A stretch of 63,318 bases of DNA, counting the filler, from Jimgerdemannia flammicorona (taxonomy: Eukaryota), in assembly GCA_003990765.1 (NCBI GenBank). It is 3 parts of 3 records of this genome, joined end to end, with 100 filler letters (N's around TTAATTAATTAA, not from the genome) between each part and the next. Parts side by side here need not be neighbours in the genome. Positions count along the whole stretch, not along the records: positions 42,295 to 63,318 come from RBNJ01001546.1; 2 more parts are not named here. The stretch is one strand, 5' to 3'. Under the pieces are notes generated by a model. That model saw only the letters and a program-made list of their open reading frames with translations. It was not told the DNA's origin and made no database searches. How positions within the stretch are numbered: the first letter of the stretch is position 1; the number at the start of each line of letters is the position of its first letter. Both the position numbers and the translations under genes were made by a program. Positions 1 through 63,318 of this stretch are shown here, piece by piece.

Positions 1-214
1 AAAAAAAAAAAAAACTATAAAGAGTCTGTCCCTGTGAGATTAGGATATACTATATAGAGTATGTCAATAATTTCTATCAGTGTACTAGTAGAATTAAGAA
101 GATCTACTATGAAAGAAAACAAAAGACTTTTGAGAAATAGATAAGAGAAAAAAAGGAGGAGGAAGATAATGATGAACCACTAGCCCTCCTAGAAAATAGT
201 AATGATGAAGAAGA

Positions 215-625
215 AATCAAGGTCAAGATTTGGAAGATCTACTCTGATGCAGTTCTATCAGAATATAAGTCAGAGAATATAGCTGGAATAGATATTACTA
301 TAGTAGAAGAAACCATTCTTGAACTCCAGACAACTATCCTATTTGTAACTGGTCTGAAGATAACTATTCTAAAGGACTATATCAGAATTCTCAAGACAAG
401 AAGCAGCCTGGCTAAAAGTGAGATTACCATTAAAGAAGAAGTTATCAATTTAGACTATATTGGAAAAATACTACTTATTGCCAAGAACTATAATCCTATG
501 ATCCCATTCCTAACCAAGACTTATACAGATATTGATATTTCTAGTTCTACAGCTAAAGATTATAGAAGTCCAGAAGTTGGAGGAAATAGAGAGAGAAAGA
601 AAAGAATTTAGATCTATAGAAAGAG
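215..625 (+). pseudogene. dUTPase domain of Gypsy-1 pol
   Basis: Translates to IKVKIWKIYSDAVL..AGIDI..TGLKI..RSSLAK..VINLDYIGKI, then EIERERKEFRSI, a G>A-degraded form of motif 5 (RG.GGFGST). Confidence 0.8.
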
Positions 626-3600
626 GAGTTTTCATCAGCACCAGAATCACTGAACTGGATTACAAGAAGGAGGAAACCATGAATAAGTACAGTTATACTA
701 TTAGAAATAAATTCTTACTCAAGAAAGAACTCAAGGAGATATTCTATAAATTTGAGAATATTCTGGCCACAGATTTCAAAGATATCAAGAGAAAGACTCT
801 ATACTATTATTATAATATAGATATAGGAGATACTGAATCAATCTATCAAAAGATAAGACCTATCTTACTTGTATATTACAAATGGCTCAGAGAAGAAATC
901 AAGCAGATAGAAGAAGCTAGTATTATCAAAGAAGTCAGCAGTTCTTAGATTTTACCAGTTGCACTAGTTTTAAAGAAAGGAAGCAAACCTGGAGAATTTA
1001 CTCCAAGACTCTGTACTGATTATAGAAAGCTCAACCTGGTTACTAAGAAGGATTACCAACCACTGTCTCTTATCAGTGACATTCTTATAACTCTAAGAGA
1101 TAAAGTACAGTATTATAGTATCTTAGATTTATATTCAGAATTCTACCAAATCAGTCTCACAAAAGCAGCAAGTGAGAAGTCAGTCTTTATAACTCCAGAC
1201 AGAATCTATATCTATCTGTAAATACTATTTAGAATATGCAATATACTAGTAAGTTTCCAGCAAATGATGAACAAAATCTTTCACTATAATATAGAAGATA
1301 GAAGATAGTTTATATAGATAATATGATTATTTATAGTCAAATACTAGAGGAATATCTACAGCATATCTAAGACCTATTACTGTTATTGAAGTCCAAGCCT
1401 TTATGGAACTCATCTCATACTATTGCAGATTTATTTGAGGATTTTTCAATATCACAGATCTAATCTACAAACTCAACAAGAAGAATATCAAGTTCCAATG
1501 AACTAGTAGATAATAAAAAGTATTTAATGAGCTCAAAATTAGACTGACCCAAGTACTTATCCTCAGAAGACTAGATTGGACTCAAGAATTCATCCTGCAG
1601 ATAGATATAAGCATATAAGAACTAGAAATAGTTCTGGCCCAGAAAAAAAATGAAGTAGAATATATTATTATATATCTTAGCCAAAAAATCTAAGAAGCTA
1701 AAAAAGAATATAAATTCTATAAGTTAGAATATCTCACAGTTATCTGGGCTGTAGAAAAGTTTCACTACTATCTTGCTGAAAGATACTTTACTATTTAGAC
1801 AGACTATTCAGCCCTCACTTAGCTACTGATTACTGAACAACCCAAAGGAATCTATGATAGATAAATTATGAAGTTGTAAGCCTATAATGTAACTATTATG
1901 TACTATCCTAAAAGAACTAATGCTAATATAGATACTCTCTAATAGATATTATAAGAACTTTCAACTAGCAAACTAACTATGAATAGAGAGCTCTATTATA
2001 TAATTATCACCTATTTGGGACACCAAAAGATGTCCCAATATCTAGAAGAATAAATACAAATGATTATCAACAGAACATGGAAACAATTCAAAATTGATAG
2101 AGAAATATTGAAGAAAGAAAAGCTACTAGTTATACCCAAATATAAGAAGAAGTAAACAATAAAATCAGTATATGAATTTGAACATCTAAGAGGAATAAAT
2201 ATATATAATAAAGTAAGAAGAACAATGTAGTGGCTAAGAATAGAGAGAGATATTAGAAAATTCAAAAATAGAAATAAGACCAATGAAATCAGACTCTAGG
2301 ATCAGTATACATAGAATCAGTACTCTTTGCCTACATAGTAATAGATGTAATTGGCCCTCTATCTTTGACTTTAATTAATAACTAATATATCATTATCATT
2401 GTAGACCTTTTTATAAAATAGATAGAGGTAGGACCTCTCAAAGAAGCTAATGTACAATTAATAGCTAATTTCTTCTATAAAGAAATCATCTACTGATTTA
2501 AAACTCCAATATAAGTAACTATAGATAGAGAAACAGAATTCATAAACCAGTTCTTTGAAGTTCTCTACAAAAAGTATAAGATCTAGTATATTTGAACTAT
2601 AGCCTATTACTCTTAGAGAAATGGATAAGCAGAAAAGACTAATAAAGATCCTCAAGAATGTCATTGCCAAGATTTATAATAACTATAAAAACAAGGACTA
2701 CTATCTGCCAATAGTATTATTTGCTCTCTGAGATATTTAATTATAAAGTATACATTTTATCTCTTGAGAAATACTGTTTGGAGAAGAAAGTTCTTAAGAA
2801 ATCTTACCATTCCATAGAGATACTATCTGGAAATACATAGATATAGAGATATAGAGACTATAATAAATCAGAAAGAAGACTGAGGATTACATAACCAAGG
2901 TGTAGGCTCTATAATAGAATAATGTAGAAAAGATTTACAAGCCTTTAGAGATTATTAAGATAGGAGACAAAGTTCTGGTATATCAGAACATAGTAGAAGC
3001 TTCATGGTCAAGAAAACTGGAGTCTAAGTAGAAAAGACCTTATCTTGTACAAAATATAAAAAGAACTATCTTTTGGCTATAAAAATCTTAGATATAATTA
3101 TTCCTAATACCATTCACCAAAACTGACTCAAGAAGTATTATGACTAATTAATGAAGTATTACCACAGCTCTCAAAATTACTAATACTATACAATGAGTTA
3201 TAGAAAGATAATAGTATACTATCAAGCCACCTATAATAGAGAAATTCTTTGATAGTATCCAAAGTATAGTATAGATACACTTATCATAAATCTTATATTT
3301 CAAAGTCTATCAGAACTATACTGAGTTTCAAGAATACTTCAAGTTGGAACAGCTATTGAACTTACAACTAGAAATGAGAAATAAAGACTAGATCAGAGAG
3401 TTTTAGCTCTCTTATACTCAGATCACTATTTTTAAATAAATATATAAGTTGTTCAAAGATAACAAGTCAGCCCTAGCTTATTTCCAAGAAGTAGTTCTAG
3501 GAGACTTTATATATATCAAGAGATATTATTGAGAAAATATAATAATATAAATTATATAGTATAAGGAGATATATATAACTTATAGAAGCTTGGAGGTTTG

Positions 3601-3646
3601 AGTGAATAGGATGTTTTAGAGATAAATTACCTATTCAGAAGAAAGT

Positions 3647-4136
3647 TGTAATGATTGATCTAAATTAGAAATATGAATCAGAAGAATAGACATTTGATTA
3701 TAGTATTTGAATCTAATTCTCAAATATAGTATAGCCTTACAAATAGCTATTATTTCACAAATATAGAAACTTTAACAAAATGTTAAGATTTCACAAATAT
3801 CAAGATTTAACAAATATTGAATCTTAATGATCATTGAAATTTTACAGATACTAAGGATCTATACTTATAAAGAGTGACTTATAGGAAATATAGTCATAAC
3901 TTAGCTACTTTATAACTAGTAAACTTATATAAATATCCCAGTATCTAGAGTAAATAAACCTTAGATCAAAATAGTTCAAAGTAAAGAGAAAATAAGAGAA
4001 CTAGTAAGCCTATAGGTAGATATACTTTAAACTCACACTCTTATATTCTGAAGACTCTACAAGAGTCAGAATAAGATTAAATTTTAAGATATAGAAATCT
4101 GCTATACTTCTGAGATTAGGTATTCACTATGTTATA
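3647..4136 (+). repeat. 3' LTR of Gypsy-1 (mutated)
   Basis: Starts TGTAATGA after the PPT, versus TGTGACGG at 20732. 3898-3990 aligns with 20941-21035, including the TATA and AATAAA motifs. Ends GTTATA, read as mutated GTCACA. Confidence 0.75.
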
Positions 4137-4139
4137 ATA

Positions 4140-6346
4140 CTATTTCTACTATTGTATGATTAAATTACTCAGTTACACTATTCTGTTATAATGTATAGAA
4201 TACTGTGATATGATAGTATATGTTGTATTTTCTTAGAAATTATCTAAATTTACTATTTATATACTTATAGCTATTGTCAGAATATATAGTATATATATAT
4301 TCTATATCTAGTTTCATTCTTGACAATTGCTTTGAATTCTTTAAACTTCTCCAGAGCCTTGTTTTTTATGAATAAAAGTATATATATATATATCTTATAT
4401 ATATAATTATTGATAAATATAATAAAATATTTCTTTCTACTATAGTTAGAAGTATATATTGATTTAAATATATCTTTATATATAAGATTAAGGATTTCTA
4501 AGATATACTTTAACTACTTCTCAAATAGATACTGGAATACTTTATTTTGTATATAATTCTTACAAAAGCTCTTGGAATATATTATCAGTAATCTATTAAT
4601 AGATATACTTTTAATCATTCTCTCAAGATTCAAATTACCAATATATTTTAATTATTAATACTATATATTAGATATATCAGCCATAGTTATTATATATATA
4701 GAGACTTTTATATTATTTTATATACTATTAATCATATAAATATTATCTTATTTTGAGGCTATCATTAATTCTTTATTATTATTATTATTCAAATTATAGA
4801 CTGTTATACTATTCAGATATATGTAAATCTTCTTATCTTTATAAGCTATCATTTTTTTTAATTAAAAATAGATTTTTACTAATCTCTAGAATATACAGTA
4901 TATTTAAAAAAGTATTGGCAGACTCTGTGATATTATCATGAAGATGTATCTCTATTTTCTCTTTTATTTTAATTATATAACATTATTATTACCTAGTTTA
5001 ATTAGTACTAGATACTCAAAAGACTCATATATAGAAAACTACTCTCTATAAACTATTATATATTATATAGTACTGGAATCGATATACTAAATATCTTTAT
5101 AATTAACTATGTTAGTATATTCACTGAGTGCATAGCTGATATGATCACTTTTCATTAGCTTAAAAGTATTTTGCTTATCAGTTATAAGTGACAGATTAGT
5201 AGTAGATCTACTTATAAATCTTATACTAGTATAACTAGTATTGGTAAATTGGTAATAGATCTGATACTTTTTATTAGTTCAAAATTATCATCTATATATT
5301 GTTTAGATGAAGAAAAGATCACTATTATTATATATTTTATTAGTATTTATATTACTATATTTTCTTTTTCCTTATTTCTCATATTAATTGCTCATTCTGT
5401 ACTTATTTTTACTACTGCTTTCCTTATCTCTATCATTCTCTCTATAATAACAATTACTTTGCTTATATTTATACTTATTATAGTATTTGTAGTAGTTTTT
5501 AAAGTTAACTAATTGGTAGCTTTTATATTGATTTTGAGTTTGAATTTATCTCTCTTTCTCTTATTAGTACTTCTTATCTTGTCTATAAGAGCTATAGAAT
5601 ATATTTTCATTATTATCCTCATTGATATCTCTTAGGTATATTTTCTCATTTATAAGACTAGTAATTATATATATATATAGTTTATGAGTTTCTTGCTCTT
5701 ATATATAGCTGCTACTACTATATTTTATATATCTTGGAGTTCTTTTATAAGTGCTATGACCTTATCTTTATTGTCAATATAACCTACAGATGTGCTAAGA
5801 GAATTCACTTGATTTACTAAGTCATTGATATGATTAGTATAATTGCAGATATACTCCTTGGACTTCATTTATAGATTGAATAGCTGAAATTTCAAGTAGA
5901 ATTGATTTGATATAAATGCTTGTATATGATATTTGTGTAGAGCCTTCCATGTCTCATGAACTATTGCAGCATACATTATGAGCTTCATTTGGGAATTTGA
6001 CAGTATGAATACAATCTCCTATAATGCTCAGTAATTGTTTACAGTATCATAATCTTGAATTTATGCTTGCAGTTTTGTATACTCTGCCAAGCTACATTCA
6101 TCAAGAAGATTCATTATATGGAATGCCCAAATAGTGTAATCTTTCCCATTGAAGATCAGGATGGACCTCTTGGTTGTATTTATGCTAACAACTGAGACTA
6201 CATTTCCCATATCTATAGTTACAATAGAGAACTGCTTCCACTGTTGCCAGATTGGCATATCTGTGTTGTCTTGGCTCATCATAGTATAGCATATATTTTA
6301 GAGGATTATTTATAGCTGCTTAGCACTAGTTGGGCTCATAACCTTT
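4140..6346 (-). mobile_element. Ty1/Copia remnant (PBS, gag, protease, N-terminal integrase), heavily mutated
   Basis: PBS GGTTATGAGCCC at 6343-6332. Gag reads IFNGKDYTIWAFHIMNLLDECSL, versus VFDGKDYAIWAYHMRNLLEECSL at 53287+. Integrase YTL*QNSVTE*FNHTIVEI at ~4200-4145 is cut at the Gypsy-1 LTR. Confidence 0.88.
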
Positions 6347-9300
6347 GTAGTATAAGAGATGATAATGCGTAAGTCGCGTATTTCACGCGTTACTTGAAGA
6401 ATGACGTAAATCTGATGGAATGGCGTAAAAACATATCGAGTTGCCATCCCAACCCGAGCACTGCTGTTCACGAACTACGGAAGTGCAATGGACATTGGAA
6501 CCTTGTTTCGGCCACGCACGACCATCACTCGCCAATTGATAAACTGCTTCTTACAGGATAAATAATACGGCCTACACATTGCCAGAGTCACTCGCCATTC
6601 GTATAGTTTTACAACGTAGCCCGAAACCTTACTTTACAAACGTTCTTCAAATTCGTGGGAGAGCAGGAAGTCATTCATTCAAGTCAATTAATGGGCAACG
6701 AAGCAAGCGGAGGGGCGCTACGAGTTGTAAGATATCACATTTTTATCCACATGAAGGCGAAATGTAGGCTGCGTTGGCTTGGCTTATTTAGGAGCTCGGT
6801 TCATTTGCTTCCATTGTTATAATTCGACGGCTGACGTGTACGAGGCCCAAATGCATGATTTGAAGTTAGTACCGCCGGCCGCCATTTCAAAAACGTTTAC
6901 CTAATAAAATCTCACAATGTTCATTTTCCTCGAACCAAACAATGTGGCGTTTTGCAGATATTTGCTATTACAACGATAAATCCAGAAGAAAAACGTTGCT
7001 ATCATCCGACGTTCATGTCAGGCGATTTTGGCACCTTACGGCATAACCGAATATTTCAAGTGCAGCTGCAATTGATCAGGGTATTGTAATAACTCTCCGT
7101 CCTTATTTCATTTAATTAAAAAAAAAAAAAGCCAACCTGGTCTTATTCCCACCTGTTAACTTCAATATAGTTCCGGCTCGTAGTCTCTTATGACACTCGG
7201 ATGTACGACTCTTGATGCTCCCAAGCCATTTATATCTTTTGGAGCACTGGATTACGGTCTCACTCATAACCTGTTTCTTGTGGGCTTGCATAGAAACAGA
7301 GTAACTTGCTCACTTTTTCGGTAACCATTTGGAAAATTTGCTTTTGCACAACAACTTCAAATAAGAAATCCGCTTGTGTGAGGCGCCTTAATCACTCCCG
7401 GCTTTCTGCTGTCTCGGAAAGGTGCGACAATTTCTACGCGGTGGTGGAAGGCATATTTGTCACAAACCGAGTGTGCATCCGCAACATTATCTCGGGCTTC
7501 GACTATCTTGTCGAAAAATTCGACCTCGCACGGCTCAGCCGTATTTCACCCCGAAGCTGACAGCTCCGGAGTCAAATTCTATCGGCATGTGTAGTTGCAC
7601 AGTAACGCCGCCAGGGGTTTGGATCTTCTCCGGAACGACGAATTATTGAGTTGATACAGAAGAAATCGTAGTAGTACAGAAAAGTATCGAGGTTGAGGCC
7701 ATAGGCAAAATGGAGATGAGGAAGGGCCGGCTATCGGATGGCTTTTGGGAATGTGTTCATTAAGTAAGCCGATGGCCTAAATACTGAATCTTGACGACAG
7801 TCGATGGCACGCCATCGACGTCTACTACCTAACAAAGAGGAGCCCCTGTCGTGAACCTCGATCGGCATGTCTGTCTGCTCATCGGATTCGCGCGCTTGTA
7901 GATCGTTGTCGTCTTGGCTTAATTTGGGGGTGCCATGGCAACCGCACGCCCCTTGTTCCACATCCACGAGCGCCGCGGACACGCCTTCAAGGGCAGAAGT
8001 CCGCGCATGCTGTCAAGCGAGTCGTTCAATCGGTGACTGGGTGGTCGACGTGATATCCGGACAGCATGCCGAGGCGTGATTCTTTTCGCGAGGGCCGCAA
8101 CACTATGTAGTGGAGTAATAATTGAATATCGTGTTCCCGCGGGTATAAAACGGTCCTGTCGATGAACGATGACTGATGACATTATACACGGTTGAGTGTG
8201 GCGTGTGTCGTGTACATAGCGCTTTGAGGAAAATGTGATGTAATTCCCACGTGTATACAAAAAAGGGATGGAGTAACCCATGTGTCGGTCTTTGGAGACC
8301 CATGATCATGTGTCGTTGCTAATTTGCAATCTCATGGTCCATTGTTTAAAAAAATAGCATCCGCGGTTGTGGACAATGCCTCTCCATTGTGTACGTACAA
8401 AAGGTTGGATGAAGATTCGTGCTCACTACTAATCTATTTACAGGAGGTAATGCAATTAGCATTCTTCATGGTAACACCCGCACCCGCTTCCGTGCTTCTT
8501 CCTATAAGTTGCGGATTGGCATTCTCGATATCGGCCGATCGATATTCACATCGACACTCTATCACCGATCCTTCTTGTTAACTTTCTACTTTTTGTTTGT
8601 TTTGGCTGGTGCGGCAAATTTGGACGCCAGAGTCGAAAGTCGCCAAGGGCCTCAAAAACAAATAAGACCTACCTGGTCGGAGGATTTCGCCGAACCCTCG
8701 AAAGGCCGAGAAATTGTTAGTAAGACATCTAAGGGGTCCCACCGCCTGCCAATGTATGTTCTACAGGCAGATCGATGATCCAAACCGCTCGGCCAACTGA
8801 CTGCCGTTATGAAGAACTCGTCCATAACAAAGTCTTTGTCCACCATATACAGGAACTTATTTCGTTCTCCCTTCGTGCCATTCCCGTGCCGATATAAATT
8901 CAAGTACGCTGTCCTGTGCGGAATGTACCCCTCGCAAGATAGCTGGAAAACAACGGCAATTAAATTCAATTTACAGATGCAGAAAGCGGTATGAACAGTT
9001 ACACCGGCGCATAAAAACGATCATCCAAAGATTTCGTGCTTTATTTTGGCCCTCTGAATCGATCACGCGAAAGTTGTCCCACTCTCGAAAATGGAAACCA
9101 AGGGCGAGGTAGCACGGTTCATAATTTCATCCAGTCCGCCGCGAAGGGACCTAGGCCGGCCGGCACCTTAATTGGCAGACTATTCGGTCATCAACGAGTA
9201 CAACATGTCGAAAAAGAGTTGTTGAAAGGAGAGAGTTTCGCCGGCACAGCGTAACAAAACTACGAAAGTGGAAACATCACACACCACCTCAGGGAGTAGA

Positions 9301-10785
9301 GCCCACTCGTAGTTGGTGTTTTCGCAGAGCTGCTAAAATGCCTCGTCAATTCACATAAAGGTTTTGGGTGATAGCTCACGAGCTACAAATTCGTGGCAAG
9401 AAACAAAGAATCAATAAAGCATTCATCTCTTATGCTGAAGACAAGAGTTGCTTTGACCGCTGTCAGAATTGTATACAATCCATGTACAATGACTCCTCTT
9501 TTTCTTCAATGAGTTGATCATTGGAATCTCATGTTCATATGTTGAATATCGTTGTTACGAAGATCCGGTGTTCAGAGTCTTCCCATGAACAAGCGTGCTG
9601 ATCCAAACCGCCCGAATCTTCTATGATAGCTAATAGACCAACTGAAGTCTGTAAACAAACACTAACTGCACCTAAAATCCTTCAACATACAGAATCTTTC
9701 CCGGCTAAAAAACGACACCACTATTTATCAGGGTTCAAGGCAACAGTGTCCCACGTGACGTCCCAGAACGTGTCCTCTGGATTTATATCTTTTCCCTGCC
9801 GATCGTGTGATCCCGAAAAGGGCAGAACCAGATCGGAAGAACAAAGAACCAACGATGACGGACAATGGATGTCAACGATCCAGGTTCCGGTACAACCTTC
9901 AGCCCCTTTAATGGACGAAAACTCGGGAATACACCGCCTGGAAGAAAGGAGATGGAATTGAATGGCTTGCACGACGAGAAATGAACAATGGTTAGCATGG
10001 AGCTCCGTCCGCAAGATCGGCCTAATTCCGCAAAAATGACCCGTTCCGTTGCTCTGGCCTTAACATTTAGGATTGGGAAATCATAAATGATCTCAACTGT
10101 TTTCTCCAAATCCTTTGTACGAGATTGTTCCACTGGCCGAATCATTTCGATACAAAATATAGGATTCCTTGTACATTGTCTAATGTGTTGAGATCTGTTG
10201 GTGTGTTGATCACGCAGGCTTGCCCACTGATCGTAAGAAATAAGTGATCAATACTAAGAGTCTGCGGTTAGAAAATAACAATTCTATAGGTGGTTGCAGA
10301 AGTCTTTCAGGCTGCTAATATGTACCTATTGCTGACCCAGATTCTTCTCGAATTATAATCCGAACAGAATGACACTTGAACTTATCTCAACCGCGCAATT
10401 TTTTTTTTGTCGTTTCTTTTCGCATGAGTCGAGTTGGTAGAAAGAAGGATTTGTGGCAACGGATGACTAATGTTACTATTTTTAGCTTATCTATTTTCTT
10501 AATACAATAGATTATATATCTATTCTATAAACGAAACAAATCACTTTTGATGATTTACAAATGCCCTCGTAAAATTCATAGCCATGAGTAGTAATGGCGA
10601 TCTTTTGACAACCTTGTTGAACATAAAAATAAAGAATAAAAAAAAAAAACTTGAGGTTCATATTGCCGACCGGATTTGGCCATAACGAGGAAAATGTGAC
10701 ATATCTACATTGATACTGAAAAAGAGTAAGTGCATGGCATATGGTTTGAGGGTATTTGAATATCAAATATCATAGAAAAATTTTA

Positions 10786-11424
10786 TCATTTTCTTGTAAG
10801 CCTGACAGCTTCGAGCTCCATCCTTGCTCTGCGCGACACCTTCTCGGGAAGGTCGACCAGCTCCAAGAACTTGACGAGTTCCCAACTACTCCTGACCTGC
10901 TCTGTGGTTGTGAACCACTTTCTCAGCCATTCGTCTACATCGCCAGTGTAGAGGTACTCGTAGACGCCGCTGAATACCTCTTGGTGCGGCACTTCGAGTT
11001 CCCAAAACTGTCCGTTGAGCTGGTGGCGCTCGAATATAGTGCGAAAGTATAAGGACTGCGCCGCCAAATAGGGGCGATGAGCTGGCCAGAAGGTGTTTAC
11101 CTGGCGGGAGAAAAAGTAGCAGGTGGCCGTCCATTTGTTCCACATATGGTGGCTGTGAGAGGTGCGCAGTTGGTGTATGTAGTAAATAAGCGGGGCCTGC
11201 TGGGATTCTGTGAATACCGTCATTCCATCCGGTGAAAAGGTCAGTTCTTTGTCCAAGCTTGGACACTCATGCAGCGGGGGGGTGGGCAGGGCTTGAATCG
11301 GCGGCATTGAGACTGGCCGCATGGCGGGAAAGGTGTTTTGATAGTTATAAGGCAGAGTAGAATACTCGTACCGCTGGTCTAGGTAATACATATAGTTCAT
11401 GGTTACTCCTTCCGAATGATGCAT
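10786..11424 (-). CDS. BTB/POZ domain protein, intronless (start may be the ATG at 11400)
   Basis: Intact 212-aa ORF with BTB signature FWPAHRPYLAAQSLYFRTIF...LEVPHQEVFSGVYEYLYTGD and a Pro/Tyr-rich N-terminus. TATA-like motif upstream and T-rich 3' flank. Confidence 0.85.
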   Translation of the reverse strand: MHHSEGVTMNYMYYLDQRYEYSTLPYNYQNTFPAMRPVSMPPIQALPTPPLHECPSLDKELTFSPDGMTVFTESQQAPLIYYIHQLRTSHSHHMWNKWTATCYFFSRQVNTFWPAHRPYLAAQSLYFRTIFERHQLNGQFWELEVPHQEVFSGVYEYLYTGDVDEWLRKWFTTTEQVRSSWELVKFLELVDLPEKVSRRARMELEAVRLTRK

Positions 11425-11462
11425 AAGAAATAGTTGCGAGTGCGCGTCAGGTTTTGAACCTG

Positions 11463-11470
11463 CTTATATA
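11463..11470 (-). promoter_or_regulatory. TATA box of the BTB gene
   Basis: TATATAAG on the minus strand ~40 bp upstream of the first ATG. Confidence 0.55.
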
Positions 11471-14400
11471 CCGGATGGGACCAAATATCCGGACTTGGGG
11501 GCTTTAGGCTAGGACGGATTGCTTATTTGGGATCGTTAAAAATCTCAAGCCTCGGTGTGATTGCTCTTTGTAAGGTTATGTTCTTCGCCCAAAGTTTCAG
11601 GTCAGAACGATCCTACCATGTGTCATTGTCTGCCGAAAACGAAATGAACCTCAAAAAGATAATGTTTGTTGAGTTCATTTTACTGACAGTGTGCCTCCCC
11701 AACCTTTCTTGATTCGTTGATTAGGAGCACTCGAACAATGGCATCTCGGATCAAGGAGAACCCAAATGAATGTGCGACAAAGCCCAGTAATACTTGACAT
11801 AATCAGCTTCGGTCAGAGCTTGGCCATGTCGATCTTATTGCTGCTGTGTTACTGACATTTCGATATTTTATATATTATAGCTAGGAGCAAGCAAGGCAAA
11901 ATGTGGTGGTTAAGCTCTGAACCAAGGTTTAATTTGAACGATGCCACACTGGGACATGCCAGCACCAATGCGAAGCGGTGAAGCTCAAATGACATCCAAA
12001 CCTCGCATTACGTCCATGATAGGCAGCACGGGGTGCTCTGTACGTTGAGCCTAGGCTCAATAGGAACCCGCTACCGACACCCAGGTGCCAGACGATGCAT
12101 TTTCCAGCCACATGTACGAATCGACGGAACCGATGGACACAATGACACCATGCGCAGTCTACGTTTGTGGCATCTCCTTCGACGACGTGGCCTCTTCATG
12201 GCGGGGTGACTGGGGGACCCAGAAATTTCGTCCATAAAAGTCAGATCGCCCGTCAAATGTGACAACTCGCCAAACCATTGGCTTCTCACGTTGGCCCGGA
12301 CATTTCCACACAGATGGTTTGTGCGCATTTCGCAGATGGACTCAAGGTTTCCGTGTCATATTTTTTCCCTTTGATCAGGTTGCTCCGCGTTTGTTCCCGC
12401 AGATTTCTCATCGCCTAGATAACATACATACACGATCACTGACGTGGGGAGAATGGGAATTGTCCTGTCACTGATCCAACGAATTCAATTGGAATCAGCA
12501 AGATCGGGGGTACAGAAACGGTACAAACTATAGACAAAAACAAACACGCGTGGCCGAGGCTTGGCTTCCGAGCGTGGGAGGTTAGACTTCCTCCTTCCTC
12601 CTGGGGCTGGAGATCCTAGCCCAAACAAAATGTCGGGCCAACGTAGTGGGAACTATCATGACCCACATGACTCGGAGCCCCCTGATGCCGCATAACTAGA
12701 ATCGCGGTCGTTGCGAACATTTTGAAGTTCATCGACACCAATCGAGATACCTTTTTTGATGTGTCCGATGAATGTAGTGATACATTATGAACGTTTGACG
12801 TGCCCTTTTTACGTCTTGGTACTTATATTACGTAATTGGTCGTATGATCTGTTGAAAAAGTCGTTTGATAATCATCTTCCACGACGATCCGATTGGAAGT
12901 GGCTGTCACTCTGTTACTCCTCCGCTAAGGCAGGTTGTTGCAAGCGGGCCACACCGGCCTCAGTCAATGCTCACATAATCCAGGCTCATGTGGTGCACGC
13001 TTCCCCCCCTGTAGCCCGATTCAACCGAACCCACACAGCATCGAACCGCAACGGGAACAGCCTAAAGGCGCAGTGAGACTGCGCTTTAGGGTCATGCTCC
13101 CACCTCCTTTCCGTCCGAGGCATGGCCGGACCCTCCAAGGTCCAGATCATTCACTGCGCCAGACTGTTTCGGGTTCATTACCGGAACTCGTTTTTTTTTG
13201 TCATCCGTGCGCACGCGCGAGGCGTTTGACAGACTGCCGGCTTGGTTTCACCGACCGAATTGCGCGAACAGCATCGTATTCCTCGTTCGACATTTGCATC
13301 ACCCCAAACCTTTTCCGCATTCTTCCATTCCAATTTCAATGACCTAGGCGGAGTGCAAGGAAATCTGTCAGATGATTCGGTTGGCCACAGATATTTCAGA
13401 TCAATAATGGACCGCGGGATTCTCTGTTCATTTTGGAACGGCCCCGCGGTCGCCACGGCGTAATTCTACTCGCAAATTCGGGTGCCTCCGAATAAATCTT
13501 TGTGACGTGGGCGAATGACGAAATATTGTTGTCGATGCGTAAAGTGTCGCTTCTTTTCGTTTCACAAACAAGGCTCTTCAACGACCTTTGTCAGCTGGAA
13601 TACGATATCGATGGACTATGGACTGTGATGTTTTAGTTATTCATTACTACGAATACTCGTGCCACCAAGAGACAACAACGAGGCAGCCAAACCAAAGTAT
13701 GACGGCGGCGACGGTTAGCATTGCACAAAACGTGCGCAAAAGTTCCTTCCTTCCTCTGCACAAAGTCATTTTAAGAGGCCGTACGCAGTAAGTATCATCT
13801 TTCGTTCAACGCTGATTTGCAGCAACGGCCCTGTGACTCTTAGGACGCGAATATTAGCTTTCTCCCACGCATGCAATGACCAGGAATAGTGCCACGATTT
13901 GTGAAGGTAAGTCTTTGGCGTCAACGCCAAGGACAATCCCAACTCCCCCGGATGGAGACGCTCTATTTCTCCATTCTTGTTCATGATCCATGCTCATTAC
14001 CGTCAACATTCCATATGATTCTCCTTTGTATTTTGCGGCTAACGTGAAATTTTATGAAGAACAAGCAAATGTTTGCGCGAAGACTTAATATATAATATCC
14101 GATCGGCCACAGCTATCACCTTGCACTAACCAAACAAACAGCGATTGATGGTAGATGATGTTAGTGGTCAACCTAGGTCGTGGCATGGCAACGGGATATA
14201 AGGGGATTGACGCGTTGAGAAAGCTGGAATTAATTTCAGGGTCCAGCCTGCAGTACACATGTATTGACGATTGTTTGGACATCGGAGACATCAATTTCGA
14301 ATGATTCTAACTTTTTGTCGCAATTACAACACGGATAAGAGGGTTTCCGCCTCCTGTAACCAGTACATGCATGGATAACCATTAAATCACGCCATCCATT

Positions 14401-17400
14401 ATTAGGATCAGATTCGCTTTCATTGTTCCAATCCTCAATGATGAACGAGAGCAAGCTATCAATCTCGGTGTACTCCTGGTTGTGAGCAAGTTGTAGTCAT
14501 TTCGCTAGGACACACCTAATCGACTTGACGTAAGAATCTTGTAATTCGCGATGATCTCGGGAAGAGCGTTGTACAATATGTACATTAATATTAATTTGAG
14601 AGACCAAACATTAATCAAAGGTGGATGGGTCGGATCGAATAAACTTCGAGGACCCATGGAATTGTATCGATTATGATATCCGATTTATGTATCGCCCGAA
14701 AAAGACAAATGTTATTGCTAATCAGTTAATTGGTAAGCTTTTTGGAATGTGTGAAGGAGCTCCATTGATTAATATTACTACATCCTTTCTTCTCTATTTC
14801 AACCTCATTCTTGATAGTTTCAACATCTCTAATTGTTTTGGTCGTGTTTTTCCTTTTATATCTGAGTTGTGTGTGTTTCGTGTGTCTGAGACATTGGTCC
14901 CTGAAAAATGAGAAATTAACTTACCACGCTAACAAACAATCTCAACAGATGAAACCGGAACGGACTTTGAAGGATGGACCCGCAAAATCATAAACGGTAT
15001 TATTTTAGTGCAACAATTCCGTGTTTGGCGATGGACAAAATGTGGCGCGGGCCGCATAATCACAAGCAACGGAATGACGGCGGCCGACTTAATGAATGGT
15101 GAGTTAAGGAATAATACTGTACTTGGAACTGAATCAAAGGCATTATCGCATTCGCAGATGCGTTATACTTTCCTCAGCATAATCTTAACTGTCAATAGTC
15201 AATCAAATTTGCCACGCAGGAATAATCTCATGATGTTTTCCGTTTCCGGCCCGTTGAAAATCGTAAAGCAGGGATATCGCCGCTCTGCACATACTCTGCG
15301 TTCCAAGGGAATAACAAATGCAGGCATACATGTTAAAGTAAATACTCGGACTGAACCGTGGGCTTATGCTGGCAATGACGGCATGTGGGAATGCGTTGGT
15401 GTTGGCCATTGATTTGTCGTTCTGGACTGTTAAGATTACATAATCATCTTAAAAGTGAGTACATGGGAATCGGAAAATTCGTCACAACCTGTATTCTGAC
15501 TGGATGGCTTGCGGAATTTATTTCCACGTTGGCTTGGTCCTCCGTCTCACGAACGTAATTCTTGATTGCACGCCCATTCTTCATATTACTTATTCACTGC
15601 AATAAATCGAAGAAAGCCACGCGTGCCCATCGATCTTGATGCTTAAATTTTATCATTGTCATAATCACTTGTGCCTGCACGTTTACGGATGCCATAACCC
15701 CGACACTCAATCACCTCCCGCTGCATTTCTATCATTTCAACCAGATTCTTGGCTTTCGGCCTGCTGAGCTTATCATTACGTATTAAGGCAGTCAGCTACA
15801 CCAACTGATCGACAACAGCCCATCCTTCTATCTTTGGACAACAGTGTACCCTATTCATTTTAATTCATGGTGATTTTGCATCAGATCAGAATTGGCGATT
15901 TATGACGTAAGAATACCCGGATTTGGTTCAGTCTAGCTCCAAGGAGACGAGATAAAGGTAAACATGCCACTGATACATATAGAGCGCACAATGCCGCGCA
16001 GCACGTCCTCGTGTGGGTACGGAGCTAACCGATAAAAGAAACCTCTCTGGTTCAACCTTCAGTTATGGTTGATCTGAAAAATCCTCGTGATTTGGTGAGA
16101 TGGATCCTCCTACAAAAGGAAGGTGTCGTGTCGCCTTTGTCCAATTGTACCGTGGCTTATGATATAAGGGGATCTCGTCGACCGTTCGGGTCGCCAATTA
16201 TCATCTTCAGTACGCGTACCGGAATAGTGCATTTCCCGTGGGTCATTGCCGAGGCGTATTATATGTCACATGTATATCTCGCTCGACTTATGCGCTTCCG
16301 ATCACGACCTCTTACCAGCACATTTCAAAAGTCTGAGTACGTCTTTTCCGTTACATTTCAATTCCCCAAATAACCCGTCTACCGTTTTATTCAAAGGCAA
16401 TGAGGTCGACTCCACACGCATAGAAGACCCAATAATTGGGATGCGTCGTGTGTGTTGAAGCACAATGCCACGGAGCAAAACGGGTTCGCTGTGGGCTCTC
16501 GGCCCATCGGATGCTCGAATGGCTAACCAACAGTAAAATAAACAAATAAAAGGAATAAACCACTAAGCCTAAAAATATTGAATTCCGGAGCAAAAATACA
16601 TATGAAAACTATTTTTACTTAATTTCGAAGATCTCTGCCACGATGATGTTCGCATGCACGAATTCTGAAAAGAACCTCGCCTTCTTGTGTAAGCCGCGCC
16701 ATAAACAATCATATATGTCGGAGATTTAAACTCTCATCATCATCGCCAAATGTAATCCCCTGTAAAACACTGCGGATCGCACGATCTCCGGAGAGACTTT
16801 GTAACATCTCTTTACCGATTGGTCATTGATGGCGTTTTTAAAACTTGGGATTGTACGTCATATTTGGTTAGAATTTCAATCGGTTGAAAAGGAATACAAT
16901 TTTACAGGTGCGAAGCTAACCTCGTACCTTCACATTTTATGCATGTGATCGAGGTAAGTACCCGGTCGTTCATAGCGAGAATGGCTTTCCCAAACAGTAC
17001 AAACACATTAAAGTTTGTATTTGAAATTAAACCCGAATGTATCCGTTGATTTCGCTCACAAGATAAACTTTCGTCAATGATTGGCGACCATATTGACATT
17101 TTCTCCATATTTAAGTTATCTATAGTTACAAAACTATTATAAGAGCTGGCTTAGTAGGATTTTTTCTCATAACCTGGATTTCGGATATTCTCGAATTTCT
17201 GATAGCTACCATTAGGTAATTCAAAAAGTGACCATGGCATTCAATCCGCGCCCTTATTCTTTCCCGTACTATTTTTTCTTTTATTCTTTAACACACATAC
17301 TTGGGTGTCAATCCGGTTATCGTATTGTTCATTGGCCTATTAATATACTTTGAGAACGTCAGTTTGGTGCCTTTAAGGTTTATTACGGGATCCTGCATGC

Positions 17401-17707
17401 ATTCATTTATGACCTATCTTGACATAAGAAAAAATACAAAACATTAAGATGGATTTTAGGCGACTTGCTTTGATAACCAGGATAGGGGTAAAAATAACGA
17501 GGACCGTTAGCGACGGAGCACTATACATGTGACCTTGTTTAGCTTGATGTGCGTCAGGCAGGTAAATGCTTTTCGGATGATATATTCTTCTGTATCTCGT
17601 TGGTATTATTATTATGGGTCTCTTAAGATGCTCTCGTTGTTAATGCCATTTTTCGTAAAAAATTATATTTCTCCGGAAAGTGAATAAATTCATAAATGCA
17701 TAACAAG

Positions 17708-17710
<3 letters not shown>

Positions 17711-17748
<38 letters not shown>
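17711..17748 (+). repeat. poly(A) tract followed by (TAAA)n at ~17788-17820
   Basis: A run of ~38 A, with AATAAA ~28 nt upstream. No TSD found. Confidence 0.7.
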
Positions 17749-17750
<2 letters not shown>

Positions 17751-18559
17751 TGAAATCGAAGTCCAGCCCGCTCCAAGAACCAACAACAAATAAATAAATA
17801 ATAAATAAATAAATAAATACAAGAAAATCTAATAGTTATTCAAATTAATCAGCTATATATAATTAATGAAATTCTTAATAATTAATATAAAGATAATGAA
17901 AATAAGATATCTAAGTTTTCTTTTTATTTTTCTAATTTTAATTAAGTATTATATATGTATATCTCTTTCTGATAATTGAAATATCAAGCAATGTAATTAT
18001 TTCTTCTTTGATAAAATTTAATATTACTAAATAATTTATTCTAAATATAGCTATCTAAACTTATTTATTTATTTATTTATTTAATATTTAAAGATAATAG
18101 ATAGATATTATAATAAAACTATATACTAATAGAATTAATATATTGCAGATAATCTAGATAGACTATTAGCTCTAGGTTCTGAGTTCTTATAAGGAAGTGC
18201 TAAGTTCTAAATATCTATTACTGAGATATAGTCCAAGTATCAATTTCAGAGTCTTATATCAAATAGAGGTACTATATTTGTATCCCAAGTTTATCAGGCT
18301 TGGAATCATTAATAAGTTGGATCTGAGAGTTTTTTTTGATAAGAATACTTCTTTATTCTTAAGAGGAGAAAGTAGAGCTGAGATTACAATACACTCAGTA
18401 TAGAGGATATTTATACAAGTTAAGACTATAACTAATAGTACACTAGGTATATCAATATTCAGTTATACTATATATGATATATATATAACTACTATATTGG
18501 ATTTATTGTTATTATTATTATTATTATTATTATTGAGTACAAGACTTCTTTATTAACTA

Positions 18560-19930
18560 ATTTATAATATATATATAATTCTTATATTATACTGATAGCT
18601 ATATCTTAACTTCTTTCTACTTTATCTTAATACTCACTCTTCTCTTTTCTCTCATATATCTCTTCTACTAGTTACCTATAGTGATCTCTCTAAGGACTTC
18701 ATCTCTTTCACTAACTTAATAGAATATCATCTAGCCAATCTTATTTATATTACTAATACCTACTCAACCATAAGCCACTCATTGCTAATACTCTCTATCT
18801 ATCTCTCTCTCAGATCATTCTATCTTTTTATATCTCTATTAACTATAGTATTAGAATAATAACTCAATATATATTAGTAAATGACTTATACTATCTTATT
18901 AATTTTATATTATTTATCAGTAATATATAAAATATATAACCTATTATAAGTTCAATAAAATTGCCCTCTTTTGTAATACTATTAAACATTAATAGATCTC
19001 TATTGAACTGCTTTCTATCAATATATAAATTTCTGAAAGCCTAGATCTAAATAAAGCCCAATAATATCTTAGAAGAATTCAATACTTTCAAGCATTCTAC
19101 TACTAATAAGAATTGAAGAAATACTACAAAATAGTATAAATTATCTATTAATAGGTCACTTTTAGTAAGGTTAAATAACTATTCTATCTTTTTATCAATA
19201 ACCACACTTATATTATTATAAAGAAACTATATATTCTTTTTTATATATAAGTCTAAGTCTTCAACTACCTTTACAGAATATCTCCTAAAAATATTATTAA
19301 TCTGACTAATGAATATTAGAATAATATCACCTTTTAAGTAGTTTAGTATATAGTTTTTCAGTTTAATAAATATTTGAAGTTTAGTATAAAATCAAATAAA
19401 TAGGTTTAGATAAAGAAGAGAAGGATGTAATAGTTTATTATATAACAATAAGTCACTGGTAATTCTAATGGAATTTCTAAAGAAAATTTCAATATAGCAA
19501 TAAGTAGCTTATAGTTAAGTAGATATTAGTAATATGAGTAGAGTTAACTAGATACTGGCAGTATATATTTGAGAATAGATAGTAAATATTATTGGGAGAG
19601 AGAGTAACAAAATAGAAGAGATTAATGGTAACTAGTAGTATATATTTGAGAATAGGCAATAGATATTATTGAGAGAGAGGGTAGCAAAGTAAGAGAAGTT
19701 AATAGTGAACATTCTATCTAATTAGTAGAAGAGATGAGACCTCTAGAGAGATCACTATAGATAATTAGTAGAAAGGATATATAAGAAAAGTAAAAGATAG
19801 ATTATAGTAGTCAGCAACTTAGTGATATTTCAGAAAAAAAGTAGAGAGGAGAGAGTAAGTATTAGAATAGAGTAGAGAGAAATTGGGTATAGCTACTGAT
19901 ATAGTATGAGAACTATATACATATATTATA
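18560..19930. mobile_element. Degraded element with long inverted arms (foldback/MITE-like relic)
   Basis: The reverse complement of ~18580-18730 (AGAGATGAAGTCCTTAGAGAGATCACTATAGGTAACTAGTAGAA) matches ~19708-19920 (AGAGATGAGACCTCTAGAGAGATCACTATAGATAATTAGTAGAA). A ~75-bp tandem pair lies at ~19550-19705. Confidence 0.55.
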
Positions 19931-19962
19931 GATTAGTTATAGAGAAGCTTAGTGCTCAATGG

Positions 19963-20023
<61 letters not shown>
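19963..20023 (+). repeat. poly(A) tract (~60 nt)
   Basis: Homopolymer run. Confidence 0.85.
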
Positions 20024-20026
<3 letters not shown>

Positions 20027-20399
20027 CAATACTCTTACTCAACAAGATATATAACTCAAAAAGAATACAAACTAGAATAAAAAGTAATATATAATATATA
20101 AAAAACTAGAACTATATATAACTCAAAATTACAACTATCTAGAAATTTTTATAGATTAAAAAGTATTCTGAAATATCTAAAATATTTACTTATAGATGAG
20201 AGATGTGAATATAATACTCATAGAAATGCAATAAATATATAGAATAGAATATATATATATTAATTAATAACTACAAGAACTAAATACTAAGTTAAAGAAC
20301 TACTTATACCTATTTAAAGCATAGAAAGCTTAGTGAAAAATACAAAATATAAATGTTAAAAATAGTAAGAATATAAGATATATAGTATACTTAACTATT

Positions 20400-20731
20400 A
20401 CTCATAAGATCTATTTCTTGAATACATAGCTTAAACTTAGACTTTGGAAGGGCTTTTATGAGTGAATCTGCAATCATACACTCTAATATATTTCAAGTAT
20501 ATATATATATACTTCTATACTCTATATATTTCTATATAAAATGATAAAATATATTGATATATTTATTTTACTATAATATATAAGGTTTTTTTGTAAGAGC
20601 AATTGTTTATTAATTATCTTGCTTAATTAGTATAGAGTTCTTATGAGTAAAGCCAATCTCTTTTAACAATTTGTAGAGCTATATAATCTCCTTTATTACT
20701 AATAATAATATCTGATATTTAGTCTATATAG
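20400..20731 (-). mobile_element. Ty1/Copia RNase H remnant
   Basis: Minus strand reads MIADSLIKALPKSKF (~20475-20432), versus MVADLLTKALPKAKF at 57426. Interrupted at 20732 by a Gypsy LTR. Confidence 0.75.
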
Positions 20732-21048
20732 TGTGACGGTACAGCCGAATTTGGAAGAAGGAAATAGGGAATAGACACTTGATCGCACCCATTCCCAAAG
20801 TAGTATAGCCTTATAGTTAGCAGTCCTCGATTTCGACATTGTCTAATTTCTTAGACATTATCCAAATCGAATACCCCGATTTAGCATAGCATTTAGACAT
20901 TGTCTAAATGTTTCGATAAAGTCCAAATGACTCATTTATTACTTAGCCACCCTCTCATAGCTAGCAAACTTGTATAAATAACCCAGTATCTTCGAGTGAA
21001 TAAACCTCAGATCGAAATAGTTCAAAAGCAAAGAGATAGCAAAGGAAC
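20732..21048 (+). repeat. Young LTR related to Gypsy-1 (partial, runs into gap)
   Basis: Starts TGTGACGG, retains many CpG, carries TATAAATA and AATAAA, and is homologous to 3647-3990. Confidence 0.8.
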
Positions 21049-21148
21049 NNNNNNNNNNNNNNNNNNNNNNNNNNNNNNNNNNNNNNNNNNNNTTAATTAA
21101 TTAANNNNNNNNNNNNNNNNNNNNNNNNNNNNNNNNNNNNNNNNNNNN
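21049..21148. other. Assembly gap with artificial six-frame-stop linker
   Basis: N44-TTAATTAATTAA-N44, exactly 100 bp. Confidence 0.97.
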
Positions 21149-21173
21149 AAAAAAAAAAAAAAAAAAAAAAAAG

Positions 21174-24100
21174 TTGACAGGGGGAGGGGTCAGGTGATGA
21201 GTCAGGTGATGGGTCAGTGCCTGGCAGGAGACAGGGGTCTGGTGGTGTGATACTGGGGACTGGTTCTTCTGTGGCTGGGCAGGTAGCTGGGGAGAGGATG
21301 GCTGGGGAGAGGATGGCTGGTGGCACAGCTGTGTCTGGTGAAATGACTACAGATGTTTTAGGGACCAAAGAAAAGGTGACTCTGGCAGCAGAGACAGGTG
21401 AGTTGGTGGTGAGGCCTTTCTTCCACAAATCGGTTTCAATATGGGTAATCTCAGTGAACTTCCTGGGATTAGTGATATCAGTGAGAGAGGTTCTGAGGCT
21501 GGTGGGAGAGGAAGTGGCTGGGGTGGAATCTCTGAAGTTCATCCCTTCAGCAGAGGCTGTGGAGATTAGATTTGTGGAGGAGGATGCAATGGTGAAGGCA
21601 CTGGAGAAAGGGATGATAGTCAGAGGTATTCAGATTGAGATGGCAAGGTATCTGAGGTGGGATCCATGTGCTGTTTGGCTGGTGGTGGAAGGATTGCCAA
21701 CTCTAGGCAGACAGGAGACCAAGGAGATGATGGTAGAGACACTGGGTGGATATGGTGAGATAGTGGACTTCAGGTTCATGTTCTGGGAGAGCACCAAGTT
21801 GAGGAATGGCAACTGCGAGATAATGCTGCAACTGGAAGGCAAGGAGGCAACTGGGCTGAGACATGACTGGCCTGAGGGAATTAGAATTGGGGGGCAAGAG
21901 TGCAAGGTGTGGAGGAGAAAGAGAGTGAAACAAGAGGAGGAAGAGTTAGCGATTGCTCTGGAGGAGAGAGAGGCTGCCAAGGAGCTGCGAAAGAGGAAGT
22001 GGGAGGAGTATGCCAAGGATTGGGTCTGAATCCAGGCAGATGGCAAGCAGAAGAGGTGGAGGAAAGAGAACTGGGAATGTCTGCAAGTGACCCTTCAAGG
22101 GGCAGCAGTGGAAGAGGAGGCTAGAGTAGAGACAGCCAAGAATCAGATGGAAGGAGTGGAGGCAGTGGAGGTGTCCTTCTCCCAGCTGGGTGGTGTAGAG
22201 AATTCAGTACATACACCAGTGAGAGGAACGTGGGTGGATAAGGAGGAGGTTGGTGAAGGAGGCTTTGAGGTTAATAATGAAGTGATGCCGAAGACTCAGA
22301 TAGAGGATACCCATATGGCTGGGGCAGTGAATGTCCATTGGGAGTGCCCAGAAGCTGGGGAGGTAGTTCATTTGGAGAAAGTGGTGGAGGAGGATGAGCT
22401 GGTGGATGTAGCTTCTGATGTGTCAGCAGATAGGGAGCAACTACAAGAGCTGAGCAGGACCCCCAGGCCCTCGACTCCTGGGCCCCTGGTGATGATGGCA
22501 GAGAGCTGGTATCAGGTGGTGCTTGAGGAGCTGACAGAGGAAGACATCAAGGAAGTGGATGTGTTTCATGGATCTTAGGAGGCATGGGAAGGATTTCTCA
22601 ATGTAGCAATACAGGGGTCTAAGCTGGTGACAGCGATGATAGCCACCCTTCTGGATGATGAAGAATATGAGGTTGATGAGAGCAGGATGGCCAACATCAG
22701 GAAGGTGGCAGCAGAAAGAGTGGACCTTTTCTGCAGCAGTACAAATGAGGATCAAATCTGGAGGGCAATTTGTGAGGACCAGCATGAGATCATTAGAGGA
22801 AGGGCTGAGAAGGTGGTGGTGGTCACAGCTGAGCTTTAAACAATTTTCTTAATATTGATGAACAATCTACATATTTTATTGATCAATGTCAATGGATTGC
22901 AGGATGGTGTTAAAAGATGGTGGCTTTTCAGATGGCTTAAAGTCAGGTGGTATGATGTGGTATTTCTTCAGGATGTTTGGGCTTATGGAGAGTCCGACTA
23001 TGAGATATGGAGTAAAGAATGGTATGGTGGAGCAGGCTGGAATAAGCAGGTTGGCATCTTGGTTGGTGTAGGCAAAGGCGAGCTGGTGGAGGTAGAGATC
23101 TATGGTGACAGATTGATTTGGGGAAGACTAAAAGGAGGGGCAGGTGATAGATTGATAGTTGGCTCAGTTTACCTCTCTGCAGTTGGCAGATAGTGAAAGC
23201 AATGGGTTGAGAGATGGCAGGCATGGGATGGTCGGGAGGTAATTGCTTTGGACATTCTGAGGGAGGACTTCAATATGGTATGTGATTGAATACTGGATAG
23301 GTCTGATGGTGGGGCAGGAGTCATAGTATCCTCTGGACTTTCTCAATGGCTTCAGGTGGAAAGTGACATGGGTTTGATAGATGGCATTCACCAACGACAG
23401 AGGGATAAGTTGGGACCTTTCACCCAGTGGTATCTGGTTGGAACAGTACTGGTTGGGATATGAATAGATTGAGTACTAGTGGCAGAGTGCTGAGGCAATT
23501 TACTGGATACTGCCAAGGTACACTGGTGCCCTTGGTCTGATTACTGGAGAGTGGAGGTTTGCAGTAGATTCCAAGCAGTAGGCAGTGGTAGAGGGTGCTA
23601 GTGCCTCAATATAGCCTTACTCAAGAGGAAGAAGGAGAGGGACAATTTTGTGATGGTTATGAGACAGAAAGTTGTGTGTTGGCAGAATGAAGGGCAGTTG
23701 ATAGTAGAATGGTGGAGTAAATTCAAACATTTGGCTGGTGTGTATTGGTATGATGTTGGAGAAGTAGCTGGGAAGGAACAGAAGGATAAGGAAAGAAGAG
23801 TAGAGAAGAGGCTGAGATGGTGATTGAAGCTTTTGGAAGGGGGGAACTTGTTAGGAGAGGTATGCCACTGATTGGCATCAGAGGTAGTAGAGCTGTAAGC
23901 AGAATTAAGAGTGTCTGAGACCAGAGTGGTAGATGGCCTGCTGGCCAGACTGTGAGCTAGATGGTTGGAAGAAGGAGAGAGGCCGACATGATATCTGTCT
24001 AGTGTTTTGAAGGCTAGAAGAGTACGACATAGTTGGGCCTCAGTATTGTGCAAAGATGGGGTGGAGGTCTCTGGGATTGCTGACATGTTAGGGGAGGTGT

Positions 24101-27100
24101 CCAGTCAGTGGCAAGCTCTTTGGTAGGATGGCAGAGAGCATGCTGAGGATGCCAGGCTTGGGGAGGACAACAACAATATGGTGACCAATTGGCCAGTGAT
24201 AGCGATACCCGAGATAGGAGAGGTGGTCATGGGGGAGGTGTCCCTAGATGAAGTATTAGAAGTACTGAGGAAGATACAGACTGGTTCATCTCCTGGGGAG
24301 GATGGATTGCCCTGGGAATTCTGGAAAGAGTTCAAGACAGAGTTTGGTGACTGGTTGGTGGAGATGGCTAATGCTGTTCTGAAGGAGAGTAGTTGGATTG
24401 GCAATAGTTTCTTGGGGCTAGTTTCTCTTCTATATAAGGAAAAAGGAGATCAATGAGTGTGGCATAATTGGTGACCTATCATGCTGCTGAATGTGGACAG
24501 AAAGTTGGGGTCAAAGATTCTAGTAGAGCAGATGCAGCAGTATGTTGGTGCACTAGTTGGAGAAGAGCAGCGGGGCTTTGTCAAGGGGAGGCAGATCAGA
24601 GATAGTACTGCTTAGGTACAGAATGTCTTAGAGGGCTATAGGAGCTGGCAGGTGGATGGCCAGATGGTCTTTCGGGATCAAGAGAAGGCCTATGACAGAG
24701 TATGGTGGAGCTACCTGGAGGCTGTTCTGAGGAGGGCAGAGTTCGGTATAGTAGAGGTAGAGCAATTGATGGGCTTGGTATGGGGATGCCGAGCAGCAGT
24801 AATGATGAATGGATGGTGTGGACCAGAGTTTGCCTTGGGGCGAGGGGTGCTACAGGGGGATCCTCTCTCCCCCCTTCTCTATGTGCTTTCTCTAGAGTCT
24901 TTGCTGGTGTAGCTGAAGGGGCAGCTTTCTGGACTACAGATGGGAGATGTGGTCTGACAGTTGGGCACTTTTGCAGATAACATAGTGGTAGGATTGGGTA
25001 GTAGGGAGGATGTCGAAGTCCTATAGGAAGGAGTTGGACAGTATGAGAGGCTGGCTGGGGCAAAGTTGAATTGGAACAAGTGTGAGACAATGGAACTTGG
25101 TATCGGCCTGGGGGGACATGGGCAGTTCAGACAATTGGTTGCCACAAGGAGTGCTGTCTGGTATCTGAGTATCTGGTTCTCAGTATATGGGATGGTCCTG
25201 CCAAAGGAGTGGTGGTGTGGATTGATTCAGAAACTGGAAGGTATACTGACAGATTGGTCAGAGAGAAGCTTCTCCTTGGTGGGCAGGATAGTGGTCTTGA
25301 GCAGCAGTTATGATGAATGGATGGAGTGGCCCAGAGTTTGCTTTGGGACACAGTGTACCACAGGGGGATCCTCTCTCCTCCCTCCTTTACATACTCTCTC
25401 TGGAGCCATTGCTGGTATGGCTGAAGGGGTAACTTTCTGGACTGTAAATGGGTGGTATAGTATGGCAACTGGGTGCATTCACAGATAATATAGTGGTTGG
25501 GTTGGGTAGCATAGAAGATGTGGACCTCTTGCAGGAAGGGGTTGAATAGTATGAGAGACTGATAGGGACAAAACTGAACTAGAGCAAGTGTGAGACAATG
25601 GAACTTGGTGCTGGTCTGGGGGAACATGGATAATTTGGACAATTGGTGGCTACTGGTAGTACTGTTCATTATTTTGGTATTTGGTTCTCAATATATGAGA
25701 CAGTCCTGCTGAAGGAGTGGTGGAGTGGCACAATTCAGAAGTTGGAAGGTGCTTTGACTAGTTGGTCTGAGAGGAGTTTCTCCTTGATAGGCAGGATTGT
25801 GATCTTGAATGTATATAGGCTGTCTAAATTATGGTATCTAGGGTATCACTTGGACTTTCTAGGATGGATTGTGCAGTAGCTGAAGAAGATTGTAGAAGGT
25901 AGGTTATAGTGTAGGAAATGGCCACAGATTGGGTGGAATACACTAGTGATGCAGACAATTGATGGCGGCCTGGGGTTGGTGAACTTCAGGTGATGGCTGA
26001 GAGTACTTGGGGGTTGGTGGAGGTGTTGATTGGTGGAGATATATAGGAGAAGGGAGTTAGGGCAGGCTGGTGATAGACAATTGGGAGATTTGGTTCTGCC
26101 CCTATGGTGAGGTTTGGAAGGATATGCAGGATTTGCTTTAGGTTGGAAATATCAGTTGACTGTGGTATAAGGGATTCAGGAGGGGCATGGTGGAGGTCTG
26201 GCTGGCCATGGGGTTGGTAGGGCTGGAGATGGAGGATAGTGAGAATCCTGAGCAGAGATGGTAGCGATTGGGGGACCTCTGTATTGGTGGTCATGGTCTG
26301 AAGGAGTATTTATTGGTTGAGATGATGGAGTGGATCAGGTCTGGCCCTCTGGCGAGATAGCCAGTAGGTTGGCAGAAGACTGGATTGGGTGAAGGCTGGG
26401 AGTGGGGCTGAATCTGGAGTTGGGGAGATACCTTGCTCAAGGTGGTACCCCCTAAGTACTGGGTTGTTTGGTGGTGCTTCTTAAGGAGGAATGTGATGCT
26501 GGAGTATTGGATAGGATGGATGGAGATAGATGGCTGTCAGGACTGTGAGTGGTGTAGTGAGGTAGATGGTGGAGTGGTTCAATTGCCAGAGTATGTTCTG
26601 GCAGTCTGTCCTGGTATAGAAGGGTTCTGGCAATGCTTGGAAGATTACTGGCACTCAGCTGGTAGAAGGACTAGAGATCCTATCAGTCTGGTGGTCAAGC
26701 ACTAGCTGGTGGGGGAAATAGGAGATATCTGGGGAGGACTAAGTCATGTTCTGGGGGTCTGGGTCCTGATGGCAGTACACTGGAGATGGGTGTTTGAGTG
26801 AGACCCATGGTTAGCATTTCCTCCTGAAACTGACCAATATGGAGATAAATATGACTGAGAGCAAGGTGACTGAGAGCAAGGTGACTGAGATCAAGGTGAC
26901 TGTGACCAAGACTGAGGCCAAGGTGGCTACAGCCAAGACTGAGGCCAAGGAGGAGATGAATTATTTCATTTGGTTCAGTGGACTAAGAGATGATGAACAT
27001 TGTGGTGCAGTGGAAACATTGCCTGAATTTATCACCTTTATGGTTCAATGGTTGGACAGCATATCCCACTTCATCAGGATAAAGAAGATGGCCAATATTG

Positions 27101-27414
27101 GTGAATTGTTGCACATGCTTGAGATGTAGCATAATCCAAAAGGTAAAGATTTCATTCTGAAGAGGAAGGACAATGACAAACTTATCCCAATAGATGTCAA
27201 TGATGAGAGCATCACTCTGGAGAAACTTGAAGTCACTCTACAGTAGATCCTTGTTATGGAGCTGGATCTAGAATCTTGAGGTCCCATGTACAGCCGAGGT
27301 GCATCAGTGATCATGTATCAAAATAAATTGTATGCTGTATGGTCGGTTGACCTGGCTTATCAGATAAAAAAAAAAGAGACCCATAGTTAGAGATTGGTGA
27401 GCTGGTGGAGTGAT
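21174..27414 (+). mobile_element. L1/Tx1-type LINE, inactivated (ORF1 to ~22838; ORF2 from ~22858: APE endonuclease, RT, C-terminal Cys motif)
   Basis: Motifs: ILLINVNGLQ..YDVVFLQD, GDFNMV, WSDY(H), SPGEDGLPWEFWK, DQEKAYDRVWW, GVLQGDPLSPLLY, FADN, CQDCEWC..VCP. Many TGA/TAG stops. Preceded by a poly(A) tail (21149-21173) from another insertion. Confidence 0.92.
26815..27375 (+). pseudogene. Processed retrocopy of an unknown mRNA, inserted in the LINE
   Basis: 15-bp TSD GAGACCCAT(G/A)GTTAG at 26800-26814 and 27376-27390. AATAAA at 27322 and A10 at 27366-27375. ORF 26839-27279 has two TAG (<CAG) interruptions. Confidence 0.85.
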
Positions 27415-27449
27415 AGAAGAGGAGGAAGAAGGCCCAGCAGGAGCCAGGG

Positions 27450-28278
27450 TGTAATAACTCTCACTTCTACCCCTCTCTTATCCTTTGGATAATTAGAGAA
27501 GTGGACTATTACTTAGGGACTTAGTACACAATATGTACCAAGAAGCCTTCAGTTTGAGGAAGCACTCACTTATAAGTAGTTGTAGTGGCAGTGCCTTCTG
27601 TTTCAAAGGTCTTTCTCTGGTTTGTCTTCTGTTTCAAAGGTCTTTCTCTGGTGCCCTATTTCAAGGGTCTTGTTCCTTACTGTGCACAGACTGAATTCAC
27701 CTTGAAATTCAGGTTCAATGGGTTTACTTAAGTCTTTGTGATTTGTATACCAGTCTCAGTTCTGGCAGAAGTTAGCTAGGCTTCTGGAGTTTAGTCAGAA
27801 ACACTAAAGTTACTTAGATGTCATTACTAAGACTCAGGGGAATGTGTGTGTGTGGGGGGGGACTTGATTCTTATATCAAGAACTGAACTAAAACTGCTTT
27901 ATTTCAGATGGAAACTAGAGAGTATTTATACAAGTTGGTCTGCAATTTCTGACTAAGTATGAGTGACTAATTTGGTAACTATAATGAGGTTTGTGATTGT
28001 GACCTTTGTCAGGTGGTTTTTGGTAAAGAATAACTTTGTGATCAGGATCTCAATTACTAGACAATAATCAGCAGCTGTAGCAACAGTTGCAGTAGTGCCA
28101 ATTGTTGGGAATAAGCTGGATATCGTTTTTCACATCATTTTTGCATTGTTCAATCATTCATTATTCATTATTCATATGCTATGCTCGATCGTATAATGAT
28201 GTCATCCCTCACTGGGTCACATGATTGCTCATCGCTCATCGCATCCCATCTGTTCACTTGCTCATTCATTCTATTACA
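27450..28278 (-). repeat. Gypsy-2 3' LTR (829 bp)
   Basis: Direct repeat of 35843-36733, with 2 copies of a 31-bp unit. Confidence 0.95.
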
Positions 28279-28289
28279 TCCTTCCCCCC

Positions 28290-29750
28290 TTAGAAATCAA
28301 CGTCCTCATTGATTGAGAAATTGGGAACCAGGGGAGAGAAAGGTGGGGAATCCTGCTCAGGGTTGTTGGCATCTTCTTCAGTAGCAGGAAGGGTGGTGGT
28401 TGCTGATGGCTTGCTGTTCAGGATAGAGAAGTCAATGAGGTCTGCAAATGGTTCTTGTATTGGGATAGGTGCTGGTATAGGGGTTCTCCATCTGATGCAG
28501 TTGGGGCCATCCAAGTAGGGTTCTTGGTCCTCATGCCTGGGAATATCCATTCAGATGGGCAGTCCTTCAAAGAGGTCAGAGAGGTCTTGGAGCCATTGGT
28601 CAGAGTTATCATTTAGGAGGGGGCTCCAGTAGGGTTTGCAGTCAGTGGACTTGAGGGTGATCCAGGAGTTAGCTTCTTGAGCTACCTTGATCTCTAGTTC
28701 ATCAATCTTGAAGAAAGAGAGGTTCTGGAAATCCTTCAGTTGGATATAGTTGAGGTTGGGGATTGCAAAGGGTGCATGGCACATAATTTGATGGACCTTC
28801 TTGGCAAGTCTTTGCTCATTTCTGTCCAGGTGGGTCCAATCAGAGACTTGGTCCATGGGCAGGTTCTTTGCCTGTTGGAGGAGTTGATGGCGAATCTCGT
28901 ATTCATGCCAGATCTCTAGATAGCTGGTGGCAAGGTAGGCTCTTTCGATGACTTCATGGCAGTTGAGGACATAATGTCCTAGGTTCTGACTGGAGAGGTT
29001 AAGGGCCTCTGAGCAGTGGTTCCTTCCTTGGATAGAAACCTGGATGTGTCCAAAGAGGCAGTCAACCTGGCTTGGGAGAGGCCAACTATAGCAGGCAGTT
29101 TGGCAGTAGGTAGCTTGGTTGTGGGTAGCGGGCATTCTTGTCTTATCTTTTCTTTGTAAGGAGAGGGAGATGAGAGTTATGGGGTATTCTTGCCTAGGGT
29201 ATTTATACTTATTCACCCATCTGATGTAATCTTCCTTTGGTCATGCTTTCTGGCAAAATGTATGACCTGTTGCTGTAAGCAGGGCATGTGCTGGTCACAT
29301 GAGGAAATTCTGATTTCAAAGATATTGTCACTTATAGTTGTGGTTACACAGGGTTAACAGGTCTTGGTCCACTCATTTTTTGTCTGATTGGTGCATTTGC
29401 GAGGACTGGCCATCCTTGTCTAGGGTGAGGGCTCCCATTGTCATGGCTGGGGGTTCGAACCTCTTGGAAATAGACTTTTCTTGTAATCTGAGGCAATTCC
29501 TAGTAACAATATCTGTTACATGGATGGACTTAGACTGGTTTCGACAATGTCGGCCTTCCTAAGTTTCATATGAAGCATCCATCATCATCCAGCAGAGATG
29601 GCATGAAATGGAGTTGTTCAAATGTATTTTGCTGTACTATACTAGATTGTTCTTTTGCTCAGGTATCTTCTTGTTGGTTATCCATAGTGTTCCTTTTTCT
29701 GCAATGTTTGGTATTTTATGTTTTCAGATAAAATATATAGTTTCCTTCTG
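28290..29750 (-). pseudogene. Extra sense-strand ORF of Gypsy-2 between pol and PPT, unknown function
   Basis: ORFs 28551-29216 and 28290-28550 share a frame and are separated by one TGA. The frame extends upstream to ~29750 with only TGA/TAG stops. It ends immediately before the PPT. Confidence 0.7.
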
Positions 29751-29770
29751 CTCACTATATGCTCTAATAC

Positions 29771-32700
29771 TTAGAGCTGTAGTTCCTTTCTTTGCTGGGA
29801 GATGAGTGTTTCCATGTAGTCCTGGAGGGCTTCGCATGCATTCTTCAGGGCTTCTTCTTTTTCCCAGGTGGCGTCACGGGTGGGGTAACCCTTCCACTTG
29901 ATCAGGAAAAAACACTTGACTGTTTTGGAATATTTGCAGACCTTGTGGTCAAGTACTTCCTCAATTTCAAATTCCTCATGATCATTGATCCTAATTGGGG
30001 GTAGTGGTGGAACTATATACTCAGGGAATGGGTTCTCATAATAGTCCACCAATTGGCTGATATGGAATACTGGGTGTACTCTGATATTGTGAGGGAGTTG
30101 TAACTTGTAGTTGACTTCACTGATCTTTTCCACAATCTTGTATGGTCCAATTATTCTAGCATAGAGTTTCTTGGCTGGTTGTTGTGCTAGGGTGTCTGAG
30201 TAGAGGTGGTCTGTTCTAAGCATGACTATGTCACCAATATTGTAGGAGACTTCTCTTCGCTTCAAGTTCCCATACTTGGTCAAGTAGTCTTGTGCTTCTA
30301 TGAGAGCATCTCTTGTCATTCAGGTAAGGTCAGAAATGGTCTCAGCCAGATCTTGGGCTACTGGGACTGCTGATTTCACAGTAGTACTCAGGATCCTTGG
30401 GTGTTGACCGTGGTTCAGAAAAAATAGAGTCTTCTTTGTAGAGGTTTGCTGACTATTGTTATAGGCAAACTCAGCATGGGCTAGGTACTTGTCCCAATCA
30501 TTTTGCTTGTAACAGCAGAAGATGCTAAGCATCTGTTTGAGAGTTCTGTTAGTTCGCTAGGTTCGGCCGTCAGTCTGAAGGTGGTAGGCAGTAGAGAACT
30601 TCAGCTTGATTCTATGGAGAGAGAAAAATACCTTTCAGAAGTTGCTTGAAAACTTGGTATCTCAGTCAGATACAATAGTGCTAGGTATGCCATGTAGCCT
30701 GAATACTTAATTGAGGAAAATCTTGGCAATCTCAGGTACTGTAGTGGTAGTCTTAGTGAGTGCAAAATGGGCTTGTTTACTTAGGCAGTCCACGAATACC
30801 ATAATGGCATCCCATCCTGCCTTGGTCTTGGGGAGTTGGACAATGAAGTCCATTGCAATCTGGTCCCAGTTGTGACTCGGGATAGACAAGGGTTGCAGAA
30901 GTCCTACTAATAGCTTGTTACCACTTTTGAACCTTTGACACATCTCACATGAGGCCACAAAGTCTTTGATGTCCTTGGTCATCTTTAGCTAGTAGAACTC
31001 TCTTGAGAGGAGGTTGTAGGTCTTTTCAAAACCAAAGTATCCTGTTGCAGGAGTATTATAGAGTTCCTGCATGATCTTAAGTCACAGAGTATCATTGTTG
31101 AGTACAACCACTCTGTCATGGTCTCTGTAGATAAGTCCATCATGATAGGTGAATCTCTTGGCTATTTGCCTCATGGGTTCTGGAACCTCAGCCTCTGGGT
31201 CTTGGCAGAATTGAAGAAATTTCATCAGGGGACTGTCTTGCTGGTAGCCTTCCTTGATCATCTAGGTGAGGTCTCCAATTATCTCAACCATGAAGACAAG
31301 TTCATCTTCCATATACCTAGAGAAACCATCAGCCACATGGTTGGTTTTGCCTGGGATATACTTGATTTCCATATCAAAGTTGGCAATGATTTCCATCCAG
31401 CAGACTTGTCTGTGGGTCAGCATGGGCTGTGTATGTATATACCACAATACATAATTATCAGTGTAGGCCACAAATGGCTATCCTAGAAGAAAATGGCGCC
31501 ATTCCTGAAGTACAGTGACAATAGCCAGAAGTTCCTTCTCATGAGTGGTATACTGGGTCTCAGCTGGCTTGAGCTTTTGGGAAAGGTAGGCTACTGGGTG
31601 GTCTTCTTGGCTGAGTACTGCTCTAATAGCAATGTCAGAGACATCTGTGGTCAGAGTGAATGGTCTGGTAGGGTCAGGTGCAATTAGCACTGGGGCCTCA
31701 GTAAGGAGTCTCTTGAGATAGTCCATAGCCAGGGTACATTTGGGGGTCCATTTGGTTTTGATGTTCACTCCTTTGTGAGCCAGGCTAGTCAATGGAGCTG
31801 CAATAGCAGAGTATCCTTAGATAAACCTTCAGTAATAACCAGCAATACCCAGAAAGCGCTGGAGTAGCTTGAGGGTAGTAGGGATAGGGATATCCCTAAG
31901 GGCTGATACCTTTTGGAGGTCCACATTGATACCTTCAGCAGAGATGATGTGTTCTAAGTACTCGATCTGGTCTTGATAGAACTTACACTTGCTCATCTTG
32001 GCATAGAGCTGGTGTTCTCGCAGGAGGGTCAGTACTTGTCTGAGGTGAGTGTAGTGTAACTCTACTCTTTCACTGTAGATTAGTATATTGTCAATATACA
32101 CAAGGACACAGATGTTGAGGAGTGGTCCAAAAATATCATTCATCAGATACTGGAATGTTGCTAGTGTATTGGTCAATCCAAAAGGCATGACTCGGAACTG
32201 GTAGTGTCCAAACCATGTTCGGAAAGCTGTCTTCTCAATGTCCTTCTCATCAATGAGAAACTGGTGGTAGCCATTTCGCAAATCCAGTAGAGAAAAGGTC
32301 TTGGCCATGAAGATTTGGTATAGCAACTCGTCAATCCTAGGTAAGGTATACCATTTCTTGATGGTGATCTTGTTGAGGGCTCTGTAGTCAATACACATTT
32401 GCAGAGAGCCATCCTTCTTCTTGACAAATAGAATGAGGGCTCCAGATGGAGAGCAGCTGGGTTCAATATATCCTTGGGCCAGTAGTTTTGTCAATTTATC
32501 CTTGAGGGTCTTGAGCTCAGGTTGGGCCAGTTGGTAGATACTCTTGTATGGGGGTTCAGATCCTGGAATAAGATCAATTCCATGTTGGATTTGGCACTTA
32601 GGTGGAAGTCCTTGGGGATCTTGGAATACATCTTGGAATTCTTCAAACAGTTCTTAAGCTTCTGTTGGGATTGGGCTACTTATAGCTTCAGTGACTTCTT

Positions 32701-33125
32701 GTACCATACAAATAAAGTAGATATTTCCCTTTTTTCGAGAGAGTCTCTTCATTTGAATGGTAGAGATGATTTCGATTCCTTGGTGGTTGGTACCTTCCTG
32801 GGGTGTCAGGGTGATCTTTCTGCCTTCATGGGTCAGGTTAACCTTGTTGGTTCTCCAGTTGATGTCTGGGTTGTGCTGGGTCAACCAGGCTTTTCCTAAG
32901 ATAATATTTTGTCCTGGGAGGTCTACAATGCTGAAGTCCAACTTCTCTTGATATTTGCCAATCTTGAGCAAAAGATCTTTGCAGATCTTGGTCAATGGTG
33001 CTGTTTATTCATCACCAAAGGTAACACTTCTTTTCTCAGTGGTTGGTCTGCTTTGGGCTCCAATTCTCTTGGCGGTCTTGGTGCTGATATAGTTTCCAGT
33101 AGCACCACCATCAAGCAAGACATTG
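29771..33125 (-). pseudogene. Gypsy-2 pol: protease, RT, RNase H, integrase, chromodomain
   Basis: ORF fragments 32654-32995, 31829-32494, 31478-31792, 30707-30982, 30320-30532 and 29771-30319 carry canonical motifs. Confidence 0.93.
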
Positions 33126-33487
33126 ACATTCTATCTGTGAACTTGGCCTGTGAACTTGATGCAACTGTCCTCTTTCTTAATGGAATTGAGCTCTTCATCT
33201 TCATTGTTGTCCCAATTGCTATCAGTCTCCTCGAAGTCAGTTTCTCCCCATCCTTCACAAGGAGGGATGTCTTGTTTGGGTTCCTCAGTCTGTTGAGCTT
33301 GGCGTTTCTCAGATTGAATTTTGAAAACTTTGGAGAGGCATACATGGCATTCACCAATATGTTCCATGCAGTACATTTGAATGGAATGAGGGCATTGTCC
33401 ACATGGTGCATAACTATCTGCAATTCTCTTGTACCAGTTTTCATCATCTTCCTTCATGGTAGTGACCTTTGGACTGGGGGGTTTGTT

Positions 33488-33903
33488 GGTTGATCCAAAC
33501 CCTTTCTTGCCATGGTCTGTCTGGGAAAATTCAGGGACTTCTTCAATAGTGAGATCTTGATGGATTTCTTCAATGATTGCTTGGGCAATTCTTTGGCCTG
33601 TTTTGACTTCAAATGATGTGTCTCCAAAATTTCACAAGATGATATGGATTTCACTAGTAAATCCTTGGTCAACTACTCCTCCTCCTAGCCCAATGTTGAA
33701 CTCTTTGGCTAGGCTGCTTCATTCAGCAAGGCAGATGTATGTACCTTTGGGAGCTTGCATTGCAATCCCTGTTTGCACTGTAGCATTGGTACTTGGTGGA
33801 ATAGTGAGGTCTTGGCTGCTGTAGAGATCATATCCAGCATCAGTTGGGTGGGCCTTAGTGGGGATGGTAGCCTTGAACCATATCTTCTGTACTTTGATGA
33901 CAT
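33488..33903 (-). pseudogene. Gypsy-2 dUTPase
   Basis: AGYDLYS, TGIAMQAP, E*SSLA (RSSLA), GGVVDQGFTSEI, RIAQAI, HGKKGFGST. Confidence 0.92.
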
Positions 33904-33949
33904 TTTTGGAGTTTTTCTTTCCTGAACCTTCTCCAATGACAATAATGTT

Positions 33950-35820
33950 CTGGTTACTGGGTTCGCCTGTTCTGTTCTTCTTCTCAGGGCATCTGAATGA
34001 GATGTGTCCTGCCTTCTTGCAGATGGAGCACAATCCTTTTTCACAGAGCTGCTTCTTTTCATCCTTGGTGGGAGGTCTGGGTCCTCTGGGATTTCGCTGG
34101 TTCCTTTGATCATTCCATTGATCATATCTTTGGTCATTCCTTTGATCATTTCTCCTGGTAGGATTCCTCCTATCTTGGTTATCCTTCTTGTGTTCTTGAT
34201 TTTATGGAGCTTGTGCAGCAAGGATTTTGCATGCTCTTCTTTGTACTTGGACAAAGCATCATGAGTAGTAGGGACATCCTTGGGGAAGACCTTGTTCCCT
34301 GATCTTCTGGGTGAGCCAGTCTGGTAGGGCTACAAAGAGATAGTTGGCTCTAGTACCATTGATGGCCAAATTGTTTTCCTGGTAGGTAAGTCCAACAATT
34401 TTGAGATAGGCATCCATTCTGGTGGCAAAGGTCTCTAGATTCTCTTTGCTATTCTTATAGAACTTCATCTGGGACAGTTTGTTCCAAGTTTCTTGCATGT
34501 AGGCCACATTTTGGAATTTGGTCAGTAGCAAGGCCTTGAGTCCTGGGCCTGCTTCATAGTCATCCCAACCTGGTCTATTGTTGGCAGATACTTGTCTAAT
34601 GACTTGGGGGCAGGCTTCCCAGGTTACTGGATATTGTTCCAGAGTGTGCCAGAATTCGGCTGCTGTTCCTGTGAAGAATGTGGCTACTGTTTCCACTTGT
34701 GCTGCTGATGTGGCAAACAGTTGTTGAAGGGTGCTATTCTAGTTGTTTGTGAGCATTCCTATGGGCACTCGGTTGTCATTCCATTGGTTTGCTCGGTAGC
34801 CTGTGTCAACTGCATTGATAAAGTTTTCAATGTTGCTGTTTTTTTTACTAAATGTTGGAATTCGCAGAGTCTTGGTTGGTTTGTTCTGTTCAGCAATCTG
34901 TCCTACTATCTCTGCTGGTACTGCTAGCTGGGTAGTCAGTGCTGTAATATTGGCATCTATCATTGTGTTGACTATTGGTGGTGGGCCTGTTGGGATAGAT
35001 TCTTCTGAAGATTGTTCTGCTTAGTGGGATTGTGGTGCTGTATGACTTGGAGTTACTTGATTCCCGGATATTAAGTCAAAGAGTCCTGTGAGAGAGGGTA
35101 GACCAAATCTCTGTATAGATGGCTGAGTTGGTTCTGGGGTCTGTTCTTCTTGACCTGTGGTTCCTTGGTAAATTCCTAGGCCTGCTGTTTCTTGTTGGCT
35201 ATCATCAGACTGGTAACCTGTAGAGTCTTTGTCTGACTCCCTTCTCTGATGAGATAGTATGTCCTCATACTGACTAGGTCCTTCAAAGAGGATATCAGTC
35301 TCTGGCTGAGTAGATGGGCCTGCTCCTTGTTCAGCAGTAGGGGATGGGTGGCTTGCTTGCTCATTTTTGTACCTAGTTATAGCAGAGGCATAGTATACAA
35401 CTAGTCTGTAGTAGAGGGAGGTCTTGGTAGGGGTATGATGATATCTGTCAGAGGCAATCCACTCAGCAGCTACTTCTCTTGCAGCAGAGGGTGTGATATA
35501 ATCTAGAAAATCCTGAGTGGCTGCAGCAGTAGATTCTGGGGTCCTAGTGGTTCCAATGTATTCTCGGAGGAGTTCGTAGAACCTACAGCAGCTGACAATA
35601 TTCCTAAGTCCTGGGTGGTATGTCCTAAAGGCCTGATATAGATCCTTGTAAGCCTGGTCAATTACAAGCTGGTGGGTCCTTGGGTCTGTGGTTTCCTGGT
35701 ACCACCTGGTCCTAATGGCAAGGGCTTCTTTGGAGATCTACAGTTGATTCTGAGGGTTACTCCTGTCCAAGGTTGGTCTTGTTCCAACTTCAGGAGTGTG
35801 TTCTTTGGTGCCTTTTTGGC
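33950..35820 (-). pseudogene. Gypsy-2 gag with long N-terminal extension
   Basis: MIDANITALTTQLA at 34963, capsid-like ORF 34259-34696, zinc knuckle at ~34030-33990. The frame stays open upstream to the PBS apart from isolated TAG/TAA stops. Confidence 0.8.
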
Positions 35821-35842
35821 TGGTAATCCACTGCTATCAAGT

Positions 35843-36733
35843 TGTAATAACTCTCACTTCTACTCCTCTCTTATCCTTTGGATAATTAGGGAAGTGGACT
35901 ATTACTTAGGGACTTAGTATACAATGTATACCAAGAAGCCTTCAGTTTGAGGAAGCACTCACTTATAAGTAGTTGTAGCAGCAGTGCCTTCTGTTTCAAA
36001 CGTCTTTCTCTGGTTTGCCTTCTGTTTCAAAGTTCTTTCTCTGGTTTGTCTTCTGTTTCAAAGGTCTTTCTCTGGTTTGCCTTCTGTTTCAAAGGTCTTT
36101 CTCTAGTGCCCTATTTCGAGGGTCTTGTTCCTTGCTGTGCACAGACTGAATTCACCTTGGAATTCAGGTTCAATGGATTTACTTAAGTCTTTGTGATTTG
36201 TATACCAGTCTCAGTTTTGGCAGAAGTTAGCTAGGCTTCTGGAGTTTAGTCAGAAACACTAGACTCACTTAGATGTCATTACTAAGACTCAGGGGAATGT
36301 GTGTATGTGGGGGGGAACTTGATTCTTATATCAAGGACTGAACTAAAACTACTTTATTTCAGATGGAAACTGGGGGGTATTTATACAAGTTGGTCTGCAA
36401 TTTCTGACTAAGTATGAGTGACTAATTTGGTAACTATAATGAGGTTTGTGATCATGACCTTTGTTAAGTGGTTTTTGGTAAAGAATAACTTTGTGATCAG
36501 GACCTCAATTACTAGGCAATGATCAGTAGCTGTGGCAACAGTTGCTGTAGTGCTGATTATTGGGGATAAGCTGGATATTGTTTTTCACATCATTTTCACA
36601 TCATTCGTTCATTTGTCATTCATTATTCATATGCCATGCTCAATTGTATGATGATGTCATTGCTTGCCAGGTTACATGATCACTCATCACTCATCGCATC
36701 CAATTTGTTCACTTGCTCATTCATTCTATTACA
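35843..36733 (-). repeat. Gypsy-2 5' LTR (891 bp)
   Basis: Direct repeat of 27450-28278, with 4 copies of the 31-bp unit. Adjacent to the PBS at ~35828-35839. Confidence 0.95.
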
Positions 36734-37030
36734 CAGGGGAGCAAACTCAGAACCAGTGTCAAAGCAAACAGAAGATATGTGGAAAAGTATGTATAAGGGA
36801 GATGAACAAAGAACATAACCAAAAATGCATCAGCCATTTATTGCTACATAAAAATGTAGTCCTTATATACAAAATATGATATCCCAAAAGGGAGGATGCA
36901 TCACAACTTGGGGTGAACTGAATTAGGAATCACATGATCACCAGAGATAAGCAGAGATAAAGAGAGAGCCAATCCCAGTTACAGGATAAAAATCACAAAC
37001 AAACACAAACAAAACAAATCCAAATCAAGA

Positions 37031-37207
37031 TTATAAAACATCTGCAGACCCTGGAGGGGTGAGCATGAGCAAGGGGTGAGGCTGAAATGGAGTAAGCTGC
37101 AGTGAGCCCGAGTGAAGCAAGGGACTGAAGACAGCAGAGGGGAGTGGAGTAAGGCTGAGCCCCCGGAGCGAGTGCAAGACCCCAGAGGGGATAAGGATGT
37201 TTTTTAA
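37031..37207. repeat. 177-bp TIR-bounded hairpin cassette, copy A (part of PLE 3' pLTR)
   Basis: TTATAAAACATC...GATGTTTTTTAA, colinear with 40641-40817. Confidence 0.85.
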
Positions 37208-37299
37208 TCCTCTCCAGCAGAGCTGGAGGTACCAGAAGGTGACAAAAATGCAAAATGAGAGTGATGGATTAAAGAAGAAACAGAAGGAAGATGCAAACA

Positions 37300-39100
37300 A
37301 GCAATCAGAGGGCATTGAGAAAGAGATGAAAGTCCATGGTGGGAAAGAGAAGAGCACAGGATGGTATCAGGGCATTGAGTGGCCTAGCAAGCATGATCAA
37401 ATGGTATGATGAGAATTGGGGTGGGAAAGAAGAGGGGGTATGGAGAGGGTAAGGGGGGAGAGAGGGAAGAGAGGGGGGGTAAAGAGGAGAGAGAAGGGAA
37501 GAGTGAACAACAGACCATTCAATAAAAGCAAGCAGGTCACAAATGATAGAAATTGGGAATGCATAACAATGGACCATGAAGTTGCTGAGAACCTGAACAG
37601 CAGACACCCAATTGGAGTAACAGGAGCAGCATAATACAAGATGACAAGCCTTACCATGAACATATTCAAGAAGAGTGCAATGAGAATGGTTAGACAAGAA
37701 GTCAGGGAACTGTTTGGAACATGGAAAATGAGAATAAACAATAGTTCGAAAGAGAGAATGAGAAATGGAAAGGTCCAAAAAGAGAATACTAGTTGTACCT
37801 CACACTCAGGTAATAGAGTAGTGGGGAGGGTAGATGCTCAGAAACACACTAGGGATATCGATGCCAGCAATAGCAAAGACAATAAAGTCATTGATGTATT
37901 GGTAAAGAAGATATCCCCAGCCCGGAATGCAATAGAAAGAGGTGAAGAGAGATCACATATTGCATGAAGTTCATGGGCCAGGCCAATGAGGTTGGCAAGG
38001 ATGGGGGTACAATTCGTTCCCATGGCAATACCAGAGGTCTGGTGAAACAAGCCAAGGACTGACTCAAAATAATTAGAGCCACAGATAAGGAGCGTAAGCT
38101 CAACAATGGAAGCCAATGAGACTGAGGAATCCAAAGGAAAAATAATAGAACCCAGGAAATGAAGGCAATCATCGATCTCATCAAAACAAATAGTAGTATA
38201 GAAGGAGGAAAAATCACCAGAGGTCAAATGGGAAAAATGGTGAACAGGTACAATGGTGGAGCAGAGAAGGGCAAGCTCCTGAGTATCATAAAGAATAGTA
38301 TACTCAGGCCCAAGACAGTGTTGTAGAAGAGCCATCTAGAAGAGGAAGAAGCAGGATAACTACTTCAAAATCTTGGTGATAGGGGAACTATAAGCAGCTA
38401 TAATGGGACATCAAGCTAAAGTAGGCTTGTGAACTTTAGGAAGGGTATAGAAAACTGGAAGACAAATGTCCGGGGAGGACAAAGAGTCCTGGAAGAAGTT
38501 AAAAACAGAGTTTGTGAATAGAGAATCCGAAAGCAATCTGGCATGGGCCAGAGAAACCCAAAGAAGAGTGAGAATCTCATCTAATCCAAGAGCACTAGGT
38601 TCATAAGCCATGGCTCGAAGGAGAGCAGAAAGGCCATCAAGGTAGAGCAACTTAGAAATAAGCATAAAACCTTGATTCTTATCAGTGACTGTGAGCAAAT
38701 GCATAGGCAATTGCTTGACCAATTTAAGCATGGTATGTATGGCATGGTCCAAAACTAAGCAAGAGCGAGTGCATCCAGGAATAGACAGTGAGCAAGCCAT
38801 GTCGAGGAATATGTAGTATGAAGAGACATTGGAAGGTGGGATCCAATCACTGGGAACAAAATAGCAAGAGGGAATCTCACCATAATCTTTAAAGAAGATG
38901 GTAAGGTCAAGAGTATGACGAAAATGTGTGAGACAAGCTGGATCAGTGGAGGAAAATTGTGAGGGAGTTACAGGAAAAATGAAGCAAGGACCCAAGGATG
39001 AGGCAAAGACTTGAAGGGGAGACAAAAGTGTTCGAAGAGAAGAATAAACCCAAAAGTTCAGGATAAGCAACTGGGAAAGATGAAGGGAGGACAACATGAG
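37300..39100 (-). pseudogene. Penelope-type reverse transcriptase (no endonuclease)
   Basis: SSLGPCFIFP, TDKNQGFMLI, FYTLPKVHKP..*CPII, SGDFSSFYTTI, FHQTSGIAMGTNCTPILANL, YQYINDF (CpG-decayed YRYIDDF), and a thumb region DLSI..RTIVY..SNHS. Confidence 0.88.
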
Positions 39101-39173
39101 GAACTAACCAGAAGCGATGACAGAATCTGAGAAGGGACAGGGACACCAGGGGAGAACTATGCTAGGGGGAAGT

Positions 39174-40400
39174 TTAAGAGTGAGAGGCCTTCCCCTTCCC
39201 TCTGACTTTTTTTGAAGGTGGCGAATCCATTGAATGGGAGCACACCCCATTAGAGTGCCAGACCTTGCAGCCACAGGCTTTCATATAGCCCTTACATTCA
39301 GTGGCACAGGTGGAGGAGGTGGAGAAGGAACCGGCAGAGGAGGAGGCTAAAGGTGAGCAAGTGGCTGAAGGGGCAGCAGAGCAAGGAACACCACCATGAG
39401 GACAGATGGACTTGGCCGGGTGCCAGTAGGTATGGTAGAGGTGATCAGAGCAGACAGCACAAGGCCAGGCCCCGATGGGACGAGAACTATTGGCAGTCAT
39501 ACTTGGGGGCAGGGGGAATGGAGGAGGAAGCCTTGGCAGGGGAGAGAGACTGGGAAGAGGCTGATGAAGTCTGGTTGAGCTTGGCAGAGGTCTTGGCAGG
39601 GGTCTTGGAGGGAGCCTTAGCAGTGGTGGCAGTGAAGGAACAGACCTCAGCATGGGCAGCAGTATGAGCTTTGGCATGAATGGCCTTGGAGACCAAAACC
39701 TCAGGGAAGGCAGACAGGAGAGTAGTGGTGGCAGCGCAAGCAGCAGCGGTAGCATGTGATGTCTCCTGCTCATGAAGGTGAGAGACAAAAGAAGTGCCAG
39801 CAAGGAGGAAGTAACATACAGCATCAATATCGGTGGTGACAGAAGGAACCTCATAGATAGCAAAGCCACAGAAGAGGGCAGCATCCAAAAGGTGGGAGGA
39901 GGTGAAGGCCACAAAGGTGGCACAGGCATGGTGGAAGGAGGCGGAAGTGGTGGTGGCAGAAACAGAAGCAGCATCAGCAGCGGCAAGCTTGGTGGTGGTA
40001 GTAGTGGTATGAATCTCTTCAGAGAGAGCTTGGCAGCAGGCTTCAGGGAGAACAGAGTAATGAATAGTGGGCGGAGTGATGATGTCAACATCATGGCAGA
40101 GACAAGCCTCCTTGGCAGAGAGAGCAAGAACCGACTGGAACTAGAGAGGAGCGGATGACCAGAAGGACGAAGGTCCAGGGGGAGGGAAAGGATAGCAGAT
40201 GAGATGTAGGTCTCAAATGAGACAGTGGCAGGGGTGAAGGCAGGGGGAGGAGGAGGAAGAACCTTGTCCATGAGCTCATCGATGAGGATGGAGGCCCCGA
40301 AGGCAGGCAGTACAGCAGAGGAGGAAGAAGGCCCAGTGGGAGCCAGGGGAGCAAACCCAGAACCAGTGGCAAAGTAAACAGAAGATATGTGGAAAAGCAT
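39174..40400 (-). pseudogene. PLE ORF1 (Pro/Ser/Ala-rich, C-terminal Cys/His clusters), probably frameshifted or intron-containing
   Basis: 408-codon frame starting inside the pLTR, with motifs CAVCSDHLYHTYWHPAKSICPH and CGCKVWHSNGVCSH. The overlapping frame 39487-39912 is more protein-like centrally. Confidence 0.6.
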
Positions 40401-40817
40401 GTATAAGGAGAATGAACAAGGAATATAACTGAAAATGCATCAGCCATTTATTGCCATGTAAAAATGCAGTCCTTATATACAAAATATGACATCCCAAAAG
40501 GGAGGATACACCACAACTCGGGGTGAACTGAATTAGAAACCACATGACCACTGAAGATAAGCAGAAATAAAGGGAGAGCCAATCCCAGTTACAGGATAAA
40601 AATCACAAACAAACACAAATAAAACAAATCCAAATCAAGATTAAAAAACATCTGCAGACCCCAGAGGGGTGAGCATGAGCAAGGGATGAGGCCAAAATGG
40701 AGTGAGCTGCAGCAAGCCTGAGCAAAGCAAGAGGCTGAAGGCAGCGGAGGGGAGCAGAGTAAGGCTGAGACCCCAGAGCGAGCACAAGACCCCAGAGGGG
40801 GCAAGGATGTTTTTTAA
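40318..40817 (-). repeat. PLE 5' pLTR including hairpin cassette copy B (40641-40817)
   Basis: Direct repeat of 27415-27449 plus 36739-37207. Overlaps the ORF1 start. Confidence 0.88.
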
Positions 40818-41798
40818 TCTCAATTTGGATTTATTTTGTTTGTGTTTATTTGTGATTTTTATCCTGCAACTGAGATTGGCTCTCTCTTTATCTCTGCTTA
40901 TCTCTGGCAGTCATGTAGTTCCTAATTTGGTTCGCCCCGAGTTGTGGTGTATCCTCCCTTTTGGGATGTCATATTTTGTATATAAGGACCATGTTTTTAT
41001 ATGACAATAAACGGCTGATGCATTTTCGGTTATATTCTTTGTTCATCCCCCTTATATACACTTTTCTACATATCTTCCATTTGCTTTGACACTGGTTCTG
41101 AGTTCGCTCCCCTAGCTCTTGCTGGGCCTTCTTCCTCCTCTTTTAATCTTGATTTCGATTTGTTTTATTTGTGTTTGTTTGTGATTTTTATCCTACAACT
41201 GGGATTGGCTCTCCCTTTATCTCTGCTTATCTCTGGCAGTCATGTGGTTTCTAATTCGGTTTGCCCCAAGTTGTGGCATGTCCTCATCATATTTTGTATA
41301 TAAGGACTGCATTTTTACATGGTAATAAATGGCTGATGTATTTTCAGTTACATACATTCTTTGTTCATCCCCCTTATATATGTTTTTCCACATATCTTCC
41401 ATTCAATTTAACACTGGTTCTGGGTTCACTCCCCTGGCTCTTGCTGGGCCTTCTTCCTCCTCTTTTTAATCTCGATTTGGATTTGTTTTATTTGTATTTG
41501 TTTGTGATTTTTATCCTGCAACTGGGATTGGCTCTCTCTTTATCTCCACTTATCTCCGGCAGTCATGTGGTTTCTAATTTGGTTCACCCTGAGTTGTGGC
41601 ACATCCTCCCTTTGGGACATTATATTTTGTATATAAGGACTGCGTTTTTATGTGGCAATAAACAGCTGATGCATTTTTGGTTACATTCTTTGTTCATCCC
41701 CCTTATACATGCTTTTCTACATAACTTCCATTCACTTTGACACTGGTTCTGGGTTTGCTCTCCTGACTCCCACTGGGCCTTCTTCCTTCTCTTCTTAA
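40818..41798 (+). repeat. Three tandem inverted copies (~325 bp) of the pLTR body
   Basis: Units 40818-41146, 41147-41469 and 41470-41798 are each the reverse complement of 40318-40640, joined by TTTTAA. Confidence 0.92.
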
Positions 41799-41989
41799 CC
41801 TTCTAAGGGCTTGAACCACTCAGAGAGAACTAAGCCACACAAACACCTTTCAGTGAAAGACAACATGTTTACAAGTTTTTATTTCGAAAAAACTAGTGTA
41901 CATCATGTGGCAAGAGTCTATCTATAAGGAATAACAAGTTTCAGAGAAAACTGTTGAGTTTTGGCAATATAACTAGTCAAAGTTCCTCT

Positions 41990-42194
41990 AGCTCTGAGTG
42001 TCTGGAGAGAAGGAGGCCAGGTCTGGGGATTCTCAAGAGCTTTGCAGCTGTTACAGGGGTTGATATAGCAGCAGGAATGGTGGAGTAGAAGGTTGGCATA
42101 CTATGGTTGGGGGCAGGAGGGTGGCAGCCAGGCCCTTGGGGGTAGGGCAGGGGGGGTATAGTATTGACAGTCAGGTAGCTGGAAGAGGACAGGG
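41990..42194 (+). mobile_element. Probable LINE 3' fragment
   Basis: G-rich, CpG-free composition like the LINE ORF2 ends at 26700-26800 and 63100-63318. No diagnostic motif. Confidence 0.35.
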
Positions 42195-42294
42195 NNNNNN
42201 NNNNNNNNNNNNNNNNNNNNNNNNNNNNNNNNNNNNNNTTAATTAATTAANNNNNNNNNNNNNNNNNNNNNNNNNNNNNNNNNNNNNNNNNNNN
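42195..42294. other. Assembly gap with artificial six-frame-stop linker
   Basis: N44-TTAATTAATTAA-N44. Confidence 0.97.
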
Positions 42295-42582
42295 CCACCC
42301 CTCAGCGTGTCCGCAAAGCTCCTCCCCTGCTTCCCTCCAGCCCCCCCACCAGTGCCACTACCACTGCCTGAGCCACCCTGCCCACTCGAGCCCCCGAAGG
42401 ACCCCATCCCCAAACCATACCCTCTCCTGACAGTCTGCCAGTCGAAGGCCCCAGTTCCACCCGACCCAGTATGCGCGTCGGCTTGCTTGCTGGATGACAT
42501 TGCCTTAGTATCTTTTCTCCAATAAATGCTTCGAAAGTGTGTTGAAAAGTGTGTGTAACGTGAATTGTAGTGGAGAGAGATG
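42295..42582 (-). mobile_element. 5' end of a young LINE (5'UTR and ORF1 start) inserted in the Gypsy-3 3' LTR
   Basis: MSSSKQADAHTGSGGTGAFDWQTVRRGYGLGMGSF...SFAD matches 52712+ (MSLSKS..AFSWQHVGRGYGLGMGAF..SFAD). 5' terminus CATCTCTCTCCACTACAATTCACG versus CATCTTTCTCCTGTACAATTCATG at 52631. CpG intact. Confidence 0.88.
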
Positions 42583-43512
42583 GCTGTTATGAATTGTGAA
42601 TTGTTATAAGTTCATCAGCAAGGTTGGCAGTGTGATCAGAGTTGGCAGAGATCCTTGGCTAGAGGTCATGTCAGCATCAGAGAGATCATTATCTTCTGCT
42701 TTGTCTTCATTGAAGTGGATTATATTGTAGATGTCCTTCATAGCATATCCAACTTGGGGCATTTGCAGGATATGATCATTGGGGTGTGGGAAGGTTCTGT
42801 CTGTGGTATCAATGTACTCGAGGTACTTGTGGTTGAGTTCTTATATCATGTCATCAATTTGGCCATAGGACAGGGTAGCAACCATTTCAGCTGTGGTAAC
42901 TCAGAGGTGGGGAATAACAGTACTATACTCATAGAAGAGTTCTCGATGTTTGCAGATGAGCTTCTGGTGTTGAGATATCTGGATAATGTCTGTATCATGG
43001 TAGTGTTTGATCATATCTTCCAGGAGGCAGTCGATCTGGTAGTAGCTTGAGATTTGTCCGATTCGGTGGGTCTCGCTAAGTATGTTCAGAGCATTCCATC
43101 AGGCTTCCACGAAGTAGAGGGGTACTAGGCTATGGATATTCATGAGAAGCAGAGGGGGTGTGGCTCAGTTGACAATGGCATTCCAAATGTCAGTATGGAT
43201 ACAGGTATAGATCTCAGTGGTCATGTTTGTGTGTTTGGAAGTTGTAATTGTTGTTTGTTTTGGTTCTCTGATTTGACATGTCTCGGTGCTCGGTATATAT
43301 ACATTTGGTCCTGATTGGTAAGATTCTGTTTGTATGAGTCTTGTGTTCTGTGACTTTGTATTGACTCAGCTTTGTGCACTGTGACTTCGGTTTAACTCAG
43401 CTTCATGATCAAGCAGGTGATTTCCAGATTTGTTCGGAGGTTGTGTGTGATTTCAGTGGCTTGTTCAGAGGGTGATGTGTAATTTTGGTGGCTTAGAGGT
43501 TGTGTGCTTACA
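42583..43512 (-). repeat. Gypsy-3 3' LTR (U3 part; remainder lost beyond the LINE and gap)
   Basis: Direct repeat of ~51176-52068. Confidence 0.93.
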
Positions 43513-46500
43513 ACTCTCCCCTTCTTAGCTTTTGACGTCCTCGTCGGGGCCTTCTAATTTTGTTCTAGTATTGTTACACCATTTGGGAGGTCAAAAGTCT
43601 GGTGAAGTCTATTTTTTTCAGAAAGTGACATACTCATAGTACAGTTGCCTAATGCATTGGGTTCATACATTAAAGGGTCATATGTTCAATGCTGTGTGCC
43701 AGAAGTGATTCTGATGTCATTCACTGCTGGAGAATTTCCTCTAAGGAATCTTCTTAAATGTCTATGCCTTGTTTCCCACCAGTGGTACAGGGAGAATAGG
43801 CTTGCTTTCAGTATTGCTATTTTTCCAGAGGGTTGGTATTCTTGTCTTATTTTGCTGAGTTTTTGATTTGGTTTGCAATAATTATAATGTTTGGAAGGAT
43901 AATATATAGTATGTACGGATAGGTGCAGAGTATTTGGTTTTAGTTGTTTAAGAAATCATATTCCTGAACTAGGTCGGTAGCAATCTGGAGATTGGTCTTG
44001 GGTTCCCAGGTTGCATCGTAAATCGGGTAACCTTTCTATTTGACAAGATACTCAGGGTGGCTCTTGTTACCACATTTATTGAGGTTTTGTTCAACTTCGT
44101 ACTCTTCTTGATCATTAATAATGACAGGTACAGATGGTTTGGTGGTTCGGTTTGGAAATAGCTCATCATCATTCTCATTGTATTGCTTGAGACATTGGAC
44201 ATTAAAGACTGGGTGAATCTTAATGGTGTCTGGTAGCGCCAGTTTGTAGGAGGTAGGAGAGACTTGTGCAATGACTTCAAATGGTCCAATGAACTTGCTG
44301 TTCAGCTTTGTAGATGGTCTGTGCTTGAGGTTGTCAACTTGGTATCCTCTGATGTCCAGTAGAACTTTTTCTCCAATATCAAAAGTTTCTTCTCGGCAGT
44401 GTTGGTTAACATACTGTGACTGTTGTTCTTGAGCTCATGATAAATTATCGATAGCAATCTGGCTTAAATTGCACATTCGGAGTAAGAATTCTTCAACAGC
44501 TTCAACTGTGGAGAGTTCTTCAGTGGTTCAGATAAGTGTCAAAGGGGTGTTTGGGTTTTGTCCAGTGTTGGCGAAGAATGGGATCATTTTGAGAGAGGCT
44601 TGCTTGCTATTGTTATAGGCAAACTCAACTGCAGTGAGGTGTTCATGCCAATCATCTTGTCTGTAGGAAATATAGTTCCTTAGCATTGGTTCTAGAGTTC
44701 GGTTCATTCTTTCAGTTTGGCCATCAGTTTCTGGATAAAAGGCTGTGGATAGTGCAAGTTTTGTTCCAAGGTGTACATGGAGGGCTTTCCAAAAATGGCT
44801 GGTGAATTTCGGGTCTTGGTCGCTAACTATGATCTTAGGAAGACCATGATAGCAGAAGATGTTGTCAAATAAGAGTATAGCTATGTCTGGTGCTGTTGCA
44901 GTAGTGGTAGTAGGCACAAAGTAGGCTTGTTTGCTGAGATAGTCCACAAAGACAATAATTGCATTGTTCCCATTCTTGGTTCGGGGTAGTTGTACAATAA
45001 AGTCCATAGAGATTTGTTCCCAATTAGCAAATGGTACTGGGATAGGGTGAAGTAAGCTGGGTTTTGCTAGTGTTGAGGACTTGTTTCATTGGCAGGCATT
45101 ATAGGAAGTGATGTAGGTTTTGAGCTGATCTGCCATGCAGGGCCAATAGAAGTTTCAGGAGATAACTTCATAGCATTTGTCGAATCCTAAATGTCTAGCT
45201 GTAGGTGCATCATGACATTCAAATAGGATAGTTCTTCAGAGGTCTCGGTTGTTTGGAACATACAGTCTGTCCTTATAGTAGATAGCATTGTCCTTTAGTT
45301 GGTATTGGTGATACTGTGTATACTTGTCAACATCATCACTATTCAGAATTTCTCACAGTATTTGAGCTTCCTTATCATCGGCACATGCTGCAATAATTTG
45401 CTCCATGATAGTGTTGATAACCAAGGTGAGAGTTTGGATAACTTCTTCAATTGGTGGTCTGAAGATTGTATTGGCAACAATATTTTCCTTGCCAGGGCAA
45501 TACTGGATTTCATAGTCAAAGTTGATAAGGACTTTCATCCATCTGGCTTGCTTTCGAGAAAGGGTAGTCTGTGTCTTGATGTTGACTAATGATTTGTGGT
45601 CAGTCAATACAGTGAAGTGTGCTCCTTCTAGATATGGTTGCTATTTGATCAGAGTGTTTACAATGGCTAGCATTTCCTTCTCATGAGTTGCATAGTTAAT
45701 TTCAGCATCATTGAACTTGTGAGAGTGATAGGCCACAGGGTGTCCTTCCTGCATGAGTACTGCTCCAAGGGCTAGGTCAGAGGTATCAGTAGTGACTTCA
45801 TATGGTAGGGCAGGATTTGCTGCTTGAAGTACCGAAGTGGTTATCAAGGCATCTTTTAATGCTTAAAAGGCTGTATCTTGTTCAGGTCCCCAATTCACAA
45901 GATTGTTGAAGTCTTTTTCTTATTTCGTGGTCCAGGGCTGTTCTTCTTTCTTGCTATGCTTGGTCATTTGGGTGAGAGCGGTAGCAATTCTAGCAAAGTT
46001 GGCAACAAATTGCCTGTAATAGTTTGCTAATCCCAGGAATAACTAGAGGTCTTTCAGCTTCTTGAGTCTGGGCTAATCTTTAATTGCAGAGATTTTGCTG
46101 GGGTCCACTTTAATTCCATTTAGAGTAACAATATGTCCAAGGAATTGAATTTCTTTTAGGAGAAATTCACACTTGCTGAGTTTTGCAAAGAGTCGGTTTT
46201 CTTGGAGTTTCAGTAGTACTAGTTCAAGGTGTTCGAGATGTTCCTCCAGGGTTTTGCTGAAGACTAGAATGTTGTCAATATAGATAACAACGAATTTGTC
46301 CAGGTATGGATGTAGGATAGTATTCATCAGGGTCTGGAAGGTTGCAGGAGTATCAGTTAAGCCAAAGGGCATAACCAGGAACTCAAAGTGTCCATAGTGA
46401 GTTCAGAAGGCTGTCTTGTAGATGTCTTCTTCTTTCATGGCGATTTGCCAGTAACCATTTTACAGGTCAAAGGAGCTCATGAATTGTGGGTTGGTAAGTC

Positions 46501-47597
46501 TATCGAATATTTCATCAATCCTCAGTAGTGGGCAACAGTTCTTGATGGTCTGTTCATTGAGATCGCGTAGTCAATGCACATTCGCAGGTCTCCTCCTTTC
46601 TTAACAACAAATAGGACTGGTCACCATAAGGTGATATGCTGGGTCTGATGAATCCTTATTCTAGGAGTTTGTCAATTTCTTTCTTGAGTGCATCGATTTC
46701 TCTTGGAGACATATGGTAGATTGACTTGAAGGCTGGTTTGGCATCTGGGATAGTCTTGATTGCATAGTCTACTGCTCATTTGGGAGGTAGGCCTTTTGGA
46801 AGCTTTTATAGGAATATGTCTCGAAATTTCTGGAGTAGTGGTCTGACATGACTGTCAACTTTGGAAAAATCTTCTTCAGAGTTCTCAGGTTCTCCTTTGG
46901 ATGGATGGATGGAGATGGCGAAGAGAGGGCATTTCTTGGCCAATTTCTTAAGTTGTAGCTTATTGATGTGGGTGATCTTTGGTCCAGGGTCACTAGAATT
47001 AAGTGGGTCCTTTTTACCTTGCAGTTTGAAGTTGTGGCATCCTTTCTTGATGGTCTGAGAATGGTTTACCCAATCAATCATAGGGTTCTCTTATTTTAAC
47101 CATAGAGTCCCAAGGATAATTTCATTGTCAGAAAGTGGTACGATTTGGAGGGTGATATGTACTCGATAGTTGCCAATTCGGAAAGGTAGATTGTGGACTT
47201 TCTTGCTAATAACATGTGAGATTCCATCAGCTGTAGCAACTGCTTGAGTTTGTTGTACCGGAGAGGTGAAGACCTTAAGTCTGTTGGCTGTCTCTTCACT
47301 GATGAAGTTGCCTGAGGCACCACTGTCTATCATAATCTTGACAGATGCTCAGTTGATAAAAGCCTTAAGTGTGAGCAGTTTGTCTGATCCAATGGTGGTG
47401 ATTTCAGTTATAGGAGCTTTCCTTCTATTGGTTCTTCTTTATCCCAGTTCATTGACATAAGAGAAGTAATCATCAATCATTTGGGATGAGTACATTCCAA
47501 TGCCATGGAGATATTGGCCACTTGGTATATATCCATCTTCGATCTTCTCATAGAATTATTCTTCTTTGCTCATAGTAGGTTGGGCTGGGGCCTTGTT

Positions 47598-48010
47598 CGA
47601 TGAGCCAAATCCTTTGGATCCTCTGATAGTAGATAGTAGTTCAGGGACTTCCTTGACTATCAGGGTTGACTCAATTTTTTCAAATAGAATCTGGGCAATG
47701 CAGAAACCTATAGAGATCTTGAAGGGTGTCCAACTATGGTTTTGGATGAGGACAATAATTTTGCCTGTATAATCCTCATCAATGACTCCTTCTTCTACTA
47801 AGAGTTCTTTCAATGCTAAGCTGCTGCAACAGCATATTCTTCTAACATATCCTTCAGGGATTTGGATACTGATTCCTATATAGACTTGTTTGACTTCTCA
47901 GTTGGAAACTGTAGCTTCTTTGGCTACATACAGGTCATATCCAGCTGCTTTTTGACTTCCTTTGATTGGGGCCTTAGCAGTTTGTCTTAACTTGACAAAG
48001 TCCAGCATTC
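47598..48010 (-). pseudogene. Gypsy-3 dUTPase
   Basis: AAGYDLY, IGISIQIPEG, SSLAL, GVIDEDYTGKI, IAQILF, RGSKGFGSS. Confidence 0.92.
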
Positions 48011-50032
48011 TGGTGGTCAGGTTGTTGAGGTGGTGCAGAGTGGTAACAGTTGCTCATGTTGCTGTTCGGGGTTTTTGGTTAGGGCAGGCACTGGCCATGT
48101 GTTCTGTCTTTCGGCAATAGAAGCATGCTCCACTTCTTCAAAGTTCATTCCTTTCGCCTTCAGTAAGTTTCTTGAAGGTACTTGGCTGGATGGGTTCATG
48201 ATTTCTGGGTGTCCAAGAGGTGGATGTAGAGGGAGCTTGGGATGCTTCATGCTTGGGTTCTTCTTTTTTGGTCCAAGTCTTTTCCTTGTTGTTGAATTGT
48301 CTTCAGGGCAGAATTGGTCCAGCTGTTAGGATTTGCTTGACCATAGTCTTAATTCTTGCCAGACACCATTATTGGTGATCACAACCAACTGGTCAGCCTT
48401 GTTCTCGAATTTTTCTAGTAAGCCATTCAGGCAGGGCATCAAATAAATGGTCTGCTCTTGTACCATTTCGTGCTTTATCATTGGCAATATATCCTAGGCC
48501 AACAGTGTTCAGGAGTGACTCAAGTTTTGTACAGAAGGGTTTGAATTCTTCTTTGCCATGTACATTGAATTTGAGGTTGTGGAGTTTTACTCAGGATTCA
48601 GCAATCATGGTTTCACTGCAGTATTGGGCAATAATGAGTTGTTTGAGTCCAGGGGCTGTGGGATGGGCTCCATATCCTGGGGCATTGTTTGCTGCATTCT
48701 GAGCAACTACTACAGGTCAGATATCCCATGTGAGGGGTTTTTCAGGAAGGGTTCACCACCATTCTTTGGTAGGTCCTTGGAAGAATGTAACAACTTGGTG
48801 GACATAGGCTGTAGTGGTAGCAAAGAGTTGTTCCAGAGTGTGGTCTTGATTGTTTGTCAGAACATGGTTGGCAACTCACTCATTGGTCCATTGATTGGCT
48901 TCAAAGTTGGTATCAACTACACTAATGAAGCTTTGGACTTCTTGTGCAGTACCATTAAAGGTAGGTAGGCTCAGATTTTTGGTAGGTTGGTTCTGTTCAG
49001 CTAAGGCAGTAATGGTTGCTGCCATTATGGCTACCTGGGCTGTGAGGTCTAGAATCTGTTGGTTCACCATGTTGTTTACTGGAGGCAGTTGGACTGCTGG
49101 TAGTAGTGTTACTGGTACTACTTGAGGTACTGGTGCAGTGTGTGATGGGGTTCTTTGGGTCTGTGTAAGTTGCTGGAGTAGTAGTTGTAGGTCTGGAGTG
49201 AGGGCTTGATAGATAACTGTTTGTTGCTATGTAGGTGTATTCTGTCCTGATGGAGGTACTTCTCCTTCAGTGGTATATCCGGGATCGAATTCACTGAGAT
49301 ACTCCTCCTCCTCTTCAGTTTGGTCCCCATGTAATTGGGTTTGCTCAGCATCAAAGTAGACAGAATCAGTTGTATATCTGATTTCAGATGGACTTAATTC
49401 AAAGTCAAGTTCAGGTTCGGTATTGGTTTCAGATTCAGGTAGGGCTGTAGTAGGGCCTGCTTCAGGTTCAGGGTCAGGTAGTTGATGAAGGGTTTCTCTT
49501 GCTTCTTCTTTAAGAATATGGTGGGCATTGCTGTTCTGGAATCAGTAGTATAATGTGGTCTTGGTCCTGGTACAGTGAAAATCGGTAGAGTTGAGCCACT
49601 TGGCTACAGAGGCTTGGGCTTTATGAGAAACTAAGGCTAGAAAGACTGCTGCTGGTTGTCCTAGATTGCTTGGATTTGTGGAGCTGACAAAACTCTTGTT
49701 GAGAAGAGTAAAGAAGGCTTCAATAAGACCTTCTTCATCATGACTTACTGGGTATAGTGCAAGGAGTTCAGTAAATAGGGTTTTGCCTATTTGCTGGTTT
49801 AACCAGAGTACTTCTTTCTTTGAATGAAGTTTGTCCCACTTGTTGTAGGTGTGGAGGTCAAATTGTCCTTGTATGTCAGGTTCAATTCTCTCCAGATTGT
49901 CAGATTGTTCAGGATAAATTCCAGTTCAGAGGTTGGGCTTTATACCAACTTATAGGAATTCTCAGAAGAGTTTGTGGCAGGATGAGGAAGTGTCTTGAAG
50001 TGGAATTGGATTGTAAACCACTGCTACTAAGT

Positions 50033-52068
50033 TGTAAGAGGGTTACTTTCTTAGGGTAACTGTTATGTAGTTCTGGAAGGGTTTTTTTAGAAATTCTGGA
50101 TATTCTGGAAGACTGTTTTCTTATGGTCAAGATCAATTTCATATGGAGTACATCCTCTATGCTTATTGATTTCAAGTTTGAGTTGATATCTCAACCAAGT
50201 CCTTTTTCAGACTAGTTCTGGATGTTCAGGATTTTCCATATTTCAGAAAGTTCAAAAAACTAAGACTAGCTTAGTTGAATTGGTATATCGCTGCAGACAA
50301 TACCTAATTAGGAAATTTCGTGATGTGGTTAGGAGTGAGACCTAACAGGGGGTAGATTTACTTAAGAGTGGTTGGAGGGTTATTAAATAGATTTATTCAC
50401 TATTCATACTATTGCTATACTAGGAGAAGTTGTATGAAGGGATATTGTGGGGAAGTGCTCAGGAGTTGTTGTGTTCAGATTGTTCAGGTCTGAGATTCTG
50501 AGGTCTGAGGGAGGGGGTATTTATACTAGTGAGAGGCTATCTGGACTATGCTGAATATAGATGTAGCACTAAGTGTCTTGCTGAGTCAGAATGCAGTCAT
50601 GTAGTATAAGTATGATCTGATATGTCAAGAGATCGTCTGACTGCTGAGTCAGTTCACAGTCATGTCATACAAGGCTAATCTAACTATACTATGACTGCTA
50701 GGCTATTTATAGGTTTAGGCACTGTCTGGGTAGTCTTCGATGACATCACCATCAATTGCATCATCTCTGATGAAGTAGTCATCTAGGAAGAGTGGTTCAC
50801 GGATTACTTCTCCTTGTTCGCTGAGGTAATAATACATTGGAACTTCGTCTCCATCCCACAAGATGGCATCATCAGTCTCATATGTGGGGTAAGGTATTGG
50901 TGGGTAAAGGAGGGGTACATCATCTTTACTTTTATTGGTTTTGCTATCTGCATATCTTCTATAGGTTACAGCACTATGAGTCATGGGGTTGTAGTAAGCT
51001 GGCAGCTGTGGTTCATGTCACTCATACTCAGATAGTGGAGTGGTTGGTTCAATCTTGAGGGTTGTCTGGAGGTATAGGTTATATTCTCCGGTCTCTTCAT
51101 TATAGTTGAAGTAATCAGGGGTGAATGCGGGTTGGTATTTGTGCCAGTGGTCATTGTCCCAATAAGTCTCATATGCTGTTATAAATTGTTGTAAGTTCAT
51201 CAGCAAGGTTGGCGGTGTGATCAGGGTTGGCAGAGATCCTTTGCTAGAGGTCATGTCAGCATTAGAGGGATCATTGTCTTCTGCTTCGTCTTCATCAAAG
51301 TGGATTATATTGTAGATGTCCTTCATGGCATATCCAACTTGGGGCATTTGCAGGATATGATCATTGGGGTGTGGGAAGGTTCTGTCTGTGGTTTTGATGT
51401 ACTTGAGGTACTTATGGTTAAGTTCTTGTATCATGTCATCAATTTGGCCATAGGACAGGGTAGCAACCATTTCAGCTATGGTAACTCAGAGGCAGAGAAT
51501 AACAGTGCTATACTCATAGAAGATTCTCGATGTTTGTGGGCAATGAGCTTCTGGTGTTGAGACATCTGGGTAATGTCTATATTGTGGTGGTGTTCAATCA
51601 TGTCTTCTAGGAGATGGCCGATCTGGAGTAGCTTGAGATTTGTCCGATTTGGTAGACCTCACTAAGCATGTTCAGAGCATTCCATCGGGCTTCCATGAAG
51701 TAGAGGGGTGCTAGGCTATGGATATTCATGAGGGGCAGAGGGGGTGTGGCTTAGTTGACAATGGTATTCCAAATGTCAGCATGGATATAGGTGTAGATCT
51801 TGGTGGTCATGTTTGTGTGTTTGGAAGTTATGATTGTTGTTTATTTTGGTTCTCTGATTCGACACATCTCGGTGCTCAGTATATATGCATTTGGTCCTAA
51901 TTAGTAAGATTCCGTTTGTGTGAGTCTTGTGTTCTGTGACTTCGTATTGACTCAGCTTTGTGCACTGTGACTTCGGTTTGACTCAGCTTTGTGATCAAGC
52001 AGGTAATTTCAGTGGCTTGTTCAGAGGGTGATGTGTAATTTCGGTGGCTTGGAGGTTGTGTGCTTACA
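50033..52068 (-). repeat. Gypsy-3 5' LTR (2036 bp)
   Basis: 6-bp inverted termini, TATAAATA at 50525-50518, AATAAA at 50397-50392, adjacent PBS. Confidence 0.9.
50715..51810 (-). pseudogene. ~365-aa orphan ORF encoded within LTR U3
   Basis: ORFs 51018-51470 and 50715-50984 are in frame. The second LTR copy (43224 downward) repairs two 1-nt deletions and extends the frame to MTT(E/K)IYT. Stops in one copy are CGA/CAA in the other. Confidence 0.8.
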
Positions 52069-52630
52069 CAGACTATGGCGGCAGGGGCTTGAGAAGTGAG
52101 AGTGGCCCACTAGATATCTTTCAAGACTCCTTCAAGCTAGGAGGGTGCAACACTGATGAGATGGAGTCTTGGATGTCAAGGGAGATATGGTACATAGCAC
52201 GCAACAGATCCTGGGAGTACTGAAGGAAAGATGGAGGGGTCTGTGGAGTGAGGAGGAAGGGGGTACTGATGAAGAGGCAATTGAAGACTCACTGGAGGAG
52301 TGGGGGCTGCTACAAGTAGAAGGACTGGGTGATTTGATCTTATCAGTCCAAGAGGAGGAAATCCAGCAGGTCCTTGCAGTAACTAAGCTAGGGATGGCAC
52401 CAGGTGAGGATTGGTTACCTTGGGACTTCTGAAAGAAGATGGCAAAGGTACCTGGAGTTTTAGGAGAGATGACTGCTCTCTGTGATCATGTTCTTCTGAA
52501 TAGCAAGTGGGTTTGAGAGCAGGACTTGGGGCTGGTGGCCTTATTGTACAAAGACAAGAGAAGGAGGCAGGACTGGAAGAACTGGAGACCAATCATACTT
52601 CTGGATATAGACAGAAAGATGGTGACTTGG
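52069..52630 (+). mobile_element. Internal ORF2 fragment of an older LINE (target of Gypsy-3 and of the next LINE)
   Basis: Closely similar to 60791-61348, with APGEDWLPWDF and WKNWRPIILLDIDRK. Confidence 0.9.
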
Positions 52631-53044
52631 CATCTTTCTCCTGTACAATTCATGTTATACAAACTTCAAGCAATGGTTTTCAACACAACTTAGAGAAAAG
52701 GTACTATAAAAATGTCGTTGAGCAAGAGTTCTGAAGGGTGTGCTGGGTCAGGTTGACCTTGGGCTTTCAGCTGGCAGCATGTGGGGAGAGGTTATGGGTT
52801 GGGGATGGGGGCTTTTAGAGGGTTTATGGGTGGTGAAGGCTCTGGAGGAAGACCAGTATCAGGTGGATCTGGGGGGAGGCCTGGTTCCTCCAGTTTTGCT
52901 GACAAGGTGAAGGTGAGTGGATGGCCTGCTGAAACCAGGACTGGTGCTGCTGAGGAGAAGGGCAAGGCTAGCGTCAGGAGGGGGAGTGGCCCTCAGGTGG
53001 AAGATGTGAGTATAGGGGCTGGAGGGGCTGTGGCTGGGGGTATG

Positions 53045-53210
53045 TATTGAGATTACAGGTTACAACTCGATATAGCACTTGATATAGATAATTTGTAGTT
53101 CAGTGGTGTTGGGGTGACATCATCAATAATCGCGTAAAAGCACGTACCATTAGGTGATCAATAAACATTCTTCTTCTCCCATCCTTCCTATTCCTCCTGA
53201 GTTCACAACA
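53045..53210 (+). repeat. Copia 5' LTR
   Basis: Direct repeat of 57796-57961. Confidence 0.96.
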
Positions 53211-56200
53211 AAGGTTATGAGCCCTGCTAGCGAAAGCAGATAATATACACACCTCTTTAGTATATGCTATACTACAACATACAAAGATGTCAAACCCAGG
53301 AAGCCCAAGCTCAAGTGCTGCGATACCAAGCCTGGCAAGTAACACAAGCGGAGCAAGTACTGGCATGGGTACTACAGTCTCTCCAGTGGGTGCCCCAGTG
53401 ATTACTCTGGTGGCAGCTATGACAACAAAAAGGATGATTCCTGTCTTTGATGGTAAGGATTATGCCATATGGGCATACCATATGAGGAATCTCTTGGAGG
53501 AATGCAGTCTAGAGGGCTACTGGAAGCCACAGGCTCAAGTAATGGGATATGATGCAGCAAAGGATCACAAGGCGTTGAGGGAGATCATGTTCACTCTATC
53601 GAATGAGCAAATGAAACTTGTTATGAATGCTATGATAGCGAATAAAGTCTGGGAGACCCTATGCGATCATCATCAACAAGTATCTGCATCCAACAGATTC
53701 CACCTGAAGAGACAGTTATTCAATCTATAGAAGAAGCCCCAAGGAGAGTATTCAAGAGTATGCCAACTGTATCAATGATCTGATGAATCAGGTGAATTCT
53801 CTTTCTACACCAGCAGACCTCATCAGAGAGAAAGACAAGGTCCTGGCCCTTATACGAGGCCTTCCTGATATGTTTAATGTGGTTGTGTCTGCTATGTGGA
53901 AATCTGATAAGCTCTCGGACTATAAGCATATTGTCACAAGCCTATTAAATGATGAATCAAGGCAGAACAATGGTGCAAATAAAGACTATGATGAGAAAGC
54001 ATTCTATGGCACGTGTGGTTGAGGCAAAGGAAAGCCAAGCAAAGGACAAGGACAACGCAATGGTCAACATGTCAAATTCGGCAGTAAGTGCTTCTACTGT
54101 GATAAGCCCAGACATCACATCCAAGACTGCAATCTTAAGAAGAAAGAAAAGAGAGACCAATGTGGTCAAGCGAACATCGTGGACACCAACAATCAAGGTG
54201 GCGATGGAATGTTTTTCACAGAGATGGAGAGCTGCCAACATGCTGATATAAGCTATATGCCTGACAGTGTTAATGTGTGCAGTGAAGAAGTTTGGCTTAT
54301 GGATTCTGGCGCAACATAATATATGACAGCATACTGCAAATAGTTCTCTATGTATGAGAAGTTCGAGCATCCCATACCTATCAAGCTAGGTGACAACAAT
54401 GTGATCTATGCTCAGGGCAAAGGAAATGTCAGTATACATCTGCATGGAAAGGTCGAAGAACCCTCAGGCACCTTTGCAGACATACTATACACTCTAAATA
54501 TAGGCAAAAATCTCTTCTCAATAGGATGAATGATGGCCTGAGGAGACAAAGGAGTAAACATATGTCCAAACGGAGTAACGATAATCAATCTAAAGAACAA
54601 TAAGGAATTAATGTATGCATTGAAAAGAGGAAATCTTTATGCAATCGACGGTATGCCAAACGGTACATTGGCACATTCCACAATGATAAACAACACCTGG
54701 CATATATGGCACGAATGATTAGGACACATTGATCAGACAAGCTTAGAATGGATGATGAGGAATAGCTCAGTGAAAGGATTGCCGAACTGTACATCTCTGA
54801 ACTTCTTTTGCGATGACTGTGTAGTGAATAAGGATTCTCGGAAATCTTTTCAGGAATGGACAAAGCAAGTAAATGGTATACTCAATCTTATACATACTGA
54901 CATTTGCAGTCCCATGCATACATCATCACACTCCAGGAAGAAGTACTTCATTACTTTCATAGATGACTATACTTGTAAGGCCTATGTATACTTCCTCTCT
55001 GCAAAGAGCAAAGCATTTGAGAAATTCAAAGAATTCAAGGCAAGTATGGAGAATGATATGAAACATCAGATAGAGATGCTATGCTCGGATAATGGGACAG
55101 AATATGTAAATAAGTCCTTTAAATATTTTTTAAAAGAGCATAGAATATGATATATTAGAATGGCTCCCTATACACTGCAACAAAATGGCATAGTGGAACA
55201 GTTCAATTGAATGATCGTTGAGATGGCCCAAACAATGATGAATGCAGCTGGCCTGCCACAATCCTTCTGGGCCAAAGCATTGAACACAGCAGTGTATATA
55301 CATAATCGATGCATTTCTCGAGCCTTATGCAAAGAGAGTGACATACAGTCTAAGGATGATAACCTTACACCTGAAGAACTGTGGAGCAGATCCAAGCCTG
55401 ACATCTCACACTTATGGACATTCAGAAGCAAGGCTTACATATTGGATAAAAGTGGAAATAGAGGAAAATTTAAGCCTAAGGTGGATAAGCATATATTCCT
55501 TGAATATGATGGATTAGCATATAGGCTGTGGAATATGCAAAAGCATGATATAATCATCTCTCGCAATGTTCAGTTCAAAGAGAAAGCAAAGGAAATTTGC
55601 ATGGAAATTCCTATACCTGTAACCAATCTAATGGCGAGTGGAATTACACCAACGGTGAGCGCAAATACTACACCAACAATTCTGGCAATGGTGATACAAC
55701 CAATGCCTATGAGATCAACAGTACAAACACCTACAAGACCCCCTGAACTGAGAATTACAGAGATTTTGGATAACAAAGAGGACATCTCTCCAAAGGGTAA
55801 GAAAAAGCACAAATCTGGGATAGATAACAAAGTCCAAGTGGATCTGGGAAATCACTGGGACCCACCCAAGTTATCTCATCGCAAGCAATATTATGTGAAC
55901 TATGCCTGCAAATGCGCTTACATAGCAATGACCAGTAAGCTGGCACACTATGACAAAGCCATTCATTTGAGTGATAAAAAGGAGTGGAAAAAGACAATGG
56001 ATGAGGAGTATGGCTCACTCATCAAGAACAACATGTGGGACTTGGTCCCTCTTCTAGCAAATTGACAAGCCATAGGATCCCAATGGGTGTATAAAATCAA
56101 GCATGATAGCAATGGCAGCGTAGAACAATACAAGGCCCGATTCGTGGCAAAGGGGTATTTATAAGACTTTGGAGTTGACTACGATGAGATGTTTTTCCCA

Positions 56201-57795
56201 GTATTCAAGCTTATTTCACTTAGAATACTTCTTGCGATTGGAGCTAAGTATGACTATGAGATATATCAAATAGACATTATGACAGCCTTCCTAAATAGAG
56301 ATGTGGATACCGATCTATACATTCTTCAACCACAAGGATATAAACTCTATGACAATAAAAAGGAGTTAGTATACAGACTATACAAAGGCCTCTATGGCAT
56401 AAAACAGGCGGTGAGGCTATGAAATCGAAAGATCGACGATTATCTCATAGAAGAGAACAGGTTCAAACGATACAAAGCAGACCCATGCATATATACTCAT
56501 CATATATCCTCAGAAATAGTGTACCTGGGAATTTGGGTTGACGATATCATTCTGGTCAGGACAACAAGTGAGATCAACAAAGTAAAGGCAGTATTATGTA
56601 AGAAGTTCAAAATGACAGATATGGGTGACATGTCTTTCCTTTTGGGGATATCCATCATATGTGACAGGAGCACGTGTACTATACACCTAAGCCAAGAAGC
56701 CTACATTCAGACAATACTCAAGTGATTTGGCATGAGTGAGTGCAAGCTAGTCAGAACACCGATGAAGATGTCTGTGAGACTAAAGAAGTCTGATACACCC
56801 GATGACAACAACATTCCCTATCAACAAGTGGTGGGATCCCTTATGTATCTAATGCTCGGGATGAGACCTGATCTATCACATGCAATTAACAAGGTGGCGC
56901 AATATGCATCATGCTACGACAACTCGCATTGGATGACAATCAAGCATATATTCAGATACATTAAAGGTACAAAGAGCTATATGCTCAATTTGAGTGATAA
57001 AGGAGTTAAAAGATTAAGTGAGAGTACTGTTACAGTAAGCCTTTCTAGCACATGTGATGCTGATTGGACTGGGGACTTACATGACAGAAGGTCTATGATA
57101 GGATACTTCTTCTATCTCGATGATAGTAGAGCCATTTCATGGCAAACTCATAAGCAATCATCAGTAGCAATGTCATCTATACAAGTGGAATATCAAGCAT
57201 TATCAACAGCGATGAAGGAGGCCATCTGGCTTTGTGAACTACTAAAGGATCTGGGATTCCCTCAAGAATCTATGACTATACGACAGGATAACCAATCTAC
57301 CATTGCTTTGGCAAAAAACCCTATACATCATGCAAGGACCAAGCATATCAATATACAGCACTATTATATACGAGAATGTATTGAAAATGAGACTATATGC
57401 CTATTATACACCCTTATGGAGCAAATGGTGGCAGATTTGCTAACAAAGGCCCTTCCAAAGGCAAAGTTTGATTTTTGCACACAAGAAATGGGTATAACGA
57501 TAAGTGATGAGCAAATAATAGCGAACGATGGGTAAAAATAAATATTACGGCAAAACGACAGGTAGAATGAGTGTTACAGCAAATATTTGTGATGGAAACC
57601 TATAACATTGCTCAGGATTTCCATTTTTTTTTTCACTACTTCTCTTACCTATTTTTATGCTTATAAGTGGGGAATTTCGACCTTTTTTGGTCATCTAGAT
57701 AGTATCCCATTGGTAATGTTTTGTTTTCTGCTTAACTTAGCTGGAGATTGATCAGTTTTATTTGTATTTGCATTCTTTATCTCATTGAGCGGGAG

Positions 57796-57961
57796 TGTTG
57801 AGATTACAGGTTATAACTCGATATAGTACTTGATATAGATAATTTGTAGCATAGTGGCGTTGGAGTGACATCATCAATAATCATGTAAAAGCATGTAACA
57901 TTAGGTGATCAATAAACATTCTTCTTCTCCCATCCTTTCTATTCCTCCTGAGTTCACAATA
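57796..57961 (+). repeat. Copia 3' LTR
   Basis: Direct repeat of 53045-53210. Confidence 0.96.
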
Positions 57962-60900
57962 GTATGACTATTGATGGGAGTATGATGGAGAATCAGGAAA
58001 AAAAAAGAGATGTGATAGCTGATAGCCAGGTGGGGCAGGGATTTCTGATGCAGAAGGGGGACCTGGCAGATGGTGTAATAGGGCTGATGGTGGCCCCATT
58101 GCTCAAGAAGTCAATCTCAGAGTTTGCAGCTATCTTGTACTTCTGGGGCTTGGTGGTGACAGTAAGGATGGTCCTGGGGCTTATTTCGAAGCAGGTGGCT
58201 GGGGCAGCCTCAGTGAAGTTCCTGAAGGGTCTGGAGGGGGTTGAGGTGGGCTTTGAGGAGGCAGGCCCACTGGATGAGGCCCTGAAGACTGGAGTAGTGG
58301 TAGAGGAAGTTGTGGTTCCCATAGTGCAGTGCTTGAGGTGGGACGCCAGAGTGGTGCAGCTTCTGGTGAGGGGGGTGCCTACAGTGACAAGAGAGGAGAC
58401 TAGGAGGAGGGTGGAGGAGGTGATGGTAGAGTATGATGATGTGGTGGACATTGGCTTCTAGATGTGGGAGGGGATCACATTCAGGACAGAGGACATTGAT
58501 GTCAGGATTCGACTGATAGGGAAAGAGACCATAAGGAAGATGAGTGACTGGCCCTCAGTGCTGATGTGGGGGGCTTTTGTCTGTAAGGTATTGAGGGTGA
58601 AAGGGAGTGAAGAGGAGAAGGAGGACTTGTTGGAGGCTCTGGAGGAGTTGAGTGGTATAGTAGAGAGAAGGGCAAAAGCCTGGAAGCTGTATGAAGAGTC
58701 GATACATCTGGAGGTTGTGGATGCGAAACATATCTGTACTGATAAGAGGCAGTGGGAGTGGGCCCAGGGGTGCAAGAGACAGAGGGAGCTTTTGGCTAGT
58801 ATAAAAGAAGGGGTGAAGAAGAAGGTAGATGGGGCTGAGGGATCTAGAGGCATCGAAGCTAGTGTCTGGGCTAGTAAAAGAGAAGAGGAGGTGAAGGCGA
58901 ATAAGGAAGGGGCTGAGAAGGTACTGGGTAAGGATCCCTATGCTGATGGTATATTCAAAGTTTGGGAGCAGGACTTGGATGGCACCCCCCCCCCCCCACT
59001 TATCAGGAGGGGCCCAGTTGGGAGAAGAGGGGCAGCAGAGGATGTACTGATGCAGGGGACCCAGAGAGTTCACTTTGGAGTCCTAGATGTGGCAAAAGGG
59101 GGCCAGGTGGTGGCAGTTGGTGAGGACAAGCTGGTGGATATCCCAGAGGAGGAGTGGGATGAGGCTACCAGTGTGGGAGCAGATACTACAATGCTGGATG
59201 CAGGGCAGCCAGGGACTCCTGGAGAGGAGGAGGTGGAGAACCTACTGTAGATGAGCAAGGTGATGAATAATCTTGTGGCTAAGGAGTTGGGAGAAGTTGA
59301 TCTGTGTGTAATGCTGTAGGAGTATTGGGCATAGATTCTGCATGGGGATGGGGTGGTGGAGGCACTGAAGGTGGAGATTCTTACTATTTTCCTAGAGGAG
59401 GAGGGATACAAGGTTGATAAGGTGAGAGAGGTGGAGCTGGTAGTGGTTGCTGGTGAGTGAGCTGTCTACTGTTGGGCAGAGCATCATAGTTTACAACTCT
59501 GGCAAGAGGCATGCCTGGAGTATCATGAGGACTTCGAGGAAAAGGAGGATAGGGTGATGGCTGAACTTCTGGAAGGGTTGGAGGCACAGGCAGCTGAGAA
59601 GAAGGTACTGGCTGCTGAATATGACTTGGACTTGGCACAGGAGGAGTTGAATGTGGATTTGTAGAGGCAGTGACTGATAAATCAACATTATGTCTAATGA
59701 ACAGTACAACTAACATTTTCTCTCTGAATGTGAATGAATTGCAGGGTTCTGGGTAATGTAAGAACATTTTTACTTAGCTTAAGGGATTGGAGGCTGATCT
59801 CTTTTCACTGCAGAATGTATGGTGTGAGGATGAGATAGATCAAGTGGAGTGGACTAGAGAGTGGGGAGGAGCCTCTGCTTAGAATGGCAAAGTGGCAATT
59901 CTGGTGAGGAAGGGCAGAGGGGACTTGAGTGGGATTCAGAGCTGGGGTGACCGTTTGGTCTGGGGAGAATAGCATTGATCTGAGTGGGAATCAGTGAGGG
60001 TTGGCTCCTGCTACTGCCCTGTAGTTAGGGGTGAGCATATTGAGTAGATTAGGGATCTGTTAGAGGAGGGTGTCTTCTTGGAGAAAGGTGCTGATGTTCT
60101 GGGGGGTGACTTTAATATGGTGCAGGATCCACAGCTGGATTGAACTGATGGAGAGAGGAGTATAGGTGGAAGGAGTGATGGACTGGATAAGTGAGAGGAG
60201 GTGGAGACCCTTAGCTCCTTAGGGAATATGGACAGAACATGGTGGGGTGACAAGAGGGTCTATACACACTAGGTAAATAGACTGGGTATAAGGATTGACT
60301 GGATTCTGACAGCTGAATATTGGGGTGTTGATGTTTGGAGGATATTGGCAGTAGAGTGGTGCCCTTGGTCTGACCACTGGGGGCTATTGGGGCAGGGACA
60401 GTTTGGGGGGAGTGGAGATGGACCCAGACATTAGTGCCTTAACTCCTCTCTGCTGGCAGAGCAGGGTTTGTGGGACCTATGGGTGGCAGACATCCAAGTG
60501 AAGATCACCACCTAGATAAGGGAGGGTGCAGCTGTGGGTGTCTGGTGGATGAGACTGAAGAAGGCTACAAGGGTTTATTGAGAAGAAGCTGGTAGGGAGG
60601 CTGGGAGGCAGAGAAGGAAGAGAGTGTGGTATGCTTCCAATAGACTGATTAGATTGCAGATGAAGTAGGCTGAGTTGCTTTGCTCTGCAGCAGTAGAGGA
60701 TTGGAGGTTGGAGTGGGCAAAATTGGAGGTAATAGAACTGCAACATATATTGTGAGCTGAGGAGGAGATTCACATAAAAGGAATGGCTGCCAGACTATGG
60801 TGGCAGGGACTTGAGGAGAGAGAGTGGCCCACTAGATACCTGTCAAGGCTCCTCTAAGCTAGAAGTATGTGACACAGATGAGATAGGGTCTTGGATGCTG

Positions 60901-63318
60901 AGGGGGATATGGTGCATGGCATGCAACAGATCTTGGAAGTACTGAAGAAAAGATGGCAGGGTCTGTGGAGTGAGGAGGAAGGGGGTGCTGATGAAGAGGT
61001 GATTGAAGACTCACTGGAGGAGTGGGGGTCACTGCAAGTAGACAGACTGGGTGATTTGATCTTACCTGTCCAAGAGGAGGAAATCCAGGGAGTCCTTATA
61101 GCAACTAAGCTAGAGATAGTGCCTGGTGAGAATGAGTTACCTTGGGACTTCTGAAAGAAGATGGCACAGGTCCCTGGAGTTTTAGAAGAGATGGCTGCCC
61201 TATGTGACCATGTTCTTCTAAATAGTGAGTGAGTTGGAGAGCAGGACTTGGGACTGGTGGCCTTATTGTACAAGGATAAGGGGAGGAGGGAGGACTGGAA
61301 GAACTGGAGGCCAATCATGCTTCTGGATATAGACAGGAAGATGATGACTAAGGTGATTGTTGTGAGGCTACAGAGGGTTGCCCAACAGGTGCTGGGTGAG
61401 GAGTAGAGGGGCTTTGTAGGAGGCAGGCTTATCAGGAATGGGACTGCCTGAGTGCATGGCATCATTGAAGAGGCCAGGGCTTGTGGACTAGATGGTAGAT
61501 TGGTCTTTTTGGACTAGGAGAAGGCCTACAACCATGTTCAGCAGGTTTGGTTAGGCAAGGTGCTGGACAGAATTGATGTTCCCCCATGGTTTCAGTCTTC
61601 TATATTGAATTTGTTGGAGGGTAGTAGGGTGGTACTAATGTGTAATGATCACCAGGGTTTGGCATTTCTCTTGAGAAGAGGAGTTCCTCAGGGAGACCTG
61701 CTGTCTTCTATCCTTTATGCTCTCTCATTGGAACCTTTGATGGATAGAATATGTCGGAGAGTGGCAGAGCTCTCTATGTATGGTGTGGTGTGGAAGGTTG
61801 GGGCTTTTGCAGATGATATGGTAGTTGGACTTAGATCAGTGGCAGATGTTGGGGTATTTAAGGAGATAGTGGAATAGTATGAGGTACACTCTGGGGCAAA
61901 ACTCAACTAGCATAAATGTGAGATAATGGTGTTAGGGAATGGGCTAGTGGGAGGGGACATCATTGGAACAATTGTCCCTACAGCAGAGGTAGTATGGTAT
62001 TTGGGCATCTTTCTTTATATATGACTCTGTCTTGCCTTGAGTATGGTGGGAGAGGAGAGTAGACATTTGGGGGGAGGCTAGAGATTGGAGGGGTCACCAC
62101 ATCTCCCTGGCAGGGCAGGTGTCGATTCTGAATGTCTACTGGTTCCCCAAGCTATGGTATGTGGCCTATCACTTAGATTTCCCAACTTGAGTAGTGAAGA
62201 GACTGATGAAACTGGCTAGGGATTGGATTTGGACAGAGAGGAGATCCCAGATCAGTTGGGATACTCTTGCAACACTGGTGGTTAGGGGAGGACTAGGCCT
62301 TGTGGATTTCTCTAAGTAGCTGTACTGCCTGCAAGCCTGGTGGTTGAAGAGAGCTGTTGAACTGCAGGGAGGAGGTTGGGTGCCACTGATGCAGAAGGTG
62401 TGGGAGATAAGGTACTCCTCTTTGGGGTCCTCAGGAGATTTGCTCTCTCTGGTGGGTCTGACTGAAAGCCAACAGCTATGAGGGCTTCTGGTAGAGAGTG
62501 GTAGAGGGAGCACATTGGATAGGCCTGTGCTGGTGAGGAAATGAGGGGGAGGTGTTGGGGGGTCCAGCTATGTGGAGGTGGGACAGACTCCTCTGGGGAG
62601 TGTTCTGCTTGCTGAGTTTGATATTGGTAATGGGGTGGAGTGTCAGCAAGGACTTGGTCAGGATCTTTGACTAAGTAGTTGGCAGGCAGTAGGGATTGGC
62701 AAGGAGTGGGACTGGGCAGAAGTCTGGTCATGGAGTGCTGAGGTGTAGAGGTGGCTTCCTCTCAAGTTCTGGGTAGTATGGTGGCAGATGCTGAGGAGGA
62801 ATATCATGCTAAATTTCCATGCTGGGCATCTGGTGGATGGTGGCCACTTTGATTGTGAGGAGTGTTATAATGTAGGGCAATTTGGGGGATTTGTGCAAAT
62901 GCCAGAACATTGGGTAGGAGGGTGTGAAGTTCTTGGGGACTTTTGGATAGCAGTAGGGGACTGGCTGGGTGTGGTGAGGAGGCCAGATAGAGAGAGAGGT
63001 CGCTGGGAGGATTTGAAGTCTTGTTTAGTGGGGGGTGTTGGTAATGGTTGGCTTACTATAGGGTGGGTTTTAGCAGTATAGGTAGGGCTGGCTGGACATT
63101 GGCTTTTTGTTTTTGAGGAGGGGCACCAGATAGGTGTCCAGGAGAAGTTGTTAAGGTGGGAGGGGTTGTTGAGTAATTTGCTGACTGAGTGGTGGGTTGG
63201 TTGGGGTCCCCAGGGTGGGCAACATTGCCAACTGGTGGAAGGGATTTGTGAACAGAGTGGTGGGCAAGTGGTGCTGGTGTCTGACAAAGTAGTCATTCAT
63301 CATGAGGGAGTGGGGGGG

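Follow-up and report, generated by a model that had tools for sequence, protein, structure and literature searches.

A hairpin-forming cassette opens the pseudo-LTRs and marks the inversion apex of a decayed Penelope-like element in Jimgerdemannia flammicorona

The window, a 63,318-nucleotide stretch of the Jimgerdemannia flammicorona assembly GCA_003990765.1 made of three joined parts, contains one locus of a Penelope-like element (PLE), and our window-based findings on this family refer to that single locus. The element lies on the minus strand in the part taken from RBNJ01001545.1 and lies 400 bp from a contig end. Each of its ∼505-bp pseudo-LTRs is opened by a copy of a cassette with short inverted repeats at its two ends. 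The features, in window coordinates, are as follows.

27412–27449, minus strand: last ∼32 nt of the 3' pseudo-LTR, with a 6-nt motif remnant
27450–36733: nested Ty3/gypsy element that splits the 3' pseudo-LTR
36734–37209 (plus 27418–27449) and 40317–40819: the direct repeats (pseudo-LTRs)
36734–37028, minus strand: U body of the 3' pseudo-LTR, broken at 36733/36734 by the nested LTR retrotransposon
37029–37209, minus strand: cassette copy A, the 5' segment of the downstream (3') pseudo-LTR, ∼35 nt past the end of RT ORF homology
37029–37042, 37196–37209, 40639–40652 and 40806–40819, unstranded: 14-nt inverted-repeat arms of the cassettes
37210–40316, minus strand: internal region with a decayed RT-only ORF (motifs LPKVHK, DKN, and GIAMG)
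40317–40343, minus strand: 27-nt terminal segment of the upstream pseudo-LTR, end of the left palindrome arm
40344–40638, minus strand: U body of the upstream pseudo-LTR, part of the left palindrome arm 40317–40638
40639–40819, minus strand: cassette copy B, the hairpin-forming 5' segment of the upstream pseudo-LTR, at the apex of the inverted/direct pseudo-LTR palindrome
40820–41800, plus strand: three tandem 329-bp cassette-less U units, inverted relative to the RT
41792–41800: degenerate TTTTTAATC-like motif at the outer end of the inverted U units

The two cassette copies are 181 bp long and 86.7% alike. Over the 181 positions there are 24 differences between them, of which 22 are transitions; six are TG (copy A)/CA (copy B) pairs, and three are sites that keep CG in one copy. 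Across the window, the 14-nt inverted repeat is present just four times, against a chance expectation of 0.87 (≤ 2 mismatches), and because these four occurrences are the four cassette arms, we place the bounds at 37029–37209 and 40639–40819. An earlier note on this DNA had described two copies of a 177-bp cassette, bounded by ∼14-bp inverted repeats, at the 5' end of both pseudo-LTRs and with TG-versus-CA differences between them. The cassette itself, its place at the RT-sense 5' end of both direct repeats and the TG/CA differences were all borne out, but the coordinates given there begin 2 nt late and stop 2 nt early. The window holds no third cassette copy, and a 22-mer common to both copies had no match in the metagenome and genome contig collections.

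Read in the sense of the RT, the locus runs from three inverted U units through cassette, U, ORF, and cassette to a final U. Palindrome arms at 40317–40652 and 40806–41141 (336 nt each, 87% complementary, 153 nt apart) enter the cassette by 14 nt on each side, and copy B, lying between them, occupies the symmetry centre that the earlier note had assigned to it. The inverted arm consists of the three cassette-less 329-bp U units and mirrors the direct arm for 329 bp only. The five U copies are 84–89% alike in 10 of 10 pairs, with differences that are nearly all transitions, and this star-like divergence fits formation in one event. An assembly fold-back artefact, also considered, would yield identical arms and is ruled out by the divergence among the U copies.

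All five U units end in a terminal segment of 27–34 nt, including the 3' unit, whose segment lies across the nested LTR element. The 27-nt version was considered as a one-sided Penelope tail and rejected, since the missing end of the 3' pseudo-LTR lies beyond the nested element at 27418–27449. According to the accessible sections of Craig et al. 2021 (PMC8557442), a canonical Penelope-like insertion has a tail, pseudo-LTRs that derive from a partial tandem, and, next to these, a 5'-truncated copy in inverted orientation. The window element likewise has pseudo-LTRs from a partial tandem and an adjacent inverted 5'-truncated copy, whose units span 40820–41798, and it resembles canonical elements in its direct pseudo-LTRs, the upstream position of the inverted copy, and its head-to-tail multicopy short units. 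Unlike them, it has no 30–40-bp tail confined to one end, and neither a hammerhead nor an endonuclease was detected.

The window translation agrees with the PLE RT motif set, containing TDKNQG, LPKVHK, and GIAMG, and its GPCF corresponds to GPKF in P0003 and GKF in the L005 ORF; the motif names (GxKF/Y, DKG/DKN, LPKxHK..RPI) follow excerpts of PMC8557442 and PMC13159263. The ORF is decayed, with 4 stops in the translated 422-codon stretch and an alignment to P0002, its closest relative, that spans three frames. The ORF finishes at the cassette: residue 404 of 406 of P0002 aligns to 37246, and homology stops ∼35 nt before the cassette. All copies are dead, and activity, RNA ends, and RT pausing are unreadable from their sequence.

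The closest named RT relatives of the window element are from Glomeromycotina fungi, and the nearest Atlas clusters hold RT proteins with HTH_animal, DUF8422, or RVT_1, mostly from Rotifera and Basidiomycota. A protein search with the 165-aa RT core, limited to longer proteins, gave no match at E ≤ 0.001, and P0154 had no PDB sequence match at E ≤ 0.1. The window ORFs gave no Pfam match, GIY-YIG included, with the decay of the copy limiting what this absence means. None of 12 short ORFs on contig 1 had a Pfam match. Eight RT relatives (384–1123 aa) match RVT_1 alone at E ≤ 0.01, and P0001, P0002, and P0003 have no Pfam match. With RT motifs present and no endonuclease detected in the window ORFs or the relatives, the element agrees with its earlier description as a PLE without endonuclease. 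Hammerhead ribozymes were found neither at E ≤ 10 in 36500–42194, which holds the decayed copy, nor at E ≤ 5 in L005 (whose ORF is intact), L001, L004, and L030. Minimal PLE hammerheads may elude Rfam models. No Rfam family reached its threshold in the element and four related loci, and nothing relevant turned up there.

In its RT-only ORF, which has a thumb and a DKN motif, and in its fungal relatives, the window element recalls Coprina/Athena elements as excerpts of PMC8557442 and PMC13159263 present them. Coprina/Athena elements are telomeric there and carry reverse-complement telomeric repeats and hammerhead motifs, whereas the window contains no hammerhead and no TTAGGG dimer (≤ 1 mismatch), a motif that may not be the telomere repeat of this host. 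Coprina-1_Alen can have flanking direct repeats, and the excerpts of the two papers (PMC8557442; PMC13159263) mention no inverted pseudo-LTR or hairpin in Coprina/Athena.

The joints of the composite share a short motif. Every cassette-less 329-bp U unit begins with the same 9 nt (TTTTTAATC) that form the outer end of the inverted repeat. At the tandem U–U joints the terminal segment is followed by TTTTAATC and TTTTTAATC, and at the outer ends by TTCTTAACC (41792–41800) and TTCTATC (27412–27417, minus strand), the 9-nt motif thus reappearing, in degenerate form, beyond both outer ends of the composite. The 5' pseudo-LTR passes directly into the ORF region. The head-to-head junction of the window maps to the cassette inverted repeat, and because the 9 nt are common to the repeat and the U starts, head-to-tail and head-to-head joints have one microhomology.

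Terminal inverted repeats, and a TTAA readable at both cassette ends within GATTAA and TTAATC, would also be expected of an independent foldback or MITE-type DNA transposon that inserted at TTAA in an ancestor and was then copied with the pseudo-LTR. We consider this origin extremely unlikely: the flanks outside the 14-nt arms read CAA and CTC, with no target-site duplication; the cassette-less U units have TTTT(T)AATC, more of the arm than a TTAA model would leave; and no solo cassette occurs in 63 kb. Moreover, a distant family described below has a hairpin of unrelated sequence in the corresponding position (15 of 15 copies at 11 loci, in a biased, RT-selected sample). The earlier note had named a free MITE as the finding that would speak against its own reading, and neither a duplication outside the arms nor a solo copy was seen in the window. 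These data support a cassette that is native to the pseudo-LTR and no free MITE. Long flank duplications around the window composite were likewise not found.

The earlier note had interpreted the cassette as a set of GNA-triloop DNA mini-hairpins, which in the first-strand cDNA would stabilize the end while the cDNA snaps back via the inverted repeat and self-primes the second strand. Mini-hairpins of the GCGNAGC or d(GNA) triloop kind are on record (PMC13037366, PMC3201870, both in excerpt), and GCGNAGC mini-hairpins are called extraordinarily stable in the part of PMC13037366 available to us, which speaks for such a role. We scored mini-hairpins as a GNA triloop with C:G closing and a stem of ≥ 2, and found none in extant copies A and B on either strand. 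The directly CpG-restored sequence contained 2, compared with a dinucleotide-shuffle mean of 0.43–0.46 (P = 0.068–0.071): one exact GCGAAGC and one CCCC-GGA-GGGG, which favor the proposal, on the restored plus strand, and none on the minus strand. Compared with the published GCGNAGC mini-hairpins, the single exact GCGAAGC thus exists after CpG restoration only and in no extant copy.

Allowing one further assumed CpG per motif raised the count to 4–5 versus 1.1–1.3 expected (P = 0.02 and 0.0055), which again favors the proposal, in a liberal count whose motif was picked post hoc and whose two CCCC..GGGG boxes are not independent. Among the motifs that the earlier note had derived in this way, GCC-GAA-GGC and a second CCCC-GGA-GGGG were reproduced, but GC-GGA-GC is unobtainable by single CpG restoration. 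The two CCCC..GGGG boxes lie 5–6 nt inside the arms and pair with each other in the folds, extending the long stem, and the restored core without its inverted repeats, folded with DNA parameters, behaves like its shuffles (z = 0.02 on the plus and −0.13 on the minus strand), with no excess folding energy. No GNA hairpin (stem ≥ 2) was seen in the hairpin of the second family, whose alignment was read by eye without a count. With no mini-hairpin in extant copies, a restored count at P of about 0.07, and core folding at z of about 0, the description as a GNA-triloop cassette is not supported, and the evidence for GNA mini-hairpins inside the cassette is weak, their number being not clearly beyond chance.

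The junction part of the proposal fared better. The head-to-head junction does lie at the inverted repeat, and in four of four loci the loop is oriented like the arm that bears the ORF, a feature that counts equally for the reading we prefer below. The inverted arm of the window is U-U-U, however, with no mirror of U-ORF, and pure snap-back of a single cDNA fits it poorly. The long mirrored arm at L021 does resemble fold-back copying. Taken as a whole, mini-hairpin-stabilized snap-back is distinctly unlikely.

A second, distantly related RT-only family on metagenome contigs has the same architecture. Its RT is 24–27% identical to that of the window element, and no DNA similarity was found between the window element and 42 metagenome loci. 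L005 has an intact ORF of 985 aa that matches only RVT_1 at E ≤ 0.01, with GIY-YIG not among the matches listed at E ≤ 1. The family carries a 126-bp hairpin (arms of 35–36 nt, spacer of 54–56 nt) that begins in the ORF stop codon and opens both pseudo-LTRs. All 15 of 15 copies, from 11 loci, have it in this position with its start in the stop codon, in a sample that is RT-selected and biased. Three distinct loci, with different flanks, have an upstream pseudo-LTR (L005, L021, and L029; L023 is the same locus as L021, being 98% identical), and in all three the hairpin is the apex of an inverted/direct pseudo-LTR palindrome. The earlier note had proposed to check if every inversion breakpoint falls at this element, and in this family all three do. 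Outside it, such a hairpin is not general among related loci: among ∼11 others that were evaluable (long ORF, stop, and 3' flank), an inverted repeat of at least 14 nt near the stop was present in L001 and L003 only, and seven had none near the stop at an 8-nt seed.

The outer ends of the composites fall at or within ∼10 nt of the element 3' terminus in the window, L005, and L029, as expected if each arm started as a separately primed cDNA. At L021, by contrast, the inverted arm passes ∼1.8 kb beyond the pseudo-LTR into the ORF (palindrome 5262–9688, 2.2 kb per arm), a layout more readily explained by fold-back copying, or by inverted duplication at the DNA level, than by separate priming of two cDNAs. 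Short inverted repeats provoke template switching and fold-back repair, and all junctions here could in principle stem from such a post-insertion event at a hairpin-prone repeat, which would have duplicated the adjoining pseudo-LTR in inverted form without retrotransposition. The placement of the junction within 9–14 nt of inverted microhomology, and the extension of the L021 palindrome beyond the pseudo-LTR, are what this account predicts. It would nevertheless have to recur at three independent loci of the second family; it would lead us to expect inverted arms of arbitrary length, whereas those of the window, L005, and L029 stop at or near the element 3' terminus; and the five window U copies are all about equally diverged. 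We therefore judge a DNA-level origin unlikely.

The hairpin could alternatively act mainly in RNA, in RT binding or 3'-UTR recognition, as a terminator, or as a small-RNA precursor, leaving the junction as a by-product of RT stalling. The sense-strand RNA folds with z = −3.8 (copy B) and −1.6 (copy A), its arms closing the structure, and the hairpin lies directly 3' of the stop codon in both families. That of the second family scores as a generic miRNA-precursor-like stem, at 34.8 bits against a gathering score of 120, and no Rfam family reached threshold. The stem of the second family pairs in 92.6% of alignment cells, but only 1 of 36 pairs shows two-sided change and shuffles do equally well; this lack of covariation gives no support to selection for stem structure. 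An RNA role alone would also leave the 9-nt motif shared by the tandem joints unexplained. As the principal explanation it appears very unlikely, although it overlaps with the one we prefer and does not exclude it.

On balance, and at slightly better than even confidence, we regard the cassette as a native hairpin-forming 5' segment of the pseudo-LTR in an old, CpG-decayed PLE without endonuclease, whose joints arise by reverse transcription. The anatomy, the microhomology at all joints, and the recurrence of the architecture in a second family are observed directly; we infer that reverse transcription produced the joints, and likewise which strands paired. In favor of this reading, a purified Penelope-like protein has been shown in vitro to cut, and to extend, the two strands of its target (PMC11167929, in excerpt). 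Reverse transcription would repeatedly stop or switch template at the cassette/U start. From there the cDNA, whose 3' end is complementary to the U start, could transfer to a different RNA that has the matching 3' end, and a head-to-tail U–U joint would result. Alternatively, it may anneal to itself or to another cDNA at whose 3' end the cassette 5' arm has just been copied, a route that would produce a head-to-head joint with the cassette as its loop. The inverted repeat would be the working part and the cassette interior a spacer, with no role required of GNA mini-hairpins.

A more specific version, which we put forward only tentatively, is that the post-stop hairpin is a dedicated cis element by which an endonuclease-less PLE inserts into double-strand breaks. 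Both ends of the break would serve to prime cDNA on element RNA, and the hairpin arms would lend the converging cDNA ends the complementarity to bridge the break, since a pair of antisense cDNAs cannot anneal without an inverted repeat in the RNA. The obligatory layout would be inverted pseudo-LTR, hairpin, pseudo-LTR, and ORF, and the same 9-nt terminal motif would guide head-to-tail template jumps. In LINE-1 twin priming, an inversion results from two cDNAs joined by microhomology. The scheme resembles it in having converging cDNAs on opposite target strands whose short complementarity yields an inverted/direct arrangement, but L1 junctions are variable and use chance microhomology, whereas here the inverted repeat is built in and its position does not vary among the loci seen.

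Both reverse-transcription accounts bear on the formation of tandem and inverted repeats in Penelope-like elements, an acknowledged open question in the sections of PMC8557442 at hand. Two families of unrelated sequence, both without detectable endonuclease, have a hairpin in the same position, and it is there that they invert in every case, which defines a short RNA/DNA element usable in an in vitro RT assay. For annotation, the arrangement explains loci that resemble foldback transposons or assembly artefacts.

For Adineta vaga, palindromes located at inverted pseudo-LTR junctions and interpreted as self-priming were already published in 2013 (Arkhipova, Yushenova, Rodriguez 2013, Mob DNA 4:19; PMC3846280, known to us in excerpt, as are the statements from it below). 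The endonuclease-bearing Penelope elements of A. vaga have palindromes of 18 bp and 38 bp at the pseudo-LTR 5' ends, and there is a 15-bp overlap between an inverted pseudo-LTR and the direct one (PMC3846280). As in A. vaga, the inverted repeat here lies at the extreme pseudo-LTR 5' end, with an overlap of 14 bp versus about 15 bp, and of the two copies the inverted one is the shorter. The A. vaga elements are, however, animal elements with GIY-YIG, whereas no endonuclease was found here and the relatives are fungal or metagenomic; their palindromes measure 18–38 bp, compared with 14-nt arms around a 153-nt spacer in the window and 35–36-nt arms around a 54–56-nt spacer in the second family. 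The same paper states that endonuclease-deficient elements of fungi and protists do not have this Penelope-type repeat organization (PMC3846280), a claim that our findings qualify: a repeat common to the inverted and the direct pseudo-LTR, as at the A. vaga junctions, is present in the window element, L005, L021, and L029.

The cassette, a 181-bp segment with 14-nt inverted-repeat arms, occurs twice in the window, at 37029–37209 (copy A) and 40639–40819 (copy B). The earlier note had placed both copies correctly, with ends 2 nt short on either side; no third copy was found within the window. Allowing ≤ 2 mismatches, the 14-nt arm has four matches in the 63 kb against 0.87 expected, and all four are the cassette arms themselves. 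On the middle contig, with 400 bp left to the contig end, the locus belongs to a decayed RT-only Penelope-like retrotransposon whose RT sense is the minus strand. U denotes the pseudo-LTR unit of ∼329 bp, present in five copies, three of them without a cassette.

Features of the window
1–21048, 21149–42194 and 42295–63318: the three contigs
21049–21148 and 42195–42294: artificial spacers, N44-TTAATTAATTAA-N44, joining the contigs; no feature is readable across them
41798 down to 40820: three tandem cassette-less U units, inverted with respect to the RT (period 329, 3.0 copies, 83% matches)
40639–40819: cassette B, RT sense, between the inverted U array and the direct U; arms at 40639–40652 and 40806–40819
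40638–40317, minus: U plus 27-nt terminal segment of the upstream pseudo-LTR
40317–40652 and 40806–41141: palindrome arms, 336 nt, 87% complementary, 153 nt apart
40316–37210, minus: internal region, 3.1 kb
37029–37209: cassette A, RT sense, 3' of the internal region; arms at 37029–37042 and 37196–37209
37028–36734, minus: U of the 3' pseudo-LTR
27450–36733: nested Ty3/gypsy chromovirus, inside the 3' pseudo-LTR
27450–28278 and 35843–36733: its LTRs, 86% identical, with TG..CA ends
27418–27449: last ∼32 nt of the 3' pseudo-LTR, on the far side of the nested element

The five U copies are 84–89% alike in all ten pairwise comparisons, differ almost entirely by transitions and look to be of equal age. 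This divergence rules out an assembly fold-back as the source of the palindrome arms, which are old and genuine. Truncation of the 3' pseudo-LTR at 36734 was likewise rejected, as its remainder lies beyond the nested Ty3/gypsy element. The latter carries chromo, SH3_Tf2-1 and RVT_1 domains and is flanked by a 5-bp duplication, CAGGG (27445–27449 and 36734–36738); its LTR divergence is comparable to that of the pseudo-LTRs, and its right LTR contains a 31-bp tandem repeat (3.9 copies, 35985–36104).

The internal region is a decayed ORF with four stops in a translated stretch of 422 codons; three reading frames are needed to align it with its closest relative, and the motifs LPKVHK, TDKNQG, GDFSSFY and SGIAMGT are retained. 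An exhaustive HMMER search with the window RT returned 670 matches at E ≤ 0.001, the best being the metagenome protein P0002 (47% identity, E 3.5e-36); named relatives include Racocetra fulgida CAG8787539.1 and a Gigaspora margarita protein. Provided that the three contigs belong together, a fungus of Mucoromycota type is the probable host. Eight relatives of 384–1123 aa contain RVT_1 alone at E ≤ 0.01, while P0002 and two further relatives (P0001 and P0003) matched no family, and the 421-aa N-terminal frame of the window element had no Pfam match at E ≤ 1. Homology to P0002 extends to its residue 404 of 406, aligned at 37246, ∼35 nt before cassette A, and thus leaves no space for a C-terminal endonuclease. 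DKN, GxKF and RT motifs are described as marks of Penelope-like elements, Coprina included (PMC8557442; PMC13159263). Coprina and Athena elements are expected to carry a hammerhead and a TTAGGG dimer, whereas searches found no hammerhead in the window element or related loci and no TTAGGG dimer in the window, so that filing the element under either group would require a phylogeny.

Comparison of cassettes A and B shows 24 differences over the 181 positions, 22 of them transitions; six dinucleotides are TG in one and CA in the other, and CG is kept by one copy at three further sites. Because CpG observed/expected is 0.08–0.40 across contigs 2 and 3 (3-kb bins, 21001–60000), against about 1.1 in the gene-bearing part of contig 1 (about 0.9–1.2 across 6001–18000), these differences can reasonably be read as CpG decay. 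At all six TG/CA differences it is copy A that reads TG and copy B that reads CA; the U body runs in the opposite direction (0 TG/CA vs 3 CA/TG, A/B). Chance, or deamination with a strand bias at the palindrome apex, may account for this.

The earlier note had proposed that this decay conceals a set of exceptionally stable GNA-triloop mini-hairpins. We counted GNA triloops with a C:G closing pair and a stem of at least 2, since nearest-neighbour parameters may undervalue such loops. Neither strand of either extant copy contains one. Restoring CpG solely at sites supported by a TG/CA or CG in the copies themselves yields two, a GGA loop with a 5-bp stem and one exact GCGAAGC, compared with a mean of 0.43–0.46 in dinucleotide shuffles of the 153-nt core (P(≥ 2) = 0.068–0.071); the mini-hairpins are not established. 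Reading any one further TG/CA as CpG raises the count to 4–5 against 1.1–1.3 in like-treated shuffles (P = 0.02 and 0.0055), a suggestive excess for a motif picked after looking and with the CCCC..GGGG boxes taken as independent. The two boxes lie 6 and 5 nt inside the arms and pair with each other in predicted folds, lengthening the long stem, and the proposed GC-GGA-GC is unreachable by single CpG restoration. With DNA parameters the restored cassette folds at z = −2.1 (plus) and −1.75 (minus), falling to 0.02 and −0.13 without the 14-nt arms; the structural signal is thus the inverted repeat. Folded as plus-strand DNA, the extant copies score z = −2.4 and −1.5; folded as sense RNA, they score −3.8 and −1.6.

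The arms also connect the cassette to the joints of the composite. Every cassette-less U unit begins with TTTTTAATC, the same 9 nt that form the outer end of the 3' arm, and the 5' arm is the reverse complement of this motif plus five extra bases. At the two tandem U-U joints the terminal segment is followed by TTTTAATC or TTTTTAATC, and in the upstream pseudo-LTR it passes directly into the ORF region. A degenerate motif copy, TTCTTAACC, follows the terminal segment at one outer end (41792–41800), and TTCTATC stands at the other (minus strand, 27412–27417), so degenerate copies tentatively mark both outer ends. One short motif is therefore common to the head-to-tail joints and the head-to-head joint, and perhaps to the termini.

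A comparable organization was found in a second family. Searching JGI metagenome contigs with a three-protein alignment returned 42 loci with distant RTs (22–31% identical to P0002), 11 of which form this family (L004, L005, L021, L023, L029, L030, L035, L036, L038, L039 and L040); its RTs are 24–27% identical to that of the window, with no DNA similarity between them. In its consensus hairpin two 36-nt arms enclose a 54-nt spacer, and the first of these arms begins within the TAG stop of the ORF. The intact 985-aa ORF of L005 matches RVT_1 and gave no GIY-YIG match at E ≤ 1. Every one of the 15 hairpin copies is located downstream of the RT and in the same orientation, a count uninformative on solo copies as loci were chosen for RT presence. 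No covariation was detected in the stem: 92.6% of cells pair, both sides have changed in 1 of 36 pairs, and shuffles do equally well. The copies are products of plain decay from a perfect stem.

Three distinct second-family loci with unlike flanks have an upstream pseudo-LTR (L023, 98% identical to L021, is the same locus), and in all three the hairpin is the palindrome apex, as the proposed mapping of inversion junctions to the inverted repeat had anticipated.

Palindromes of the second family
L005: left arm 128–540, right arm 597–1009
L021: left arm 6205–7445, right arm 7508–8748, inside a larger palindrome, 5262–9688
L029: left arm 7198–7621, right arm 7678–8101

In L005 and L029 the inverted arm stops at, or ≤ ∼10 nt from, the element's 3' terminus (...CAACTTTTCCC); in L021 it continues into the ORF. 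The loop is oriented as the ORF-bearing arm in all three and in the window. Outside this family the hairpin is not general: among ∼11 evaluable loci (long ORF, stop and 3' flank), seven lack an inverted repeat at an 8-nt seed, and two (L001 and L003) have a 14-nt inverted repeat just past the stop.

Most likely the cassette is native to the pseudo-LTR and constitutes its hairpin-forming start. In copy A the arms occur without an adjoining inverted unit, so the inverted repeat belongs to the element's own 3' region and was not made by the palindrome. That the cassette is an independent MITE is very improbable: it lacks a target-site duplication, insertion at TTAA would leave the cassette-less units less of the arm than they retain, and the second family has a hairpin of unrelated sequence at the same place.

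In the native-hairpin reading, the arms would mark the site at which cDNA synthesis stopped or changed template and at which two arrays of opposite orientation came together. In the window we think it likelier that two converging cDNA 3' ends annealed than that a single cDNA snapped back, because the inverted arm consists of U-U-U, with every unit terminating at the 9-nt motif, vs U-ORF in the direct arm, and because both outer ends resemble element termini. L021 better matches fold-back copying, so both routes may occur. By inference, the joints arose in the course of reverse transcription; a template switch at the DNA level, at a site prone to hairpins, is an unlikely origin for them.

Comparative anatomy thus supports the fold-back role proposed for the inverted repeat, an idea already in print. 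A pseudo-LTR with an inverted 5'-truncated copy is the textbook layout of Penelope-like elements (PMC8557442). In rotifer Penelope elements, according to Arkhipova et al. 2013 (PMC3846280), palindromes of 18 bp and 38 bp stand at the 5' ends of pseudo-LTRs, and an inverted pseudo-LTR shares a 15-bp overlap with the direct one; the consistent inverted-junction palindromes are best read there as self-priming, and endonuclease-deficient elements of fungi and protists are described as without such organization. In the work of Frangieh et al. 2024 (PMC11167929), a purified Penelope-like protein cut both strands of the target and extended them, which makes two converging cDNAs plausible for endonuclease-bearing elements. 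A full-text search yielded the 2013 paper alone as one that combines Penelope-like elements, self-priming and palindromes, and the literature consulted gave no account of hairpins of this kind in elements deficient in endonuclease. New here are the occurrence of these hairpins in two families with no detected endonuclease, the long-spacer hairpin beginning at the stop codon, the invariant apex and, in the window, one 9-nt motif common to tandem and inverted joints.

Several further observations concern the metagenome loci and the window at large. The L029 composite lies between 440-bp direct repeats (6761–7200 and 11823–12262, 90% identical), possibly a target duplication of unusual length or a sign of insertion into a repeat; no similar flank repeat was found in the window. 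The second-family 3' terminus is repeated two or three times in 39–63-nt steps in L021 (11543–11727) and L029 (11741–11824), which suggests reiterated initiation or template slippage at the 3' end. L001, a distant RT-only element with an intact 980-aa frame, has ∼147-bp tandem-repeat arrays on either side (1–303 and 4319–5057), and its inverted repeat (3898–3911/3962–3975) starts 33 nt past the stop. In contig 1, where the nearest protein to a BTB ORF is from Endogone sp. (48%), AT-rich blocks on both sides of the gene region (1–6000 and 18001–21000; GC 23–30%, CpG observed/expected 0.00–0.21, TpA raised) look like the product of a mutational regime other than the CpG decay, rich in TpG/CpA, seen in contigs 2 and 3. 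Very strong GC skew (0.35–0.47) extends over several kb at 22001–28000 and 58001–62000.

Follow-up and report, generated by a model that had tools for sequence, protein, structure and literature searches.

A high-copy long terminal repeat (LTR) of a Ty3/Gypsy element in Jimgerdemannia flammicorona is likely to carry a genuine gene of approximately 365 codons, lying wholly inside the repeat, probably in its U3 region, and encoding what would be an accessory product. The frame itself is real, is located in the LTR, is open in relatives, and has a core that evolved under protein constraint. It is a family-specific accessory ORF embedded in an LTR, a variant of the known 'additional ORF' theme that stands outside any named family. 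Two parts can be distinguished in the gene: an N-terminal part of about 113 residues, predicted to be helical, and a C-terminal part of about 250 residues with an acidic composition in which Tyr and Pro are abundant. The DNA analyzed, hereafter called the window, is a stretch of 63,318 nucleotides joined from three parts of assembly GCA_003990765.1; its G+C content is 41.6%.

The repeat belongs to a decayed element encoded on the minus strand of the window. Pfam searches recovered, on this strand, pol domains in the order protease (PR), reverse transcriptase (RT), RNase H and integrase (IN), by which Ty3/Gypsy elements (Metaviridae) are recognized, and the terminal features of this group are present as well: TG...CA direct repeats, a polypurine tract, and a putative primer-binding site judged by eye. 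The 12-mer at the last of these positions may resemble the 3' end of initiator tRNA-Met. The gag-like frame at 49925-48876 gave no Pfam match, and a dUTPase domain is located between gag and PR. No match to a Chromo domain was obtained at E values up to 0.1 in two stop-free pieces downstream of SH3_Tf2-1, where the region is decayed. The Gypsy element in the window is a dead element.

Table 1. Positions of the Gypsy element, its repeats, the LTR ORF and associated motifs in the window.
Feature	Position	Strand	Remarks
Decayed Ty3/Gypsy element	~42.6-52.07 kb	minus	
5' LTR	50033..52068	minus	2036 nt, TGTAAG...CTTACA ends
TATA-like CATATATAC	51879..51887	minus	motif only; in both LTR copies; ~70 nt upstream of the first ATG
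LTR ORF, 5' copy	50715..51810	minus	~365 codons; final TAA 50717-50715
N-terminal part of ORF	51471..51810	minus	codons 1-113, predicted helical
Conserved core of ORF	50715..51470	minus	codons 114-365, from the internal Met; 251 codons, one TGA
Second TATAAATA	50711-50704	minus	just past the ORF stop
TATAAATA	50518..50525	minus	motif only; candidate genomic-RNA promoter, U3/R border ~25-30 nt downstream
AATAAA	50392..50397	minus	motif only; candidate polyadenylation signal (R/U5 border)
Primer-binding-site-like 12-mer	50018..50029	minus	3 nt past the LTR end; judged by eye
Internal region of Gypsy element	43513..50032	minus	all frames cut by stops and frameshifts
Gag-like frame	49925-48876	minus	350 codons, precedes the other domains
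dUTPase	48053-47556	minus	Pfam 1e-20
Protease (gag-asp_proteas)	47348-47091	minus	Pfam 2e-11
RT (RVT_1)	46402-46073	minus	Pfam 9e-20
RNase H (RT_RNaseH_2)	45862-45353	minus	Pfam 3e-22
Integrase (rve)	45085-44528	minus	Pfam 3e-8
SH3_Tf2-1	44434-44036	minus	Pfam 1e-18
Polypurine tract	43514..43533	minus	20 nt, directly upstream of the 3' LTR
3' LTR remnant	42594..43512	minus	aligned to the 5' LTR
Assembly linkers	21049-21148 and 42195-42294		100 nt each

The two LTR copies in the window align over 51179-52069 and 42594-43513 with an identity of 88-90%, and 77 of their 82 substitutions are transitions. At 42594 the 3' LTR is replaced by unrelated G+C-rich sequence, 300 nt from the assembly linker. 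Since the 3' copy stops here, the copies share only ~210 of the ~365 ORF codons, and the 3' end of the LTR is not definable from this pair. The limits of the repeat were supported independently by placing contigs of four public runs on positions 50000-52100 at a likeness of at least 80%, which yielded 2996, 400, 297 and 452 contigs, respectively; the LTR family is one of high copy number. Loose ends of contigs occurred at 52068 and at 50033/50051, the consensus of the loose ends past 52068 being the reverse complement of the polypurine tract (runs X2 and X5). Leaving aside the run suspected to be RNA, the remaining three show a several-fold drop of summed depth in the outermost bins of the interval, outside 50033-52068. 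Terminal TGTAAG/CTTACA motifs, polypurine tract, loose ends and depth limits thus agree on the length of 2036 nt that an earlier note on this DNA had given. The same note had raised the concern that the 'LTR' might be a tandem duplication of an internal 3' region containing a shorter true LTR. This reading is ruled out, because the 5' copy borders on its outer side on the LTR of a Copia element in plus orientation (52069-61349) and not on pol sequence; the repeat, moreover, begins directly after the polypurine tract.

The minus-strand frame 51810-50715, which had been reported with several of its peptides and placed upstream of the TATAAATA motif at 50525-50518, is present as described. Its start is 258 nt from the 5' end of the LTR and its end 682 nt from the 3' end, the stop lying 190 nt upstream of TATAAATA at 50525. 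In the 5' copy it is broken by a TAA at 51753-51751 (codon 20) and 1-nt gaps near 51627 and 51524 and, further on, by TGA at 51488-51486 and at 51020-51018. The 3' copy can be followed from its ATG at 43224 to 42594, corresponding to codons 1 to ~210, without a frameshift, and carries five stops, of which those at codons 20, 42 and 108 are TGA and those at 128 and 207 TAA; compared with it, the 5' copy shows two 1-nt gaps and one 3-nt insertion. Both copies carry a stop at codon 20, which is TAA in the 5' LTR and TGA in the 3' LTR, and a TGA at codon 108/109; the TGA at 51020-51018, together with the last ~155 codons, falls in a region available from the 5' LTR only.

The suggestion that the two copies complement each other consequently holds in part. 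TGA is matched by CGA at codon 42 and TAA by CAA at codons 128 and 207, and both 1-nt gaps of the 5' copy, near 51627 and 51524, are real; the stops at codons 20 and 108/109, however, are shared, and the overlap covers only ~210 of the ~365 codons. With two shared stops and a third in the single-copy part, the window alone fails to show an intact ancestor, and the proposed integrity of the ancestral frame is borne out not by the window copies but by the two protein relatives, P0004 and P0002, described below. Differences between the 5' and 3' ORFs are spread over the three codon positions (21/17/21) and affect 16 codons synonymously and 32 non-synonymously, the synonymous share expected from random transitions being 0.34. 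These differences look neutral, a pattern that is the expectation for dead copies and is uninformative on the active lineage; both ORF copies in the window are dead pseudogenes.

Protein searches were performed with the window core, in which the stop was replaced by X (P0001), and with the N-terminal portion read from the 3' LTR, its three stops likewise replaced by X (P0003). The P0001 search gave one match among 120 candidates, P0002 (E 1e-103), an unbroken protein of 247 aa from a 998-nt ENA contig that covers codons 114-365. P0002 shares 162 of 250 residues with the core (65% identity; 207 of 250 positives) with two in-frame gaps, and has the same first Met, namely the internal Met at 51470, and the same C-terminal motif. 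For P0003, the sole candidate was P0004 (E 2e-49), a sequence of 128 aa from a 1180-nt JGI/IMG contig which is 76% identical to the 3'-copy reading. P0004 is open from the first ATG and reads past the internal Met; its end at codon 128 coincides with a TAA in the 3' copy, and Arg occupies all three TGA sites of that copy. When both proteins were compared by tblastn with the 5'-copy ORF, P0004 aligned in three frame-shifted pieces and P0002 in a single piece. Together the two relatives span the whole ~365-codon frame, with sense codons wherever the window ORF is broken; P0002 starts at the internal Met, and the N-terminal part is backed by one close relative only, P0004.

Both relatives are known here as protein sequences, and each forms a cluster of one member. 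Relatives other than these two were not found among 5.8 billion proteins, an exhaustive search of 1.84 billion representatives with P0002 returned nothing but P0002 itself, and none of 55 candidates scored when shorter proteins were searched. Loci of the relatives were confirmed neither in JGI metagenome contigs nor in prokaryote genome contigs or viral contigs. A start of the ORF at the internal Met (51470) was at first favored, on account of the two shared upstream stops and the start of P0002, and was dropped because P0004 and the periodicity of the N-terminal part contradict it. The relatives support the view that the frame is a genuine coding sequence and was intact in the active lineage of the family.

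Frame length, codon periodicity, conservative replacements and the lack of core indels among those listed all point to coding sequence. A frame of at least 256 codons with at most one stop was reached in 0 of 2000 dinucleotide-preserving shuffles of the LTR, both strands considered, while an open frame of at least 155 codons appeared in 20 of 2000. The two alternative sense frames contain 12 and 35 stops over the core, which itself has one internal stop. Codon periodicity of the core (chi2 55.7, p 3e-10) compares with a chi2 of 53.2 for the RT/RNase H pieces of the element, and G accounts for 29% of letters at codon position 1 versus 9% and 12% at the others. Periodicity was also detected in the N-terminal 113 codons as read in the 3' copy (chi2 23.9, p 5e-4), and none was seen in the 681 nt of LTR downstream of the ORF stop (p 0.8).

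Selection on the protein was assessed by a neutral simulation, in which the DNA of the window core was allowed to diverge to 65% protein identity under three transition biases (1000 runs each). The simulation is lenient, as it included substitutions and no indels. Only 1.2-3.6% of runs per setting remained without new stops, and the fraction of BLOSUM positives had a simulated mean of 0.74-0.76 (sd 0.017, maximum 0.81) versus the 0.83 observed for P0002. Protein-level selection clearly acted on the core while the lineage was active; the N-terminal part was probably coding as well, on thinner evidence.

Other copies of the family were surveyed in the contigs of the public runs. Among the 12 of 19 indels listed, seven lie in R/U5 and five in 51474-51626, and none falls in the 756-nt core. 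At 51488 a sense codon takes the place of TGA at a depth of 18.8 out of 18.8 in X2, 7.9 out of 16.9 in X5 and 8.0 out of 36.6 in X1. The letter that is missing from the 5' copy at each 1-nt gap is present, by depth, in part of the contigs, at 51523 (11.9 out of 40.8 in X1, 18.8 out of 18.8 in X2, 6.06 out of 16 in X5) and at 51626 (18.4 out of 99 in X1, 16.3 out of 19.8 in X2, 4 out of 24.2 in X5). The frame-shifted state of the N-terminal part of the 5' copy is common to many other copies. The 20 listed majority differences within the frame comprise nine synonymous and ten non-synonymous changes and one change from stop to Arg, a split that is indistinguishable from neutral, and many of the dispersed copies are read as decayed or as descended from frame-shifted sublineages.

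The ORF product has a pI of 4.1-4.2, contains about 10% Tyr and about 9% Pro, and lacks Cys, in keeping with the acidic, Tyr/Pro-rich protein that the initial reading had proposed. No hydrophobic or transmembrane segment and no signal peptide was detected in it, the maximum hydropathy over 19 residues being below 1.0, and for want of a hydrophobic segment the product is not env-like. It had no Pfam match at E values up to 1 and no match in a sequence search of the PDB. AF2 models based on two-row alignments reached a pLDDT of 29.7 (core) and 51.3 (N-terminal part, with five helices predicted at low confidence); these values are too low for the models to serve as queries in fold searches. The ESM Atlas holds P0002 itself, as a poor model, and nothing else of use.

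Judged from sequence motifs, the most likely location of the ORF is U3. Should genomic RNA start after the TATA motif at 50525, the ORF would fall in U3, and AATAAA follows this TATAAATA at a distance of 128 nt. For run X13, the only one guessed to be RNA, contig depths sum to 2273-6422 over 50213-50425 and to 10-17 over 50497-50780; this profile would fit a start just downstream of 50525 but is given no weight, since contig depth cannot show starts or levels. Tandem, enhancer-like repeats are found at the 5' end of the LTR, an A/C-rich leader separates the TATA-like CATATATAC from the first ATG at 51810 in both copies, and the internal Met is preceded, at a distance of 5 nt, by a YAG acceptor-like site.

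These motifs suggest how the gene might be expressed. In the genomic RNA of an active element, the ORF would follow pol and the polypurine tract as the 3'-most gene, and might be translated from a shorter mRNA. Such an mRNA could arise either by splicing to the YAG acceptor-like site ahead of the internal Met or from transcription initiated at the TATA-like box, which precedes the first ATG by ~70 nt, and in either case the poly(A) signal of the LTR itself would terminate it; the encoded protein may then serve the element in trans as an accessory factor. If the mRNA came from the upstream TATA-like box, any LTR, solo LTRs included, could express the ORF. It is rather doubtful, and at most a tentative proposal, that the LTR forms a self-contained cassette of repeats, TATA-like box, ORF, promoter and poly(A) signal, from which full and solo LTRs alike express a protein acting in trans. 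Were it so, the trans role might concern, for example, counteracting host silencing, or particle or nuclear-entry steps; solo LTRs would far outnumber full elements as expressing units, and the LTR ORF would be an independently arisen Metaviridae counterpart of the U3 accessory genes of complex retroviruses.

The position of the same gene can also be read differently, with genomic RNA starting at 51887-51879 and the ORF lying in a very long R as a leader cistron before gag, comparable to the leader ORFs Retrosat2 ORF0 or Ogre ORF1 but within the repeat. The TATA-like motif and the A/C-rich leader directly upstream of the first ATG in both copies are in line with this arrangement, and extra ORFs upstream of gag are known, from the accessible portion of one report, in Retrosat2, RIRE3 and RIRE8 (PMC3485330). 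However, TATAAATA at 50525 and the AATAAA 128 nt further on outline an R of ordinary size downstream of the ORF, an R of ~1.5 kb would be exceptional, and gag would need reinitiation behind a 365-codon cistron. We consider a location in R unlikely, and U3 remains the location preferred here.

Two further explanations concern the gene itself. The frame could be a relic that began as a transduced piece of host sequence or as an ordinary extra ORF in the interval from pol to the LTR, came to lie within the LTR through a shift of the plus-strand priming site, and is now idle, P0002 and P0004 being open through youth or luck. Frameshifted copies are indeed common in the family, the differences between the two LTRs are neutral, and only two open relatives were found. 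Yet P0002 differs at 35% of its residues without a stop or frameshift, although just 1-4% of neutral runs stayed stop-free, its positives exceed the neutral mean by more than four sd, and protein searches found no host homologue, which together make an idle relic improbable. Still less credence is due to a chance open frame in A/C-rich LTR sequence. Because G (15%) is scarce on this strand and T (24%) rather infrequent, chance frames are longer here, the mean longest frame in the shuffles being 92 codons, but none of the 2000 shuffles reached the observed frame, its periodicity is on a par with that of the element's own RT, and a 65%-identical relative has the identical start and end; we regard chance as very improbable.

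A conserved gene wholly inside an LTR, as favored here, is present twice per element and left behind in every solo LTR, and its placement is like that of the accessory genes carried by complex retroviruses. Provided that expression takes place, gene copy number would follow the number of LTRs and not that of elements, and the family would offer a natural test case for accessory proteins of intracellular retroelements. The arrangement carries a practical warning too, because routine masking treats LTRs as non-coding.

Additional ORFs (aORFs) of LTR retrotransposons are described, in the available text of a survey, as located in the internal region, for the most part following pol and preceding the 3' LTR, with env-like examples in Athila and Bagy2 and antisense ones in Grande, RIRE2, Retand and Boty (PMC7264820). 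As far as that text goes, the LTR ORF resembles them in being family-specific, present in many copies and without a homologue outside elements, and it resembles the commonest class in its sense orientation and its position 3' of pol on the genomic RNA; in contrast to them, it is found downstream of the polypurine tract and not between the LTRs (PMC7264820). Because it lies wholly inside the LTR, it is duplicated at both ends of the element and carried by solo LTRs. Unlike the env-like ORF3 of Gypsy/Athila elements, its product has neither a transmembrane segment nor a signal peptide.

Retrosat2, RIRE3 and RIRE8 of rice, as portrayed in the accessible portion of their description, are Gypsy elements with LTRs of more than 3 kb and an ORF0 between the 5' LTR and gag (PMC3485330). 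They share with the window element the combination of a long-LTR Gypsy and an additional orphan ORF with a higher rate of divergence than pol, whereas the LTR ORF is situated within the LTR and shows no sequence relation to ORF0 (PMC3485330). Among fungal Gypsy elements, PosPlaTy3, the Phanerochaete elements and Tuber Tmt1 bear a dUTPase domain beside PR-RT-RH-IN, as the window element does, and their descriptions, in the part of the source available, mention no LTR-borne ORF, unlike the situation found here (PMC2864245). A search of openly accessible main texts brought up no Metaviridae element with an ORF inside its LTR, and the term 'LTR ORF' led mainly to papers on MMTV sag.

Among retroviruses, the lentiviral nef and spumaviral bel/bet genes start ahead of the polypurine tract and extend from there into U3. 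Like these, the LTR ORF would be an accessory gene at the 3' end that reaches U3; unlike them, it starts 258 nt inside the LTR, and it shows no similarity to them. The sag gene of MMTV is an 'LTR ORF' in the U3 of a betaretrovirus, which lies 3' of everything else and needs its own mRNA, and Sag is a type II membrane glycoprotein. The two genes would have in common that a whole protein gene is contained in U3, assigned here by motifs, as the 3'-most gene. They differ in that the LTR ORF shows no sequence or fold similarity to Sag in Pfam and PDB sequence searches, encodes an acidic product without a membrane anchor, and belongs to a Metaviridae element. MMTV sag may accordingly be seen as the closest positional analogue of the LTR ORF, the likeness being one of position only.

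The two long terminal repeats (LTRs) of the Gypsy element, compared over 42594-43512 and 51179-52068, differ by 10-12%, a value that includes a 30-nt indel, and in addition 1-nt indels set them apart, for which other copies of the family are polymorphic. Because of this divergence and these polymorphic indels, the element either was inserted very long ago or is a recombinant of two elements. At its outer end the 5' LTR is adjoined exactly, to the base, by the 5' LTR of a Copia element. The window consists of three joined contigs, and 300 nt lie between the end of the 3' LTR remnant and the second assembly linker. Here the remaining 3' LTR is replaced by a G+C-rich sequence, in which a Gly/Ser-rich frame on the minus strand starts with an ATG at 42500 and stays open into the linker; this segment may be a piece of a host gene, or else a further insertion.

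Features of the window surrounding or accompanying the Gypsy element
Feature	Position	Strand	Remarks
dUTPase remnant	141-611	+	1e-8; start of window
225-codon frame	10786-11463	-	weak BTB/POZ match (1e-5)
Linker 1	21049-21148		100 nt: 44 N, 12-nt three-frame stop spacer, 44 N
Further LTR pair	27450-28278, 35843-36733		92-95% alike; around RVT_1-bearing frame
RVT_1-bearing frame	31829-32653	-	between these LTRs
~330-nt repeats, direct and inverted	40317-41802, 36734-37209		82-89% alike; just beyond linker 2
Linker 2	42195-42294		100 nt: 44 N, 12-nt three-frame stop spacer, 44 N
G+C-rich sequence	42295-42593	-	unrelated to LTR
Gypsy dUTPase	48053-47556	-	Pfam 1e-20; between gag and protease
Copia element	52069-61349	+	LTRs 52069-52627 and 60791-61349, 86% alike
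Copia Retrotran_gag_2	53221-53730	+
Copia SH3_retrovirus	55211-56065	+

Searching the window by tblastn with P0002 (247 aa) and P0004 (128 aa), database relatives of the core and the N-terminal part of the frame inside the Gypsy LTR (LTR ORF), gave no further significant match, only chance-level ones (E >= 3.8), and the LTR family surrounding the RVT_1-bearing frame therefore lacks the LTR ORF. Apart from the dUTPase of the Gypsy element itself, a remnant of a second such domain presumably derives from another element, and the frame with the weak BTB/POZ match may be the sole fragment of a host-like gene observed in the window.
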